From an uncultured Bacilli bacterium (GTDB taxonomy: Bacteria > Bacillota_I > Bacilli_A > RFN20 > CAG-826): a DNA stretch of 64,000 nucleotides. Shown here piece by piece: positions 1 through 64,000 of the stretch (positions are counted from its first letter, which is position 1; every line of letters begins with the position of its first letter). The position numbers and the translations under genes were made by a program. The stretch is from NCBI GenBank assembly GCA_934725985.1, contig CAKVCX010000001.1, forward strand, positions 365,910 through 429,909, written 5' to 3'. The notes under the pieces were generated by a model that was not told the origin of the DNA, did not search any database, and saw only the letters and a program-made list of their open reading frames with translations.

Positions 1-3000
1 AACTAGCTAATCCCAAATATAAACCTAAATCAGCGTTTATTGTTTTATATTGCATTACATAAGTATTGTTTCCTTTAGGGGCAAAGAAGCCAAAGAGCCC
101 TCCATCGAGTTTATAAGTTTGGCAATTTGTATAACTTCCATCTTCTAATTTGGCTTTTACGCTCCACCCTTTGTCAAATCCAAGCTGAGTTACCACAATT
201 TGGTCTTCATTATAGTTAGATGAAAACGAATAAGAATTAACGCTCTTTTTTACATTAAGCAAAGAGCCGTTTTTAAGCATGGATATTTTATTTTGCATAA
301 GCGAATAATCTTCGACAACAAAATTAATTGTTGATAAAGCCGCTTTATGTCTGTGAGTCAAACTATTCCCATATTTAGGCCAATATAGAACGATATTTTT
401 GACTTTGCCACCCTTTGCATAAAGGCCAATTGTAGAATTAGACCAACTGTTTTTCTTAATACCCGCAATATTCTTCATTCCTACATAGTCATAACAAAGC
501 AGTTGATTTTGAATTATGTTTCCGTTCTCATCTTTCTTGTCGCCGAAAACCATCACCTGCGGCATGAAATTATAAGAACTTGAATCAAGAGAACTATAAG
601 CAGAATTATAGTATTTAAATTCAATATATCCACCATCATAGCTAGAAGTAAAGTAACTATTATCAAGCTTTGAGATTACCACGTGGTCTTTTCCGGCAAC
701 AATTTCTTCATTTGAATACATGCGTTCCATTCCATTGTTATTGTTAAAAAAGTAATTAACGCCATTATTAGAATAACTTGATGATTTATTCGGAAGCAAA
801 GAATCACCCTCGTTACCAATATATCTATCAATTCGGACACTTCCATTATTAAACACATCTACTCCATAAGTAGAAGAAAGAACTGAAGAAGATGAAATCC
901 ATTTATACTCTTTTTCATTAAATCCAGTTGGCAAAACTGCATCTTCTTCAAAAATTGCGCCCATTTGTTCAATTTGAGAAATATCATACTGGTGGATGAA
1001 AGACTCACGACTTGAAATAGATGATCCATAAAAATTAGTCTTTTGATATTGCTTCTCTACTTTAAAGCGATAAATCTTGTCTTTATTAATGCTATGCCCA
1101 AGGCTAGGAAGATAGTCTTCGCTTACCCTATATACTCTATACATATTCCTGTTTTTTGAATAAGAAGGCATCTCAACGGCCCCAAAAGGAACATTTTCTC
1201 CAATCCAAGGATAACCAGTCTGATTGCTAATTACATAATATCTAAAGCCTAAAGTAGAATCGACGCCCCATCTTTTATTTCTATAAGAGCCACTCCAACC
1301 TGTATCTATAAATTTTTCGCCATTATAAGTTTCTTTCTCACTCGATGCACTTTTAAATCCATTCATGATTGCAAAATCATTCACTTCAAAATTAAGAAGA
1401 GAATGAAATGAGCTAGATTCCGGCAGACCGACTGCATACTGATAGTTTTCACTGCCCCCGCTAGCATCAAAATAAGCCCTATAGAAAGAATCGTCATTTT
1501 CCTTAATTAAATTGGCCATTTCCCTATTGGCATTAAGAGAGACTTCTCCTCCCATATAAGTATTTTCAATTGACCACAATCCAACGTAGGCATAAGCGGT
1601 GTTCCCCATGACCACGGCCTCAATGGCAATGAAAATAAATAAAGCATGAGGCAACCATTTCTTCTTTTGTCCAAGAATAAAAAGCAATGTCTCAACAACT
1701 ATTAAAGCAAGTTGATAATACAAATACCATTGCCTAGACAAATCATTCCATAAATCTGTAGGAAGTTTGTAGTTACTTATAAAATAAGTCATGCCATTAA
1801 TTCGTTCTATTGTTTTTCCTTTAAGAAGGATAAAAATAGCCAAATAAGACAAAATCGTTCCTATAAAGGCAAGGATAGAACCACTTAAATATAATAAAGA
1901 AGGATATTCTTTTCTTTTATCAAAAGCCCTGCAACCATAATAAACAATAGGGAGAATCAAAACAAAAAACCATCGTCCATATCCATTCCCACTAAAGCCA
2001 AAGAAGAAATAATAAGCAAAAGTCGTAAACAAAAGAAAAAGACAAAAAGCAATTGCAATTATATGATCGAATCTTCTCTCTTTTATAGAAATAAGCAAAG
2101 AAGAAAAGAACAAAAATATAAAGGGCGTGTAGCAAAATATCGATGCAGTCCAAGCATCATAAGTAGAACTAGAGCCAACAATTAAAGGCAAAGTTTGGAA
2201 ACCACCAGTTGGGAAAAAGAAGGAAACTAGCCCCATTAATTCTCTACCAGGATTATCTCCGACTTCTTCAAATAAAAGCGAGAAAAAAGCAAATGAATCT
2301 TTTCCAATTAAGGATTGCTTCAGCGAATTAAAATAGGCGCTCCCAATGGAAGAGGTTCTTCCCGATAAACTGCTTTGCCTTAATGAAGGAAATAAGGCAA
2401 AGGAGCCTAATAAAATTCCTAAAGCAAAACCGCATATGCCCAAAAGAATTACTTTCGTAGAAACCAAAGCATTTCTATCTTTTATAGTTTGGAAATATCG
2501 CCATAAAGCATAAATTACCCCAAAAATGCACATGGGCACAAGTAATAGAAAGCAAGATAGTTCCAATAAAAACAAGCCAAAAACCAAATTCCCTATTTTG
2601 CATTCCCTAATAGTTTTTTCAATTCCTAACAAAATTAATGGAACATACGTTATAGCGGAAACAAAAGTAGGAAAACCTACCATAAAATTTAAATATCCGG
2701 AAAAAGCAATGGCCAAACTTCCAAACCTAGACGCCCCTTTACTTATATGCATATAGGAAAGATAACTTTTAGCAAAAAAAGCAGTTAAAGTGATCTTTAT
2801 TATTGTTGATATTGCATATAGGAAAGGAATCCAAGAAGAAGGGAAGATAGACATAACAATAACAAAAGGATCAAACAAACCATAATAGGTGTTCGAGCCA
2901 ATATTGTCTCCCCCTAAAAATAAAATTGAATCATATAAAGGGAACTCACCCGTTGCAAAAAAAGTTCTCCAAGAAGAAACATAATCATAGGCAAATGGCA

Positions 3001-3205
3001 AATATTGATGTGAATAGTCCCAATTAAAGGCGCTAGTAAAACTGTTAGCAGCAAGACCATACCCACACCAAGCAAAACCTACAACAATCAAAGCAAGGCC
3101 AAAATAAAAATCACTCCATGGGTTAAATAAAAATGTACATTTTTTCTTTAAAAGAAGTTTAAAATCAAACTTCTTCTCTCGATAGGAAGCCAAGCTATTT
3201 GACAT
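1..3205 (-). CDS. YfhO-family polytopic membrane protein (putative glycosyltransferase), 3' end beyond window
   Basis: Continuous minus-strand reading frame from ATG at 3205-3203 to the window edge (not in ORF track because no stop inside window). N-terminal ~450 aa are W/F/Y-rich multi-TM segments followed by a large hydrophilic domain, the typical YfhO architecture. Confidence 0.55.
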   Translation of the reverse strand, partial: MSNSLASYREKKFDFKLLLKKKCTFLFNPWSDFYFGLALIVVGFAWCGYGLAANSFTSAFNWDYSHQYLPFAYDYVSSWRTFFATGEFPLYDSILFLGGDNIGSNTYYGLFDPFVIVMSIFPSSWIPFLYAISTIIKITLTAFFAKSYLSYMHISKGASRFGSLAIAFSGYLNFMVGFPTFVSAITYVPLILLGIEKTIRECKIGNLVFGLFLLELSCFLLLVPMCIFGVIYALWRYFQTIKDRNALVSTKVILLGICGFALGILLGSFALFPSLRQSSLSGRTSSIGSAYFNSLKQSLIGKDSFAFFSLLFEEVGDNPGRELMGLVSFFFPTGGFQTLPLIVGSSSTYDAWTASIFCYTPFIFLFFSSLLISIKERRFDHIIAIAFCLFLLFTTFAYYFFFGFSGNGYGRWFFVLILPIVYYGCRAFDKRKEYPSLLYLSGSILAFIGTILSYLAIFILLKGKTIERINGMTYFISNYKLPTDLWNDLSRQWYLYYQLALIVVETLLFILGQKKKWLPHALFIFIAIEAVVMGNTAYAYVGLWSIENTYMGGEVSLNANREMANLIKENDDSFYRAYFDASGGSENYQYAVGLPESSSFHSLLNFEVNDFAIMNGFKSASSEKETYNGEKFIDTGWSGSYRNKRWGVDSTLGFRYYVISNQTGYPWIGENVPFGAVEMPSYSKNRNMYRVYRVSEDYLPSLGHSINKDKIYRFKVEKQYQKTNFYGSSISSRESFIHQYDISQIEQMGAIFEEDAVLPTGFNEKEYKWISSSSVLSSTYGVDVFNNGSVRIDRYIGNEGDSLLPNKSSSYSNNGVNYFFNNNNGMERMYSNEEIVAGKDHVVISKLDNSYFTSSYDGGYIEFKYYNSAYSSLDSSSYNFMPQVMVFGDKKDENGNIIQNQLLCYDYVGMKNIAGIKKNSWSNSTIGLYAKGGKVKNIVLYWPKYGNSLTHRHKAALSTINFVVEDYSLMQNKISMLKNGSLLNVKKSVNSYSFSSNYNEDQIVVTQLGFDKGWSVKAKLEDGSYTNCQTYKLDGGLFGFFAPKGNNTYVMQYKTINADLGLYLGLAS

Positions 3206-3209
3206 AAGC

Positions 3210-3539
3210 TCATTCTATTTCTTTCTTTTGCTCTTCGCCAATCCCAACAACGTCTTTTACAGGCACGGCAAAAGCAATTCCTTGCCCTTTCGTATCCATG
3301 CCAGCACCTTTGTTAACAGACAATAAAACGGCATCCCTAATTGAAGAAGGAACCAAAATCAAAACTACTTCTTTTTCAGGTGTTATAGTGACACCGAATA
3401 ATTGTTCCATATCTTTGTTACCGGTTCCTCTAGCCGTAAAAACAGTTCCGCCTCTAGCGCCTGCATCTCTAGCAGCAGTCATAACCAAATCGGTAAAGCC
3501 ATGATTAACAATGCATATAACTAATTCATAATTGTCCAT
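3210..3539 (-). CDS. P-II family (GlnB-like) signalling protein
   Basis: 109 aa; MDNYELVICIVNHGF...ARGGTVFTARGTG resembles the P-II fold consensus. Sits downstream of a DUF1538 membrane gene as in known DUF1538/P-II clusters. Confidence 0.5.
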   Translation of the reverse strand: MDNYELVICIVNHGFTDLVMTAARDAGARGGTVFTARGTGNKDMEQLFGVTITPEKEVVLILVPSSIRDAVLLSVNKGAGMDTKGQGIAFAVPVKDVVGIGEEQKKEIE

Positions 3540-3990
3540 TTTTTTCTTCCTTTTCTACTTTATTCTCATTCCTTTCCTCAATCTTGCTTTCAATTCTCTC
3601 TTTTAAAGATAGTTTTTCACTAAATTGAGTATTGGAAAGCATTTTATATATCGATACCCCCATAACCGAATCAATAGGACAAACATAGGCAATGCCTTTA
3701 GATAAAGAGGAGACGTCAAATCTTTTTTCTAAATCTTTTTTTAAAAGTGGCCACCTTTCTTCTTTAACTACAGACATTATTACGTCTTTTTTAAGTTCCC
3801 CTATGCCCATGACTTCAATAATGGCACTAGGGGCCGTCCCACGTCCGTGAAATGAGGTGCAGAAAAAAGCCTCATTGTCAAATAGAATGGCATTTATTGC
3901 ATCTCTTTGGCCGTCACGAACAACTACTGTAACAAAAAGCAGACGCTGTAATTTATGGGTTTTCTCATAAGGGGTAAATTCTTTTCCCAT
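3526..3990 (-). CDS. P-II-like/DUF190-type small regulatory protein
   Basis: 154 aa; LLFVTVVVRDGQRDAINAILFDNEAFFCTSFHGRGT is a P-II-like core; acidic/lysine-rich tail. Confidence 0.4.
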   Translation of the reverse strand: MGKEFTPYEKTHKLQRLLFVTVVVRDGQRDAINAILFDNEAFFCTSFHGRGTAPSAIIEVMGIGELKKDVIMSVVKEERWPLLKKDLEKRFDVSSLSKGIAYVCPIDSVMGVSIYKMLSNTQFSEKLSLKERIESKIEERNENKVEKEEKNGQL

Positions 3991-5567
3991 TAGGCCACCT
4001 CCTCTTCAAAATGAATAACTTGATCATCATTTTCCTCAACAAGACGTTTCCTGGTTTTGCGATATATGGCATTAGTTTTAATCTTGCTATATAAACCAAG
4101 CCCTTGGACAACTATAAGAGGCATCATGGCAACCATGGCAACCAGTCCAAATCCGTATAAATAAACATCTTCTCCCCTTGAATAGGCAAAGCCAATACAA
4201 AAAGGCAAGATAAAGGTAGAAGTCATCGGCCCAGAAGCAACTCCACCTGAATCAAAAGCCATAGCAGTATATATTTTTGGAACTAAAAAGGATAAAACAA
4301 AGGCAATGATGTATCCGGGAATTATGTAATACATAATATCAAATTGAAAATAAGCACGTATTATTTGCATGCAGACGGCGGTGCCAATGGATAAGGATAA
4401 AACAATTAACATTGTCTTCTTTTTTATCGTCCCTTCGCTTAAGTCCTGGACTTGTTGGACAAGAACATGAACAGCTGGTTCTGCCAAAACGCCAAATAAG
4501 CCAAACAAAGCCCCAAGAATCAAGGCGAATGGCAAAAAATCACTTCTATGGCCCAAGGTTTGTCCAACCTTAGAAGCAATAGGCATGAATCCAGATTCTA
4601 CCGCGGATAAAAACATTACCAAACCCACATATACAATCATCATTCCTAAAATAATTCTAACTACCGTTTTCCAAGGAAGCCTGATGAAAATAAATTCATA
4701 AATTAAAAAGAAAGCTAAAATCGGCAAAACTGATATAGCGACACTTTTTAAACAAGAAAGCAAAGAATGAGCAAAATTTGCGCCAATGTCCTCAACCAAA
4801 GAATCAAGTGGATTTTTATAATCAGCTATTGAAGGAAGCTCTTGCCCGGTTGCTTTCATTATAGAAGCAATGATAACTACAAATAAAATCGGGCCTATCG
4901 AACATAATGCAGTCAAGCCAAATGAATCTTCGGCCGACTTAGCTCCATGGCTAACCGCCATGCCTAGCCCGAAGCCCAATAAAAAAGGCACCGTAACTGG
5001 ACCAGTAGTAACTCCGCCAGAATCAAAACAAATGGGTAAAAACCTAGGGTCTATTATATATAAAAGCATGAAAATCAAGCCATAAAAGGCAATGAACATA
5101 ACATTTAAATTTAAGGAGAAGAAAACCCTGACAACTCCAATTACCAAAAAGACACCAACGCCAATCCCGATAGTCCAAATAATTATGTTTTCATCAATTC
5201 CTATCTGGCTAGATAAAACAGTTAAATCAGGTTCAGCAATAGTAACAAGTACGCCGAGCATAAAAGTCATGGCGACAACAAAAAAGAAATTCTTTTTCTT
5301 AACCAAAGAGCCGCCAATAATTTGGCCAATTTCGGTCATTGATTGCTCCGTGCCCAAATTAAACAAGCCCATGCCGACAATAATCATTAAAACGGCAATC
5401 AAGAAAGTATAGATGTCGTTATTAGTGATTAAATACTCTTCTTCTATTGTTCCAACAGGAAGAGCAAATCTTTCCACAAGGAAAAAAACTAAAATTACCA
5501 ACGCGATCGGCAAAGTGGAAATTATAGATTCCTTAAATTTCGACCACCAATAGCTTAACTTTATCAT
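3990..5567 (-). CDS. DUF1538 family membrane protein (internally duplicated, ~12 TM)
   Basis: 525 aa polytopic protein with two similar halves (…FDSGGVTTGPVTVPF… / …FDSGGVASGPMTSTF…). Stop/start abut the downstream P-II-like genes. Confidence 0.55.
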   Translation of the reverse strand: MIKLSYWWSKFKESIISTLPIALVILVFFLVERFALPVGTIEEEYLITNNDIYTFLIAVLMIIVGMGLFNLGTEQSMTEIGQIIGGSLVKKKNFFFVVAMTFMLGVLVTIAEPDLTVLSSQIGIDENIIIWTIGIGVGVFLVIGVVRVFFSLNLNVMFIAFYGLIFMLLYIIDPRFLPICFDSGGVTTGPVTVPFLLGFGLGMAVSHGAKSAEDSFGLTALCSIGPILFVVIIASIMKATGQELPSIADYKNPLDSLVEDIGANFAHSLLSCLKSVAISVLPILAFFLIYEFIFIRLPWKTVVRIILGMMIVYVGLVMFLSAVESGFMPIASKVGQTLGHRSDFLPFALILGALFGLFGVLAEPAVHVLVQQVQDLSEGTIKKKTMLIVLSLSIGTAVCMQIIRAYFQFDIMYYIIPGYIIAFVLSFLVPKIYTAMAFDSGGVASGPMTSTFILPFCIGFAYSRGEDVYLYGFGLVAMVAMMPLIVVQGLGLYSKIKTNAIYRKTRKRLVEENDDQVIHFEEEVA

Positions 5568-6592
5568 TAGCGCCCCTCCTTCCTGTGCTTTTTCTTAATT
5601 TTAACTTCAATATGCCCTTTGCGTGAATTAACTTTTTCGCTTTTTTCGACTTTCACTTGTTTTTGTCCAAAAATCAAATCCTTGAAACATTTTGGCATCT
5701 CGCTTTTTAAATCATATTCTTTCCCATTCAACGGATTAACAAAAGAGAGCTCATACGCATGCAAACCAAGTCTTTTCAAAGGGTCTTTAGGTTCACCATA
5801 TTTATCATCACCTACAACATAATGCCCAATATGCCCAAGTTGAACCCTGATTTGATTTTTCCTTCCGGAAGATAAATGAACGTCAAGTAAAGAATAATCA
5901 CCTTTTTCTTTTATAAGCCTATAATTTGTGGTTGCTAATTTGCCTCTTTTTTTATCTTTACTTACTCTTATCAATTGGAAACTATCTTGAATTAAATAGT
6001 TTTTTAAGGTCTCCTCTTCTTTTTCCATATGACCTTCTACAATTGCATAATAGGCCCTGCACTTAACTACTTCCTGCCAATTGTTTTGAAGAGCCTGCGC
6101 TACTTCATAACTCTTAGCAAAAATAAGGACACCAGAAGTATCCTCATCCAATCTATGCACAACGAATACACGTCCTTGTTTTTTTTCGCTCATATAAGAA
6201 GAAACAAGTCTATATGCTGTTTTCCCTTTTTCTTTTTCCGTGGCGGTCGTCAATAAAAATGAGGGTTTATCAATGGCTATAATATCCTCATCTTCATAAA
6301 GAATCTTTAACCCTTTTGAATCGCGTTTAGCAATCCTCATTTTTGAAACGGTAACTACATCTTCTGGATAGATTTTAAAATTATATTGAGACACCGGAAC
6401 TCCACCGACTGCAACTTGATGATGAGTTAATAGACTTTTTATTGTTTTTCTTGGGGTATTAGGCATTTTAAACATCAAAAAGTCCATTAGTTCGCTTTCT
6501 TTATAAACCTTATATTCTTTAATGGAGTTGGGATTAATTAATCCCTTCTTACTTCTATGCTCTTTTTTATCATTCTTATTCATATTTATCAC
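5567..6592 (-). CDS. RluA/RluD family 23S rRNA pseudouridine synthase with S4 domain
   Basis: HRLDEDTSGVLIFAKS catalytic-Asp motif; S4-like N-terminal region; K-rich N-terminal extension. Confidence 0.8.
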   Translation of the reverse strand: MINMNKNDKKEHRSKKGLINPNSIKEYKVYKESELMDFLMFKMPNTPRKTIKSLLTHHQVAVGGVPVSQYNFKIYPEDVVTVSKMRIAKRDSKGLKILYEDEDIIAIDKPSFLLTTATEKEKGKTAYRLVSSYMSEKKQGRVFVVHRLDEDTSGVLIFAKSYEVAQALQNNWQEVVKCRAYYAIVEGHMEKEEETLKNYLIQDSFQLIRVSKDKKRGKLATTNYRLIKEKGDYSLLDVHLSSGRKNQIRVQLGHIGHYVVGDDKYGEPKDPLKRLGLHAYELSFVNPLNGKEYDLKSEMPKCFKDLIFGQKQVKVEKSEKVNSRKGHIEVKIKKKHRKEGR

Positions 6593-7457
6593 CTAGATAT
6601 TTCTTTATTTTATTAATATTAGAAACTCCATCTTGAAAGCCTCTATCATATAAACTAAGCAATTCCTGTTTGTCCTTGCACGCTACCCCAACACTCACTT
6701 CTTTATCAGGGCGAATAACGAATACACGCCCTTCTTCTTCTAACCTGTCTAATAGATCCATATCTTTATTATAGCGTTCATGACTTTTCAAAAACGCATC
6801 TAGTAGTAAGGGATAATCCTTATATAAAGATTTAGCTATTACTTTTTGAAGATTCTTAATTTCTTTTTTTCTATACCCTTTATTTCTAGTCGCTATTACA
6901 ACGATTTTTTCTATACCTTCATCAAGCGGTTTTCTAAAAGGAACAGACATCGCTACCCCTCCATCCAAACAAAGACAGCCATCTACGCTAACGGGTTTTG
7001 ATAACAATGGCAAAGAAGAAGAGGCAGTCAAACCTTTATATGGGTCGCTAATTGATTTTTTTTCAAAATAAATGGTTTTTCCTGAATTCATATCCGTAGC
7101 AACCATATAAAAAAGAGAAGGAGAATTGAAAAACTCTTTCTCATTAAAAGGCAAAATCGATTTTGGAACTTCGTGAAATAAAAAGTCAAAATCAAATATA
7201 GTGCCTTTGAAAATTCTATTTCTTACCGAAACAAATTTTGGATCAGACATCAACTCTGTAACAACATATTTGCTTCTTCCAAAATCTTTAGATAGGTAAT
7301 TAGCCCCGCAAAGCGATCCCGCTGATGTGCCAATCACATAAGGAAAACTGATTTTATTAAGCAAAAAAGCATCTAAAACTCCTGCCGCATAGATGCCTCT
7401 AGTACCCCCTCCTTGAATTACTAATGCACTTTTTACCAGATTACCTTGTTCCATCAA
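6576..7457 (-). CDS. patatin-like phospholipase
   Basis: GGGTRG oxyanion motif, GTSAG (GxSxG) nucleophile elbow, DGG catalytic Asp motif. Confidence 0.8.
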   Translation of the reverse strand: MMEQGNLVKSALVIQGGGTRGIYAAGVLDAFLLNKISFPYVIGTSAGSLCGANYLSKDFGRSKYVVTELMSDPKFVSVRNRIFKGTIFDFDFLFHEVPKSILPFNEKEFFNSPSLFYMVATDMNSGKTIYFEKKSISDPYKGLTASSSLPLLSKPVSVDGCLCLDGGVAMSVPFRKPLDEGIEKIVVIATRNKGYRKKEIKNLQKVIAKSLYKDYPLLLDAFLKSHERYNKDMDLLDRLEEEGRVFVIRPDKEVSVGVACKDKQELLSLYDRGFQDGVSNINKIKKYLGDKYE

Positions 7458-7544
7458 TTTAAATTATAGTAAATTTAAGTAAATTTCCTTAGGAAAATCT
7501 TAAACTTCATTCGGTTTATAATATTTTATGTCATAATAGACAAC
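7458..7544. promoter_or_regulatory. divergent AT-rich intergenic promoter region (TATAAT at 7517-7522)
   Basis: Lies between divergently transcribed patatin and 5'-nucleotidase genes; -10-like hexamer upstream of the 7545 ATG. Confidence 0.3.
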
Positions 7545-9140
7545 ATGAACTTTAAAAAATTAAACGTAACACTATTGCTAGGGGTTTTATTGCTTACTTC
7601 TTGCTCGTTTGTTTCATCTATTCAAACTAAAACAAGCCAAGAAGAAATTTCTTCTTCCTTTATAGAAGAAGACTCTTCTAGCCAAAGCGAAGAAAGCAAA
7701 TCTTCTTCTGATTCTAAAGAAGAGGAAGAAACCAAGCTTTTTAATTTTTATTGCGTAAACGATTTCCATGGTTCTATTTTAGAAAAAGTGGACGCAACTT
7801 ATTATGAAGCCGGGATAAAAAAATATTTCGGAGAATTAAAACGCCTAAAAGAAAAAGATCCGGAACACACAATAATTTTATCCGCAGGAGACATGTGGCA
7901 AGGTTCTTTAGAAAGCAATTATTATTATGGCAAAAACATAACCGAAGCCATGAACGAGGTTCCTTTTGATGCAATGGCACTAGGAAACCATGAATTTGAT
8001 TATGGACAACAATATATTTTTGAAAATTTAGAGCTCGCCAATTTCCCATTTTTAGCAGGAAATATAGTTAAATGGAAAAATGGGGTAAGTGATGAAAAAT
8101 GGGATGAACGCATCCTTAGTTCAACCATAATCGAAAAAGATAAAACTAAAATAGGGTTAATCGGAATGATTGGAGATGGGCAAACTACCTCAATCGTTTC
8201 GCCCAATGTCGAAGATATAACTTTTACAAATGCCGAAAAATATGCGATTCAAGAATCAAAAATTCTAAAAAAGCAAGGATGTTCAGCCGTAATACTAATT
8301 ATTCATGCGCCAAATTCTACTATAACAGGAGATAGCAAAAATAAAGGATGGTCCATTAGGTATAAACTCAAAGATTATTTTGATGGCATTTTTACTGGAC
8401 ATACCCATCAAATTGAAGAAGAACAATATTCAAACGTGCCACTAGTTCAGGCAGGAGCTAACGGAAGCGCTTATTCTTATATCCAATTATCCATAAAAGG
8501 GGAGGAAGTAGAATGCAGCGATTATAGGGCAGTTTCTTCCTCGAAGAGTTGGGAAGAAGAAGCTAGTATCACTTCAATCTACAATAAATATATAAATGAA
8601 GAAAGCTTTGTTGCAAAGGCTAGCGAAATGGCAGGAACATTAAATGGCGGTTATTTAGATAAAAATGGTGTTGCCAGGTTAGGATGCAAAGCAATTTTCG
8701 AAGCCTATAAAGAAAAATATCCTAGTCTAGTCTTGAGCATGGAAAATTCCCAAAGATCAAATTTAAACAAAGGGAAAATAACATATTCAGACATTTATAA
8801 AGCAACCCCGTTCATGAACAATATAATAATTGCTAACGTTAAGGGCTCTGATATTTTAAATGAAGCAGCCTATGTTTCAACCTATACTGAAGATATAGAT
8901 AATTACTCTTTTTTAGAAAACAATAAATTTTACACGATTGCCGTCATTGATTACCTTTATTACCATCAAGATACGAATAAAAATTACAATTATTTTCCTA
9001 GTGCTAAAAATGAAATAATTGGAATCGAAAATACTCACCCCTATCAATTGACTTTCGATTATATTAAAAAACAAAAGGATTCAGTGATAAATTATTCCTC
9101 TTTTTCAGCTAATGCAAAAGGATTCAATTTATATAAATAA
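7545..9140 (+). CDS. 5'-nucleotidase/metallophosphoesterase family lipoprotein
   Basis: Signal peptide with lipobox LLLTSC; calcineurin-like motifs NDFHG, GDMWQG, GNHEFD; C-terminal 5'-nucleotidase-like domain. Confidence 0.75.
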   Translation: MNFKKLNVTLLLGVLLLTSCSFVSSIQTKTSQEEISSSFIEEDSSSQSEESKSSSDSKEEEETKLFNFYCVNDFHGSILEKVDATYYEAGIKKYFGELKRLKEKDPEHTIILSAGDMWQGSLESNYYYGKNITEAMNEVPFDAMALGNHEFDYGQQYIFENLELANFPFLAGNIVKWKNGVSDEKWDERILSSTIIEKDKTKIGLIGMIGDGQTTSIVSPNVEDITFTNAEKYAIQESKILKKQGCSAVILIIHAPNSTITGDSKNKGWSIRYKLKDYFDGIFTGHTHQIEEEQYSNVPLVQAGANGSAYSYIQLSIKGEEVECSDYRAVSSSKSWEEEASITSIYNKYINEESFVAKASEMAGTLNGGYLDKNGVARLGCKAIFEAYKEKYPSLVLSMENSQRSNLNKGKITYSDIYKATPFMNNIIIANVKGSDILNEAAYVSTYTEDIDNYSFLENNKFYTIAVIDYLYYHQDTNKNYNYFPSAKNEIIGIENTHPYQLTFDYIKKQKDSVINYSSFSANAKGFNLYK

Positions 9141-9166
9141 AGAACACGTGTATTTAAATTAGGCTC

Positions 9167-10027
9167 TTATTTAGAACTTAATTTTAATAAATCAGAATAT
9201 AAATCTACCCTTCTATCCCTAAACACGCCCCAATCTCGTCTTTCTTTATTTATCTTTTTAAAATCAAACTCATAAGTTAGGCAGTTTTCTTCGTCTCTAG
9301 TTAGTTCAGCAACTTTATTCCCGTACTCATCTGAAATAAAGCTAGAGCCAAAGAAAGTCATAGAAGAATTCTTAATAGATTCCTTGCCAATTCTATTGGC
9401 AGCTAAAACAGGAATTATATTTGATGCAGCATGGCCTTTCATAACGTTTTGCCAATGGTCTTTAGAGTCCTTATCTAAAACGGGCTCAGAACCAATCGCG
9501 GTTGGATAAAGCAATATTTCAGCACCTTTTAAAGCTAAAATCCTAGCTGTTTCAGGAAACCATTGATCCCAACAAATTCCCACGCCTATTTTTCCAATGG
9601 AAGTATCAAAAACCATGAACCCCGTATCGCCGGGAGTAAAATAAAATTTCTCTTCGTAACATTCGCCAGTTGGAATATGTGATTTTCTATATATTCCTAA
9701 AACATTTCCCTTCTCATTAATCATTGCTAATGAATTAAAGTAGCAATTATTATCTTTTTCAAAAAAAGAAATAGGTAAAATTACGTTATATTTTTTTGCC
9801 ATTTCTTGAAAATGGGATATGGTTTTGCTGTTACTAGCAACCTCTGCAAAATCAAAATAATCATAATCCTCTATTTGGCAAAAATAATAACGGGAAAAAA
9901 GCTCGGGAAGCAAAACTAATTTAGCTCCTTGCTTTGCTAATTTTTCGATATAATGGTCGGCTTTTGCGATGTTTTCCTCATAAATAGAAGACATTTTCAT
10001 TTGAACTAATCCTACTTTGACACTCAT
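9167..10027 (-). CDS. aguB: N-carbamoylputrescine amidase (CN-hydrolase family)
   Basis: Nitrilase-superfamily motifs (E...K...GICWDQWFPE). Start ATG at 10027 (MSVKVGLVQ) forms an ATGA overlap with the stop of the upstream gene and has a GGAGG RBS; the ORF-track start at 10060 is likely too long. Confidence 0.7.
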   Translation of the reverse strand: MSVKVGLVQMKMSSIYEENIAKADHYIEKLAKQGAKLVLLPELFSRYYFCQIEDYDYFDFAEVASNSKTISHFQEMAKKYNVILPISFFEKDNNCYFNSLAMINEKGNVLGIYRKSHIPTGECYEEKFYFTPGDTGFMVFDTSIGKIGVGICWDQWFPETARILALKGAEILLYPTAIGSEPVLDKDSKDHWQNVMKGHAASNIIPVLAANRIGKESIKNSSMTFFGSSFISDEYGNKVAELTRDEENCLTYEFDFKKINKERRDWGVFRDRRVDLYSDLLKLSSK

Positions 10028-12633
10028 TTTTTTACCTCCGGAATCTGCATGGTTATGCAATGTATGTTCCCCCCTCCTAATAAAATTTCCCTTGTATTGA
10101 TTTGATGAATTTTTTTCTTCGGGAACAAGGAAGAGAATAATTTATATGCCTCTTCGTCTTCTTCAACTCCAAAAGAGGGAAGAATAACAAAATTCTTTCC
10201 TTGATAGAAATTTACATAAGATGCAGAAAGCCTATCTGAATTATTCCTTGGCTTAGCATCAAATTTGTCTTTAGCAATTCCTTTTGCCTCTTCTGCACTC
10301 ATATATAAAGGAGGGTTTGGCAACATAGATTTATAGATCTCAAAATGTTTTCCTCTAGCGTCAGTCGCACCAAGTAAGGCTTGATATGTCAATTGGCAAT
10401 ACTCATATTGAGGATCGTTTTTATCATTTGTCCATGCCATCACTAAAACACCAGGTTTAACAAAGGCTACCATGTTATCTATATGTTCATTAGTTTCATC
10501 CATATAAATACCATGAGGAACCCAAATTATTTTCTCTAGAGATAAATATTCCTTCAATGTCTCTTCAATTTCTTCTTTTCTTAAAGTGGGGTTCCTTCCT
10601 TTTGAAAGCAAACAAGCTTCCGTGACAATGGCCGTACCTTTTCCATCAAAGGCAATTGAACCGCCTTCAAAAACAAAAGAAGGTAAACGATAATCTTGTA
10701 TTTTGTATTTTTTATCGAAAATAGAAGTTAATTTATCATCGTCATGGTAATTAGAATAAAGTCCATCGACTTCTCCTCCCCAAGCATTAAATCTAAAATC
10801 AACTCCACGAATATTCTTCCCATTTGTTAGGTAAATACCCATGTTGTCCCTAGCCCAAGAATCGTTATATCTGATTTTTAAGATTTCAACATTCCTAATA
10901 TTCTTATAAGTCGGGGCAACACTAGCATAAATAGAAGGATGGATCCCCACTATGACTTTTTCATGTTTTGCTATAGCTAAAATTACTTCTTTAAAGTTTT
11001 GTTGTGCAAAAGAAGCGTGGTTTCTCCAAGTGTCTTTTCTATACGGAATTAAAATTACAGTTGCTTTATGCTTATCGCCTTCAAAAGGCAATTTATAGCC
11101 ATCATTTGAAGGGGTGGTTTTTCTAGTCTCTTGGTATTCAATTAATCTTTTTGAATAAATTGAATATTTTTTCCATTTTTCAACGTCTACAATTTCAAAG
11201 CCATCTGGATAATTGCTTAAAATTGTTATACCCGATGATTTATAGAATTTAACCCTATCAATTAATTCTTTTGTCCAAACTTCTCCAGGGATAATCAAAG
11301 GAATGCCTGGTGGATAAATCATAACCATCTCTTTTGAAATCATCCCAAGACAATTATCTATTTTTGCTATTTTGCCATCTGCATGAAAGGCAACGCGTGG
11401 ACGAAGAAGCATAAAAGGGAATGAAGAATCAAAATGATGGTCGGTATAGATTATATTGGAATGGTAATGTTTCTTAGACAATTCTTTTAAAGCAAAGATA
11501 AGTTTATCGACATGTTCTTTTTTTGTTCCAATAGCAAAAATGCAAAGAACGGCATAAGTCTCCGCCAACTCAAGTTGTATGTCGTAATCCTTTTTGATTT
11601 CGTAATAAAGCTGAAAGCCATCTATATCTAGCTTATCTAGGCCAATTACCAATTTGGACTGATCATAATCAAATGAACCATGTTCTAAAAAATGTTTTTT
11701 ATCTTCTACTATAAATCCCGGTATTTTATCAATCTCTTCTTTTGCATATTCGGCCAATTCATAGACTCTTTCCTGAGCTTGTTTTCCTTTTGTTGCCATA
11801 AAGCTTCTTGCCCCATCTAAAGAAGCCATAAGTATCATTGAAGGAGAAGTCGTATTAATAATATTTAAAGATTTTTGAACATCATATCTAGAAAACATCT
11901 TTCCTTTTAATAGCAAAGCGGAAGTTTGGGTTAAAGAACCGGCTGTTTTATGAATAGAAACGCTAGACATATCTGCCCCGGCATCCATTGCACTAATAGG
12001 GGAATTTTTTGCATGGAAATAATAATGGGCTCCATGGGCTTCATCAACTAAAACAGCCATGTTGTGTTCATGGGCAATAGTAACAATAGATTTTAAGTCA
12101 GAAACAGACCCAAAATAAGTCGGGTTTATTACAAAAACCGCTTTAGCAGAAGGGTGCTTTAGAATCGCTTTTTTAAACTCTTCTACAGAAGGTTGATTAG
12201 CGATCTCTAAATCATTATCAATTTCAGGCATTACAAAAACAGGGATGGCGCCACTTAAAACCAACGCATTTATTATTGATTTATGGACATTACGAGGGAG
12301 TATTATTTTTTCTCCTGCTTTAACTGCAGTTAAAATCATTGCAATGATGCCAGAAGAGGTGCCGTTTATTAAAAAGAAAGCATCGTCGGCATTAGTTGCC
12401 TCTGCTAATAACTTTTCGGATTGAAGAAGCGGTCCCTTAGGCTTAGCTAAATTGTCCGTGCCTATTGGGGCGTTAATATCAAGGCGATAAAGTTTCTTTC
12501 CTAATAGGCGAGTAGCTTTATTATCTATGTTGCCCATGTGATGGCCAGGAACGTCAAAAGGAACAACATCTTTCCTTACGTATTTTTTAATGCAATCTAT
12601 GAAAGGGGTTCTTCTTTGATCTAGTTTATTCAT
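10024..12633 (-). CDS. fused arginine decarboxylase (Orn/Lys/Arg decarboxylase family, SpeA-type) / agmatine deiminase (AguA)
   Basis: N-terminal half aligns with B. subtilis SpeA (PFDVPGHH…, IILPRNVHKSIINALVLSGAIPVF, SIHKTAGSLTQTS PLP-lysine). C-terminal ~370 aa is an agmatine deiminase/PAD_porph domain ending in GGGNIHCITMQIP with a catalytic Cys. Single 869-aa ORF with no internal stop. Confidence 0.8.
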   Translation of the reverse strand: MNKLDQRRTPFIDCIKKYVRKDVVPFDVPGHHMGNIDNKATRLLGKKLYRLDINAPIGTDNLAKPKGPLLQSEKLLAEATNADDAFFLINGTSSGIIAMILTAVKAGEKIILPRNVHKSIINALVLSGAIPVFVMPEIDNDLEIANQPSVEEFKKAILKHPSAKAVFVINPTYFGSVSDLKSIVTIAHEHNMAVLVDEAHGAHYYFHAKNSPISAMDAGADMSSVSIHKTAGSLTQTSALLLKGKMFSRYDVQKSLNIINTTSPSMILMASLDGARSFMATKGKQAQERVYELAEYAKEEIDKIPGFIVEDKKHFLEHGSFDYDQSKLVIGLDKLDIDGFQLYYEIKKDYDIQLELAETYAVLCIFAIGTKKEHVDKLIFALKELSKKHYHSNIIYTDHHFDSSFPFMLLRPRVAFHADGKIAKIDNCLGMISKEMVMIYPPGIPLIIPGEVWTKELIDRVKFYKSSGITILSNYPDGFEIVDVEKWKKYSIYSKRLIEYQETRKTTPSNDGYKLPFEGDKHKATVILIPYRKDTWRNHASFAQQNFKEVILAIAKHEKVIVGIHPSIYASVAPTYKNIRNVEILKIRYNDSWARDNMGIYLTNGKNIRGVDFRFNAWGGEVDGLYSNYHDDDKLTSIFDKKYKIQDYRLPSFVFEGGSIAFDGKGTAIVTEACLLSKGRNPTLRKEEIEETLKEYLSLEKIIWVPHGIYMDETNEHIDNMVAFVKPGVLVMAWTNDKNDPQYEYCQLTYQALLGATDARGKHFEIYKSMLPNPPLYMSAEEAKGIAKDKFDAKPRNNSDRLSASYVNFYQGKNFVILPSFGVEEDEEAYKLFSSLFPKKKIHQINTREILLGGGNIHCITMQIPEVKK

Positions 12634-12690
12634 AACGACAAAAGTCTACTATTAATTATATTGATAAGTTAGATATTTTTTAATTTTGTT

Positions 12691-13475
12691 TTACCTTAAA
12701 ATTTTTAAATGCAGAAGCGCTTTTGTAATCCCGTCATTTTCCACATTGCTCGTAACATAATTAGCCACCTTTTTCACCTCTTCTTTGCCATTTCCCATGC
12801 AAACAAATATCCCAGTAGCCATAGACATAGAAATATCTTGTATGTCATCGCCAAACGATATGGATTCTTCTTTCTTTATTTTTAGGTATGAAAGAACGCT
12901 ATTTATACCGTCACCTTTATTATGTTCCCCTCCATTAATATCAATGCCATAATCTGCGAATCTAAAATGGACTAAATGCGGAAATTTTTCTTTTAGTTCC
13001 TTATCAATACTAGAGGGAGCATATATAAAAGGGTTCCTAATACCTCTTCGTTTTTAAATGGATGAATACTTTTGCATTCATCATGAAATATTTCTTGATA
13101 CAAATAATAATAATCATTCGGTTCTTTAATAAGAAAACGGTCCCACGGGGTCACTAATTGCATTGTTAGATTCTTACTTAAAGCAAAAGAAATTAAAGAA
13201 GAAACATCTTTCTTTTTCATTGTTAGTTTTCTCGTTACAATCGTTTTATTTAAGCAAGCGAAAGCGCCAGCTGAAGAAATGAAACCATCCCAATCTATCC
13301 CTAAGGAGAACACGCCGAATTCATAAAGGCTTTTTGTGTTCCTAGCCGTACAAATAAATACTTTAACGCCTTGTTCTTGTAATCTTTTAATAGACGTTAA
13401 AGACGAAGGAATAAACCTATTGGAATTATGATCAAACAAAGTCCAGTCAACATCAAAAAAAGCGGCCTTAATCAT
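12691..13475 (-). pseudogene. Cof-type HAD phosphatase, frameshifted (N-terminal part 12993-13475, C-terminal part 12691-13020 in another frame)
   Basis: N-terminal ORF has the FFDVDWTL (DxDxT) motif. The C-terminal HAD part (…KGDGINSVLSYLKIKKEESISFGDDIQD…) is open in a different frame; the shift lies near 13020-13045. Confidence 0.5.
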
Positions 13476-15174
13476 CGTTTTTAAACCTTAATTTCTGATT
13501 TAATTCGTTCATTAAACCAGGATCTACTTTAATAATGTTTCTATTAAAGCTAATAAGCCCATTAATTTCGCCTTCAACATCAGAAAGTTGAGTATAAATG
13601 GCAATACTTAGCCCATACTTTTCTTTGCATGGAATAACTTCTTTTTCATACACGTCTTTAATCTTTTTATTAAACTGCTCTTTATTTTTGCATTTTCCAT
13701 ACCCAAAGCTTCTTTTTAAAAGATTACTTACCTGGTAAGAATAACCGCCGAATTCAGTCAAAGATAACACCCTTTCATCCTTGCTTTTTATCTTTATCTT
13801 CCTAAAGTAAACATGTTTAGAATTAAAATCACCACATCCTTGATCATACCAACCAGAATTTGAATCCAAAAGTCTTCCATTTAAGTACTCTTTTGCAATT
13901 TTGCTAAGACGAATGGAGTCAAATTGGCCCCAGCCTTCATTAAAAAGAGTAAATATAGCAATGCATGTTTGGTTAGAAAAATAAGTTAAATAAGGTATTA
14001 ATTGCTTTTCAAAATATTGTCTTGATTCCTTACTTTTTCTACCAAGCAAAGAATATGTTTTAGTATCTATAAACTTATAAGGGATAAAAGGCGCGGTTTT
14101 AATAAGAAAATCTTTGTACTTATATCCACTGTTAACGAAATCTTGCATAACAATCATTCCTAATTTATCGCATAGATAATAAAAACGATTTAGCTCCACT
14201 TTAATGTGTTTTCTTAAGCAATTAAATCCTAATGATTTCAAAAAAGTAATGTCTTTTTCATAATCAAAATATGAAGAAGGCGTCAAGTCACCGCCAGGAA
14301 AATAGCCTTGGTCTAATACGCCGCTACAAAAATATGGATTATTGTTTAAAGCAAAAACATTATGTCCTTTAAAGGAAACAATAGAAAATTTCCTAAAACC
14401 AAAAGAAGAAAAAACCTCATCCTCTTTACTAAAGAATCTTAAAGTATATAAAATGGGCGATTCCGGGCTCCAAGGGTAGAAAAAAGAGGAACAATCAATA
14501 CAGGCATCCCCTTTTTTAGAAAAAGAGGAGACCGCTAAGACAATATCATCTTTAATAATTTCTACTTTAGCCTCTTCGCAATTCCCTTCATAAGAAAGAG
14601 TTACTTTTAATTTCTTTTTATCAAAGTCCTGATTTAGTTTAATACTTTTTATCATTTTATCAGGGACTGCTTCTATATAAATTGGTCCGTAAACACCACT
14701 AGTTGGAGTATACCAAATGCCTTTTGGTTTATTTGATTGTTTTCCCCGTGGAAAAATAGGAGAATCCGTGTCATCTCTACACACAAGCTCAATTTCATTT
14801 TTTCCTTCACATTTCCCTAGATCAAATTGAAAAGGCATATAACCGCCAAAATGCGAACCTATTAGCTTTTTGTTAAAATAAACAAAAGCTATCTGATCTA
14901 CTTTCTCAAAATGCAATATTAAGCGTTTACCTTCATATTCTTTTGGAACAACAAACTCTTTTCTATAATGCAAAATAGATTTTTTGTTAACATGTTTTTT
15001 TATTTTTGATAAATCTGACTCAACAGAAAAAGGGACTACTATTTTTTCATTATAGGAAGAAGGTAAATGTTTATCTTCATTTAGAATAAAATCCCAATCC
15101 CCATTTAATGAAAAATAAGACTTCCTTTCAAAATATGGATTAGGGTGTTCATTTAATGGTAATTCGTTTTGCAT
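13468..15174 (-). CDS. glycoside hydrolase family 2 protein
   Basis: N-terminal NEHPNPYFER…SLNGDWDF sugar-binding domain signature and TIM-barrel region with NEGWG acid/base-like motif. Confidence 0.6.
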   Translation of the reverse strand: MQNELPLNEHPNPYFERKSYFSLNGDWDFILNEDKHLPSSYNEKIVVPFSVESDLSKIKKHVNKKSILHYRKEFVVPKEYEGKRLILHFEKVDQIAFVYFNKKLIGSHFGGYMPFQFDLGKCEGKNEIELVCRDDTDSPIFPRGKQSNKPKGIWYTPTSGVYGPIYIEAVPDKMIKSIKLNQDFDKKKLKVTLSYEGNCEEAKVEIIKDDIVLAVSSFSKKGDACIDCSSFFYPWSPESPILYTLRFFSKEDEVFSSFGFRKFSIVSFKGHNVFALNNNPYFCSGVLDQGYFPGGDLTPSSYFDYEKDITFLKSLGFNCLRKHIKVELNRFYYLCDKLGMIVMQDFVNSGYKYKDFLIKTAPFIPYKFIDTKTYSLLGRKSKESRQYFEKQLIPYLTYFSNQTCIAIFTLFNEGWGQFDSIRLSKIAKEYLNGRLLDSNSGWYDQGCGDFNSKHVYFRKIKIKSKDERVLSLTEFGGYSYQVSNLLKRSFGYGKCKNKEQFNKKIKDVYEKEVIPCKEKYGLSIAIYTQLSDVEGEINGLISFNRNIIKVDPGLMNELNQKLRFKNDD

Positions 15175-15228
15175 GGAACTATTTTACCAAAGTATAGAAA
15201 CTATTTGAGGTGGTATAATAAATTCGTT

Positions 15229-16416
15229 ATGGAAATTAAATCAATTCAAGACAAATTAGCAAACAAAAATGTCGATGGTTATTTATTAATTGATTACGAA
15301 AGCAAAAATAAAGTCTTAGTTTCTTTGCTAGGCGAAAAAATGCTGACAAGAAAAATAATCGCTTTTATCCCAAAAGAAGGCAAAGGAACTTTAATTGCTC
15401 ATTTTATTGATACAGTATATTTAAAAGATAAAGAAACTTTAGCCCAATTTAATTTATTAATTTATAAAACTTGGCAAGAACTATTAGATTTAGAACAAAA
15501 GCTTCTTTTAAACAAATCCAAAATAATGATGGATATTTCTAACAATGGCTTATTAATGCGGATTGCCAAGGCCGATTATGGATCTGTTGAATACATTAAA
15601 TCGCTAGGAGTAGAAGTCATTTCTTCGGGTGATTTATTGCAATCATTAACATCCGTATTAAGCGATGACCAATACAAAGAAGAATTAGATGCATGCAGAA
15701 AAACCCTGCAAATCAAAAACGAAGCATTCAAATTAATAAAACTTGAAATAGAAGAATTTAAAGAGACAAACGAATATAAAATTCAATCTTTTATAGCTAA
15801 ACGTTTTCATGAAGAAGGCATGGTTTATGACGACTTACCTTTAGTTGCAAATGGGAAAAACGCCTCAAATCCACATTATTCTCCAAACCAAGGAAATTAC
15901 GGATTAATTAAAAAAGGAGACTTAGTCCTAATTGACATGTGGGCAAAAAATAACAACAAAAATGGGGTATATGCCGACATTACTTGGATGGGATATGTGG
16001 GAGTTGATGTCCCAAAGATATATAAAGATAGGTTTGCAATAATTAAAAATGCTAGAAATGAAGTTATTTCTTTTTTAAGCAAAGAACTAAAAAAAAGAAA
16101 AGTATATGCCTATGAAGCAGATGATGTAGCAAGAAAAATTATAGAGCAAGCAGGCTATGGAGATTATTTCTTACATAGAGTTGGCCATAATATTGCAGTA
16201 GATGTATCTCCTCATGGCCCGGGTGCAAATTTAGATAATTACGAAACACATGACGATAGGTCATTAATGGAAGGCACTAGTTTTTCTGATGAACCCGGTA
16301 TCTATGCACCCGATTTTGGCATGCGAACCGAAACAAACCTACACATAAAAAATAACCAGTTAATCGTTGTGGCTGGGTTGCAAGATGAAATAATACCAAT
16401 TATGAAAATTAAATAG
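15229..16416 (+). CDS. M24 family metallopeptidase (Xaa-Pro aminopeptidase/dipeptidase-like)
   Basis: HRVGHNIAVDVSPHGPG and the Asp/Glu metal ligands of the pita-bread fold. Start taken at ATG 15229 (MEIKSIQDKL…) rather than the TTG at 15169, which overlaps the divergent GH2 start. Confidence 0.75.
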   Translation: MEIKSIQDKLANKNVDGYLLIDYESKNKVLVSLLGEKMLTRKIIAFIPKEGKGTLIAHFIDTVYLKDKETLAQFNLLIYKTWQELLDLEQKLLLNKSKIMMDISNNGLLMRIAKADYGSVEYIKSLGVEVISSGDLLQSLTSVLSDDQYKEELDACRKTLQIKNEAFKLIKLEIEEFKETNEYKIQSFIAKRFHEEGMVYDDLPLVANGKNASNPHYSPNQGNYGLIKKGDLVLIDMWAKNNNKNGVYADITWMGYVGVDVPKIYKDRFAIIKNARNEVISFLSKELKKRKVYAYEADDVARKIIEQAGYGDYFLHRVGHNIAVDVSPHGPGANLDNYETHDDRSLMEGTSFSDEPGIYAPDFGMRTETNLHIKNNQLIVVAGLQDEIIPIMKIK

Positions 16417-16669
16417 TCATCCTATCGATTAATTTTTTAATTTCATCTATCTTTTCTTCTACTTCAGAAGAAGGGCATTCTCTAAAACAATTGGTTAAGT
16501 GGGCACTTAAAATTTCTGTATTTGCCTTTTTAAGCAAAGAAATAGTTGCTAGAATTTGGTTCGAAACATCTACGCAATATTCATCATTTTCAATCATTTT
16601 TAAAACGCCATCTAGTTGTCCTCTAGCGATTTGGATATAGCGCGATATTTGTTTATGATTCGCTTTCAT
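16409..16669 (-). CDS. csoR: CsoR/RcnR family metal-sensing transcriptional repressor
   Basis: 86 aa with conserved Cys (YCVD) / His / Cys (CFREC) metal-ligand pattern of copper-sensing CsoR; last gene of the cop operon. Confidence 0.7.
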   Translation of the reverse strand: MKANHKQISRYIQIARGQLDGVLKMIENDEYCVDVSNQILATISLLKKANTEILSAHLTNCFRECPSSEVEEKIDEIKKLIDRMTI

Positions 16670-16893
16670 TATTTAACTTCTTCGACTTTGTAGCCAACTT
16701 CTTCTATGGCTTTTTTAATTCTTCCTTCATTGATTCCAGATTTAGATTTTATGACGGCTTTTTTGCTTTCCAAGCTAACATGAGCGGATTTGACTCCTTC
16801 AATATTTTTTAAAGCTTCCTCGGCATGGCAAGCGCAATGTTGGCACTTCATGCCTTCAATTTTAATAATTTGTTTAACTCCACCGAATAACAT
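16669..16893 (-). CDS. copZ: copper chaperone CopZ (HMA domain)
   Basis: GMKCQHC metal-binding motif. Start taken at ATG 16893 (9 nt after GGAGAG), not at 16899. Confidence 0.85.
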   Translation of the reverse strand: MLFGGVKQIIKIEGMKCQHCACHAEEALKNIEGVKSAHVSLESKKAVIKSKSGINEGRIKKAIEEVGYKVEEVK

Positions 16894-16906
16894 ATTCATA
16901 CTCTCC

Positions 16907-19210
16907 TTACTTTTTCTTAAATAATTTTATCCTTAAAGCATTGCAAACGACCGTAATTGAAGAAAAAGACATAACCAAAGAGGCAATCATCGGAGTCAAT
17001 ACTAAGTGGTTTTGACTGCCGGTAAACCAATTCGGATCTACCTTAACCCAATATAAAAGGCCAGCGGCTAAAGGAATCAAAATAATGTTATATAAAAACG
17101 CCCATAACAAATTTTCTTTTATGGTCTTATTTACTTTTTTGCTTAAAGAAATTGCAAAAGGCACATCTTCATTTGAATCATTCATCAAAACAATATCGGA
17201 ACTGTTTTTTGCTACATCTGTCCCGGAACCAACAGAAGCCCCAACATCTGCCTTTGCTAAAGAAGGCGCATCATTAACCCCGTCGCCAACCATAAGCACT
17301 TTTCTCCCCGCTTCTTGCAGCTTTGCTATTATCTCTTCTTTTTGGTTTGGCAAAACATTTGAATACACTTCATCGATACCAATTTTTCTAGCAATACATT
17401 TTGCAGTTAAGGGGTTATCTCCAGTAAGCATAACGACTCTTTTCCCCATTTTCTTTAATGTAGAAACTGCGCTTATCGAATCCTCTTTTAAGGTATCTCC
17501 GATAGATATTAAACCAATTAAATGTTTATTTAAAGCCACATATAAAACCGTATAGCCTAGACTAGATAGCTCTTTCTCGTCCTTTTTAGCAAAACCATAG
17601 TCTATACAATTTTCATCCATTAAAGTCGCATTCCCTATTAACGCATTAGAAGAAATAACTCCTTTCCCCGAAGCATAGTTGCATTGCAAGCTAGAAGTAA
17701 ATTCAATTTTTTTGCTTTTAGCAAAAGAAACTATAGCCCTTGCCAAAGGATGCTCGGATTTACTTTCTAGTTCAGAGGCTATTTTTAAAAGCGAATCCTC
17801 TTCAACTCCAAAAGGTTTAATGTTAACAACTGTCATTTCCCCTTTTGTTAAAGTACCTGTTTTATCAAAAACGACTGTATCAACCTTGCTTAGCCTTTCG
17901 AAAGCTTCAGCTGAACGAACAAGTACTCCATATTCTGCACCTTTCCCAGTTCCCACCATTATCGATACAGGCGTAGCAAGTCCTAAAGCGCAAGGACAAG
18001 AAATTACCAGAACCGATATAGCAAGTTGGAAAGCCAAATTAACGTGATTAGAATTATCCTTAATAACACCTGAATAACCTAGAGAAATCCAAACAATAAA
18101 GGTAATCAAAGAAAGAATCATTACAGTTGGAACAAATATTAAAGAAATTTTGTCAACCAATCTTGAAATTGGCGCTTTCGATTGACTTGCCTCTTTAACT
18201 AAGTCAATTATTTGAGACATAACCATATCTTTTCCCACCGAAGTTGCTTTAAATTCAAAACTACCTTCTTTATTTAAAGTAGCTCCAACAACTTTATCGT
18301 TTTTCTCCTTTTTAATTAACTTTGATTCGCCGGTTAAGGAAGATTCATCTACGTGAGAAAAACCATTCAAGACAATTCCATCACAAGGTATTGTTTGCCC
18401 TGGCTTAACGACTACTATATCGCCATCTTTTAATTCACTAGATTGTATTTCTATTTGTTTATCATTCTTTTTTATAGTTGCTACATCTGGCAATAGTTCT
18501 ATTAAAGAAGCAATAGTAGAAGACGTCTTTAAAGTTGCTTTTTCCTCTAAATATTTTCCTAACCCCACAATCGTTGGAATCATCGCACCAGATTCAATAT
18601 ATATATTCATTGCATTACTCATAACCATCATATGGTCATGACTAACTTCCCCAAAAATAGTCATAGCAAAGGAATAAATACCATAAGCAAGTGAAACGCT
18701 AGACCCTAAAGCAACTAGCGAGTCCATATTTGGATGAAAATGAAATAAACTCTTAAACCCAGAAGCAAAATGATTAAAATTCAAAACAACGATTGGAATA
18801 ATAAAGGCAAATTGGATGGCAATATCAATAATCATTATTTTGCCGTAATTAGGATCATCCATGGTCGGATAAGAAAAAATCATTGGGCCCATCGAAAAGA
18901 CCATTAAGCAAAGTAACAAGATTAAGCTTAAAAGAACCTTATTTCTTTTTTTCTTTAAAGAGACTTTTCTTTCTTTTTCAATAGCCTTTAAAGTTTTATT
19001 GACATATAAAGAGCAGGAATACCCCGCCTTAATAACAGCATCAATTATTTGAGTTTCAGTTACTATAGAATCATCAAAATCAACGTTCATGCTTTTGCCC
19101 AGCAAAGAAACGTTAACAGCATTTACTCCAGCTAATTTAGCTACAGCTCTAGTTACATTTGCTTGGCAGGCAGAGCAAGTCATACCGATAACATCAAATC
19201 TTTTGTTCAT
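16907..19210 (-). CDS. copA: copper-translocating P1B-type ATPase
   Basis: N-terminal HMA GMTCSACQ, CPC transmembrane motif (CPCALGLATP), DKTGTLT phosphorylation site, GDGVNDAP hinge. Confidence 0.9.
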   Translation of the reverse strand: MNKRFDVIGMTCSACQANVTRAVAKLAGVNAVNVSLLGKSMNVDFDDSIVTETQIIDAVIKAGYSCSLYVNKTLKAIEKERKVSLKKKRNKVLLSLILLLCLMVFSMGPMIFSYPTMDDPNYGKIMIIDIAIQFAFIIPIVVLNFNHFASGFKSLFHFHPNMDSLVALGSSVSLAYGIYSFAMTIFGEVSHDHMMVMSNAMNIYIESGAMIPTIVGLGKYLEEKATLKTSSTIASLIELLPDVATIKKNDKQIEIQSSELKDGDIVVVKPGQTIPCDGIVLNGFSHVDESSLTGESKLIKKEKNDKVVGATLNKEGSFEFKATSVGKDMVMSQIIDLVKEASQSKAPISRLVDKISLIFVPTVMILSLITFIVWISLGYSGVIKDNSNHVNLAFQLAISVLVISCPCALGLATPVSIMVGTGKGAEYGVLVRSAEAFERLSKVDTVVFDKTGTLTKGEMTVVNIKPFGVEEDSLLKIASELESKSEHPLARAIVSFAKSKKIEFTSSLQCNYASGKGVISSNALIGNATLMDENCIDYGFAKKDEKELSSLGYTVLYVALNKHLIGLISIGDTLKEDSISAVSTLKKMGKRVVMLTGDNPLTAKCIARKIGIDEVYSNVLPNQKEEIIAKLQEAGRKVLMVGDGVNDAPSLAKADVGASVGSGTDVAKNSSDIVLMNDSNEDVPFAISLSKKVNKTIKENLLWAFLYNIILIPLAAGLLYWVKVDPNWFTGSQNHLVLTPMIASLVMSFSSITVVCNALRIKLFKKK

Positions 19211-19264
19211 ATATATACCCCCTAGGGGTATCTATAGTTTAATTAACTTTTAGCTCATATGCAA

Positions 19265-19288
19265 CAAAAAAAGAGCGGTCTCCCGCCC
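19265..19288 (-). terminator. rho-independent terminator downstream of hsp20 (minus strand)
   Basis: GGGCGG-gaga-CCGCTC hairpin followed by a U7 run when read on the minus strand. Confidence 0.45.
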
Positions 19289-19314
19289 TTTTCTAACCTT
19301 ATCAATTAAAGTCT

Positions 19315-19743
19315 TTATTGAATAGCAATTTGATGCTTTTCTTCGACTTTTTTCGTATCTTGTTTTGGCAATTCAATTGACAAGACACCATCCTTATAAG
19401 AAGCATGGATGTCTTTTTCTTCGACATCACCTACATAATAACTACGAGTAGAAGATCCGGAGAAACGTTCCCTATGAACAAATGAAGATTTCTTCTCATT
19501 CTCATTATTAATAGAACGATTGACTTTAGCCGTAACGGTTAGATAACCATCTTTCAAACTTAGAGAGATATTGTTCTTTTCAAAACCAGGAAGATCAATA
19601 TCAAGAGTATAACTATTTTCATGCTCTTTGATATCCGTCTTCATGCTTAAGGAACCAAAGTTCCCAGAATTTATATCTTCAAAGAAATTGTCGAAGAATG
19701 GATCCAAGAAGTTTCCTGAATAACGACTTACATTATGTGACAT
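19315..19743 (-). CDS. Hsp20/alpha-crystallin small heat-shock protein
   Basis: Alpha-crystallin domain (…YTLDIDLPGF…GVLSIELPK). Start placed at ATG 19743 (GGAGG RBS 9 nt upstream); the ORF-track start at 19788 would put two CIRCE operators inside coding sequence. Confidence 0.8.
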   Translation of the reverse strand: MSHNVSRYSGNFLDPFFDNFFEDINSGNFGSLSMKTDIKEHENSYTLDIDLPGFEKNNISLSLKDGYLTVTAKVNRSINNENEKKSSFVHRERFSGSSTRSYYVGDVEEKDIHASYKDGVLSIELPKQDTKKVEEKHQIAIQ

Positions 19744-19768
19744 ACTAACTAAACCTCCTAATGGTTTT

Positions 19769-19795
19769 TTAGCACTCGCTAATTTCAAGTGCTAA
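19769..19795. promoter_or_regulatory. CIRCE operator (HrcA binding site) copy 1: TTAGCACTC-N9-aAGTGCTAA
   Basis: 8/9 + 9/9 match to the CIRCE consensus TTAGCACTC-N9-GAGTGCTAA, 26 nt upstream of the hsp20 ATG. Confidence 0.6.
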
Positions 19796-19814
19796 CTATA
19801 TATTATGCGGTTTT

Positions 19815-19841
19815 TTAGCAGTGTCAAGAGTAGAGTGCTAA
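19815..19841. promoter_or_regulatory. CIRCE operator copy 2: TTAGCAgTg-N9-GAGTGCTAA
   Basis: Second near-consensus CIRCE 46 nt upstream of copy 1; overlaps the stop codon of the upstream ybaK-like gene. Confidence 0.55.
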
Positions 19842-20305
19842 TTTTTTTCTAAATCCACATATTTGCCAGAAACAAGATTAATCAAATCATTCGGATCTAG
19901 TCCCACTTGATATCCTCTTTTGCCACCAGAAACATAAATTAAGTCGAAGATTTGGGCTGTTTCGTCTATAAAAACCGGAAATTGTTTTTTTAAGCCAATA
20001 GGAGAACATCCCCCATGGATATAGCCTGTTAAAGGCAGCAATTCCTTTTGCTTTATCATAATGATAGATTTACAGCCGACTGCTTTAGCCGCTTTTTTTA
20101 AATCTAGCTCTTTATTTACTGGCACGCAAAAAACATAATGTTCTCTTTTTTCGTTTTCAGTAATCAATGTTTTAAAAACGCAATCTGGATTCTCGTTTAA
20201 GCAATTTGCAACGCTTTCTCCATCACTAACTTCTTCTGAATAAGTCTTTTCTATATATTTGATATTTTTTGTAGCAAGCAAACGCATCACATTAGTTTTG
20301 TCCAT
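19838..20305 (-). CDS. YbaK/ProX-like aminoacyl-tRNA deacylase
   Basis: 155 aa, YbaK-domain size, with GYIHGGCSPIG and conserved Lys. Confidence 0.55.
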   Translation of the reverse strand: MDKTNVMRLLATKNIKYIEKTYSEEVSDGESVANCLNENPDCVFKTLITENEKREHYVFCVPVNKELDLKKAAKAVGCKSIIMIKQKELLPLTGYIHGGCSPIGLKKQFPVFIDETAQIFDLIYVSGGKRGYQVGLDPNDLINLVSGKYVDLEKN

Positions 20306-20371
20306 GCTTTTATTATATAAAGAAAAAGCCCAGGAGCTAGCCTAGGCATAAATAATAAACGTTATTAGTAC

Positions 20372-20920
20372 TTATTTTACAAGTGCGCCGGCAAAGCCAC
20401 CTAAGCCACCAACAATCCCGAAAATACCGCCTAAGATTGCGCCAACTTCCATCTTTCCTGAAACGGCTTCTTTAGCATATTTGCTGCCGGAAGCTAATAT
20501 TTCATCTAAATTAGAAGAGATAAAATTATTTGGGGTAACAAACATAAATATGCCGGCAACAAGCAAGCATAAACCACCAACTAACGATAATAATTTAGCA
20601 AGCTTACCTTTTTTCAAATAAACAAAGACAGCACCTAAAAGCAAGGAAAGAGAGCCAGCAATCGAAAGAATAAAGCCAATTAAACCCAGGGTAGATCCAA
20701 TTAACAATTGATCGCCGCTATCTGTTTTAGTGCCAAAGAATACGTCAGTCCCTTTATAGGTTGCAATAGTACCTTCTAAAGTTTTTCCTGCGACTGTGTA
20801 AGAAAAGAAAGAAGAAGCAAAATTTGTTACCATTGGCAAAACTATGGTAAGAACTCCAAAGACGAGGGCTGCCATCATTACAAATAATGACAAAGTAGAT
20901 TTTTTAGTTTTTTTAGCCAT
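20372..20920 (-). CDS. Gly-rich small integral membrane protein (hypothetical)
   Basis: 182 aa, 4 predicted TM helices, G/A/L-rich; K-rich N-terminus. Confidence 0.4.
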   Translation of the reverse strand: MAKKTKKSTLSLFVMMAALVFGVLTIVLPMVTNFASSFFSYTVAGKTLEGTIATYKGTDVFFGTKTDSGDQLLIGSTLGLIGFILSIAGSLSLLLGAVFVYLKKGKLAKLLSLVGGLCLLVAGIFMFVTPNNFISSNLDEILASGSKYAKEAVSGKMEVGAILGGIFGIVGGLGGFAGALVK

Positions 20921-21016
20921 AAAGACTTATATACCACCTTTCAAATAATCATTTTACATAAAAATTAGCCAACAAAAAGAGAATAAATAAAATAACTTAC
21001 AAAAACTATAAATTGT

Positions 21017-22753
21017 CTATTTATCGTTTCCTTGTTCTAAAAGGGATAATTCTTTCTTTAGTTTACTTTGGCTTAAAGAAAGCTTTTCCTTCTCTTCACT
21101 AGATAAGCCTTTAATTAAATTCAGTTGGGAATTGATATCGGATATTTTATCTTTTATAGGATAATTGGGGTTAGAAATAAGGGCTCTTAATCTCTTATCG
21201 GAAGCAATAACTTCAGAAATGGGCTTCTTTTCTTTTTTCAAGGAGGAAGCTTTCTTCACTTTGGAGGGTTCTTTTTTCTTATTTATGTTATCCTTTTTTC
21301 CCTTGACCTCGCTCTTTTTTAAAGGAGCTTTTCCTCTTTTTATTTCTTTAGTAGCTAGTGTTTCGTTCCTAGTTTTAGCCTCAATCCTAGATTTTACTTT
21401 TTCTTCTGGAATCGCAACAACCAAAACAGGCGAAGCAATAGCCATTCCTAGTTTATCTTCTTGTTTGCTTGCACTTTCTTCCTTCTTAGGCATTTTGGTT
21501 TCTTTTGAAATAAAAGGAACATCCTTTTTTTTGATTTTCTTAGGCGCTTCTTTTGGCTTTAAGTTATCTCTTTTTGTCTTTTCCTTGTCCTTTATTGCTT
21601 TAGAGAAATCAAAATAAACATGAAAGCCATTATTCGCCTTTTCTGCAATTACTTCGAAAGAAGAATACATGAAAGAAGTTTTATTTTTCTTAGAAAGAAG
21701 GGAATAGATTTTTGAACTAATTTGTTCAAAATCATTTAAGGTAAGATCAACATCGCCATGCACTCCTTTAACGAAAGGAATTGAGGGGTCGCGGAACATC
21801 AAGTTATAGTGGTGTGCTACTTGGTGAAGCGCATCTTCGACTTTCCAACCACTTCCAAAATATAATTTTTCATTCGGCTTGTCGATTAATTCTTTCTTTT
21901 TTAAATCCTTTTTATCCTCTTGCTTAGAAGAATATTCCTTTAACAAGGCGTTCAATTTGGTGCTATCGTAAACCAAAGATATCTCTTTTGCTTCTTCTTT
22001 GCTTAACTTAGCAATATTTTTAAGCTGGTATTTTATATCTTCTATTCTTTTTTCTTTCGAATAAGAAGATGAAAGGAATCTTTCCTTTAATTTAGAATCC
22101 GTTTCGACTGTTTTATTAAAAACATAAGAACGTTTTGGTTCTATTTTCTCTTTTGGAGTATTTCTTTGCTTGCTTTGATTGTTTCTATTTTCGTTATTGT
22201 TTTTAAGTAAGCCACTATTCCTTTGTAAAGTCCCGCCCTTTGTAATTTTATAAACACAAACTCTATACCCTTTTTGACTGCCTAAATTATTAAGCTTAAT
22301 TAGGTCTTCTGCTAAATGATTGTCTTGGGTAATAACAGCAATTTTAGAAGTTATGCGATCATTAGATACACGAACATATATGGCATTATCGGCAAAGTTT
22401 TGATTCTTTTCTTTTTTACTAATCGTCAATAATTTTTTCCATGTAGCATGACGAAGTATTTTTAATGCTCTTTTTGCCGCGATACGTTTCGAATCATTAT
22501 TCTTATCGTGGACATGTTTTTTCAATTCATCTTCACATTTTTGAAAAACTATTATTGGTTGTCCTGCTTTGCGATATTCTTTGGCGTTTTCAATAACGTC
22601 CATCCATTCAGGGAAATTTTCATCCATAAGAGAGCAAGTATCCAATATGATATAGTCGAATGGATTCAATAATTCGGCCATCTCAGAGGATTTTCTCTCA
22701 TCAATAAACATATTTTTATATTTTCTATAAACCTCCTTTTTAGAATTATACAT
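21017..22753 (-). CDS. PIN-like domain protein with long Lys/Glu-rich low-complexity C-terminal tail
   Basis: N-terminal DYIILDTCSLMD…(PIN-type acidic residues) followed by ~350 aa of K/E/S-rich repeats (KKEKK, EKLSLSQSKLKKELSLL). Confidence 0.4.
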   Translation of the reverse strand: MYNSKKEVYRKYKNMFIDERKSSEMAELLNPFDYIILDTCSLMDENFPEWMDVIENAKEYRKAGQPIIVFQKCEDELKKHVHDKNNDSKRIAAKRALKILRHATWKKLLTISKKEKNQNFADNAIYVRVSNDRITSKIAVITQDNHLAEDLIKLNNLGSQKGYRVCVYKITKGGTLQRNSGLLKNNNENRNNQSKQRNTPKEKIEPKRSYVFNKTVETDSKLKERFLSSSYSKEKRIEDIKYQLKNIAKLSKEEAKEISLVYDSTKLNALLKEYSSKQEDKKDLKKKELIDKPNEKLYFGSGWKVEDALHQVAHHYNLMFRDPSIPFVKGVHGDVDLTLNDFEQISSKIYSLLSKKNKTSFMYSSFEVIAEKANNGFHVYFDFSKAIKDKEKTKRDNLKPKEAPKKIKKKDVPFISKETKMPKKEESASKQEDKLGMAIASPVLVVAIPEEKVKSRIEAKTRNETLATKEIKRGKAPLKKSEVKGKKDNINKKKEPSKVKKASSLKKEKKPISEVIASDKRLRALISNPNYPIKDKISDINSQLNLIKGLSSEEKEKLSLSQSKLKKELSLLEQGNDK

Positions 22754-22830
22754 TAATAAAAAGGAAACAATAATCTAAAAAGAAAGCCCTGGAGAAAACC
22801 AAGGCTTAAAGAATTTAATTTAGTCCAAAG

Positions 22831-24294
22831 TTAAATTGTTTTAGTGGTGTCGATTAATTTAGCGTTGCCAATAAAGTTTCTAACAGAAGAGGCGGCGCTG
22901 ATAGCGGATTCTTTTGAAGGATAAGTCTCACCCATGACAAGCACAGCCCCATTTTCACTATAGACACGGAATTGATATCTATTTTGTTTATCTCTAGAAA
23001 TAGACATAGAACCAGCTATAACCTTGTTTTTAATGTTCTCAATAGCTTTAGTTACTGCATTTTTCGAGGAATAGGTAGTAGTAGAAAATAAAAGCACACC
23101 ATTAGAAGCTAATAAACGTCCTTTCCATTTTTTTGTCTCTTCATCTATGTAAAGTTCAATCTTCCCATTATTGGAAGGATTTATAGGAGGAAGATCGACT
23201 TTCCATTCCCTGATTTCGTTTTCAGGAATGCCATCTAAATCTACCTCTTTATGAGCTTTATAGAATTTTGTAACAGAACTTAAAGCATTTTGGGCTGACA
23301 AAAGGGTTGGATAAATTTCTCCAGCTACCACAAGACGAGAATCATTGGATGTATAGATCCTAAATTGGGAAAAGCCATTTTTATCAGTCACTATCTTTTT
23401 AGATCCTTCTTTAACATTTTTCCTTAAGGTTGCGATTCCATTATGCGCGCCTTCTCTAGTTTTATATGAAGAGGAGACCAATAAAATTTCACCATTATTT
23501 GCTTTTAAACGATATTTATAAAAACCGGCTTCAGGGAATACTTCATATTTTCCCACTTGGCGATTGTTCTTTTGTTTAATCTCCAATTCACTAGAAGCTT
23601 CTACATTTTTTTCTTCCTTTGTAGGGGGCATTTCGTTAGCTAAAGGCTCTTTATTTTCCTGCCTTTTTTTAGTTTCAAGAGCAGGCTTAGTCACACTTTT
23701 TTCTTCTACGTTAGGAGCATTATCGGCTTCATTGTTTTCTTTATCAATAGGAGTATCTAGAGCAGACTCAAGTGGTTCTTTTATTTCTTCTACTTTTTCT
23801 TGTTTAATTTCAACCTTATTAGAAGAAGTTTTCTCACTCTTACTAGAGACAGCGAAAGCAAATCTAAACGAGGCAACAGCAAGGCAAAGCAAAACGGCAG
23901 CCAATGTAATATATAAAATAGATGCCTCGGCTAAAGTTAAAGATGCAAGAACGCCAGCGAAAGCAAACAAGGAGGCAATAAGAAATCCTAGTAATCCAAT
24001 TAGTATCTTCGCTCTTTTTCTTGCAAACATCCCAATTAAGCCAACTAAGAAACAAGCAATAAAAAGATAGCCCCAAATGCTATCAACCAAAGCCATAGCC
24101 TTAAAAAGCCCTTCTGAATAGGGAGAGTAATTAAAAGCAACTACGTTCTTAAGATGAGAAAGTAATCCATTATTCTCCGCAAAGAAAGTGTCTTTACTTA
24201 AAATAATGAAAGTCGCTTCAATAGATGATAAGACGATAATCAAGGCAAAAATCACCCATGTAATAATAGAAATTCTTTTTTCTTTTTGTTCCAT
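22831..24294 (-). CDS. membrane protein with tandem YegP/DUF1508 domains
   Basis: N-terminal 4 TM helices, then an acidic linker and two DUF1508-like repeats (YKYRLKANNGEILLVSSSYKTREGAHNGIATL / RYQFRVYSENGAVLVMGETYPSKESAISAASSV). Confidence 0.5.
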   Translation of the reverse strand: MEQKEKRISIITWVIFALIIVLSSIEATFIILSKDTFFAENNGLLSHLKNVVAFNYSPYSEGLFKAMALVDSIWGYLFIACFLVGLIGMFARKRAKILIGLLGFLIASLFAFAGVLASLTLAEASILYITLAAVLLCLAVASFRFAFAVSSKSEKTSSNKVEIKQEKVEEIKEPLESALDTPIDKENNEADNAPNVEEKSVTKPALETKKRQENKEPLANEMPPTKEEKNVEASSELEIKQKNNRQVGKYEVFPEAGFYKYRLKANNGEILLVSSSYKTREGAHNGIATLRKNVKEGSKKIVTDKNGFSQFRIYTSNDSRLVVAGEIYPTLLSAQNALSSVTKFYKAHKEVDLDGIPENEIREWKVDLPPINPSNNGKIELYIDEETKKWKGRLLASNGVLLFSTTTYSSKNAVTKAIENIKNKVIAGSMSISRDKQNRYQFRVYSENGAVLVMGETYPSKESAISAASSVRNFIGNAKLIDTTKTI

Positions 24295-24545
24295 AAAATT
24301 TTCCCTTCTTTTATGTAGACAATATTATTTTTCCCACTTTTATAAAATAAAACAATACATAAAAATTCATTATTTCTAGTCAAATGTAAAAAGCAACCAA
24401 AAATCAATACACGTGTTAACTATTTTTGAAAACGGAAAAATTATAACAATAAAAGTATCGATAAATAAATGGTTTTATACGAATCTTAGCAACTTAATAT
24501 ATACACGACTAAGCTTATTTATTTCTTTATATTAAGATATTTAAA

Positions 24546-24575
24546 AAGCCCATAAGTTTTTCTTACGGGCCAATA
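24546..24575 (-). terminator. rho-independent terminator after pmbA (minus strand)
   Basis: GCCCGTAAG-aaaaa-CTTATGGGC hairpin followed by TTTTT on the minus strand, 4 nt past the pmbA stop. Confidence 0.45.
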
Positions 24576-24578
24576 AAT

Positions 24579-25901
24579 TCATTTTCCCCCGATGGAAAGT
24601 TTCTTTATATAAGCATCTCCGACTGAAATTGAAGAAGAATCAAGCTCATTTCTATTCGAAAATCCCTTTAAATCCTTAAACAAAGTAAGCAAATTGCCTG
24701 ATATTGTAATTAGATTTAATGGTTCTTCTATTTTCCCGTTTCTAATCATATATCCTTCAGCTTGACAGGAAAAATTACCAGAATTAGCATTCATCCCTGT
24801 TCCTAAGCCGGCAATTTCTGTAATGTATACTCCTTCTTTAATTGGCGAGATTAGCTCATCAAAACTTTGTCGCCCTGGTTTAACAAAAATATTACCAAAG
24901 TCGGTTCCTATTTTTGAGCCTTCCCAAACACCATTCCCGGTAGAATTTGTCTTATCTATAAATGCGGTTTCCCTATTATAAAAATAAGATTTTAAAATAC
25001 CATTTTTAATTATGACCTTATTCATGGTAGCAACGCCTTCATCATCGAAATAAGAGAAGAAAACATTTTTGGCTAAAGGTTTCTCCTCAATTGTTAATTT
25101 AGAGGAAGCAACTTTTTCATTTAATTTTCCTTCTAGAAAAGAGGAATGGCGTTGCACTTCATCGGCGATTGCAGATTGAAGGAAATAAGTAATTAAATCA
25201 GAAACAATGGATTTATCTAAAACTGTTGGATATTTCTTAGAAGCACAAGGTTTCCCATTGAATTTTGAAATAGTCTTCTTGACTATACTTTGAGCAAATT
25301 CTTTAGGATTGAACTTTGAAATATCATTGCCAAAATAGACATCATAATAAGTCTTGGTTTCATTATTTTCCCTTGCAACCGCTCCGCCAACAATGGTAGC
25401 AAAATTATTCTTTTGACTAAGTTTTAGACCAAATGAATTATAAAATTCGGTACTTGTTTCTCTTTCGGAATAAGAAACCCCGTCGGCATCGCTAACACGT
25501 TTATCCGCTTTATATATTTCATCTTCAAATTCTTTTAATAAAGCTAACTTCTTTTCTATAGGCATAGAAGAGAGTTCCTTATTGAAGACATTTCTTTTCT
25601 TATATTTAGGCGACCCTTCAAATAGTCCTATCGCGTTTTTCTTTTCTGAATAAGTAGCAGTCAAAATTATTTGTTCGGTTAAGAATTCAAAGGCACCTTT
25701 ATCAAGTTTTTCAGTACGTCCATAACCGAATTTGCCCTCATAAATCCCACAAGCTACCAATGATTGGCTAGAAGAAACTTTATAATTATCTATTTCATGG
25801 TGAAATAGCTTTATCCCAATACTTGAACTTTTAAAGACTTGAATTTGAGATTGGGTAATGCCTTTGCTTTTGGCTAAATCAAAAAATTTTTGGCAGTTCA
25901 T
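24579..25901 (-). CDS. pmbA: TldE/PmbA metalloprotease partner subunit
   Basis: TldD/PmbA family fold without HExxxH; 4-nt overlap with the upstream tldD. Confidence 0.75.
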   Translation of the reverse strand: MNCQKFFDLAKSKGITQSQIQVFKSSSIGIKLFHHEIDNYKVSSSQSLVACGIYEGKFGYGRTEKLDKGAFEFLTEQIILTATYSEKKNAIGLFEGSPKYKKRNVFNKELSSMPIEKKLALLKEFEDEIYKADKRVSDADGVSYSERETSTEFYNSFGLKLSQKNNFATIVGGAVARENNETKTYYDVYFGNDISKFNPKEFAQSIVKKTISKFNGKPCASKKYPTVLDKSIVSDLITYFLQSAIADEVQRHSSFLEGKLNEKVASSKLTIEEKPLAKNVFFSYFDDEGVATMNKVIIKNGILKSYFYNRETAFIDKTNSTGNGVWEGSKIGTDFGNIFVKPGRQSFDELISPIKEGVYITEIAGLGTGMNANSGNFSCQAEGYMIRNGKIEEPLNLITISGNLLTLFKDLKGFSNRNELDSSSISVGDAYIKKLSIGGK

Positions 25902-27307
25902 TCTAATTTGCCTCCACGTCCACCGACTGTAATTTCTTTAATTCTAATAGTAGGTTGCCCTACATTTACTGGTACAAGCCCAGACAAAGAGCCACACATC
26001 CCTTGTCCTAAAGCAACATCATTGCCTACGCGGTCGATATTCATCAATACCTCTTTTCCAGATCCAATTAAAGTACAGCCTTTTACTGGCTCGCAAATTT
26101 TTCCATCGCGAATAATATAAGCTTCGCTTGCAGAAAAATTAAATTCCCCGGTTGAAGGTTCAACAGAACCTCCACCGAAGTCTGCAACATAAATGCCTAG
26201 CTTAGTATCTTTAATGATATCTTTGGGATCATCTTTCCCTTTTGCAATATAGGTATTAGACATTCTAGAAGTAGGAGCATATCTATAATTTTGTCTTCTA
26301 GAACAGCCATTTGGTTCCATATTGAGTCTTCTACCATTTGCCTTATCTACTAAAAAGCCAACGCAAACGCCATCCTTAATTAGTTGATTTTTTTCAGTAA
26401 CGTGTCCTTCGGAATCAATATTATTCGACCCCCATTCATTAGGTAAGGTTCCATCATCATAAGCAGAAACAATATTGGAAGCGATTTGCTCGCCTATTGA
26501 ATCAGAAAATACTGATAAATGTTTAGCGGTGGCCGTTGCTTCTAAGGAATGACCGCAAGCCTCATGGAAAATAACGCCTCCCCACCCATTTGTAATGACA
26601 ACAGGATACCTACCGGAAGGACATTCTTTTGCATTTAACATCATTACGGCTTTTTCACCAATTTCCTTTGCTTTCTTTTTATAATCGAGAATATCTGTAA
26701 AATAATGCCAGCCGTCATATCTTCCAGGTCCTGAAAAACTAGTTTCTATAGAACCGTTTTCACCACTAGCAAGAGCCATCATGGTTAAACGGCCCCTCTC
26801 TTCAAAATTCTCGAATTGTTTTGCTTCATTTGATTCGGCTATGAACAATTCAATTTTCTTTCTATAACTAGAGAAAGAATCCACAATACGAACCAATTTT
26901 GTGGAAACGCTTTTAGTAATTTCGTAACATTGTTTTAAATAAGCTATTTTTTCTTCTGGTTTTACTTGGTCTAGATGATCGCTAATTTTGTTAATTATTT
27001 TAACTTTTTCTTTCTTTATCGAATCTACTTTTATTGCTCTTTCACCCTGAAAACTTGAAGATAGCTTATTAGCTAAATCCAATAGGCTTTTTCTTGATAA
27101 ATCAGATGTATAGCCATAAACAGAAGCAAAACCTTTCAAAATCCTTATCCCTGCTCCATAAGATAAGGTACTTCCAACGCTTTCAACCTTGCCATTTTCT
27201 AATGAAAAGGCAGAAGAAAGGGTCTCTTCTAAATAAATTTCAGCATAATCGCCACCAGATGATAACGAAGCATTTAATACATCCAAGGCAACGGATTTAG
27301 ATATCAT
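25898..27307 (-). CDS. tldD: TldD metalloprotease
   Basis: HEACGHSLEA (HExxxH zinc site) and GxC motif of the TldD family. Confidence 0.8.
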   Translation of the reverse strand: MISKSVALDVLNASLSSGGDYAEIYLEETLSSAFSLENGKVESVGSTLSYGAGIRILKGFASVYGYTSDLSRKSLLDLANKLSSSFQGERAIKVDSIKKEKVKIINKISDHLDQVKPEEKIAYLKQCYEITKSVSTKLVRIVDSFSSYRKKIELFIAESNEAKQFENFEERGRLTMMALASGENGSIETSFSGPGRYDGWHYFTDILDYKKKAKEIGEKAVMMLNAKECPSGRYPVVITNGWGGVIFHEACGHSLEATATAKHLSVFSDSIGEQIASNIVSAYDDGTLPNEWGSNNIDSEGHVTEKNQLIKDGVCVGFLVDKANGRRLNMEPNGCSRRQNYRYAPTSRMSNTYIAKGKDDPKDIIKDTKLGIYVADFGGGSVEPSTGEFNFSASEAYIIRDGKICEPVKGCTLIGSGKEVLMNIDRVGNDVALGQGMCGSLSGLVPVNVGQPTIRIKEITVGGRGGKLE

Positions 27308-27590
27308 GAATTACTCCTCGTTCACTTTTAAGTGCGTTTAATAGTGTATCTTTAAAATCAATAACTACAATAAATTTATAAATGACCTTTCTTAAAATAA
27401 GGAAGTCAAATCCAAACAAAATAATTATTAGAAATAAAACGTCACATTAGTTAAACCAATTTAAATGACTTTTTATTTAACACATTTAGAACGTGGAAAA
27501 TTAATATTGAAGGAAATAGCAAATTCGTGTATCTTATCTACCGAACTCTCTGTGTGGCAGCTTGCCATACGGCGAAAGGAGTAAATGGAC

Positions 27591-27809
27591 ATGAAAAAAG
27601 AAATCCATCCGGACTATCACAAGTGCATCGTTACCTGCACTACCTGCGGTTCCACATTTGAAACCGGCTCTACCTTAGACGAAATCAAGGTTGATACCTG
27701 CTCAAATTGCCACCCATTCTATACCGGAAAGCAACGTTTTGTCGCTAACGACGGAAGAATCGATCGTTTCAACAAAAAACTTGCCAAGTCTAATCAAAAC
27801 AAGAAATAA
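27591..27809 (+). CDS. rpmE: 50S ribosomal protein L31
   Basis: [11 protein letters not shown]…CxxC…CxxCHP zinc-ribbon L31 signature. Start at 27591 (AAGGAG 9 nt upstream) rather than 27585. Confidence 0.9.
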
Positions 27810-27836
27810 ACAATATTGTTTATAAATGGTAAAATA

Positions 27837-27866
27837 ACCGCGCATAAAAACGCGGTTTTATTTTTC
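27837..27866 (+). terminator. rho-independent terminator after rpmE
   Basis: ACCGCG-cataaaaa-CGCGGT hairpin followed by a TTTTaTTTTT run. Confidence 0.7.
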
Positions 27867-27878
27867 GAGGTTAAAATT

Positions 27879-29489
27879 ATGTCAAATAAAAAGTTTTATA
27901 TTACTACCCCAATATATTATCCAAGTGCCTCCCCACATTTAGGACACGCTTATTGCACGACTATGTGCGACATCATAGCTAGAGGAAAAAGATTAAGGGG
28001 ATTTGACACTTATTTTTTAACCGGCACTGATGAACATGGCGAAAAAATAGAAAAAAACGCCAAAGCAAAAGGAGTGACCCCTCAACAATTCGTTGATGAA
28101 GTGGCAACTAAGTTTAAAGACCTATGGAAAGCCATGTATATATCTAACGATGACTTTATTAGGACAACCGATAAAAGACACGTCGAAACCGTTACAAAGA
28201 TTTTTTCTCGTTTGTTAGAACAAGACGATATCTATCTTTCATCTTATACCGGCTGGTATTGTGTCCATGAAGAAACCTACTGGACCGAAACCCAAGTCGG
28301 GGAAGAGCATTTATGCCCTGAATGCCATAGACCAGTAGAGAAAAAAGATGAACCGGCTTATTTTTATAGATGCCAAAAATATGTTGATTCTTTGCTAAAG
28401 TATTACGAAGAAAACCCAAAGTTCATAACCCCGGAAAATAGAAAAAACGAAATGATTAATACTTTCATTAAGCCAGGGCTACAGGATTTATGCGTATCTA
28501 GGACTTCCTTTACTTGGGGAATACCAGTTAAAGAAAATCCAAAACATGTCATTTATGTTTGGCTAGACGCCTTAACAAATTACATTACGGCTTTAGGGTA
28601 TCTACAAAAAGACGATTCAAAATTTAAAAAATATTGGCAAGATGAAAATTGCGAAGTAGTTCATGTCATCGGGGCCGATATAACTAGATTCCATACTATT
28701 TATTGGCCGATGTTCCTTGAATCATTGGGATTAAGAAAACCTAATAGGATTTTTGTCCACGGTTTGTTAATGATGAAAGATGGAAAAATGTCTAAATCAA
28801 AAGGCAATACCATTTCAGCTTATCCGTTGATTGAAAGATATGGAGTAGACGCAGTTAGGTATTACATGGCCCTAGAAATTCCTTTTGGCATGGATGGAGT
28901 ATTTACTCCTGAACAATTTGTCATGAGGATTAACCAAGATTTAGCCAACAATTTAGGCAATTTATTAAATAGAACCGTTTCAATGATTAATAAATATTTT
29001 AATGGCATTATTCCTTCCTTTAAATCTAACATAACCCCACTAGATAAAGAGTTAGAAGAAATGTTGAATACTACAATCGCTAAATATGAAACTCTTTCTG
29101 ATGATTTAAAGGTAACCGAAGCCTATACCGAAGTCATGAATCTAGTTAGCAGGGCCAATAAATATATAGAAGAAACAACGCCTTGGTCATTAGCAAAAGA
29201 TGAGAATAAAAAAGAACAACTAGAATCAGTTATGTCCCATCTTTCGTTCGTTTTATTTGTCGCCGGAATGTTACTAAAACCAATTCTAGTTACCAAATCA
29301 GATAAGATTTTCGACCAATTAGGGTTAAAAGAAGAAATGCGTGTATACGAAAACATACATAATCCTTCCTGTTTAAATAATCTAAAAGTTGAAAAAGGAG
29401 AGCAATTATTCCCACGTTTAGACAGCGAAAGCGAAATTCAGGCCATAACATCAATGATGAATGGGCCAAAAGAAAAGGCTGCTGCTTAA
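27879..29489 (+). CDS. metG: methionyl-tRNA synthetase (short form, no C-terminal tRNA-binding domain)
   Basis: HIGH-class motif PHLGHAY, four Cys zinc knuckle, KMSKS. Start at ATG 27879 (GAGG RBS); the ORF-track N-terminal extension crosses the rpmE terminator. Confidence 0.9.
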   Translation: MSNKKFYITTPIYYPSASPHLGHAYCTTMCDIIARGKRLRGFDTYFLTGTDEHGEKIEKNAKAKGVTPQQFVDEVATKFKDLWKAMYISNDDFIRTTDKRHVETVTKIFSRLLEQDDIYLSSYTGWYCVHEETYWTETQVGEEHLCPECHRPVEKKDEPAYFYRCQKYVDSLLKYYEENPKFITPENRKNEMINTFIKPGLQDLCVSRTSFTWGIPVKENPKHVIYVWLDALTNYITALGYLQKDDSKFKKYWQDENCEVVHVIGADITRFHTIYWPMFLESLGLRKPNRIFVHGLLMMKDGKMSKSKGNTISAYPLIERYGVDAVRYYMALEIPFGMDGVFTPEQFVMRINQDLANNLGNLLNRTVSMINKYFNGIIPSFKSNITPLDKELEEMLNTTIAKYETLSDDLKVTEAYTEVMNLVSRANKYIEETTPWSLAKDENKKEQLESVMSHLSFVLFVAGMLLKPILVTKSDKIFDQLGLKEEMRVYENIHNPSCLNNLKVEKGEQLFPRLDSESEIQAITSMMNGPKEKAAA

Positions 29490-30859
29490 TGAAACAAACA
29501 AGCCAAAAACAAATATTGACTGGAAAATGCTTTGATCTTTCCTTTGAGGGAAAGGGAGTATTTAAAGATGGCAATACCATTGTTTTTGTTGATGGTATGT
29601 TTCCTAACGAAGAAGGGGAAATTGAAATACTTTACAAAAGAAACGGAGCTTTATTTGGAAAAGTAAAAAAACTAACAAAAGTGTCACCGAATAGAATTCA
29701 GCCAAAATGTACAGTTTGTTCATCTTGTGGAGGGTGCTGTTTTCAACAATTAGAATATAAAGCCCAGTTAGAATACAAAACTAATAAAGTAAAAGAGCAA
29801 TTTAAAAAGATTGCCAAAATGGATGTTGATGTAAATCCATGTATCGGCATGGATGACCCTTATTTTTATAGAAACAAAATCCAAATGCCTTTTGGCAAAG
29901 ATAATAAAGGCAATCCTTACTGCGGATTCTATAAAGCCTCTACCCATGTAATTGTTCCAATCGATATTTGTTATATTGAAGACAAGAGATCAGAGCACAT
30001 CCTTTCATCTATAAAATCATTATTAAAATCTTTTAAAATAGAGCCATATAACGAAGATGAAAAATGGGGAATATTAAGACACGTCCTCATTAAAACCTCT
30101 TTCTATAAGAAAGAAATCATGGTTGTGTTGGTAACTGCCATTGATTCTTTTCCTAGTAGGAATAATTTTGTTAAAGCCTTAATAAAACTTTGCCCAGAAA
30201 TTACTACCGTGGTGCAAAACATTAATTCTAGATCTACTAATGTAATATTGGGAGAGAAAGAACATATCCTATATGGAAAAGGATATATTGAGGATTCTTT
30301 ATGTGGGGTTACTTTTCAAATCTCCTCCAAATCTTTTTACCAAACTAATCCCATAATGACAGAAAAGCTATATTCTTACGCGATAGAAAAGGCAAATTTA
30401 AGTAAAAATGAAGTGGCTTTCGACGCTTATTCAGGAATTGGTACAATCGGTTTGATAGCATCAAAGAGTGCAAAAGAAATAATTTCGGTTGAATTAGTTC
30501 CTCAAGCAGTTAAAGACGGAATTAAAAATGCGAAAAAAAATAATATAAATAATTTTAAGATGTATTGTGATGACGCTTCTTCTTTTATGGCTAAAATGGC
30601 CACGAATAATCAAGGCGTGGATGTATTATTTATGGATCCGCCAAGAAAAGGTTCAGATGAAAGGTTCCTAAAGGCCTTATTAAAATTAAAGCCCAAAAAA
30701 ATAGTCTATGTTTCTTGCGATCCGACCACTTTAGCAAGAGATATTTCTTATATCAACCAATCTTACAAAATAGAAGACATTCAGCCTTTTGATATGTTTC
30801 CTCAAACTTTTCATGTTGAGACTGTAGTGTTGCTTTGTCGCAAAAATGGCAAAAAATAG
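29489..30859 (+). CDS. rlmD: 23S rRNA (uracil-C5)-methyltransferase RlmD/RumA family
   Basis: TRAM domain, Fe-S Cys cluster (CTVCSSCGGCC), SAM-MTase motifs (FDAYSGIGTIGL, DPPRKG). TAATG overlap with metG. Confidence 0.85.
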   Translation: MKQTSQKQILTGKCFDLSFEGKGVFKDGNTIVFVDGMFPNEEGEIEILYKRNGALFGKVKKLTKVSPNRIQPKCTVCSSCGGCCFQQLEYKAQLEYKTNKVKEQFKKIAKMDVDVNPCIGMDDPYFYRNKIQMPFGKDNKGNPYCGFYKASTHVIVPIDICYIEDKRSEHILSSIKSLLKSFKIEPYNEDEKWGILRHVLIKTSFYKKEIMVVLVTAIDSFPSRNNFVKALIKLCPEITTVVQNINSRSTNVILGEKEHILYGKGYIEDSLCGVTFQISSKSFYQTNPIMTEKLYSYAIEKANLSKNEVAFDAYSGIGTIGLIASKSAKEIISVELVPQAVKDGIKNAKKNNINNFKMYCDDASSFMAKMATNNQGVDVLFMDPPRKGSDERFLKALLKLKPKKIVYVSCDPTTLARDISYINQSYKIEDIQPFDMFPQTFHVETVVLLCRKNGKK

Positions 30860-31230
30860 CCAAAAATCGATAAAATTTGATGGATTTCCTTCTTCCCAAA
30901 ATGAGGGAAATCCATTTTTTTGTCGAGAAAACCGCCCAAAACCCGGTAAAGCGGTAAAAATATGGCCTTTACTCGTATGGGGAAATAGGTCGACGCTAAA
31001 AATGCACGCCCATCCTACCTCATATCGGCACGAGAATAGGCGACTAGTACCTGTACACAATGGAAGGAACAGGTGAAAAAGCCCGTAATCATTGGCTTTT
31101 TCTGGGAATTCGTGATTTCTTCATTTTTTGCATTTTTCGGATACTGTGCAACCATACACCCAACCCGAAAGATCGTTTTTCGGCCTAAAAAGGGGCAAAA
31201 CAGGGGTATAGTTTGATTGGTATGAGAGTA
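30812..31230. repeat. rlmD-3'end repeat copy A (authentic rlmD end + ~370 bp downstream)
   Basis: catgttgagactgtagtgttgctttgtcgcaaaaatggcaaaaaatagccaaaaat… recurs at 32784 and 39812 with ~80-85% identity over ~400 bp. Confidence 0.7.
30882..30921 (+). terminator. rho-independent terminator of rlmD
   Basis: GGATTTCC…GGAAATCC stem followed by T7. Confidence 0.6.
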
Positions 31231-31315
31231 GGGTTCCCTTTGAACTCACAAAACTACTAAAAATAGTAAAAATGTGAGTTATGCACTATAATATTAGTAT
31301 TAAGGAGGAACATCC

Positions 31316-32560
31316 ATGATTTTTCAAAGGCATATTTCTTCAGCAGTAAGCAGAAGCATTAGCGAGTACCCAATAACCTTGATTACAGGCGCTCGTCAGG
31401 TTGGGAAAACAACGCTGGTTACCATTATTGAAAGAGAACGCGGTTATAAATATGTATCATTTGATGATACTGAGTTGCTTGCCTCTGCGAAGGCGAATCC
31501 AAAAAAGTTTATTAAGGAACATCCTGCACCAATCATTTTCGATGAAGTTCAAAAGGCGAAAGAACTATTCCCAGAAATTGAAGCGATTGTGAACGAAGTG
31601 AGGAGGGAAAGAGGCTCTCAGTCTGCAAACGGCATGTATATCTTGACGGGCTCGCAAAAATTCAATTTGATGAAAGAAATAAGCGAATCGATGTCGGGAA
31701 GGGTATCCATCATTGAAATGCCTCCCTTAAGCCAAGCTGAAATCAGAAATTGGCCTGAACCCGTTTTTTCAGTTGATAATATTAATATGCTTAGTGATTC
31801 GGAAAAACGTTCTTTGAGCGATGAGGATTTGTATCTATCTATAGTCCGTGGGTTTTATCCTGCTCGATGGGAGATTGAGGGAAAGCCAATTGAAAATTAT
31901 TTTTCAAATTACATGAAAACATATTTGGATCGAGATGTCTCTCAGCTAATCGCTTTGAAAGACAAGGTTAAGTTCGAGAATCTATTACGAGTGCTTGCTT
32001 CTTTAACAGGGCAGGAATTTATTCCGGACAACATTGCAAAAACTATAGGTGTCGATAAAAACACAGTCAACGCTTGGATAAATATTGCTATTGCCGGTGA
32101 TATCGTGACTTTGCTATCACCATATTACGAAACTTCAATTAATAAAAGAATTATAAAGCGACATAAGCTTTACTTTAATGACACCGGATTCGCATGCTAT
32201 CTTTTGGGAATCGACTCGCCAAAGGCTCTTCGCCTCTCTTCTTTTAGGGGCTCTTTAGTTGAAACCTATATTCACAATGAAATTAGAAAATCTTATTTAA
32301 ATAACGGCCTGGAAGATAAAAACATGTTTTTCTACCGAGACAATAATCAAAATGAAATAGATTTGATTTTGCTCAGGGATGGCAAGCTGGATTTCGTAGA
32401 ATGCAAATCCGGAAAAAAATTCACGCGCGAAAACGTCAAGGCGTTTTCACAATTGAAGAACACGTCATTCGAAATAGGTGGGCAGTGTATTGTTTGCACT
32501 GCGGAAGAGGCGTACCGAATTTCCTCAAACGTATATGCTTACCCTGTCCGTTGCATATAA
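31316..32560 (+). CDS. AAA-family ATPase with C-terminal DUF4143 domain
   Basis: Walker A GARQVGKTT, Walker B IIFDEVQ, C-terminal DUF4143-like region; GGAGG RBS; ~40% GC. Confidence 0.7.
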   Translation: MIFQRHISSAVSRSISEYPITLITGARQVGKTTLVTIIERERGYKYVSFDDTELLASAKANPKKFIKEHPAPIIFDEVQKAKELFPEIEAIVNEVRRERGSQSANGMYILTGSQKFNLMKEISESMSGRVSIIEMPPLSQAEIRNWPEPVFSVDNINMLSDSEKRSLSDEDLYLSIVRGFYPARWEIEGKPIENYFSNYMKTYLDRDVSQLIALKDKVKFENLLRVLASLTGQEFIPDNIAKTIGVDKNTVNAWINIAIAGDIVTLLSPYYETSINKRIIKRHKLYFNDTGFACYLLGIDSPKALRLSSFRGSLVETYIHNEIRKSYLNNGLEDKNMFFYRDNNQNEIDLILLRDGKLDFVECKSGKKFTRENVKAFSQLKNTSFEIGGQCIVCTAEEAYRISSNVYAYPVRCI

Positions 32561-32783
32561 TCTTTAGGAAGGTGATCGATAAGCTGAATCCGAATCTAAG
32601 ATCCACCGAAGAAAGCGACGGGAAAACAAGGAAATGCGAATTCTACAACCCATCTTGATCCGATGCTTATACAATCTTTGAAACCATTGCACAAATTAAC
32701 GGATTGAAACTGAATCTAGGCTTGGCCAAGCCTTTCGCACTGTGCCTCGTATTGGTGGATTAGTTCTTCGCGTCAAAACTATG

Positions 32784-33200
32784 CATGTTGAGACTGTGGT
32801 GTTGCTTTGTCGCAAAAATGGCAAAAAATAGCCAAAAATCGTGAAAATTTGATGGATTTCCTTCTTTCGAAAATGAGGGGAATCCTCTTTTTTTTGAGAA
32901 AACCGCCCAAAAACCAGGTAAAGCGGTAAAAATATGGCCTTTACTCGTATGGGGAAATAGGTCGACGCTCAAAATGAGCATCCATCCTATGTCGTATCGA
33001 CACGGGAATGGGTGACCATACCTGTACATAATGGATGGAACAGGTCAAAAAGCCCGTAATCATCCGCCTTTTCGGAAATTCATAGTTTCATCGTTTTTGA
33101 TGTTTTCGGAAAACAATGCAACCACACGCTCAACCCGGAAAGCCGATTTCCTGCCTAAAAAGGGGCAAACACGGAGGTGTAGTTTAACCAGAAGCATAAA
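32784..33200. repeat. rlmD-3'end repeat copy B
   Basis: Carries a copy of the last 16 codons of rlmD plus homologous downstream sequence; preceded by the conserved right-end motif cactgtgcctcgtattgg…ttcttcgcg. Confidence 0.7.
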
Positions 33201-33404
33201 ATATGGAATGACATTGAATACCGTGTGTAAGCAAAATAATCATAATGGCTATGCGGCTTTTTGCTTGTCGAGCCCAGCAAGCAATGGTTATCATGTCGAA
33301 TTACGCGAACTTATTGTCACTCCTATTTCCAGTGCCAATCGGTGCCAAAATAGTGCCATTTATGGCATCGGTGTGTTATATTATTGGCGAAAAGTGAAAT
33401 ATCT

Positions 33405-34796
33405 ATGTTGAAAGAACTGATTGCTGAGTGCACCGATTATGACTATAAAGTGTCTGTTGAAACCAAAAAACCAAGAAGCTGGCTAAAAACCGTGTCCGCT
33501 TTTGCTAACGGAGTGGGAGGCTCATTATTCTTTGGTATAAGCGATGAAGGAAATGTTATAGGGCTCAAAAATATAAAAGAAGATTCTGAAAGAATTTCTG
33601 AATTGATTAAGACGCGAGTTGAACCTAGGCCCATATTTGTTTTGATTCCTCATCAAATCGACTCAACGGCGATTTTAGAAATACAAATTCAACCTGGGAC
33701 ATCTACCCCATATTATTATCATTCTGACGGTGTGACCATTGCTTATATTCGTTCCGGCAATGAATCCATAGAAGCCCCCACATATATACTTAATGAATTG
33801 ATACTGAGAGGAACGGGACAGACTTTTGATGGCGTTCTCACAGGCGATTCTTTTTCGGATTATGCTTTTTCGTTTTTGAAATCCAAGTATCTCAAAAAGA
33901 CTCAAACGAGGCTTAATGACCGCGATTTTGTTTCATTTGGATTGATGAAGAACGACCATTTAACTAGAGCCGGTCTTTTGCTTGCTGACGAAAATGAATT
34001 GTTGCAAAGTAGGCTATTTTGCACTAGATGGAATGGCATTAATAAAGTAAACGAAAAAGTGGTCATAGACGATGATGAGATAAGTGGTTCTATCATAAAA
34101 CAGCTCGATGCGGCCTTCGATTTTTACAAAAGAAACACAAAAAGTGCATGGCATAAAGAAGGAGAGGGTACCGTCAATGAACCAGAGTATGACGATATCG
34201 CCATTACGGAAGCCCTTGTTAATGCGATAATCCATCGTGATTATAATATCGTCGGGGCCGAGACGTGTTTAAATATCTATGACGATCGCATTGAAGTCAC
34301 ATCGCCGGGCATGATGTTTTCCGGCAAAAAAATTCCTGAAGTGATTGATTATCCAATGGAATCCATTAGGCGCAATCCCGTTATTGCTGACGTATTCAAT
34401 AGAATGAATTTGATGAACAGAAGAGGATCTGGTCTGTCTAACATCACAAATAGAACAAACGCCCTATTTAGCGATGGCAGAAATCATGTGACCTTCGCTT
34501 CGGAAGACGGTTTTTTTACTGTAAGAATCGAAAACTCCAAATATAAAGGCAACGCGGCAGCGGCAAGTGATAACGGAGAAGCGGTTGCCGATATGAACCG
34601 ATTATTGACGCTAAACGAATATGCTGTTTATTCGAAGTTGAAAACTAACGCGAAGCTTTCTTATGACGAATTATCTAAAGAAGTGGAAATCTCTAGAAGA
34701 ACTGTAGCAAGAGCCATAGCGGCTTTAGTGGAAAAGGGCTATATCAAAAGAGCTGGTTCCGCTAATAAGGGCGGATATTGGATTATTTTAAAATAG
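33405..34796 (+). CDS. AlbA_2 (divergent AAA/Schlafen-like) + HATPase_c-like + wHTH putative DNA-binding regulator
   Basis: N-terminal AlbA_2-type domain (VSAFANGVGGSLFFGI), central ATP-binding-like region (ITEALVNAIIHRDY), C-terminal winged HTH (LSYDELSKEVEISRRTVARAIAALVEKGYI). Confidence 0.55.
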   Translation: MLKELIAECTDYDYKVSVETKKPRSWLKTVSAFANGVGGSLFFGISDEGNVIGLKNIKEDSERISELIKTRVEPRPIFVLIPHQIDSTAILEIQIQPGTSTPYYYHSDGVTIAYIRSGNESIEAPTYILNELILRGTGQTFDGVLTGDSFSDYAFSFLKSKYLKKTQTRLNDRDFVSFGLMKNDHLTRAGLLLADENELLQSRLFCTRWNGINKVNEKVVIDDDEISGSIIKQLDAAFDFYKRNTKSAWHKEGEGTVNEPEYDDIAITEALVNAIIHRDYNIVGAETCLNIYDDRIEVTSPGMMFSGKKIPEVIDYPMESIRRNPVIADVFNRMNLMNRRGSGLSNITNRTNALFSDGRNHVTFASEDGFFTVRIENSKYKGNAAAASDNGEAVADMNRLLTLNEYAVYSKLKTNAKLSYDELSKEVEISRRTVARAIAALVEKGYIKRAGSANKGGYWIILK

Positions 34797-34845
34797 TTTT
34801 TACGGCATATCGCTTTTCTTATATTGGCTAAGCAATCTGCTTTTG

Positions 34846-35000
34846 GGCGGTTGCACAGTTGTGTTTAGACCGTGGTCGATTTATTCCCTCCACACATTAC
34901 CTCGTATTGGCAGGCCTGTTCTTTGCGCCCAATCTGTTCGTGTTGAGACGGTGGTGCAACTGGTTCGGAAATAATGCAATAAATACGGGGCTTTTGGCAA
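34846..35000. repeat. degenerate partial repeat copy (right-end motif + diverged rlmD 3' fragment)
   Basis: ggttgcacag…cctcgtattggcaggcctgttctttgcgcccaatctgttcgtgttgagacggtggtgcaactggttcg matches the motif preceding copies B and C and the first ~30 nt of the repeat. Confidence 0.5.
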
Positions 35001-35370
35001 ATTTGAGAAGAATAGAAAAATGCTAAAATTGCATAATTCTCTGAAATCTAGAAACTCTAAAAACAGCTACTAGACTCGGGAGACATATCGAATAGTGTCT
35101 GAAATACGGCACTTTTTCAATTTCGACCTAAAAGTACCTAAAAACATCGAAAAATGGCCAAAATTCCTGTAGACATGCTGAAAATTTGAAGTATCAAAGC
35201 CAATTATAAAAATAAGAAAAACGAGGCGAGGTGGCCTTGATACTACTAATGCATACAACATTAATAGGGCTAGAATCGTATCAATATGGCTTACCATCGA
35301 ATGCAATGCACTTGTCATTCCGAATATCACATACGCTGATGAAAAATCATTTGGGTATAACCTTGACGGT

Positions 35371-35640
35371 TTGGAGGATTGCGAAATACTCGCTTTTTCT
35401 GTAAAAGGCTCCATAAATGATTATCAACAGCTGACTTTGCTGAAAAAGACACTCTATATGGTCATAAACAGGTTAGCAAAGCTGCATACGATTGTGGTCT
35501 ATAGCGTTTCAATCGACAATGGAAAGGTGTTGGATCTCTTTCAATTTGCTATAGCTAAGGGAATCACAATTTTGATTCCTGACAATCTTCTCAAACTAAG
35601 AAATCTTGCATTAGGAGGCAACAAAAATGGGAAGATATAA
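35371..35640 (+). CDS. hypothetical protein; possible degenerate serine-recombinase/resolvase catalytic-domain remnant
   Basis: …HTIVVYSVSIDNGKVLDLFQFAIAKGITILIP… weakly resembles the C-terminal half of a resolvase catalytic domain. The similarity continues upstream in the same frame without an ATG, so it is probably a remnant. Confidence 0.2.
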   Translation: MEDCEILAFSVKGSINDYQQLTLLKKTLYMVINRLAKLHTIVVYSVSIDNGKVLDLFQFAIAKGITILIPDNLLKLRNLALGGNKNGKI

Positions 35641-35781
35641 GAAAACAGGCCTTTTCTTTGGTACTTCTGGATCCCACCAGTTGTCGTTTGAAAATTATGA
35701 ATATGAGGATAAAGTTAAGGAGCTCGAGAAAAAGACGGATATAACCGAAAAGAATTCGACAAAAACGAATTAAGTTATGAT

Positions 35782-36106
35782 TTGTCAAAATCAAAATTAG
35801 AAAATTATCTTCTTAATATAAATCATTCTGTTGGTGGGTCTAAGGCCAAATTTTTCATAAATGCACTGGCCTATTCGTACGATAAACCAAAACAATTTTT
35901 TGATAATGTTTCGGATGCTATTAATGGGGAAAAAACCAGTCAAAGATACAACAACAAAATATGGTAGAGTTCTCGAATTTCATGAGAGAATAAAAACAAT
36001 GTTTGGAGAATATAAGGAAGTTAATATCATAGTATCAATTCAAAAAGACCATGGAGCAAAAAAATATAGAATAATAACTATTTACCCAGGAAAGAAAGGA
36101 GAGTAA
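35782..36106 (+). pseudogene. DUF6883-like protein, frameshifted at an A-run (~35926-35932)
   Basis: Two overlapping frames together give a DUF6883-like sequence (…HSVGGSKAKFFINALAYS… / …KYGRVLEFHERIKTMFGEYKEVNIIVSIQKDHGAKKYRIITIYP). The frame switch is at gggaaaaaaacc. Confidence 0.4.
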
Positions 36107-36108
36107 TT

Positions 36109-36291
36109 ATGAAATTATATGATATAGTCCAATTAAAAGAACAATTTAATAATTATCCTAAAGGAACGACCGGCGTTATCGTTGAGATTTTCGAAAACGC
36201 CGACGCCTATCTTGAGATTGTAGATGACACCGGAAATGCTATAGATGTCATATACGATGTGCCATTATCAATTTTGGAAAAGAAAAAATAA
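36109..36291 (+). CDS. DUF4926 family small protein (putative partner of DUF6883)
   Basis: 60 aa MKLYDIVQLKEQFNNYPKGTTGVIVEIFENADAYLEIVDDTGNAIDVIYDVPLSIL matches the DUF4926 pattern; GGAG RBS. Confidence 0.55.
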   Translation: MKLYDIVQLKEQFNNYPKGTTGVIVEIFENADAYLEIVDDTGNAIDVIYDVPLSILEKKK

Positions 36292-37183
36292 TAGTAGTAC
36301 TCTAACATAGGATTCGTTGAGAAAATTGGCTCGATGTGTCTTATTATTGTGATTGCAAAGGAAAATAAAAAAGATGACTTTCACATAAATGATGAAGTAA
36401 AATGCCTTTCCATCAGTGATATAGTGTTGATTTTATTGCGATATTGACGACGGAAAGGCGTTTTAGTATGGGTTTTGCTCCGTCAAATGCTATATGATGA
36501 CATTAGAAAACCCTGCCGCAAGACTCTTGTTTCGGGGAGCTGACAGTCCCACAGATTCAAAAAATCGGTGAATAACTGGCGCACAGTTTCGTTTTAGAAT
36601 TTGGAAGAGAGATTGACGTCGTTTACGGCAATCTCACTAATGCCTAGTGCCTTCGCGGCCTCTTTGACTCCCCACAAACTCGGATTCCGCCTTTTTGACA
36701 TCTTCCCAGCTCCCGTAGTACTTTGAAGTGCTATCAATAAATAGACATAGACAGGACGTCCATAGTCACCGTATGGGGGTCAGGTCCGTTCACGTGGACA
36801 TGAGCCTGAACACGGAAGGAGAGCGCATACTTGGTGGAATACAGAACGATTGATCTGTTCCTTTACCCGCTTCCATCCGAGGCGTCCCAGCAAAGGATCA
36901 CGGATGAAATCAACAGGATGAAGGAACGTGGATGGTCTTACGTTGAATCAAAGGTCGTTGATGACTGCAACATCATGCTGATATTCAAAAGATGAATACC
37001 AGCCAAGAAGGATAAGTTCCTCCTTTTTCAATAAACGCTCCACGAAATACAAACAAAACATATTTGCAGGAGCGAACGCCGCAAAATTGATGGCATGGTT
37101 TTCTATTCATCGATTCTTTCTAGAGAATGTGCCTAGAGCATTGATAATTAATGATACATCGGTTACACTAATAAAGGAAATAG

Positions 37184-37801
37184 ATGATACGAATGAATCA
37201 AAATTACAATACGCTGATAAAGATAATTGAGTCTGGGGACGGAAGCATATCCAGGAAAGACGCCATGGCAAATGGTATTCCGCCGGCGACTTTCGCAAGG
37301 TACGTCAGCTCCAATCATCTGGTCAAAATCAGGCGCGGCGTATACGCGAAGGATGGCGCCGTGGACGACCTCTTCCAACTTCAGAGAAGGTATCCGGGGA
37401 TAGTGTATTCTGGTCTGACCGCGCTTTATCTTCTTGGCTTGACCGACAGGATTCCGGATTCGATTGAGTTCACGATCCCGAAAGGATGCCGCGTGAGGAA
37501 GAATAGCATCGGGGTCAACGCCATCTGCCACATCGAGAACAATGCCGAACTCTTTCATTTGGGAAACGTCAACACCCAAACCATGTTCGGAAATGAAGTC
37601 ATTTGTTACTCAAGAGAGAAAATGATAGTTGAGATGATACGGAAGAGGGACGATTACGATTCGGAGCTGTTCCTGAAGGCGGTGAGAACGTTCCTGAAGG
37701 GGAAGGTCAGGGACATGGGTTTCCTCTTCAGATACGCGAGAATGAGGAAAATGGAAGAGAAGGTATATCAAATTCTAGAGGCAATGGATTATGAGGATTA
37801 A
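37184..37801 (+). CDS. AbiEi-family (type IV TA antitoxin-like) DNA-binding protein
   Basis: N-terminal AbiEi_4-type motif (LIKIIESGDGSISRKDAMANGIPPATFARYVSSNHLVKIRRGVYA); ~50% GC. Confidence 0.6.
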   Translation: MIRMNQNYNTLIKIIESGDGSISRKDAMANGIPPATFARYVSSNHLVKIRRGVYAKDGAVDDLFQLQRRYPGIVYSGLTALYLLGLTDRIPDSIEFTIPKGCRVRKNSIGVNAICHIENNAELFHLGNVNTQTMFGNEVICYSREKMIVEMIRKRDDYDSELFLKAVRTFLKGKVRDMGFLFRYARMRKMEEKVYQILEAMDYED

Positions 37802-37967
37802 CAGGGATTCTCTTTCCGCTTCTCCTTATGTAGATATGTTCCTCTTCCAAGGATGAATTATTTATATTGGAGTTAACGTTGCAAATATTTTAAAAATATA
37901 AAAAATTGCCACGTTAACTATTAAATAACAATGCTATGGTATATAATAACAGCACAAGAGGCGAATT

Positions 37968-39197
37968 ATGAAACTCTATAAACGGGAAAAGTATCTGTCA
38001 AAGATGCGCGCGTTCTTCCACGATGACGATCTCATCAAAGTGATAACCGGGATACGCAGATGTGGGAAATCCAGCCTCATGCAAACCATAGCGGAGGAGC
38101 TTAAAAAAGGTGGCGTTGCAGAAAACAACATTATTTATATTGATCTCGACAAACGTGGGTATAAAAACATCCGAAGCGCCGATCAACTAGATTCGTTAAT
38201 CGAATCCGCCGCGCAAGCGAAGGGGATGAAATACCTTTTCATAGACGAGATTCAGAACGTCCAAGGCTTCGAGGAGGTAATCAACGGGTTCAGGTCCGAA
38301 GGCGGCTATTCGATTTTCATAACGGGCTCCAATTCCTATTTGCTCAGTGGAGAGCTCGTGACGAAGCTGACCGGTAGATATCTTGAATTCGAGATGTTCC
38401 CGCTGACATTCGACGAATACGAGGGCATGAAGAGGTTCTATGAGCGCGATATCGATGCCAACGCCGAAATAGAGCTGAATAACTATATTTTGGAAGGCGG
38501 ATTCCCGCGAGCCATTCAAATTGACAGCCTTTTGGACAAGCGTACCTACGTGAAGGGGATCATCAATGAGATCTTCGAAAAAGACATCAAGCGAAGGGTG
38601 AAAATCAAAGACGTTCAATCCTTTGATTTGGTCCGGAATTACATCATCAACAATTTCGGCGCGACGACGAGCATCAACAGCCTGCACGAAGCGCTTCTCA
38701 AAAACGGCATGGCCATCAGCCGCGCGACGGTGACCCGGTATATAAAAACGTTGGTTAATGCGAAGATTCTGTACGAATGCAAAAGGTTCGACATGAAATC
38801 AAAAAAAACACTCTCGGGAGAGCAAAAGTATTACGTCGCCGACCTGAGCTTTTACTACGCGATGAACACAGACAACCGAATTAATTACGGGCCGACGCTG
38901 GAGAACGTCGTGTATTTGTACGCAAGAAGCCTCGATTACGCGGTAAGCGTTGGACGCATCGGAAAGCTGGAATGCGATTTCATCCTCAGAGACGGCAACA
39001 TGGATTATTCCTATGTGCAGGTGGCTTATAAAATACTGCAAAGCAAAGACACGGAAGACAGGGAATATAGGCCGTTGGAGGGTATACGGGACAATTACAG
39101 GAAATACGTCATGACAACGGACTATATGCTGCAGAAGAGAAACGGCATCATCCATGTCAACCTGATGGATTTCATAGGCGGCGGCAAACGCTTTTAA
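37968..39197 (+). CDS. AAA-family ATPase with C-terminal DUF4143 domain
   Basis: Walker A GIRRCGKSS, Walker B LFIDEIQ, DUF4143-like C-terminus; ~52% GC; GAGG RBS. Confidence 0.7.
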   Translation: MKLYKREKYLSKMRAFFHDDDLIKVITGIRRCGKSSLMQTIAEELKKGGVAENNIIYIDLDKRGYKNIRSADQLDSLIESAAQAKGMKYLFIDEIQNVQGFEEVINGFRSEGGYSIFITGSNSYLLSGELVTKLTGRYLEFEMFPLTFDEYEGMKRFYERDIDANAEIELNNYILEGGFPRAIQIDSLLDKRTYVKGIINEIFEKDIKRRVKIKDVQSFDLVRNYIINNFGATTSINSLHEALLKNGMAISRATVTRYIKTLVNAKILYECKRFDMKSKKTLSGEQKYYVADLSFYYAMNTDNRINYGPTLENVVYLYARSLDYAVSVGRIGKLECDFILRDGNMDYSYVQVAYKILQSKDTEDREYRPLEGIRDNYRKYVMTTDYMLQKRNGIIHVNLMDFIGGGKRF

Positions 39198-39294
39198 GCA
39201 AAGTACCAACTCATTAAAATCGTATCCAATGCAGACGTCGCCGTTTAAAAGCGGAATTTGTAGAAATTACTGATGCAATGATTACATTGGACGT

Positions 39295-39681
39295 ATGTTC
39301 GCTAAAGATAATGCGGGAAAAATAGAACTAGTTAGTTTGGTAAATACCAGGACATATTTAAAAATCACTCATGCGTATTCTTTGACTTCAACATTCAACT
39401 ATAACGCTGTCGCTAATGGACTGCTTACTTCTCCTCCAGGCGACTTCTATAACTGGATTTCAATGGCTGGAAAGATGCAATACGACGTTGCCAAGTTCAA
39501 CGCTGATGCCGCAAAGTATGGCTTATACGATTATTCTACTTTCGAGCCATATGGAATTTCCTACGAAACGTTCGTGGCTTTCAACGGGCAATATTTGAAG
39601 ATACCTGTGGAAAAAGGAATATTCTCCTTTGAATATATCATCAATCTATTCAACACGTACAAAGGCTGGCTTGAGGGGTAG
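39295..39681 (+). CDS. hypothetical protein (possibly 3' fragment); last ~40 bp duplicated at 41166
   Basis: 128 aa ORF with a non-ATG start in the track; its C-terminal coding sequence and ~80 bp downstream recur at 41166-41290. Confidence 0.3.
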   Translation: MFAKDNAGKIELVSLVNTRTYLKITHAYSLTSTFNYNAVANGLLTSPPGDFYNWISMAGKMQYDVAKFNADAAKYGLYDYSTFEPYGISYETFVAFNGQYLKIPVEKGIFSFEYIINLFNTYKGWLEG

Positions 39682-39811
39682 CATCTATTTCCTGATACTA
39701 CCTTGGTGTACAGTTTTAGCCAGTTGCACAGCCATGTTTTGAATGTGGTAGATATGTTCCTTTCACACTGTGCCTCGTATCGGTAGACCTGTTCTTTGCG
39801 TCCATGTTACG

Positions 39812-40215
39812 CATGTTGAGACTGTAGTGTGCTTAGTCGCAAAAACGGCGAAAAATAGCCAAAAATAGTGAAAATCTGATGGATTTACTTCTCAAAAATG
39901 AGGGAAATCCTCTTTTTTGTTGAGAAAACCGCCCAAAACCTGGTAAAGCGTTAAAAATAGGGCCTTTACTCGTATGGGGAAATAGGTCAACGCTAAAAAT
40001 GAGCACCCAACCTACCTCGTATCGACGTGGGAACGGGTGGTCCATACCTGTACACGTTGGAAGGAACAGGCGAAAAAGCCCGTAATCATCGGTATTTTCA
40101 AAAAATCGCGATTTCTCGTTTTTTTTACATTTTCTGAGCACGTTGCAGTCACACGCCCAACCTGGAAAACTGATTTTAGCCCTAAAAAAAGGGTAAAAGC
40201 GGAGACATAACTTGA
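39812..40215. repeat. rlmD-3'end repeat copy C
   Basis: Same architecture as A and B; preceded by cacactgtgcctcgtatcggtagacctgttctttgcg. Confidence 0.7.
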
Positions 40216-40347
40216 TAGAAAATTAGAAAGAAAGCGGCAAGGTTGGTGATCTTGATGTTTTCAAACATAAATACATATATTGTAATGACACTATATTGAT
40301 ACTATACGAATTTCTATGTATATTTTATTTGGGAGGAGGTGATTTAC

Positions 40348-40620
40348 ATGGCCACAACAAATTTGAATATTCGCACCGATAAAGCAATCAAAGAACAGGC
40401 CGAAGCAATCTTCAACAAACTAGGGTTGAATATGACGACGGCCGTTAATATGTTTCTAAGAACAACCATCCGCGAAAATGGCATCCCTTTCGATTTACGA
40501 TTGGATGTGCCAAACGAAGTAACCGCTTCAGCAATCGAGGAAGGAAGAAGGCTTGTAGCAGATCCTTCTGCCCCGCGCTATTCCAGCATGGATGAATTGA
40601 AGACGGCGCTGAAAGAATGA
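40348..40620 (+). CDS. dinJ: type II antitoxin, RelB/DinJ family
   Basis: MATTNLNIRTDKAIKEQAEAIFNKLGLNMTTAVNMFL ribbon-helix-helix DinJ signature; GGAGGAGG RBS 8 nt upstream of ATG 40348. Confidence 0.8.
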   Translation: MATTNLNIRTDKAIKEQAEAIFNKLGLNMTTAVNMFLRTTIRENGIPFDLRLDVPNEVTASAIEEGRRLVADPSAPRYSSMDELKTALKE

Positions 40621-40892
40621 AGTATGATGTACAGTTTACCAATCAGTTTAAGAAAGATTTGAAGCTTGCGAAAAAACAAAATAAGAATCTGGATAAATTG
40701 TTTGAAGTTATCGATATTCTTGCAAACGGCTGTTTATTGGATGTAAGATACAAAGATCATGGTCTTACAGGCAATTATAAAGGAACGCGTGAGTGTCACA
40801 TTGAACCAGACTGGTTGCTGATTTATGAAATTCGGAATGATGTGTTGGTCTTAATGCTTTATCGACTTGGCACGCACTCCGAGCTGTTTTAA
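40617..40892 (+). CDS. yafQ: type II toxin, YafQ/RelE family mRNA interferase
   Basis: 91 aa; KDLKLAKKQNKNL…HGLTGNYKGTRECHIEPDWLLIYEI YafQ pattern; ATGA start/stop overlap with dinJ. Confidence 0.8.
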   Translation: MKYDVQFTNQFKKDLKLAKKQNKNLDKLFEVIDILANGCLLDVRYKDHGLTGNYKGTRECHIEPDWLLIYEIRNDVLVLMLYRLGTHSELF

Positions 40893-41479
40893 AGATGAAT
40901 CATAAAGCGAAACCATCTGCTAGAAATGAAAGGAACCCTAAATCCTAAGCATTAGGAGAGTGCTTTTTCTATTTCAACCCAAAAGAAGAGTTACAAGGCG
41001 TTTGTGCAATTCACAAGCCGCCACCCCCCTCTCGCGATTACGAATGGCAAATCAAAACACACAAAATATATAGCCACAATTAAGATAGGCTAATGCCTAA
41101 ATGCCTTTGCAAGGAACATGATGGGAACATGAGGAACACGATTAAAAGTGCGGTCTTCGATATATCATCAATCTATTCAACACGTACAAAGGCTGGCTTG
41201 AGGGGTAGCATCTATTCCCTGGTACTACCTTGGTGTACAGTTTTTTCTAATTGCGCAGTCACGTTTTGGATAGATGGATGATTGAATTTTGAATAATGGA
41301 GAATAGCCACGTAAACTATATCCAGTAATTAGAACACGAAAACGGAAAATATATAACGAAAGTTAAGATAGAATGATGTCTAAATGTTTTTATAAAAGAT
41401 ACAACAAGGAAAAAAGATATAAGAAAAGTAGACCATGGATCATTCAACAAGTAACAATGAAAACCTTAGTAATAAACGT

Positions 41480-43588
41480 TTAATCGAAATAAGAAGAGGG
41501 AGTTGTTAATTTATTATTTTTATTTGTAAGAGTAAATAGAACACCTTTTGTAGAAGAACCACCATAGTAATTCTTATTCTCTCCAACGGATAATTTCCAT
41601 TCGCCAGTAGGATCGACATAGAAAAGATAACCCATATTCTCGTCTTGTTCTTCCGTCAATGTCCAACCTAGCGAAACTAGAAGTTCCTTATATTTATTAA
41701 TATAGGAATCCCTTTGTTCGTTCGTTTCAAATTCATTAGTCCTAAAAGCAACGTATTTAGAATAACTAGAATCCATAGTTCCTGAAGCATCTTTCCACCT
41801 TGCCCAAGCAACAGCATAATCTTTATAACCAGTGTTGGTCGGGTAAAGATATGGAACAACATTATCTACTCCCCATTCTTTTAGGGAAGCAAGCAGGGTT
41901 TCTGGGTATTCAGTTGGCTCAGTTTGGTCTACGATAGAAGACCAATCATAATTCAAAGCAGTAGTTCCGATTTTTGAAAACTCGCCAGAAAATTCAATCG
42001 TATCGTTTAAAGAGGAGGATGTTAGTTGGCCTTTCATGCTTGCAAGATGCCCGCCACTTAAAGTAAGGCTTACCTCTCCATTTACGGAATAATAATAAGC
42101 ATATCTAGGCAAACTAAAGCAATACGAAAGAAGTGAACCCGTATGGTCTCCACGTGATTTATAAACCCCATTATTTGCCGGGCCAAATACTTCCACGGCG
42201 AAATCGAATGTCGGATAGCGATTAATAGAGTCCCAAGAAGCAACATAATTCTTGGTTTTCGTTAAAGTGCCTGTAGTATCATCGTAAGTATAAGTAAAAT
42301 AACCAGTTCCGTCTTTATGAGCCCCATCATGAGCCAGGATTTTTCCATTTGAATCCACAATTTTTTCTTCGATGGTATCATCAGTATATACCATTGTATA
42401 AGTGGTCTTTCCATCATCCCCATCAATAGAATATGTAGCAGTATAATTTTTAGAAGCGGCAATTTCTTCCCTTGCCGTTTCTAAATCATCATGATAAGTT
42501 TCATGAACATACGGCTTAATATGGTCAATTTTTGCAGTACCAATTTCAGATATTGTGCCTTCCACTACTTGACCACCCTTATTTGCAACACCATCTTTTC
42601 CAAACGGGTCAGTAACAAAATAAATACCTAAAGAATCCCCATTAACTGTTATTGCAAATTCATCAGGGGTTATATCTTGAAGAACTAAAGAACAAGCTAA
42701 ATATGTTGTAGCCCAAAGGCTATTCCCAACATAGGAATAAGTTTTTCCTCCATCAAAGCTTTCAAAATCGGTAGCAGTAACCAAAGGTTCCATATCGGTG
42801 TTTTCTTCATATTTAAATAAATTTTCATAATAAGAATTCACCCATTTATATTCATCACCATCGTCATTAAATAAAGTAGCTTTTCCAATTTGGTTATCTT
42901 TATTTAAATATTCGGTAGCTAAACGTACACCGTTACGAACATATTTTCTTTCATATGTAACTTTTTGTGTTTCATGGTCTTTGACAGTAATTTGATAAGC
43001 ATCCGTATTATGATAGCTATCCATGTCATCGACTTCTTCATAAATGGTTGTGATATCAGATTGCTCGAAAAGGGTTGGATTAAGCTCTCTATCATAGTCA
43101 TATAGAGTTTGGGTCAATTCAACTTTCATTCCACCCGTTAGTTTATCAAACACCTCGCTAGACAAAGCGGTTCCATGGGCAATATTAAATGTTTTTGAAA
43201 CAATTACATCTTCTTCGCCTTCTAAATGAGCGGAAATAGTTGCTTCACCCTCGCTTACGGCGGTTAAAAGGGCCTCATTACTTATCCCTTCCATTTTAGA
43301 AGCACGGATAACGTTTGGGTCCGAGGATTGAAAAACAACATTTCCCGTAACGCCTTCTTTAAGAATGGCGTAAATGGAACGGCTTTGATTTAAATGTAAG
43401 TCACCATTCATTGCCAAAGTAAATTTGGCATTTTCTGGGGTAACCTCTTTAGTAGAACTAGATGAGGTTACTTCTTCTGAGGTTTTTTCTGTCGTGGAAT
43501 CTGCCGATTCGCTTGCATTTCCTCCGCTAGAAGCGCAAGAGCCAAGCAACAACGCGGCTGTTAGTATTAATATTTTCCTTTGTTTCAT
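41480..43588 (-). CDS. large surface lipoprotein (Ig-like/BIG domain-containing)
   Basis: Lipobox LLLGSCASS, S/T-rich linker, then ~650 aa Y/G/T/D-rich beta-rich extracellular region. Confidence 0.5.
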   Translation of the reverse strand: MKQRKILILTAALLLGSCASSGGNASESADSTTEKTSEEVTSSSSTKEVTPENAKFTLAMNGDLHLNQSRSIYAILKEGVTGNVVFQSSDPNVIRASKMEGISNEALLTAVSEGEATISAHLEGEEDVIVSKTFNIAHGTALSSEVFDKLTGGMKVELTQTLYDYDRELNPTLFEQSDITTIYEEVDDMDSYHNTDAYQITVKDHETQKVTYERKYVRNGVRLATEYLNKDNQIGKATLFNDDGDEYKWVNSYYENLFKYEENTDMEPLVTATDFESFDGGKTYSYVGNSLWATTYLACSLVLQDITPDEFAITVNGDSLGIYFVTDPFGKDGVANKGGQVVEGTISEIGTAKIDHIKPYVHETYHDDLETAREEIAASKNYTATYSIDGDDGKTTYTMVYTDDTIEEKIVDSNGKILAHDGAHKDGTGYFTYTYDDTTGTLTKTKNYVASWDSINRYPTFDFAVEVFGPANNGVYKSRGDHTGSLLSYCFSLPRYAYYYSVNGEVSLTLSGGHLASMKGQLTSSSLNDTIEFSGEFSKIGTTALNYDWSSIVDQTEPTEYPETLLASLKEWGVDNVVPYLYPTNTGYKDYAVAWARWKDASGTMDSSYSKYVAFRTNEFETNEQRDSYINKYKELLVSLGWTLTEEQDENMGYLFYVDPTGEWKLSVGENKNYYGGSSTKGVLFTLTNKNNKLTTPSSYFD

Positions 43589-44016
43589 TGCATTTCCCTT
43601 CCTTAAATATGCGTTAATTTAAAAGGGGGCGAAAAATTTTCAACTGTTTTTCTACTAATTTACTTTTTTGTTTGTTATTTGAAAAAAGATTGGCCGATAT
43701 TCTTATTTCATTCATTTATCTATCAATAACAAAAAATGGTTTCTTCTTTTAACATTTTGTAATTTTTCTAATTTCATTAATCAGCAAAGCCAAGTAATAC
43801 AAATTCATTTTTATGATGAAAGAAAAAAACAAAATAAAGTAACATTGGGGTTTTTAAACAAAAAATCATTAAAAAATTGCTAATTTTAAAATCTAATTGT
43901 TTAATTCTTTTTTTAATTAGAAAAGGGGAGGATTTTATTTATTTATTGATGCGATTTTGTTAGGATTATATGGATTTTAACTAGGATATAAATATCCAAG
44001 GAAAGGACTTTCGTTC

Positions 44017-44784
44017 ATGAATAACGAAAAAGAGCCACATATTATTGCCGTCTCAGGCAAGGGAGGGGTAGGCAAGACTTCAATCGCCGCGACGATTGTA
44101 AAGCTTTTGGTTCAAAATTACCCCGATAAAAAAATACTTGCGATAGATGCCGATCCAGCGGTTGGCCTATCCACCGCTTTAGGGATAGAGGCAAATAAAA
44201 CAATCGATGACGTTAGAAAAGAAGCCATAAAAGCTTCAGAAGATGGAAAAAATGCCGTTGTTGAAGTCTTAGGCAATGCCGAATACTCAATAGAGGAAGC
44301 CATAGTTAGCAAAAACGGTTTCTCCTTTATGGCCATTGGACGTCCGGAAGCAAGTGGCTGTTATTGCAAAATAAATACCTACCTAAAGGAAGTAATTTCC
44401 TCTATTTCTTCTTATTATGATTATGTCGTAATAGATGGAGAAGCCGGCATTGAGCAAATCAATCGCCGCGTCATGGAAAAAGTAACAGATCTTTTGCTAA
44501 TAACCGACCAAAGCCAAAAAGGAAGACAAGTTGTCAAAACAATAAAAGGAGTTGCCGACAATCTAGTTATGTATAAACAAATAGGTATCATAGCTAACCG
44601 CCTTTCTCCCTTAGCAATGAAAGAAAATTTAAACGTAGATAACATACCCGTATTAGCAAAAATCCCAATGGATGAAGAATTAGCTAATTATGATATGAAT
44701 GGAGATAACGTTTTCTTCTTATCCAATGATGCGCCCATTGTAAAAGGCGTAAATGAAGCCTTAAAAAAGATTCATATATTATAA
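44017..44784 (+). CDS. CooC/AcsF-type MinD-family P-loop ATPase (metal-cluster maturation factor-like)
   Basis: Deviant Walker A AVSGKGGVGKTS and a CxC motif (SGCYCK), characteristic of the CooC nickel-insertion ATPase family. Confidence 0.6.
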   Translation: MNNEKEPHIIAVSGKGGVGKTSIAATIVKLLVQNYPDKKILAIDADPAVGLSTALGIEANKTIDDVRKEAIKASEDGKNAVVEVLGNAEYSIEEAIVSKNGFSFMAIGRPEASGCYCKINTYLKEVISSISSYYDYVVIDGEAGIEQINRRVMEKVTDLLLITDQSQKGRQVVKTIKGVADNLVMYKQIGIIANRLSPLAMKENLNVDNIPVLAKIPMDEELANYDMNGDNVFFLSNDAPIVKGVNEALKKIHIL

Positions 44785-44797
44785 AAAGGATGGCTAT

Positions 44798-45994
44798 ATG
44801 AGAGATTTAAAGCATTTATATTATTTTGAAAAATTACTTGAAAACTCCTATAACGATTTAATCGGTGAAGCTCAAAGCGAAGGAAGAAAAGCCATAGGCC
44901 ACGTTTGTTATCAAATCCCTGAACCATTGCTAAATCTTCCAGGCATATTCTCAGTCCGTTTAAGGGCCCCACGAACAGGTAGTATGGAAATGGGCAGCTA
45001 TTACCTTTCGCCAATCTTTTGCGAAGCTTGTAGAGCCATTCTAGAAAGGGCTTTAGAAGGAGGGTTCAATTATCTAGATGCCATAATAGCACCAGAAGCC
45101 TGTGCCATGATGAATAGATGCGTAGAAAACATCGAACATTTAAATTGCTGCACGAAGCCTCATTTCTTTGCCTCTTATGTCGATGTCCCGATGAAAAGCG
45201 ATGAATCAACCCTAAAGCATTATGTTCTTCAAATGAAAGAACATGTCTTAAAGCCATTACACGAAAATTTAGGGATAGATGTCTCCGATCAAGCCATAAG
45301 AAAGGCAGTAGAAGAACAAAACAAGATTTCCAAACTCATTACCGAAATAGGCGATTTTAGAAAAGAAGAAAGACCCCGTATCACCGGTTATGAATTTGCC
45401 GTTTTAACTCTAGCCACCTATTGTTGCCCAAAAGATAAGCTAATAACAAAGCTAGAAGAAACCTTAGAAGAAATAAAAAATAGGGTTCCAGAAGAAAAAG
45501 GAGCATATCGTTGTAGAGTTGCAATGGTTGGCTCAGAAATTGATGACCCCCAACTAATTAAACTAGCTGAAGAATGCGGCCTTATAGTTGTTGCCGATCG
45601 TTATTGCTTTGGCTCTTTACCAGGTAGGCAAGTAATCGAATTAAACGAAAACGAAGATGCCTTGACTCAAGTTTGCTCCTATTATATGCGTTCAGGCCAA
45701 TGCCCACGTTTCTTAACTACAGAAAAAGTAAACGAAAGGCATGCCTATATCGATAAAATAGGAAAAGAGTACCATGTAGATAGCCTAATAATAGAACAAA
45801 TAAAATTCTGCGATTACTGGGGCTATGGCCGGGCTTTTATGAATGCAGTCATGCAAAACCAATACGGATATAAAACCCTTTCTATCGATCGTCCATATAA
45901 TGTAGGACAATCCGGTCAATTAAGAACCCGTATCCAAGCTTTTATTGAAGCGGTCGAAATCAAAAAGATTCAAGAAGAAAAGGAGGCAAAATAA
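44798..45994 (+). CDS. 2-hydroxyacyl-CoA dehydratase/benzoyl-CoA reductase BcrC-BadD-HgdB family subunit
   Basis: HgdB-like fold with conserved Cys (CEACR, CAMMNRC, YCCP, RYCFGS); 13-nt gap to the upstream CooC-like gene. Confidence 0.65.
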   Translation: MRDLKHLYYFEKLLENSYNDLIGEAQSEGRKAIGHVCYQIPEPLLNLPGIFSVRLRAPRTGSMEMGSYYLSPIFCEACRAILERALEGGFNYLDAIIAPEACAMMNRCVENIEHLNCCTKPHFFASYVDVPMKSDESTLKHYVLQMKEHVLKPLHENLGIDVSDQAIRKAVEEQNKISKLITEIGDFRKEERPRITGYEFAVLTLATYCCPKDKLITKLEETLEEIKNRVPEEKGAYRCRVAMVGSEIDDPQLIKLAEECGLIVVADRYCFGSLPGRQVIELNENEDALTQVCSYYMRSGQCPRFLTTEKVNERHAYIDKIGKEYHVDSLIIEQIKFCDYWGYGRAFMNAVMQNQYGYKTLSIDRPYNVGQSGQLRTRIQAFIEAVEIKKIQEEKEAK

Positions 45995-47547
45995 TGGCAA
46001 ACCATATTGGAAACGAAAAACTTGGCAAATTCTATAAGCCAGGAAAGAAGACTGCAACCCGTCGTGAATGGAGAGGGTTTAAAGATACCATGTACGACTT
46101 TTCTCGCTGGTTGCATAACCTTTTTGTCATGGCAAAATTCATAATGAAGCCAACAACCTTAAAAGCCATGTTCACTTATCGTTGGTTTGGCAACTATCTA
46201 GCCGCCTTTGACTATATAGACCGTCATATGGAAGGGGTACGTGGCAAGCAGCTCCGCATAGGACATATTGAATATGATTCAATAGTCGAACACCTTACCC
46301 AAACCATGGATACCTTGTTTAAATGTGACAAGCGTATCGGCAATAAGCATGGTAAATATGACGAATTAAACAAAAAACTAGTCATAATGGACGAGAACGG
46401 AATGATGGTTATAGCTACAGGCTTCCCGAATTTAAAGTTTCTATCAAAGGAAGTCCCGGCCATTTATACGGGTTCTACAATTGCCCAAGATGGCGTCCTT
46501 CACTACATAGAAACGGCTGAAGAATTCCAAATCCCTGGCGATGTCTGCCCTATGCCTTGCGCCGAATTAGGATGCGCAATAGATGAAGATTATCCTATTT
46601 GCGGGGTATGCGCTATCCATTGCAACACTACTTGCGACGGTTCGTTAATGGGAAACCAAATTGAGGATAGACACGATGATTTACCTTCCTTTACAATGGC
46701 CGCCCCCATGCGTCACCAACAAAAATCAGTCTTGGCTTATTCACGTGATCAAATCGTAGAAGCCATTCATTTCATTGAAAAACACACAGGTGAAAAATGG
46801 GATTGGGACGCCTTTGCTAGAAACATGAAAACCTATAATGCCCAAAACGCCTTGTTTGAAGAATGGATGGAAATAAACAAAACAGATTATCCCCAAGTCG
46901 TCAACAATAACGTCATGCTTTATCGCGATGCCGAATACATGGTTATCTCTGGGCGTGATCCCTCTTTCTTAAAGTTCGATAAAAAGATTACCGAACTAGC
47001 CAAAGAAGGGTATAAAGAAAAGAATTTGCCTTGCAAAGAAATAAGACATAGGGCATTAGTATGGGGCGTGCACGCCCAATACTATACCGCTTTCAATCAA
47101 TGGCTTTCCAATTGCTGGGGAATTGTTTGCCTATGCGACATGCTATCGTTTACCTTAACAAAGCCAATAAATTATGAAGACCATGAACAAGCTTTATTGG
47201 ATTTAGGTGAATACAATATGAACATGATTATGCGTAACCATTCAAACGGAGGTTATGAAGTCGGCGTTGAACAGCTTTGGCAGTATTGCGAAGAATATCA
47301 TGCCGACATGGTCATAATGTATGAACATATAGGTTGTAAATCCATGGCAGGATATCATGGCTTATTAGAAGAGGAAGGAAGGAAAAGAGGCATACATATA
47401 GTTTGGGTCTACCATGCCTTAATGAATCCTACAAAGGCTACTAGAAAAGACATGAGAGAAGATGTTAACCGTTACATGAAAACAGTCTTAAGGGAAGAAC
47501 CTCTAGACCCTACATTAGTTAATTTTGACGATGCCCAGCGTTGGTAA
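45994..47547 (+). CDS. 2-hydroxyacyl-CoA dehydratase HgdA-like / double-cubane-cluster-protein-like subunit
   Basis: 517 aa HgdA/DCCP-like with Cys-rich stretch CPMPCAELGCAID…CGVCAIHCNTTCDG; TAATG overlap with the preceding gene. Confidence 0.65.
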   Translation: MANHIGNEKLGKFYKPGKKTATRREWRGFKDTMYDFSRWLHNLFVMAKFIMKPTTLKAMFTYRWFGNYLAAFDYIDRHMEGVRGKQLRIGHIEYDSIVEHLTQTMDTLFKCDKRIGNKHGKYDELNKKLVIMDENGMMVIATGFPNLKFLSKEVPAIYTGSTIAQDGVLHYIETAEEFQIPGDVCPMPCAELGCAIDEDYPICGVCAIHCNTTCDGSLMGNQIEDRHDDLPSFTMAAPMRHQQKSVLAYSRDQIVEAIHFIEKHTGEKWDWDAFARNMKTYNAQNALFEEWMEINKTDYPQVVNNNVMLYRDAEYMVISGRDPSFLKFDKKITELAKEGYKEKNLPCKEIRHRALVWGVHAQYYTAFNQWLSNCWGIVCLCDMLSFTLTKPINYEDHEQALLDLGEYNMNMIMRNHSNGGYEVGVEQLWQYCEEYHADMVIMYEHIGCKSMAGYHGLLEEEGRKRGIHIVWVYHALMNPTKATRKDMREDVNRYMKTVLREEPLDPTLVNFDDAQRW

Positions 47548-47565
47548 AAAGAAAGGAAAAAGAAT

Positions 47566-48369
47566 ATGAAATACTTTGGTGGATGTGATGCCGGATCGAC
47601 ATATACAAAATGTGTCATCCTTGACGAAAATGGAAAAATGGTCGCTAATGTGACATTAAAATCGAAAATAAATGCAGTCGAAAGCGCTCGGCTTGCCTTA
47701 GAAGAAGCCATAAAACAAGTAGAAGGCCTTAACGAAACAAAAGACTTGGCCTATCTAATCGGCACAGGTTATGGAAGAAACAAAGTGCCTTTTGCCGATG
47801 AAAACATTTCTGAAATTTCTTGCCATGCGATGGGGGTCCATCTAGCCGATCCTAGCATTACTTCCATTATCGATATCGGTGGGCAGGATATTAAAGGCAT
47901 TGCCATCGATCCAAAAGATGGAACCGTGCAAAATTTTGCCATGAATGATAAATGCTCCGCCGGAACCGGACGTTTCTTTGAGGCCATGGCACGCAGTTTT
48001 GAAATGGATTTGGATGATTTTTGTTCTCTTTCTTTAAAAGCTAATAACATCATTCCCATTACTTCTCAATGCACTGTCTTTGCCGAATCCGAAGTCATCT
48101 CCTTAGTTGGCGAAGGAAAGCCAATGGAAGATATAGCAGCAGGAATAATGACCTCAGTTGCTAAAAGATGCTTCGTCATGGCTAAAAAAGCCGGGGCCAC
48201 AGATTCGATTACTTTAACAGGTGGATGTGCTAAAAACCTTGGTTTAAAACAAGCCATTGAAAAAGTACTTCACTTAAAAGTAAAAGACTTGCCTATCGAC
48301 CCTCAATTAATGGGAGCTTTAGGCGCGGCAGAATACGCTAGAAGAAAAGGAATGAAAGAAGGAAGATAA
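47566..48369 (+). CDS. BadF/BadG/BcrA/BcrD-type ATPase, acyl-CoA dehydratase activase (HgdC-like)
   Basis: N-terminal GGCDAGSTYTKCVILDENG (ASKHA fold), two conserved Cys for the bridging [4Fe-4S], ~260 aa size. Confidence 0.8.
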   Translation: MKYFGGCDAGSTYTKCVILDENGKMVANVTLKSKINAVESARLALEEAIKQVEGLNETKDLAYLIGTGYGRNKVPFADENISEISCHAMGVHLADPSITSIIDIGGQDIKGIAIDPKDGTVQNFAMNDKCSAGTGRFFEAMARSFEMDLDDFCSLSLKANNIIPITSQCTVFAESEVISLVGEGKPMEDIAAGIMTSVAKRCFVMAKKAGATDSITLTGGCAKNLGLKQAIEKVLHLKVKDLPIDPQLMGALGAAEYARRKGMKEGR

Positions 48370-48370
48370 T

Positions 48371-48550
48371 ATGGAATGGTGGATAATATTATTAATCGTT
48401 CTTGGTTCAATCCTAGCTTTCATCCTATTTCTATTCATTGTTTTATTTACAGTTTATTTCTTTAATCTTGACTCCAAACTTCTAGCCCATATCCAAAAAT
48501 GGATAAATAAAAAATACGATAAAAGAAAGAGAAACCGTCATTTAGAATAA
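48371..48550 (+). CDS. small single-pass membrane protein (59 aa)
   Basis: MEWWIILLIVLGSILAFILFLFIVLF… hydrophobic helix plus basic tail; starts 2 nt after the hgdC-like stop (just under the 60-aa ORF-track threshold). Confidence 0.35.
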   Translation: MEWWIILLIVLGSILAFILFLFIVLFTVYFFNLDSKLLAHIQKWINKKYDKRKRNRHLE

Positions 48551-48551
48551 T

Positions 48552-49253
48552 ATGAATCTATATGATTCCATCATTAAAAAAGCATTAACTCTTTTTAATG
48601 AGAAAGAGTTAATTTCATTTCCTTTGGAAAGCAAGTTCCCCATGGAAAAAAAGAAAGGATTTATCTTTTCTGATGATACCAAAGTCGAACTTGGTTCAAA
48701 TGATAAATCCGCTTATTTTATGGGTTATACTACAAATGAAAAACTAATAAACAAGGACGAAATTCTTTTACTTGGAAAAGATTTAAACTTGCTTGATAAA
48801 CAATCTTGTTTTGCCCACCTTTCATTCTTCTTGCTTGAAGACAAGAGAAAAGAAGACCAGCAAACGTATAGATTGCTAAGAGACTTAGAATATTCTCGTT
48901 ACAACGTATTCCCAAATGGATATATGTTAAGGATAAATACAAATTCTTTAAAAGAAGGGGCACGTGTATCAAAAAAAGCCATAGAAAGTGGCATTTCATT
49001 TAAAGATATAGGGATGGCATTTTTAAATTCCTATAAGAAAGAAAAATCATTAAGATACGTAAAACAAGTATTCGTTACTGACCCAACCTTTGATTTTTCA
49101 TCATTGCTAGAGTTGCAAAAAGAAGTCGAGGCCATAACAATTGCTTTTGACCATATATTGAAAAATTTAAAAATGGATTGTAAAACATGTTCCTTTAAAG
49201 AAATCTGCGATACGGTAGAAGGAATGAAAGATTTACATAAAAACAAAAATTAG
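48552..49253 (+). CDS. hypothetical protein (233 aa) with C-terminal CxxC…C cluster
   Basis: Co-oriented and abutting the small TM ORF; no recognisable motif except MDCKTCSFKEIC. Confidence 0.35.
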   Translation: MNLYDSIIKKALTLFNEKELISFPLESKFPMEKKKGFIFSDDTKVELGSNDKSAYFMGYTTNEKLINKDEILLLGKDLNLLDKQSCFAHLSFFLLEDKRKEDQQTYRLLRDLEYSRYNVFPNGYMLRINTNSLKEGARVSKKAIESGISFKDIGMAFLNSYKKEKSLRYVKQVFVTDPTFDFSSLLELQKEVEAITIAFDHILKNLKMDCKTCSFKEICDTVEGMKDLHKNKN

Positions 49254-49341
49254 AATTATTCATACTTCTATTTTTATTAAAAAAATAACGCTTAGCTCAT
49301 ATGGGTGTTACAATAAAGAAGAAAAAATAGAGGTGTACAAA

Positions 49342-50811
49342 ATGGAATATGCAATTTTATCTTTATCCATATTAATGGTTTTATTTTCGTTCATTATTTT
49401 ATTATTCGTTATAAAAAATAGAAAAAAGGGTGATTTAAGCCTAGGGGAAAACGAAATAAAGAAAATAAAAGAAAGCGTAGCTGAGTCCATCAACACATTA
49501 AGCGTCTCTATAAGCTCTTTAGTTGCAGAGAAAAACTCTACCCTAATGGATAATTTAGATAAAAAGGTTGATGAATCTATCACAATAGAAAAAGACTTAG
49601 TCAAAGAATTAAATGCATTTAAGGAGCAAACAACTAACCTCCTTAACCAAGGCAATGAGAAAACAAATAAAATTCTTTCCGATTTCGCAAAGCAACATAC
49701 CTTAGAAGCAAATAAAGAAAAAGAAGAGATAATGAATAAGCTCTCTTTGGAAATGAAAGAATTTAACGAAACAGTAAAGAAAACAGTAAATGAATTCAAT
49801 GGATCCATAAAAGAAAAATTAGAAGACTTTAAAAAGAATACCAATGAATCGATAAAAATATTAAGCGAGGCCGTTTTAAGAAACTTATCCGAAATAAGGG
49901 AAGACAATAACAAAAAATTAGAGCAAATAAACCAATCGGTAAACGAAAAGCTTCAAAAGACTTTGGAAGAAAAATTAAAAGATTCCTTTAAAAGCGTTGT
50001 CGAAGGCATAGGCGATGTTAACAAAGCAGTCGGCGAAATCAAAGGCCTTGCCACAGATGTCGGTTCTTTAAAAAATGTCTTAACCAATGTCAAAACAAAA
50101 GGCATCATGGGTGAAGTAATCCTAGGCAACATCATAAGAGAATTCTTAACTACGGGGCAATATGAAGAAAACGTTGTCACAAAAAAGAATTCAAACGAAC
50201 GAGTAGAGTTTGCAATCAAATTGCCCGGAAATAAGGATGAGACAATACTCTTGCCCGTAGATTCAAAATTCCCATACGAAGCCTATTCAAAAATCCATGA
50301 ATCTTCGAACATGGATGAAATAAACGAAGCAAAAAAGCTTTTAAGAAGCAATTTATTAAAATACGCAAAAGACGTAAGCGAGAAATATATAGATGTCCCC
50401 AACACAACAAATTTTGCCGTCATATTCTTGCCATTAGAAGGCTTATATCTAGAAGCCCTTAACATGGGATTATTTGAAGAAATACAAGAAAAATATAACG
50501 TTAATTTAACCGGCCCAACCACTTTTACCGCATTCATCAATTCGCTTAACATGGGATTTAAGTCGTTAATGATTCAAAAGAAAAGCGCGGATGTCTTTAA
50601 GCTACTAGGGGCGGTAAAAACAGAATTTGGAAAATTTGCCGAAGCCTTAGAAAAAACGCAGAAGAAAGTCAATGCAGCAGCAGACGAATTAGATACTTTA
50701 GTAGGCACAAGAACCAAAATGATGAATTCGAAATTAAAGAATATAGACGCATTAGACGAAGCTAGCACAAAGTTATTGTTAGAAGGAAAGGAAAAACAAA
50801 ACGAGAATTAA
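49342..50811 (+). CDS. rmuC: DNA recombination protein RmuC
   Basis: N-terminal TM helix, long coiled-coil, C-terminal RmuC nuclease-like domain (VEFAIKLPGNKDETILLPVDSKFPYEAY). Start at ATG 49342 (GAGGTG RBS). Confidence 0.75.
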   Translation: MEYAILSLSILMVLFSFIILLFVIKNRKKGDLSLGENEIKKIKESVAESINTLSVSISSLVAEKNSTLMDNLDKKVDESITIEKDLVKELNAFKEQTTNLLNQGNEKTNKILSDFAKQHTLEANKEKEEIMNKLSLEMKEFNETVKKTVNEFNGSIKEKLEDFKKNTNESIKILSEAVLRNLSEIREDNNKKLEQINQSVNEKLQKTLEEKLKDSFKSVVEGIGDVNKAVGEIKGLATDVGSLKNVLTNVKTKGIMGEVILGNIIREFLTTGQYEENVVTKKNSNERVEFAIKLPGNKDETILLPVDSKFPYEAYSKIHESSNMDEINEAKKLLRSNLLKYAKDVSEKYIDVPNTTNFAVIFLPLEGLYLEALNMGLFEEIQEKYNVNLTGPTTFTAFINSLNMGFKSLMIQKKSADVFKLLGAVKTEFGKFAEALEKTQKKVNAAADELDTLVGTRTKMMNSKLKNIDALDEASTKLLLEGKEKQNEN

Positions 50812-50870
50812 ACATTTGCTAACGTATCGTTTCTTTTGCAGTCCAAAGCTTAAAAAGTTTTACCAAGACT

Positions 50871-53861
50871 TTAGCTTTCTAATCCAAATCCAAACCAGTC
50901 AAAACTGTTTCTATACTGTCTACGGACTTCCACATCTTTTAAATCTAGTTTGCTTCCTAGCGATTCATTAACAAAAAATTCATGGATATAGTTATTTAAA
51001 ACATCTTCCTGAAAAACTTTATACTTGTTTAAAATCTGGAAATCCTTCTTAGTAATGCCCACCGCTTCCAAAAACACATCAGGATCCGCGTTATTAAATA
51101 TTTCCATAAATGTAGTCTCGCGATATACGCTTATGTAGAGAAATTCAAACAGTCGAGCGAGCAAATGCTTCAAAACGTTATCCGCATCCTCAATTGTTTC
51201 TCCGTTTTTAGGGTCAACAGCAGGAATCAGGTTTGTTTTAACAGCTCTTCTAAACGAATCACGATACCATCTTCTATAAAGCATACCTCTATACTTAATA
51301 GGTATATTCTGCTGTGCATTCAGATATGTCTTAACAAAATTCTCAATAGCAACTTTGGTCCTATTTGTATACTTAATGTCTTCCCCAAAATTCTTTTTTA
51401 TTTCATCAATAAATTTAACTCCATCCGTATAGCCGCATTGTTCTTTCTTAATAGGGGCATTCACTCCGGATTGATACCCTTTTTTAAAACCATTTGTATA
51501 CCAAGTCTGTTCGGCTGGCTCTAATCCTTTTGGGCAAAATTCCTTAATATAATCAGATAGGGCTGTCTCGAATTCAATCTGTACTTGATTATCGTCATAA
51601 TCGACATATTTTTTGTAATCTAGTTGCCCTAATTCGTAACCTTTGTCTCTACCTTCTTTTGCAATCTTAGTATCGAAACCACTTTCAGGTTTTGCAGGAA
51701 CTGTTGCAGTCTTAGTCTTTCCAAATTTAGCGTGAGCAAAAACCCTTTTAATAATGTCGCTAACCTCTTTATCGTTTAACATTTCCGCCATCGTTTCTTC
51801 ATCAAGCATTCTGGTTGTTTTAGTTGTGTCTACAATTTTTTTAGACAAAGGAATTCCGCTTGAATCGCCGTATTGAGCAAGTTCATAGAAAACTTGTTCT
51901 GATATTGGATCAGACATATCGCCATTTATGAAAATGGGCATATATTTAACAATTAATTTTGCGATTTCCAATTTGGTCGTTTGCTCATTCTCTGATTGTT
52001 CAGCGTATTTTAAAAGCAAAGCGCTAGCCCTATCTATATTAAAATCATATACGTACCCATCTTTTTTCTTAATTTTGCCATTTTCAACATATGGGGTTTG
52101 AATCCTAAAAATAGCTTGAAAATATTGTTCTGGGCTAGCTAAATCCTTAAGAACGAATACGCTGGACCATTTCTTAACAGTAACGCCAATAGTAAGTTTG
52201 TTGACTGTTATCGCAATAGACCCAAGCTTATTGGTGTTCTCAGATTCGGTGATACCATTCATTAAATACTCGAAAGCGCAATTTCCTGCCCCGACACCAT
52301 CTTTGGAAAGATTAATGATTTGGTATCTAGAAAAATAAGAATCCAACTTCAAAAGGTTTTCCATTGCCTTACACGACTTAACCGTTGGCATAAGCCACAA
52401 TGTATGGATGTTATTTTGAAGCATTTGGGGATTAGAATAAGGGAAGTTATCGCCAAAAGTAGAACGACCCTTTATAATTTCAAGCCATTTCTTTATTTCA
52501 CCCTCGTAAATGAACGTGCAGGGTTCATTCGGATTGTTCTCTTGCCTTGTCTCGAAGAATTTGTTCAAAGAGAAATATTTTTTTGTTAGCAATCTGTCCT
52601 CAGAAAAGACCGAGGCGGTAAGGTTGCCGAAAAGCCTGGACATGTTGTATCCGAATATCTTCATGTCTGGGAAAGAGGCGTAGCTTGGATTCACGACCGA
52701 GAAATCGCCCTTGTCGCTATTGGGGTATTTGTTCCTTTGCTCATCAAAATAAGAGTATGTAAATGAGGACTGGTCCGTGAATTCGCCTCTAGCCAATGCT
52801 TTAAATGGAGTTCCTGACAAGCAAATTGTTTGCTTAGTCTTTATATTAAATTTTTTAATAACGTCGCCAGCTTTTTTCAATTGATCCTGATAATTACTAT
52901 CAAGATCTTCACTTTTTTCTTCCTTTACTTTTAAAGTACCTTGGGTTCTTTGATTCCACGCGCCAAAATGGTATTCATCAAGTATTACCACGTCCCAATC
53001 TATGTCTTGCAATTGTTGGATTTTACTTTTAACATCTGTGTCCTTTTCTTTGCCTAAATAATTCTGTAAGGATAAGAAAAGAACATAAGGGTCATTAATA
53101 GAAGTCAGCTTAAAATTTTTTCTTCTTAAATTATCATCAGTGAAATATCTATAATTTTTCTTTATGTGTCTTAGATCCTCGCGCCAAGAAGATTCAACAG
53201 CGGGAATAAAAGTAAGAATCAATATTCTTTCTAAATTATGGTCTTCGCAATATTTGTATGTCGTGAAAGATTTTCCAAATCTCATTTTGCAGTTCAAAAG
53301 AAATCTTCCTCTAGGATTCCTAGAAAAATAATAGTTCATGGCGTCAATACAACCCTGTTGTTCTTTTCTAGGGATATAGATTTCCTTGTTTTCATCCGTA
53401 TGCCTCAAGGAATTGAAGATTTGGATGAGTTCATCCGTTGGGACGTTTGTGAACCATTCCTGTTCTTTTTCAACTATCCCCGCATTTGACTTTTTAATTT
53501 CATTATGAACGGAATAGTCCTTGAAGGAGTCGTTTTTTGCATCTAGGCAAATTCCCCAATAAGTGACTTCCCTTTCTAATCCGTATTTTTGATATTGTTC
53601 ATCGGTAAGAGCTAATTCATGTCGCTGATCGTGAATTCTAGATTTGATTGCATGCCAAAAAGTCTCACCAATTTTGCATTTTGTCATCCCCACTTTGATC
53701 CCGTGCGTTTGAAACCAGGGCAGCAAATACATATAGATGAGAATCAGTGAACCATCGGTATTGTTCTTATCATCCAAACTAAAAATAGTTTTATTTTCTT
53801 GGTATTGAATGGCATCCGTTTTATTAATGTCAGGCGATTTAGTAACTAAGATATCTTCCAT
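50871..53861 (-). CDS. GIY-YIG/T5orf172-like nuclease domain fused to SNF2-like SF2 helicase (996 aa), third gene of MTase operon
   Basis: N-terminal ~100 aa LILIYMYLLPWFQTHGIKVGMTKCKIGETFWHAIKSRIHDQRHE (GIY…YIG-like, Arg, Glu); Walker A KMRFGKSFT; motif II ILDEYHFGAW (DExH); motif III CLSGTPF (SNF2-like TGTP); motif VI-like QAIFRIQTP; ~350 aa C-terminal domain of unknown function. Confidence 0.55.
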   Translation of the reverse strand: MEDILVTKSPDINKTDAIQYQENKTIFSLDDKNNTDGSLILIYMYLLPWFQTHGIKVGMTKCKIGETFWHAIKSRIHDQRHELALTDEQYQKYGLEREVTYWGICLDAKNDSFKDYSVHNEIKKSNAGIVEKEQEWFTNVPTDELIQIFNSLRHTDENKEIYIPRKEQQGCIDAMNYYFSRNPRGRFLLNCKMRFGKSFTTYKYCEDHNLERILILTFIPAVESSWREDLRHIKKNYRYFTDDNLRRKNFKLTSINDPYVLFLSLQNYLGKEKDTDVKSKIQQLQDIDWDVVILDEYHFGAWNQRTQGTLKVKEEKSEDLDSNYQDQLKKAGDVIKKFNIKTKQTICLSGTPFKALARGEFTDQSSFTYSYFDEQRNKYPNSDKGDFSVVNPSYASFPDMKIFGYNMSRLFGNLTASVFSEDRLLTKKYFSLNKFFETRQENNPNEPCTFIYEGEIKKWLEIIKGRSTFGDNFPYSNPQMLQNNIHTLWLMPTVKSCKAMENLLKLDSYFSRYQIINLSKDGVGAGNCAFEYLMNGITESENTNKLGSIAITVNKLTIGVTVKKWSSVFVLKDLASPEQYFQAIFRIQTPYVENGKIKKKDGYVYDFNIDRASALLLKYAEQSENEQTTKLEIAKLIVKYMPIFINGDMSDPISEQVFYELAQYGDSSGIPLSKKIVDTTKTTRMLDEETMAEMLNDKEVSDIIKRVFAHAKFGKTKTATVPAKPESGFDTKIAKEGRDKGYELGQLDYKKYVDYDDNQVQIEFETALSDYIKEFCPKGLEPAEQTWYTNGFKKGYQSGVNAPIKKEQCGYTDGVKFIDEIKKNFGEDIKYTNRTKVAIENFVKTYLNAQQNIPIKYRGMLYRRWYRDSFRRAVKTNLIPAVDPKNGETIEDADNVLKHLLARLFEFLYISVYRETTFMEIFNNADPDVFLEAVGITKKDFQILNKYKVFQEDVLNNYIHEFFVNESLGSKLDLKDVEVRRQYRNSFDWFGFGLES

Positions 53862-53862
53862 G

Positions 53863-55596
53863 TTACTTCATCTCCTTGACATTACTTTCTATGAATTCAC
53901 GCTCTTCTGGCGAAAAGCCAAACAAATCAAAGAGTTCCTTATCTGTCCATTTTTTATCAAAATTGAGCAAAGGTATATAACCATAAACGCTTTGTGATGC
54001 GTTTTGATCTAATTTTCGAATTCCTAAAATTGCCCTAAAGAATTTAGTTTTAGCGTATTCCCAGCAATTTTTTGCTTCTTTTTCAGTCTTAAAAGGTCCA
54101 AATACAACATAGGTTTCGGTACATAATTCATTGGGGCCGCCTAATATCGGGTCGGATAACGTTTCTCCAAAAATTCCGCTCCCTTGATTTCTAGCAACGA
54201 AAAGTTTATAGCCCGGCAACAAATCTCTTTTGGGGAGAGGATAGTTTGATGGGATATATCTTATAACTCGTTTTAAATGCTCATCTAAACCATGAACAAT
54301 AAGGCCTTGGTTAACTTTTCCTTTGCTCATTTGGGGAAGGGCGTACTTACCAGGGTCTTTGAAGATGTCGCCGCGTAAGCCATATGGCTTAAGCGGCGAC
54401 ACGATTTTCGAAAATGAGCCACCTTTGTATGCTGTTACCTTTTTATAAATACTTACTAATCTACTATCCCTAATAAACACGTCAGTGTTGCCTTCTTTAA
54501 GGAATCTTTCAGATTCTATTTCTTTGTCAACGTTGTGCTGAATTATTTTACATTTTCCTTCTTCATCACGATTCCAAAGGAAAAAGCAGACACCGCCCTT
54601 TATATCGTTATTTGAAAAACACATTTTCCCATCAGGAAAATCATTCAAGGAACGAATGTGTTTATCCGAAATCATTAAGCTTCTAAATTCATCAAGCCCC
54701 TTTCCGCCGGTCATCCATCTTGAAGGCATAATCATGCTTATATATTTAGGTTTTAAGGAAATTGCCTGTTGAACGAATAGCTGATAAATAGGCCTTGCGC
54801 TCGCTTGAGCGCCACCATCACTCAATTGATAAGGTGGATTGCCAATTATGATATCGAATTTCATTTCCCTATTGCCTCCAAAGAATCTATCTTGCAAATG
54901 CCTTAGCAATTCATCGCTCTTAAAATGGATGAATTCATAAGCATATGTTTCACGTTGATTAACATCGTTATAAATTGATGCGCCGTTAATCCCACAATAC
55001 TTGCACTTATATTTTTTCTTTTCTTCATCGGAGCAAGAATTGGGCATCAATCTTCCTTTTTCATCTACAAACGTATGATTGATATTGGGGGTTTTGATGT
55101 TACCCTCTTCATCCTCGAACCAACTTCCATTGCCAATAGCATAACCGTTAATATAATGCCCATCGTTAGCTTTGATTCCATCGCATTTTCTATTTGCTTG
55201 GGAACAATAATAAACCGTTCTTCTAGCAACATTGGAAGTAAATCTGGTCTGACCAATCGAATAAATCATGTTTCGCAGAATGTGTTTCCTTCTTTGTTCG
55301 GTGTTGGGAATGATTTCTTTAAGACCATCATCCAATCTTATTGCAATCTCCCTTTCGAAGATTCCATTTTTTGTAGCTGGATTCAGCCATTTGTAATTAG
55401 GATTGTGCCAGACTTCCTCAGGAAGAGAATCCAAAATTATGTCGCATGTTTTTCTTGGAGTAAAAACCTCATCGTTGCCTACGTTTGTAATCGTTTCAAG
55501 AATATCAAAATTTTCTATATATTCATTCGCGGATTCCACTGCAGTTTTGTATTTATCTTCAGCTTCTAAAGCATCATTTTTCATCATCATAACCAC
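53863..55596 (-). CDS. gamma-class N6-adenine DNA methyltransferase (Eco57I/TaqI-like)
   Basis: Motif X GNDEVFTPRK, motif I LNPATKNG, motif IV FDIIIGNPPYQ in gamma-class order; 577 aa. Confidence 0.8.
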   Translation of the reverse strand: MVMMMKNDALEAEDKYKTAVESANEYIENFDILETITNVGNDEVFTPRKTCDIILDSLPEEVWHNPNYKWLNPATKNGIFEREIAIRLDDGLKEIIPNTEQRRKHILRNMIYSIGQTRFTSNVARRTVYYCSQANRKCDGIKANDGHYINGYAIGNGSWFEDEEGNIKTPNINHTFVDEKGRLMPNSCSDEEKKKYKCKYCGINGASIYNDVNQRETYAYEFIHFKSDELLRHLQDRFFGGNREMKFDIIIGNPPYQLSDGGAQASARPIYQLFVQQAISLKPKYISMIMPSRWMTGGKGLDEFRSLMISDKHIRSLNDFPDGKMCFSNNDIKGGVCFFLWNRDEEGKCKIIQHNVDKEIESERFLKEGNTDVFIRDSRLVSIYKKVTAYKGGSFSKIVSPLKPYGLRGDIFKDPGKYALPQMSKGKVNQGLIVHGLDEHLKRVIRYIPSNYPLPKRDLLPGYKLFVARNQGSGIFGETLSDPILGGPNELCTETYVVFGPFKTEKEAKNCWEYAKTKFFRAILGIRKLDQNASQSVYGYIPLLNFDKKWTDKELFDLFGFSPEEREFIESNVKEMK

Positions 55597-56569
55597 TATT
55601 CCCCCACATTAATGATACAAACTTGATTTCCTGATCCTTCTCCCAATCCATAATGACACATCTCTTTCCGTTATGCTTTTTGGGATCATTATTTTTACAG
55701 CCCGGACAAATATCAAACTTAGGCTCTTCTAATTCACCAAACAAGCTCAGCTGAACTGCTTTTTTTACTTCGTTATGGCATGAAAAAGGGACTACGTATT
55801 TTAATCCGTCCATTTGCCAAATATTCCAACTAATAATTGTTGCTACATTAATCAGCAATTCTTTATCCGGCAATTTATCAAATCTATCAAGATAATAATC
55901 GATAAAATCAAAAAATATGTTCTCGCGTGCTATTAAAAGATTATCCCCCTGGAATTCGTAACCATAAATTGACTTTAAGGCCTTCATTGCATATTCAAGC
56001 CATTCGTCATCACTAGAAGCGTTCTCCTTTATAACCCTAAATTTCCTATCTAAAAGACCAACTCTATTTTTAATTTCTATTATTTGGCCGTTTACTGCAT
56101 CATATCTTGATACTAAATATGGAGCCTCCCCACAGCAAACCTCTAAGCGGATATCGTTTACATAATCAATCCAAGTTTTACCACAATCAAAAATTACTTT
56201 TTCAGTTGGCGTCCAAGTATTATCTAAATTCTCTATATTAAACTTTCCTTTATTGCCAAACCATGCATCATCGACTAAATTATTTTGCTTATTCACAAGC
56301 CAAGATGGAGTAAAAACCTCAGCGTTATCTTTGCTTCTTTTTACTTGTTCAGCCTTGCTCTTTTCTATTCTTGGCCTGATAGCACGTATTCCGCTAAGCA
56401 CGTGCATTGGTTTGATTTCATTAGTAGGCGAATAACCTTTGCCTTTATTTTTGTAATGATCTGTAGCCCAGATAATGTTTTTGTTCGTCGTTCTATCTAA
56501 TAGAAGAGCGGAAAGGATTTCAGGGAAAGAAGAATACACTTCATTTAAATTTATTTCACTTTCAGCCAT
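55574..56569 (-). CDS. methyltransferase-like N-terminal fragment-type protein with C-terminal zinc ribbon (first gene of operon)
   Basis: AEVFTPSWLV (motif X-like) and a possible degenerate motif I (LEVCCGEAPY) but no NPPY; C-terminal CHNEV…CPGCKNND CxxC-type ribbon; 23-nt overlap with the MTase gene. Confidence 0.4.
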   Translation of the reverse strand: MAESEINLNEVYSSFPEILSALLLDRTTNKNIIWATDHYKNKGKGYSPTNEIKPMHVLSGIRAIRPRIEKSKAEQVKRSKDNAEVFTPSWLVNKQNNLVDDAWFGNKGKFNIENLDNTWTPTEKVIFDCGKTWIDYVNDIRLEVCCGEAPYLVSRYDAVNGQIIEIKNRVGLLDRKFRVIKENASSDDEWLEYAMKALKSIYGYEFQGDNLLIARENIFFDFIDYYLDRFDKLPDKELLINVATIISWNIWQMDGLKYVVPFSCHNEVKKAVQLSLFGELEEPKFDICPGCKNNDPKKHNGKRCVIMDWEKDQEIKFVSLMWGNSGYDDEK

Positions 56570-56782
56570 CGCTTTTCCATCCGTTTCATTATATTTAGAT
56601 ATTAATGTAGCATTTTTAAGAATAAAGCACTACAAACTTAGCGAACCATTTTTAGAAAATGTTAAAAATAAAAAATACTATAAACAAAAAAATAAAAGAA
56701 TAACCAAAAAACCATCCGCTGAGGATTTCTAAAATTTAATTTTATTTAAAAATTCTAATTATTCAAAAACGCTTTTTGATAA

Positions 56783-58888
56783 TCAAATATGGAAAAGAAT
56801 ATCTCCATACGTAGGAACTGGCCATAAAGACTTAGGGACCAATAATTCAGCCTCGTCTATAGGAGCACGTAATTCTTTCATGGCTTTTTTAAGTTTTGTG
56901 CTAGCAAAGAACGCCTTTTCTTCCTCACCATTTATTTGACTATCTTCCTCAATTAAAGAATCTAGTTTTTCTAACGCAAGGAAGGAACGGTTTAAGACGT
57001 CTATTAATTTTTCTTTTGTCTTGAAAACGGGAAGGCAAGAAGAACCAATTCCTTTTTCTTCTTCTAAAATATTATTTAAGGCATTATGAATGCAAGGAAG
57101 GAATAGCTTATGTGCCATTCTAGACATGGTTTTGGCCTCGATTATGGCTTTGTTATGATAATCTTGATATTTAATATTTACTCTAGATAGAATTTCTTTT
57201 TCTTTAAATACACCACTGCCAATCAACATTTCGAAATTTTCTTTTCTAGTATAGGCTTTAATGGCCTCAGGAGTCGTCCTTAGATTCATTAAGCCTCTTT
57301 TAGCAGCTTCCTTTTCCCATTCCTTGCTATAACCATCCCCGTTAAAGACAATACGTTTATGTTCTTTTATTGTCTTTTTAATCCATTCTAAAGATGTTTG
57401 CTCTTTATCAACACTTTTTTCTAACATAGCAGAGAGTTCATTTAACCCTTCGGATAAAACAACGTTTAAAAAAGTATTAGGTTCGGCAATATTTTGCTCA
57501 CTACCAACCATTCTAAATTCAAACCTATTGCCCGTAAAGGCAAAAGGAGAAGTTCTATTCCTGTCCATATCGTCCTTAGGAAAAGAAGGTAACGTCTTGC
57601 TTCCATTTATAAAACTTTTAATATTTTCGCTAGTTTTTAAATCATTATTAAGAACTTCTTCTATAAGACTTGTTAAGGCTTCGCCTAAATAAATACTTAA
57701 TATAGCCGGAGGGGCTTCGTTCGCGCCTAGCCTAAAGTCATTGCCATAACTAGCAACCGATTCTCTTAGTAAATCAGAATGCAAATCAACGCCCCGCAAA
57801 ATAGAAGAAAGGAAAATAAGGAATCTTAGATTGCTTTTTTTATCTTTGCCTGGTGAAAATAAGTTAATCCCAGTGTCTGTTCCGACTGACCAATTGTTAT
57901 GCTTACCCGAACCATTTATTCCTTCAAATGGTTTTTCAGCAAGTAGGCAAATCATGCCATGGTGCTTAGCAATACGTTTTAATAAACGCATGACCAATTG
58001 ATTTTGATCGCAAGATAAACTAGAAGGGGCATAAATACAAGCCAGTTCATGTTGGCTTGGTGCAACTTCGTTATGCTCGGTCTTAGCTGGGATCCCAAGT
58101 TTCCATAAAGCATCATTAACCTCTTGCATAAAAGAAGAAATTTTTTCTCTTATTGGTCCAAAATAATGATCATCCAATTCTTGTCCTTTTGGAGATGACG
58201 CCCCAAAAAGAGTACGACCCGTGTATACAATATCTTTTCTTTTTAAGTAATCTTGGCTTTCGATTAAAAAATATTCCTGTTCAGCTCCGGCATAACTATA
58301 TACGTGTTTAACATCGTTATATCCTAATAAATGTAAAAGTCTTATTACTGACTCATTTAAATAATCTTCGCTCCTTAGCAATGGAGTTTTATCATCTAAA
58401 GCCTCGCCATTATACGAACAAAAAGCCGTCGGTATATATAAAATTGCACCATATTCATCATCTAAAACAAAAGCAGGGCTTGTTGCATCCCAAACCGTAT
58501 ATCCTCTTGCTTCAAAAGTTGCACGTAATCCACCAGAAGGAAAACTAGAAGCATCCGGTTCCCCCTTTATTAATTCTTTGCCGCTAAAATCAAAGGAAAT
58601 CTTCCCGTCTTCATTAGGTTTGCCGATAAAGGCATCATGTTTTTCGGCAGTCAAGCCATTAAGAGGCTGAAACCAATGGGTATAATGGGTCGCCCCTTTA
58701 TCAAGCGCCCAATTTAATAAACCCTTGGCTACTTCATCGGCAAAAGAAGGATCGAGTTCTTTTCTTTCCTTTGTAGCCTCATTTAAGGCATTATAGGCTT
58801 CTATGCTTAAATACTTTCTTTTTTCTTCATCATTAAAAACGTTAATTCCAAAATTGTTTTGGAAATAGTTAGTTTCTTTTTTGCCCAT
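56783..58888 (-). CDS. glnN: glutamine synthetase type III
   Basis: 701 aa, GSIII-size; N-terminal GSIII-specific region and GS catalytic-domain motifs (e.g. NGSGKHNNWS). Confidence 0.8.
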   Translation of the reverse strand: MGKKETNYFQNNFGINVFNDEEKRKYLSIEAYNALNEATKERKELDPSFADEVAKGLLNWALDKGATHYTHWFQPLNGLTAEKHDAFIGKPNEDGKISFDFSGKELIKGEPDASSFPSGGLRATFEARGYTVWDATSPAFVLDDEYGAILYIPTAFCSYNGEALDDKTPLLRSEDYLNESVIRLLHLLGYNDVKHVYSYAGAEQEYFLIESQDYLKRKDIVYTGRTLFGASSPKGQELDDHYFGPIREKISSFMQEVNDALWKLGIPAKTEHNEVAPSQHELACIYAPSSLSCDQNQLVMRLLKRIAKHHGMICLLAEKPFEGINGSGKHNNWSVGTDTGINLFSPGKDKKSNLRFLIFLSSILRGVDLHSDLLRESVASYGNDFRLGANEAPPAILSIYLGEALTSLIEEVLNNDLKTSENIKSFINGSKTLPSFPKDDMDRNRTSPFAFTGNRFEFRMVGSEQNIAEPNTFLNVVLSEGLNELSAMLEKSVDKEQTSLEWIKKTIKEHKRIVFNGDGYSKEWEKEAAKRGLMNLRTTPEAIKAYTRKENFEMLIGSGVFKEKEILSRVNIKYQDYHNKAIIEAKTMSRMAHKLFLPCIHNALNNILEEEKGIGSSCLPVFKTKEKLIDVLNRSFLALEKLDSLIEEDSQINGEEEKAFFASTKLKKAMKELRAPIDEAELLVPKSLWPVPTYGDILFHI

Positions 58889-59116
58889 AGTTTTCTCCCT
58901 TGATGGTTTTAAAGCTATTTATTAGGAAGATAAATTCCTATGGTTCTTTATTCTTGCACGTGTAGAAAAAATATAAACAATAAAAGCGCTTTCTTGATAA
59001 AAAAATTAAAAAGACCTCTTAAACTAAAATGATGTTTTTTAGTTTTAAAACTATGGTTTTTGCTATTTTCTTTTGTTTTTCTTTTAATTATGTAGTTTTT
59101 AAACTATACTTTTTAC

Positions 59117-59773
59117 ATGAAAAACAAAATGATTCTCTACCATGGGTCAAATCAAATAATAAAGACGCCAACCTATGGTTTTGGCAATAAAAATAATGAT
59201 TATGGCGTTGGATTTTATTTAACGCAGGATAAAGCCATGGCCAATGTTTGGGCCAGCAAAAATTTAAATGATGGATATGTTAATGAATACGCTTTAAATT
59301 TAAGTGGCCTTTCTATACTTAATTTAACAACCAATACAGAAAAAGATATATTGATTTGGATCACTATTTTAATCTCACACAGGTTTTCTTTTTCCGAAAA
59401 AGAAGAAAAGAAAGAAATAATAGACTGGCTAATTAGGCACTTTGGTGTTTCAACCGATGACTACGACATATTAATAGGCTATAGAGCCGATGACAGCTAC
59501 TTTGCTTATTCATATGATTTCGTTAATGATCAATTGCCGTTAGAACTGCTTTTAGAAGCAATGAAATTAGGGAAATTAGGGAAACAAGTAGCGCTCATTT
59601 CGAAAAAAGCATTTAATAACCTAGAATTTATCGATTACGAAAAAATAGAGAAGAGTTCATCTTACGATTCAATTCGAAGACAAGCGTCTATCGAATATGA
59701 AATACTAAAAAGAAAAAGAAGTATTAATATGACATATATGAGGGACGTCATTAGAAAATATGAAAGAAATTAA
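59117..59773 (+). CDS. DUF3990 domain protein
   Basis: ILYHGSNQIIKTPTYGFGNKNNDYGVGFYLT…WA matches the DUF3990 N-terminal signature. Confidence 0.5.
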   Translation: MKNKMILYHGSNQIIKTPTYGFGNKNNDYGVGFYLTQDKAMANVWASKNLNDGYVNEYALNLSGLSILNLTTNTEKDILIWITILISHRFSFSEKEEKKEIIDWLIRHFGVSTDDYDILIGYRADDSYFAYSYDFVNDQLPLELLLEAMKLGKLGKQVALISKKAFNNLEFIDYEKIEKSSSYDSIRRQASIEYEILKRKRSINMTYMRDVIRKYERN

Positions 59774-60644
59774 TAATGTAGATGTATGGGCTTTGAAAAA
59801 TAAATTGGGAGGATTATTAAACCATTTGTATTTTGATGCCGGAATATCAAAGGAAATGATCCAATACAAAATGATTTTTTCCTCAGTTTTGGACTGTTTT
59901 GAAAACAACGATGTGGACTCTTTTTTAGGCACTTCCGACCAAGAAATCATTCAATCTTTATTCGAAGGAGAGACTCAAATTGACTATTCGAAAATAAACC
60001 CTGTATTCCTATGGGCGGGGTACAGCTATATAGATTTATCAATAAAGCTGTCAATACCTATAAAAACGGTTTTTCTTTTATTGCCATTAGATGAAATGCT
60101 TTCGTTATTTGAGCCTTATCATGAAATGTCTTTTTCTCATTTGAAGGACTATTACCTTAAAAACTGTAACACTAGAAGTATTTTTGAAAGCATTAGGTCA
60201 TATAGTTCATATTCTAGAAAAGAGGTATGCATATTAGCAGGCATAAAAGAAAAAACATTACCAAATTATATTTATAACAATAAAGCTTTGTTTAACTCTT
60301 CATTTAAAACGATTATAAAATTATCTAAATTATTTTCTTGCCAATTGGATTTGTTTAAGGAAGAGTCTTCTTTTATACCGTTTAGTTTTTCTTTTATGGA
60401 AAAGGAAGAATTTGTTAATAAACTATTAGATTCATTATTTTTGTTTTATCCAAAATTTAAAAACGAAAAAGTTCACTTTATTCTTGACCAAAATAAAACA
60501 CATTCCACCAGCAACGAAAAAGATGCCGTTTCTTTCGATTTTATCAATTTATGTTTTATAGAAGGTAAAGTAAAAACATACATAAAAGAAGAGATATTCA
60601 ACTACGCGTTAGGTGAAGCCTGCCGTGATTTTTATAAAATTTAA
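59760..60644 (+). CDS. hypothetical protein with XRE-type HTH (possible DUF3791-like partner of DUF3990)
   Basis: Central HTH-like segment RKEVCILAGIKEKTLPNYIYNN…IIKLSKLFSCQLDLF; 14-nt overlap with the DUF3990 gene. Confidence 0.35.
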   Translation: MKEINNVDVWALKNKLGGLLNHLYFDAGISKEMIQYKMIFSSVLDCFENNDVDSFLGTSDQEIIQSLFEGETQIDYSKINPVFLWAGYSYIDLSIKLSIPIKTVFLLLPLDEMLSLFEPYHEMSFSHLKDYYLKNCNTRSIFESIRSYSSYSRKEVCILAGIKEKTLPNYIYNNKALFNSSFKTIIKLSKLFSCQLDLFKEESSFIPFSFSFMEKEEFVNKLLDSLFLFYPKFKNEKVHFILDQNKTHSTSNEKDAVSFDFINLCFIEGKVKTYIKEEIFNYALGEACRDFYKI

Positions 60645-60648
60645 GATT

Positions 60649-62673
60649 TTATTTTCTTTTTAAAACTATTGATAAGTAATTCTTAAAACGACCAGAAACA
60701 ACTCCGTTTTTAATATTTATCTTTTTATCCTTTAATAATTCTTTTGCTTCAAAATTTGAATGAGGAAGGACTATTTTATATGTTCTACTAATATCGTCAT
60801 TAGCAAAATTTAAATCAAACAAATTGATTATGTAGCCTTCATCGTTTTCAAAGATTAAAACTTCAGCATATTTGCTTGTTTCAATATTAAATAATGAAGC
60901 AATATTACCTTTAATTATTTTAGACAAAATATCCTTATAGTTATATCTATCATCGCCTTCTATAGGCAAGCAAGAATAAATCACTTTCCCTTTGCCAAAT
61001 GTATTTTCAACAATGGCAGAATATTTGCTAACTTTTCCAGGAGGATTCGAATGAATGGATGCAAATTCGTTGTAATTATCTGGATCAGTATAAGGAAGAA
61101 CTATTTTCGCACACACGTCCCCTTTATTTGCTTTTAAAATCGGAAGTTTAAAAGTGGCTGGAAGCGGATATTTTTTATTAAACATCCCAAAATATTTTTT
61201 ATAGTCATCTCTAGTTGGACATACATAGGCTTTAACTTCATCATATCCTCTATAAATGGGCTTATAAGGACTATCTTGGTTTGTTTCTCCCTCGATTTTT
61301 CCTTCAAAAAATAAATTCAATAAAGAAGAATTTGAATCCCCACTTAAATAAAGCAGTCCACCATCATTTACATAATTCTTTATTTCTTTTATTTCATCTA
61401 CGTCTAAATGAACTAGGCCAGGTATAAATAGCATTTTAAATCTATTTAATTCATTAACTTTGCCATGTCCAATAATCGTATATGGAATATGGTTTTCGAT
61501 TAAAGTTTTGCTTAATTGAATGCAAAGGTGCTTATTATCTTGCCTATTATGATATTTAAACTGGGACGAACTATCAAAAAGAACTCCTACTTCTTCAATA
61601 GGTTTGCCAAATGGCAAATATTTTTCATATTTTATTTCATTTTCAAATACACGCCCCAACCGTTTTGCTACCCTGTGGTCTAAAGTTCCATCTGGATTAA
61701 TCGCATCGATTATTAAGGAAGCCCCACCATGAAGAGTAGTTAACATTATTTCAGCAAGCAAAGTTTCCTCGCTTTTATTTATCGTGTGTTCCCTTAAAGT
61801 CTTATTACACCTACAAGTCATATACTCAAAAGGTTTGTTCTTGCTGATGCTTCTATAATATTTAGCAGTAAAAGAATGATTATATAAATCTCCATATAGA
61901 TCCCCGCCCGTGAATTCGCATTGTTCGTTTATTCCTTCTGTAGAACCAGCTAAATAATCGCACCCTATAACGGCCGCAAAATTAAATTCCACGGTAAGGC
62001 TAGGCATTATTCTATTTGTTTCTTTTTTTACAAAAGAGGCAAACTCAGCCATCCATTCTTGTCTAGATTTAATAAATTCATTCCAAGTTTCATCATCCCA
62101 ATCCAAGTCGTTTGGGATTTCTTTGCCTTTTTCTAGGGAAAACCTCTCCTTGCAAGAAGAGCAATGACATAAAACCTCCCAATAAGGCATATCAAAAAAC
62201 AAAGCGTCTAAATTAGGGAATTCTTTTGAAATTTCTTCGATTTGCTTAGTAACAAATTCTCTATATTCCTTATTATTTGGACAAGCTAGCCCATAACGTT
62301 GCCCATGGTCTCTCCAAGTTAGACCATCTTTATCAACCATTTCCCAAGAAGGATGATCATTTACGGCTTGATTGTTAAAAATAAGAGAATAATAGCCAAC
62401 AACCTTCATCCCGTTTTCTTTGCATAAATTGATAAGCTTTTTTATTTCGTTTGGATGATTAATAAAGAAATTATGCGTTTTACTTACTTCCGTTTTAAAA
62501 TTGCATAAGCCCGTGTGGGACTGCAAATAAATCATGGGGCTAGAAATCTTGGCTTCTTTTAAATAATTAAAATAATCATCGGCATTAAACTTTGATAAAT
62601 ATATCTTCTTATCATCGTTAATATGCATGTCGACTAAGTTTCTTCTATAAATATTGCTATACCATTTATCCAT
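60649..62673 (-). CDS. putative glycoside hydrolase, GH42-like fold (TIM barrel + trimerisation/GATase-like domain)
   Basis: Pattern DxxNYLKEAKI…, …CKENGMKVVGYYS…, and a later class-I GATase-like segment (FIPGLVHLDVDEIKEIKNYVNDGGLLYLSG) resemble GH42 beta-galactosidase organisation; no signal peptide. Confidence 0.35.
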   Translation of the reverse strand: MDKWYSNIYRRNLVDMHINDDKKIYLSKFNADDYFNYLKEAKISSPMIYLQSHTGLCNFKTEVSKTHNFFINHPNEIKKLINLCKENGMKVVGYYSLIFNNQAVNDHPSWEMVDKDGLTWRDHGQRYGLACPNNKEYREFVTKQIEEISKEFPNLDALFFDMPYWEVLCHCSSCKERFSLEKGKEIPNDLDWDDETWNEFIKSRQEWMAEFASFVKKETNRIMPSLTVEFNFAAVIGCDYLAGSTEGINEQCEFTGGDLYGDLYNHSFTAKYYRSISKNKPFEYMTCRCNKTLREHTINKSEETLLAEIMLTTLHGGASLIIDAINPDGTLDHRVAKRLGRVFENEIKYEKYLPFGKPIEEVGVLFDSSSQFKYHNRQDNKHLCIQLSKTLIENHIPYTIIGHGKVNELNRFKMLFIPGLVHLDVDEIKEIKNYVNDGGLLYLSGDSNSSLLNLFFEGKIEGETNQDSPYKPIYRGYDEVKAYVCPTRDDYKKYFGMFNKKYPLPATFKLPILKANKGDVCAKIVLPYTDPDNYNEFASIHSNPPGKVSKYSAIVENTFGKGKVIYSCLPIEGDDRYNYKDILSKIIKGNIASLFNIETSKYAEVLIFENDEGYIINLFDLNFANDDISRTYKIVLPHSNFEAKELLKDKKINIKNGVVSGRFKNYLSIVLKRK

Positions 62674-62992
62674 AATTTGCCTCTAGTTAAAGGTAATAGA
62701 TGGGAAGACAAATTGCTATAGTTTCTACAAAAAAGAGAAGAAAACGAAAAAATTTCGCAGTTGAAAGAGAATAATTTATGGTTTTATTTCGACTAATAAG
62801 TATGAAAATAAAAGAATAAATAAGCAAAACCAATAAGGGAGATCAAAAATCCTTATTTATAAATGATACTCAATTGAAAAGCCAATAATATAGACGGGCA
62901 TTACTAGTTATGCGCACATCAATGAGAGCAAACGAGTAAGTACAGTTTTTATAAACCAAACAAAATTGTTCTCTTAACAATCTATTAAAGGC

Positions 62993-63715
62993 CTAATTTC
63001 TTACTTTTAATATTTCTTCGTCAATAAGACAATCTTCGTCTACAGGGGATTCCATCAACTTTCCTGCTAAATCCATTTCCTTATAAAAAGAAGTAAATTC
63101 AAAGCCTAAACTATTAACGACTGTTAGATAGTCTTCATAATTAAAAATCCCTTTTTGAAATTTAAAGAACGCGTCAATGATAATTTGTTCTTCTTTTATA
63201 GATTTATTTTTGCCATCTTTAATAAATAAGCAAGGGTCTAAATGTTCTTTTTTAGAAGACGTTTCTACATAAGGAAGACCATTTTCTGCCATCATGGGGG
63301 TTTGGTTTAAAATCGATAAATGAGAGAATTCAAATTGTTTACACTTCCTAAAAGGGGAATTGCCATTCCATAAATAACAAGCAGGATAATCCGGTTCGAC
63401 CACAAAAAGCTTAGTAAAAGTCTTGTTGATTATAAAATATATATCCCAAAGGGGAATCGGGGCAATTTCTAAAAAGGATGATGCCCTAGCTTTATCTTTA
63501 TCAATGCCTTCACTAGGATTCATTTTGAATTTAAAAGCAATTTGGTGTCTTCTTTCTATTTCCTCATAAGAAGAGGCAAACTCCCAAGGGGCATGATCTA
63601 GATAAAAATCAAACCGTATTTTCATTAATAAAGGGTAAACCTCATTAACAAATTCGTCTCTATTTGCCCCAACAAAGAAATAACCATTATATGGATCGCA
63701 AGATAATACTTTCAT
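62993..63715 (-). CDS. hypothetical protein (240 aa)
   Basis: Clean ORF with good codon usage, no recognisable motif. Confidence 0.3.
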   Translation of the reverse strand: MKVLSCDPYNGYFFVGANRDEFVNEVYPLLMKIRFDFYLDHAPWEFASSYEEIERRHQIAFKFKMNPSEGIDKDKARASSFLEIAPIPLWDIYFIINKTFTKLFVVEPDYPACYLWNGNSPFRKCKQFEFSHLSILNQTPMMAENGLPYVETSSKKEHLDPCLFIKDGKNKSIKEEQIIIDAFFKFQKGIFNYEDYLTVVNSLGFEFTSFYKEMDLAGKLMESPVDEDCLIDEEILKVRN

Positions 63716-63730
63716 TTTCTATACCCTTCC

Positions 63731-64000
63731 TTATTTCTCTATGGGGAATAAACCGTTTTCCTTCCCAAATTTCCTTTGAAGCTCTTTTGAAAACCAGAAG
63801 ACATCTTCTCGCTCATCAAGGAGAAGAAATTCAATCCACGTCCTATCTATTTCATTAAAAGGAGTAAGCCCATAACCAAAAAAGAAAAAGCACTTAATTG
63901 CCTCTTCATAACTCATATCCAAAAGCAAGATTATTCTCATTAAAGCCACTTTAGAAGGTTTTGGATAATACACGTCTTTGTCATTTTTGGCATTCTTTTT
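63731..64000 (-). CDS. hypothetical protein, 5' end probably beyond window
   Basis: Minus-strand frame stays open to the right window edge; the GTG-start ORF in the track (63731-63973) is likely an internal segment. Confidence 0.2.
   Translation of the reverse strand, partial: KKNAKNDKDVYYPKPSKVALMRIILLLDMSYEEAIKCFFFFGYGLTPFNEIDRTWIEFLLLDEREDVFWFSKELQRKFGKENGLFPIEK

Follow-up and report, generated by a model that had tools for sequence, protein, structure and literature searches.

Three packed genes between glnN and rmuC of an uncultured Bacilli bacterium: a probable restriction-modification system in separate parts

The window analysed here, a 64,000-nucleotide stretch of DNA from an uncultured Bacilli bacterium, raises the question of what is encoded by three tightly packed, intact genes (A, B and C) that the ORF list places on the minus strand between glnN, encoding a type III glutamine synthetase (56783-58888, minus strand; Pfam GSIII_N and Gln-synt_C), and the gene encoding RmuC (49333-50811, plus strand; Pfam RmuC). 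A preliminary description had read them as a candidate novel defence operon resembling a Type ISP enzyme split over several polypeptides, with a GIY-YIG nuclease replacing the usual Mrr domain. Its domain calls all hold, while the novelty it claimed was overstated.

Results

Gene A (55574-56569) encodes a protein of 331 aa that belongs to the long-form subfamily of a non-catalytic half-methyltransferase subunit, gene B (53863-55596, GTG start) a predicted N6-adenine DNA methyltransferase of 577 aa, and gene C (50871-53861) a putative nuclease-translocase subunit of 996 aa; these and all features within them lie on the minus strand. The co-directional packing described earlier agrees with the ORF list, A and B overlapping by 23 nt and B and C being separated by 1 base. 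In an independent gene call of the same DNA, B starts 6 nt later, which shortens the protein to 575 aa and the overlap to 17 nt. The three are real genes and not chance ORFs, because homologues are numerous (at least 8000 candidates for A; for C, 543 of the candidates scored, and 1510 clusters when grouped at 50% identity), B matches Pfam Eco57I, and the family-invariant residues of A, B and C are all kept in the window copies. The neighbours are housekeeping genes and not a defence island. Upstream of A, an AT-rich intergenic region of 213 bp (56570-56782, minus strand) presumably holds the promoter; it yields two weak sigma-70-like matches (56786-56758 and 56766-56739), no more than are found in shuffled sequences. 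A search of this region for ORFs of at least 20 aa encoding an HTH controller found none, unlike some relatives (loci L006-L009, L095 and L096), and in relatives an HTH gene of 63-67 aa overlaps the start of A.

Its sequence places B in the Eco57I family of gamma-class N6-adenine methyltransferases, with NPPY intact, as had been proposed for the middle gene: it matches Pfam Eco57I with an E value of 6.1e-30, as do 29/29 relatives. The core (residues 31-330, 54607-55506), with columns invariant in 29 sequences, carries motif X (EVFTP) and a TaqI-like motif I (LNPATKNGIF, which contains the previously quoted NPATKNG). In the same 29 sequences, N253, P254, P255 and Y256 of motif IV (54829-54840) are invariant, as are H174, C198, C201 and H224 of a Cys/His insert (54925-55077). 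The remaining half of the protein (residues 331-577, 53866-54606) is variable: compared with close relatives, the core is 90-97% identical and the C-terminal half 13-57%, and in loci L096/L097 this half forms an ORF of its own of 218 aa. This pattern suggests that the C-terminal half is a target-recognition domain subject to specificity swapping.

The N-terminal region of C (residues 39-151, 53409-53747) is a T5orf172 nuclease domain of the GIY-YIG superfamily. While the window copy by itself scores only 15.8 bits against Pfam T5orf172 (E=0.021), below the cut-off of 20, this profile is matched by 29/40 relatives (best 1.8e-10) and MUG113 by 19/40. Furthermore, Y43 and K56 are invariant and G58, R75, H119 and E135 at least 90% conserved across the relatives, and the predicted structure shows a beta-beta-alpha-beta-alpha order, so that the GIY-YIG(T5orf172)-like head described earlier is borne out by the Tyr, Arg and Glu conserved in the family. 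T5orf172, a GIY-YIG-superfamily domain, is also found in Gp88 of phage ICP1, which has been described as an origin-directed nuclease (PMC8263062). The head is followed by an SF2 motor (residues 160-645, 51927-53384) with a Q-motif (Q168), a Walker A lysine (K197), DEYH (295-298), SGT (349-351) and motif VI (Q582/R586); the quoted GKS, DEYH and LSGTP are all present, and the Q-motif, Walker A and B, motif III and the motif VI arginine are invariant in 52 sequences. The nearest folds to this motor are Snf2-family ATPases, the Type ISP enzyme LlaBIII and ZorD, all double-stranded-DNA translocases, which fits the SNF2-like translocase proposed before. Against Pfam ResIII the window protein scores 22.3 bits for a cut-off of 22.5, and 33/40 relatives match. 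That the T5orf172 and ResIII scores of the window copy both fall just under the Pfam cut-offs counts against the interpretation preferred below.

The rest of C (residues 650-996, 50874-51914) is predicted to be all-helical, and a Pfam search of this region gave no match. Its last ~120 residues (50874-51224) form a module conserved throughout the family, with a consensus that spans residues ~880-996 and in which L897, F907 and F930 are nearly invariant. The AF2 model of C has a pLDDT of 78.8. Window C is devoid of the winged-helix-like tail of ~100 aa found in most close relatives; this short form is a natural variant, since tail-less C proteins of 995-1000 aa are seen repeatedly in other genomes (P0070-72, P0076, P0081 and P0090).

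Structurally, A is no more than the N-terminal half of a gamma methyltransferase. Residues ~81-255 (55805-56329) contain motif X (EVFTP, which A shares with B), a motif I-like LEVCCGEAPYL, motif II (YGYE) and motif III (NIWQMD), while the catalytic motif IV (NPPY) is not present. The alignment shows invariant columns at E84-T87, E143, C146-E148, P150, Y202-G203, N249 and D254. The family consensus is GEVFT / FLEPACGxGNFL / YGvD / NIxxGD, and in short-form relatives the match to Pfam N6_Mtase / MmeI_Mtase is confined to the first ~110 positions. Because motif I of the long-form subfamily deviates from the canonical GxG, it is uncertain whether A binds SAM. Two regions are specific to this subfamily. 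The N-terminal extension (residues 1-80, 56330-56569), with conserved L22, L23, D25, I32, Y39, G43, R67, K70, Q75 and R78, is missing from short-form A. Residues 264-309 (55643-55780) form a predicted Cys3His zinc ribbon, with C264, C288, C291 and H299 invariant in 45 sequences and short beta-strands in the structure model, and are missing from typical A proteins (215-250 aa). The first gene had been likened to a truncated methyltransferase N-terminus joined to a zinc ribbon, and the structural likeness and the ribbon agree with this.

A, B and C co-occur obligately. Among the related loci with at least 2.6 kb of sequence upstream of C, A and B precede C on the same strand in 61/61, mostly with overlapping or abutting genes. 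The hosts span many phyla and include Treponema, Rothia, Bacteroidales, Fibrobacter, Sphingomonas and Patescibacteria. Some copies lie in defence islands with SIR2, AAA_21, TIR and DUF262 genes, others are plasmid-borne, and one resides in a temperate gut phage. In relatives, passenger genes (DUF1016/YhcG, RhuM, HEPN, YafQ/RelB) occur between B and C; genes of these kinds have been reported within Type I operons (PMC9881135). Together with the HTH gene of relatives, these surroundings are characteristic of restriction-modification and defence loci. On plasmids of Firmicutes (Enterococcus, Lactococcus, Bacillus), C and B are fused into proteins of 1412-1445 aa, with the motor N-terminal and the Eco57I methyltransferase C-terminal as in Type ISP enzymes, and A is a separate upstream gene. 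Several of these fusions align to C from residue 42 onward and thus include the T5orf172 region; the helical region of C would presumably sit between motor and methyltransferase. The fusions support the view that C and B belong to one machine of Type ISP-like architecture, with GIY-YIG in place of Mrr, as had been suggested.

Existing labels temper the claim of novelty. All three proteins are claimed by PADLOC restriction-modification profiles: A by MTase_II (PDLC03390, 1.9e-110), B by MTase_II (PDLC03375) and by the C-terminal part of REase_MTase_IIG (PDLC03626), and C by the latter profile (6.2e-31). Relatives carry GenBank names such as 'GIY-YIG nuclease family protein', 'Eco57I ... methylase' and 'restriction endonuclease (subunit M)', and papers of 2009 and 2012 had already drawn attention to relatives that pair helicase subunits with GIY-YIG nucleases. 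Other PADLOC defence-system profiles gave no significant match to the triad, and our literature search found no experimental study of this family.

Discussion

We consider it likely that the triad is an ATP-dependent restriction-modification system of Type ISP-like (or Type I/III-like) organization, made of separate parts. The variable C-terminal half of B would recognize the DNA sequence and B would methylate adenine at N6 with SAM, thereby marking host DNA as self. C would be brought to, or switched on at, sites that lack this methylation on incoming phage or plasmid DNA, its motor travelling on double-stranded DNA at the expense of ATP, and its T5orf172/GIY-YIG domain would then cut the DNA. 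With only one active site per GIY-YIG domain, a double-strand break probably takes the convergence of two complexes or nicking more than once, in the manner of Type ISP enzymes, and such a geometry would imply an asymmetric site methylated on one strand. As for A, it would be an obligatory subunit, a putatively SAM-binding half-methyltransferase unable to methylate, that most likely partners B, the helical tail of C or both within a three-protein complex and makes the motor-nuclease responsive to site recognition or to the methylation status of the DNA, possibly to the supply of SAM.

The fused relatives share with the Type ISP enzymes LlaGI and LlaBIII, which are plasmid-borne in lactic acid bacteria, the same order of nuclease, SF2 motor, helical linker, gamma-class N6A methyltransferase and recognition domain. 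However, Type ISP enzymes carry an Mrr-type PD-(D/E)xK nuclease, consist of one polypeptide instead of three (two in the fused relatives) and have no counterpart of A. Since neither phmmer nor the family profile detects any sequence relationship to LlaBIII or any other solved chain, restriction-modification enzymes included, the analogy is one of fold and architecture only. The triad also resembles Type III systems (Mod/Res, EcoP15I) by an SF2 subunit with a ResIII match, a separate specificity-bearing methyltransferase and, presumably, one-strand methylation of an asymmetric site. It differs from them by its gamma-class Eco57I methyltransferase, its N-terminal GIY-YIG domain in place of a C-terminal PD-(D/E)xK nuclease, a motor whose fold is nearer that of Snf2 proteins and Type ISP enzymes than that of Type III Res, and the extra subunit A.

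The best-studied analogue is DnmA(YeeA)-YeeB-YeeC, likewise a three-gene set with a nuclease-free N6A methyltransferase, an SF2 helicase and a T5orf172/GIY-YIG nuclease, for which a Type I-like system with one-strand modification was predicted in 2009 (PMC2731913). DnmA is MmeI-like while B is of Eco57I type: MmeI_Mtase is matched weakly by 9/29 relatives, and phmmer of B against the MmeI structure gave no match. In the triad, nuclease (N-terminal) and helicase form one protein, whereas YeeB is a separate helicase and T5orf172 is C-terminal in YeeC; a half-methyltransferase is not described for the Yee clusters, from whose YeeB/YeeC the triad is set apart here by published descriptions. Homologues in Vibrio crassostreae were reported to affect phage sensitivity (PMC9973331), which favours our reading. 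The Bacillus subtilis set protected neither against three phages nor in transformation (PMC9973331, PMC7261158), an outcome that counts against our reading.

The B. subtilis set was interpreted as a relic, and the window triad could be one too, with restriction dead or inefficient in this host and B serving, as proposed for DnmA, as an orphan adenine methyltransferase for epigenetic regulation. The missing upstream HTH controller and tail of C, both typical of close relatives, and the housekeeping genes on either side point that way and weigh against a restriction-modification function. We nevertheless hold a relic to be unlikely, given three intact ORFs with all family-invariant catalytic residues, the recurrence of tail-less C in other genomes and the retention of the whole triad across the loci compared, whereas selection on B alone would be expected to let A and C decay.

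Still less probable is a true Type IIG/IIS-like set that cuts at a fixed distance without long-range ATP-driven movement, the helicase-like domain being a switch or clamp. Eco57I, the founder of B's family, is a Type IIG enzyme, B and C match REase_MTase_IIG, and CglI is described as having ATP-dependent helicase-like subunits that work without classical translocation (PMC5737866). The putative 'Type IIG' fusions behind PDLC03626 are indeed true homologues, C aligning at profile positions 174-595 and B at 998-1359. They too are preceded by an A-like gene, so that the order is A then a C-B fusion instead of A-B-C, B and C being encoded separately in the window, as they are in the majority of the family. 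However, the profile owes its name to a database and not to any tested property, and the ATP-independent fixed-distance cutting that the name predicts does not fit a motor whose SF2 motifs are all invariant and whose fold is nearest to double-stranded-DNA translocases.

Least probable is a BREX-like exclusion by methylation without cleavage, or a module of mobile elements that serves mainly addiction or protection of the element rather than host defence. Weak matches of B to PglX profiles (NCBIfam BREX_1_MTaseX, 6.6e-4; PADLOC PglX, 0.083), the frequent occurrence of the family on plasmids and the copy in a temperate phage speak for it. Against it, neither PglZ nor BrxC/BrxL nor any further component of BREX or DISARM was found, and the GIY-YIG Tyr, Arg and Glu conserved throughout the family point to DNA cutting. 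Restriction-modification systems, too, are often carried by plasmids or prophages and are addictive themselves, so that there is much overlap between this alternative and the preferred interpretation.

The ATP-dependent restriction-modification reading thus applies to a family that is catalogued yet uncharacterised and very widespread, and whose truly unexplained component is the obligate half-methylase A.

A conserved three-gene module

The ORF calls place all three genes of the triad on the minus strand: gene A, encoding a half-methyltransferase (55574-56569; 331 aa), gene B, encoding an Eco57I-family methyltransferase (53863-55596; 577 aa, GTG start), and gene C, encoding a predicted GIY-YIG nuclease joined to an SF2 motor (50871-53861; 996 aa). 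Their neighbour on one side is glnN, which encodes a type III glutamine synthetase on the minus strand (56783-58888); on the other is rmuC, a plus-strand gene (49333-50811) convergent with C. The ORFs and every motif quoted from them in the preliminary description were recovered exactly. A and B overlap by 23 nt and a single base separates B from C; a second, independent gene prediction for this DNA places the B start 6 nt later, which gives a protein of 575 aa and an overlap of 17 nt. The three are real genes, given 1510 clusters of C relatives at 50% identity, at least 8000 candidate relatives of A and a match of B to Pfam Eco57I at 6e-30.

The window sequence is identical to that of a 1.05-Mb scaffold from a human-gut metagenome assembly. 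The GC content of the triad region is not distinctive, and nothing convincing was found around the triad in the way of insertion scars, flanking repeats or phase-variation repeats. Promoter and terminator matches were no more numerous than in shuffled sequence, and Rfam gave zero matches at 48000-60500. The only notable direct repeat around the triad, 21 nt long and 95% identical (55456-55476 and 56306-56326), is the (A/D)EVFTP-coding stretch common to A and B, and is a nucleotide-level trace of either common origin or gene conversion. Beyond glnN, at 59117-60644, a gene for a DUF3990 protein (218 aa) overlaps the next ORF, whose 294-aa product has no known function; the two run in the same direction and are AT-rich (27-30% GC). 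About 10 kb away, on the other side of the triad from this pair, is a YafQ/ParE-family toxin gene.

A scan of one genome per species confirmed at least 590 relatives of C, from which 80 loci were kept among the matches listed, including Treponema, Gallibacterium, Rothia, Bacteroidales, Fibrobacter, Sphingomonas, Patescibacteria, Actinomycetota and others. Conservation of the triad as a neighbourhood, put forward earlier as a check, held throughout, so that the triad is an obligate unit: the 61 loci with 2.6 kb or more of sequence upstream of C all have B and A there, on the same strand as C, and the genes usually overlap or abut. Furthermore, Firmicutes plasmids encode C–B fusion proteins of 1412-1445 aa that have the motor in their N-terminal part and the Eco57I methyltransferase in their C-terminal part, the domain order of Type ISP enzymes. 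Several of these fusions align to C from residue 42 and thus include the T5orf172 region, and A is a separate upstream gene on these plasmids. Together, the C–B fusion and the invariant co-occurrence argue strongly for the three proteins working as a single machine.

Close relatives of the triad occur in RM-like surroundings of more than one sort. L002-L005 lie in defence islands with genes for SIR2, AAA_21, a resolvase, MazG-like proteins and a Schlafen-like helicase, TIR and HIT genes stand beside the triad relative at L011 and a DUF262 gene at L095, and plasmid records with close triad relatives number 81. In the window itself, the triad is surrounded by housekeeping genes. A C homologue is also carried by a complete temperate phage of the human gut (NatCom_35866, Ca. 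Heliusvirales, about 10793-16024). There, beside an excisionase gene, adjacent genes encode a 260-aa hypothetical protein at the A position, a methyltransferase at the B position and the C homologue, the match having been tested for C and the other two assigned by position. Lak megaphages encode a more distant C-like helicase.

At some related loci, a gene of 63-67 aa, HTH_3/MqsA-like, is located near the start of A (L006-L009, 7118-7321; L095, 6711-6914; L096/L097, 4831-5022). Its end abuts or overlaps the A start in L006-L009 and L096/L097 and lies about 130 bp upstream of A in L095, and it resembles the controller protein of restriction-modification (RM) systems. The corresponding interval of the window (56570-56782) contains no HTH controller ORF, only a 213-bp AT-rich spacer. 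At about 18 of the 61 loci (L015, L040, L053, L080 and L087 among them), 0.35-1.2 kb of unrelated DNA, absent in the window, separates B from C and encodes a DUF1016/YhcG PD-(D/E)xK protein, RhuM, HEPN proteins (Apea, AbiU2) or a YafQ/RelB toxin-antitoxin pair. Passengers of the DUF1016 and RhuM kinds have been reported from Type I operons, where they separate core genes (PMC9881135), and the B-C junction looks like a hotspot for insertion. A fourth core gene was rejected because the genes in this interval are heterogeneous passengers.

Gene C encodes a predicted nuclease and a motor

Residues 39-151 of C constitute a domain of the T5orf172/GIY-YIG superfamily, predicted to be a nuclease. The window protein matches T5orf172 below the cut-off of 20 bits (15.8 bits, E=0.021), and 40 diverse homologues gave T5orf172 in 29 (best 1.8e-10) and MUG113 in 19, the match (PF10544/PF13455) covering profile positions 3-99 of 101. 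Y43 and K56 are invariant, and G58, R75, H119 and E135 are conserved at 90% or more. The predicted model has strands at 39-46, 55-62 and 96-104 and helices at 68-78 and 115-125, in the beta-beta-alpha-beta-alpha order expected of a GIY-YIG domain, and the conserved residues include its catalytic Tyr (first strand), Arg (first helix) and Glu. T5orf172 domains are members of the GIY-YIG superfamily; one protein with such a domain, Gp88 of phage ICP1, has been described as an origin-directed nuclease (PMC8263062).

Residues ~160-645 form an SF2 motor in which all ATPase motifs are invariant (Q168, K197, D295/E296/H298, S349-T351, Q582/R586). Pfam assigns ResIII to 33 of 40 relatives and SNF2-related families to a few, the window protein scoring marginally for ResIII (22.3 bits against 22.5). 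Foldseek searches with the predicted motor point to Chd1/ISWI (~1e-10) and LlaBIII (5e-10), and structure comparison places ZorD, SauUSI, EcoP15I Res (13.7) and HsdR (13.3) after these closest folds. Residues 650-996, all-helical in the model, have no family match, and the last ~120 residues are a module conserved family-wide. Most close homologues are ~100 aa longer, with an acidic linker and a winged-helix-like end of ~45 aa (…NWKLK), as in the C homologues P0033 and P0095 (residues ~997-1110); the window protein lacks this tail, like several other natural variants of 995-1000 aa. In two further homologues, P0116 and P0118, a C-terminal GGACT/AIG2-like domain (PF06094) replaces it.

Gene B encodes a predicted adenine methyltransferase with a variable half

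Judging from its sequence, B is a predicted Eco57I-family, gamma-class N6-adenine DNA methyltransferase. Eco57I was matched by all 29 aligned relatives; the NPPY motif (N253-Y256) and a Cys/His insert (H174, C198, C201, H224) are invariant, and conservation extends to motif X (EVFTP) and a TaqI-like motif I (LDPxxKSGVFL, which in the window reads LNPATKNGIF). Compared with two close relatives, B shows 90-97% identity over its first ~300 residues and only 13-57% over its C-terminal half, a mosaic of the sort that a swappable target-recognition domain would produce.

In L096/L097, found in at least two samples, B is split (6001-7737) into a 353-aa methyltransferase core, in the same 90%-identity cluster as the window B, and a 218-aa ORF for the recognition half, 18 nt apart; either a natural division that sets free a 'specificity subunit' or an inactivating stop may account for it. 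The start of the variable half in the window carries a 36-bp near-perfect palindrome (54366-54401; arms TGTCGCCGCGTAAGCCAT and ATGGCTTAAGCGGCGACA), which has zero spacer and 17 of 18 complementary arm positions, encodes SPLKPYGLRGD and is the sole zero-spacer palindrome of at least 16/18 in the 64-kb window. The homologous stretch of the related locus L002 reaches only 11/18. The palindrome may serve recombination or regulation at the junction of the core with the recognition domain, or may be due to chance.

Gene A encodes half of a methyltransferase

No family was found for A in Pfam or NCBIfam, and NCBIfam and PHROGs contain no informative family for A or C. The PADLOC profile 'MTase_II' (PDLC03390) matches A over its full length at 1.9e-110. 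A displays motif X (EVFTP), a motif I-like loop (LEVCCGEAPYL), motif II (YGYE) and motif III (NIWQMD), lacks motif IV and ends in a Cys3His zinc ribbon whose C264, C288, C291 and H299 are invariant. In the wider family A is mostly shorter (median 227 aa); these forms have a canonical SAM-binding motif I (FLEPACGxGNFL) and match only the first ~110 positions of the Pfam N6_Mtase or MmeI_Mtase profiles. With separate A-only and B-only sequence sets, the A-only profile recognised motifs X and I in 60 of 69 B proteins (best E 1.6e-13), the window's own B not being among the 60. Thus, A is a relative of the methyltransferase N-terminus that ends before the catalytic half. Comparison of the long-form A with B by hhalign aligned motif X alone, with a probability of 3%, so that A is supported as a homologue of the B N-terminus for the family, but only weakly for the window pair itself.

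Relation to known restriction-modification systems

The anatomy proposed in the preliminary description was right, the domain identities of A, B and C being borne out by profiles and conserved motifs. Pfam gave Eco57I in B, and T5orf172 and ResIII/SNF2-related families in relatives of C, the window C being sub-threshold. T5orf172 in 29 of 40 homologues agrees with the proposed GIY-YIG head in place of an Mrr/PD-ExK nuclease; a standard Res or HsdR protein with PD-ExK, which would have argued against that anatomy, did not emerge, the ResIII match being marginal and the nuclease T5orf172. 'Novel', on the other hand, was too strong a word, since PADLOC RM profiles and GenBank annotation already claim the triad proteins. 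Morgan et al. 2009 and Smith et al. 2012 pointed out uncharacterised relatives with helicase subunits and GIY-YIG nucleases, and comparative-genomics papers list T5orf172 among RM nucleases. We found no experimental work on the triad family in the literature, and no class of this kind is described in a 2025 review of host-dependent RM. The text available of a lactococcal methylome paper does not identify the fused C–B homologues, and no methylation motif was obtained for them from it.

The comparison with a split Type ISP/IIG enzyme holds in part. What stands is the Type ISP fold and architecture, a LlaBIII/LlaGI-like combination of SF2 motor and gamma N6A methyltransferase that the predicted models suggest for the triad, and the match to the PADLOC profile REase_MTase_IIG (PDLC03626), which is hit by C at 6.2e-31 (positions 174-595), by B at 1.6e-37 (positions 998-1359) and by distant and fused family members. 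What does not stand is the single polypeptide for nuclease, ATPase, methyltransferase and recognition domain, the N-terminal Mrr-like PD-(D/E)xK nuclease and the sequence homology. The triad consists of three ORFs, even the fused C–B relatives have a separate A gene, and the C nuclease is T5orf172/MUG113, of the GIY-YIG superfamily. No homology to LlaGI/LlaBIII was detected at E<=1 by phmmer and a family profile against PDB sequences, including LlaBIII (4xqk). More generally, phmmer with A, B and C and family profiles of B and C retrieved nothing meaningful among solved structures, and all structural comparisons therefore rest on predicted models.

As the preliminary description had judged, the triad corresponds to none of the Type I, Type III, BREX or DISARM gene sets. 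Type III Res proteins are SF2 enzymes with a C-terminal PD-(D/E)xK nuclease, whereas the nuclease of C is N-terminal T5orf172 and its C-terminus is helical, with no nuclease match; B is Eco57I/N6_Mtase, of the gamma class with motif order X-I-IV, rather than a Mod-type methyltransferase, and no Type III methyltransferase profile matched it in Pfam, NCBIfam or PADLOC. The triad lacks the HsdR, HsdM and separate HsdS of Type I systems. BREX and DISARM combine PglX/DrmMI with PglZ, BrxC/BrxL or DrmA/DrmB; no such partner genes were found in the window or the related loci, and B matches PglX profiles weakly (0.083 in PADLOC; 6.6e-4 in NCBIfam, cut-off 500 bits). A PADLOC comparison, also suggested at the outset, returned RM profiles for A, B and C. 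Neither the window proteins nor distant or fused members of the family significantly matched any other named defence system (Hma, DISARM, BREX, MADS and others); beyond RM they gave only a weak mad2 match and PDC-S57 at about 1e-6 to 1e-7.

Proposed mode of action

The best-supported reading is that the triad is an ATP-dependent RM system working like a Type ISP enzyme assembled from parts. The three proteins would form a complex in which B recognizes a sequence through its variable half and then methylates adenine. On unmethylated foreign DNA, C would translocate along the double strand and cut with its GIY-YIG domain, complex formation and the position of the cut being as presumptive as the movement itself. 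Since each C has one active site, double-strand breaks would probably need converging complexes or repeated nicking, and such cleavage would go with methylation of one strand of an asymmetric site (hemimethylation). The most likely role of A is that of an adaptor or licensing subunit which binds SAM but is not catalytic.

Among the rival readings, all unlikely, that of a relic with an orphan methyltransferase has been argued for DnmA-YeeB-YeeC of B. subtilis, whose clusters share their parts list with the triad. They differ from it in having an MmeI-family methyltransferase that lacks the PD-ExK head, and B is not of that kind: MmeI_Mtase gave weak matches in 9 of 29 B relatives, against 29 of 29 for Eco57I, and phmmer found no match of B to PDB sequences including MmeI (5hr4). 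Furthermore, as compared by architecture only, the helicase YeeB and the T5orf172 protein YeeC, both chromosomal, are separate, whereas the triad joins a helicase and a T5orf172 domain in one protein, with the nuclease first. The catalytic residues of the triad are conserved.

A second rival gives the triad a non-cleaving or mobile-element-centred role. A true fixed-distance Type IIG mode is the third. The invariant SF2 ATPase motifs of C argue against ATP-independent cleavage of this sort, and restriction and methylation, joined in one polypeptide in Type IIG, belong to separate B and C in the window and nearly all 61 loci.

The universally retained half-methyltransferase is the really unexplained element. 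We tentatively consider that A is an obligatory, non-catalytic SAM-binding subunit licensing or restraining a translocating GIY-YIG nuclease, for example through a response to SAM or to the state of the B-DNA complex. This would make the triad a distinct ATP-dependent RM type with a subunit logic of its own and not merely a split Type ISP; it is a rather unlikely proposal as matters stand.

The always-separate A poses a clean question about the coupling of methylation, SAM and restriction, and the modular, swappable recognition half of B is of possible interest as a tool. If the Type ISP-like reading is right, C would be the first GIY-YIG nuclease driven by a Snf2-like/Type ISP-like motor, and the triad would rank among the most widespread uncharacterised ATP-dependent RM architectures, spread over many phyla, plasmids and a gut phage. 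The label of current tools, 'Type II/IIG', would then predict the wrong mechanism and lead to wrong interpretation of methylomes and gene-transfer barriers, a mislabelling that matters for gut bacteria and industrial lactic acid bacteria.
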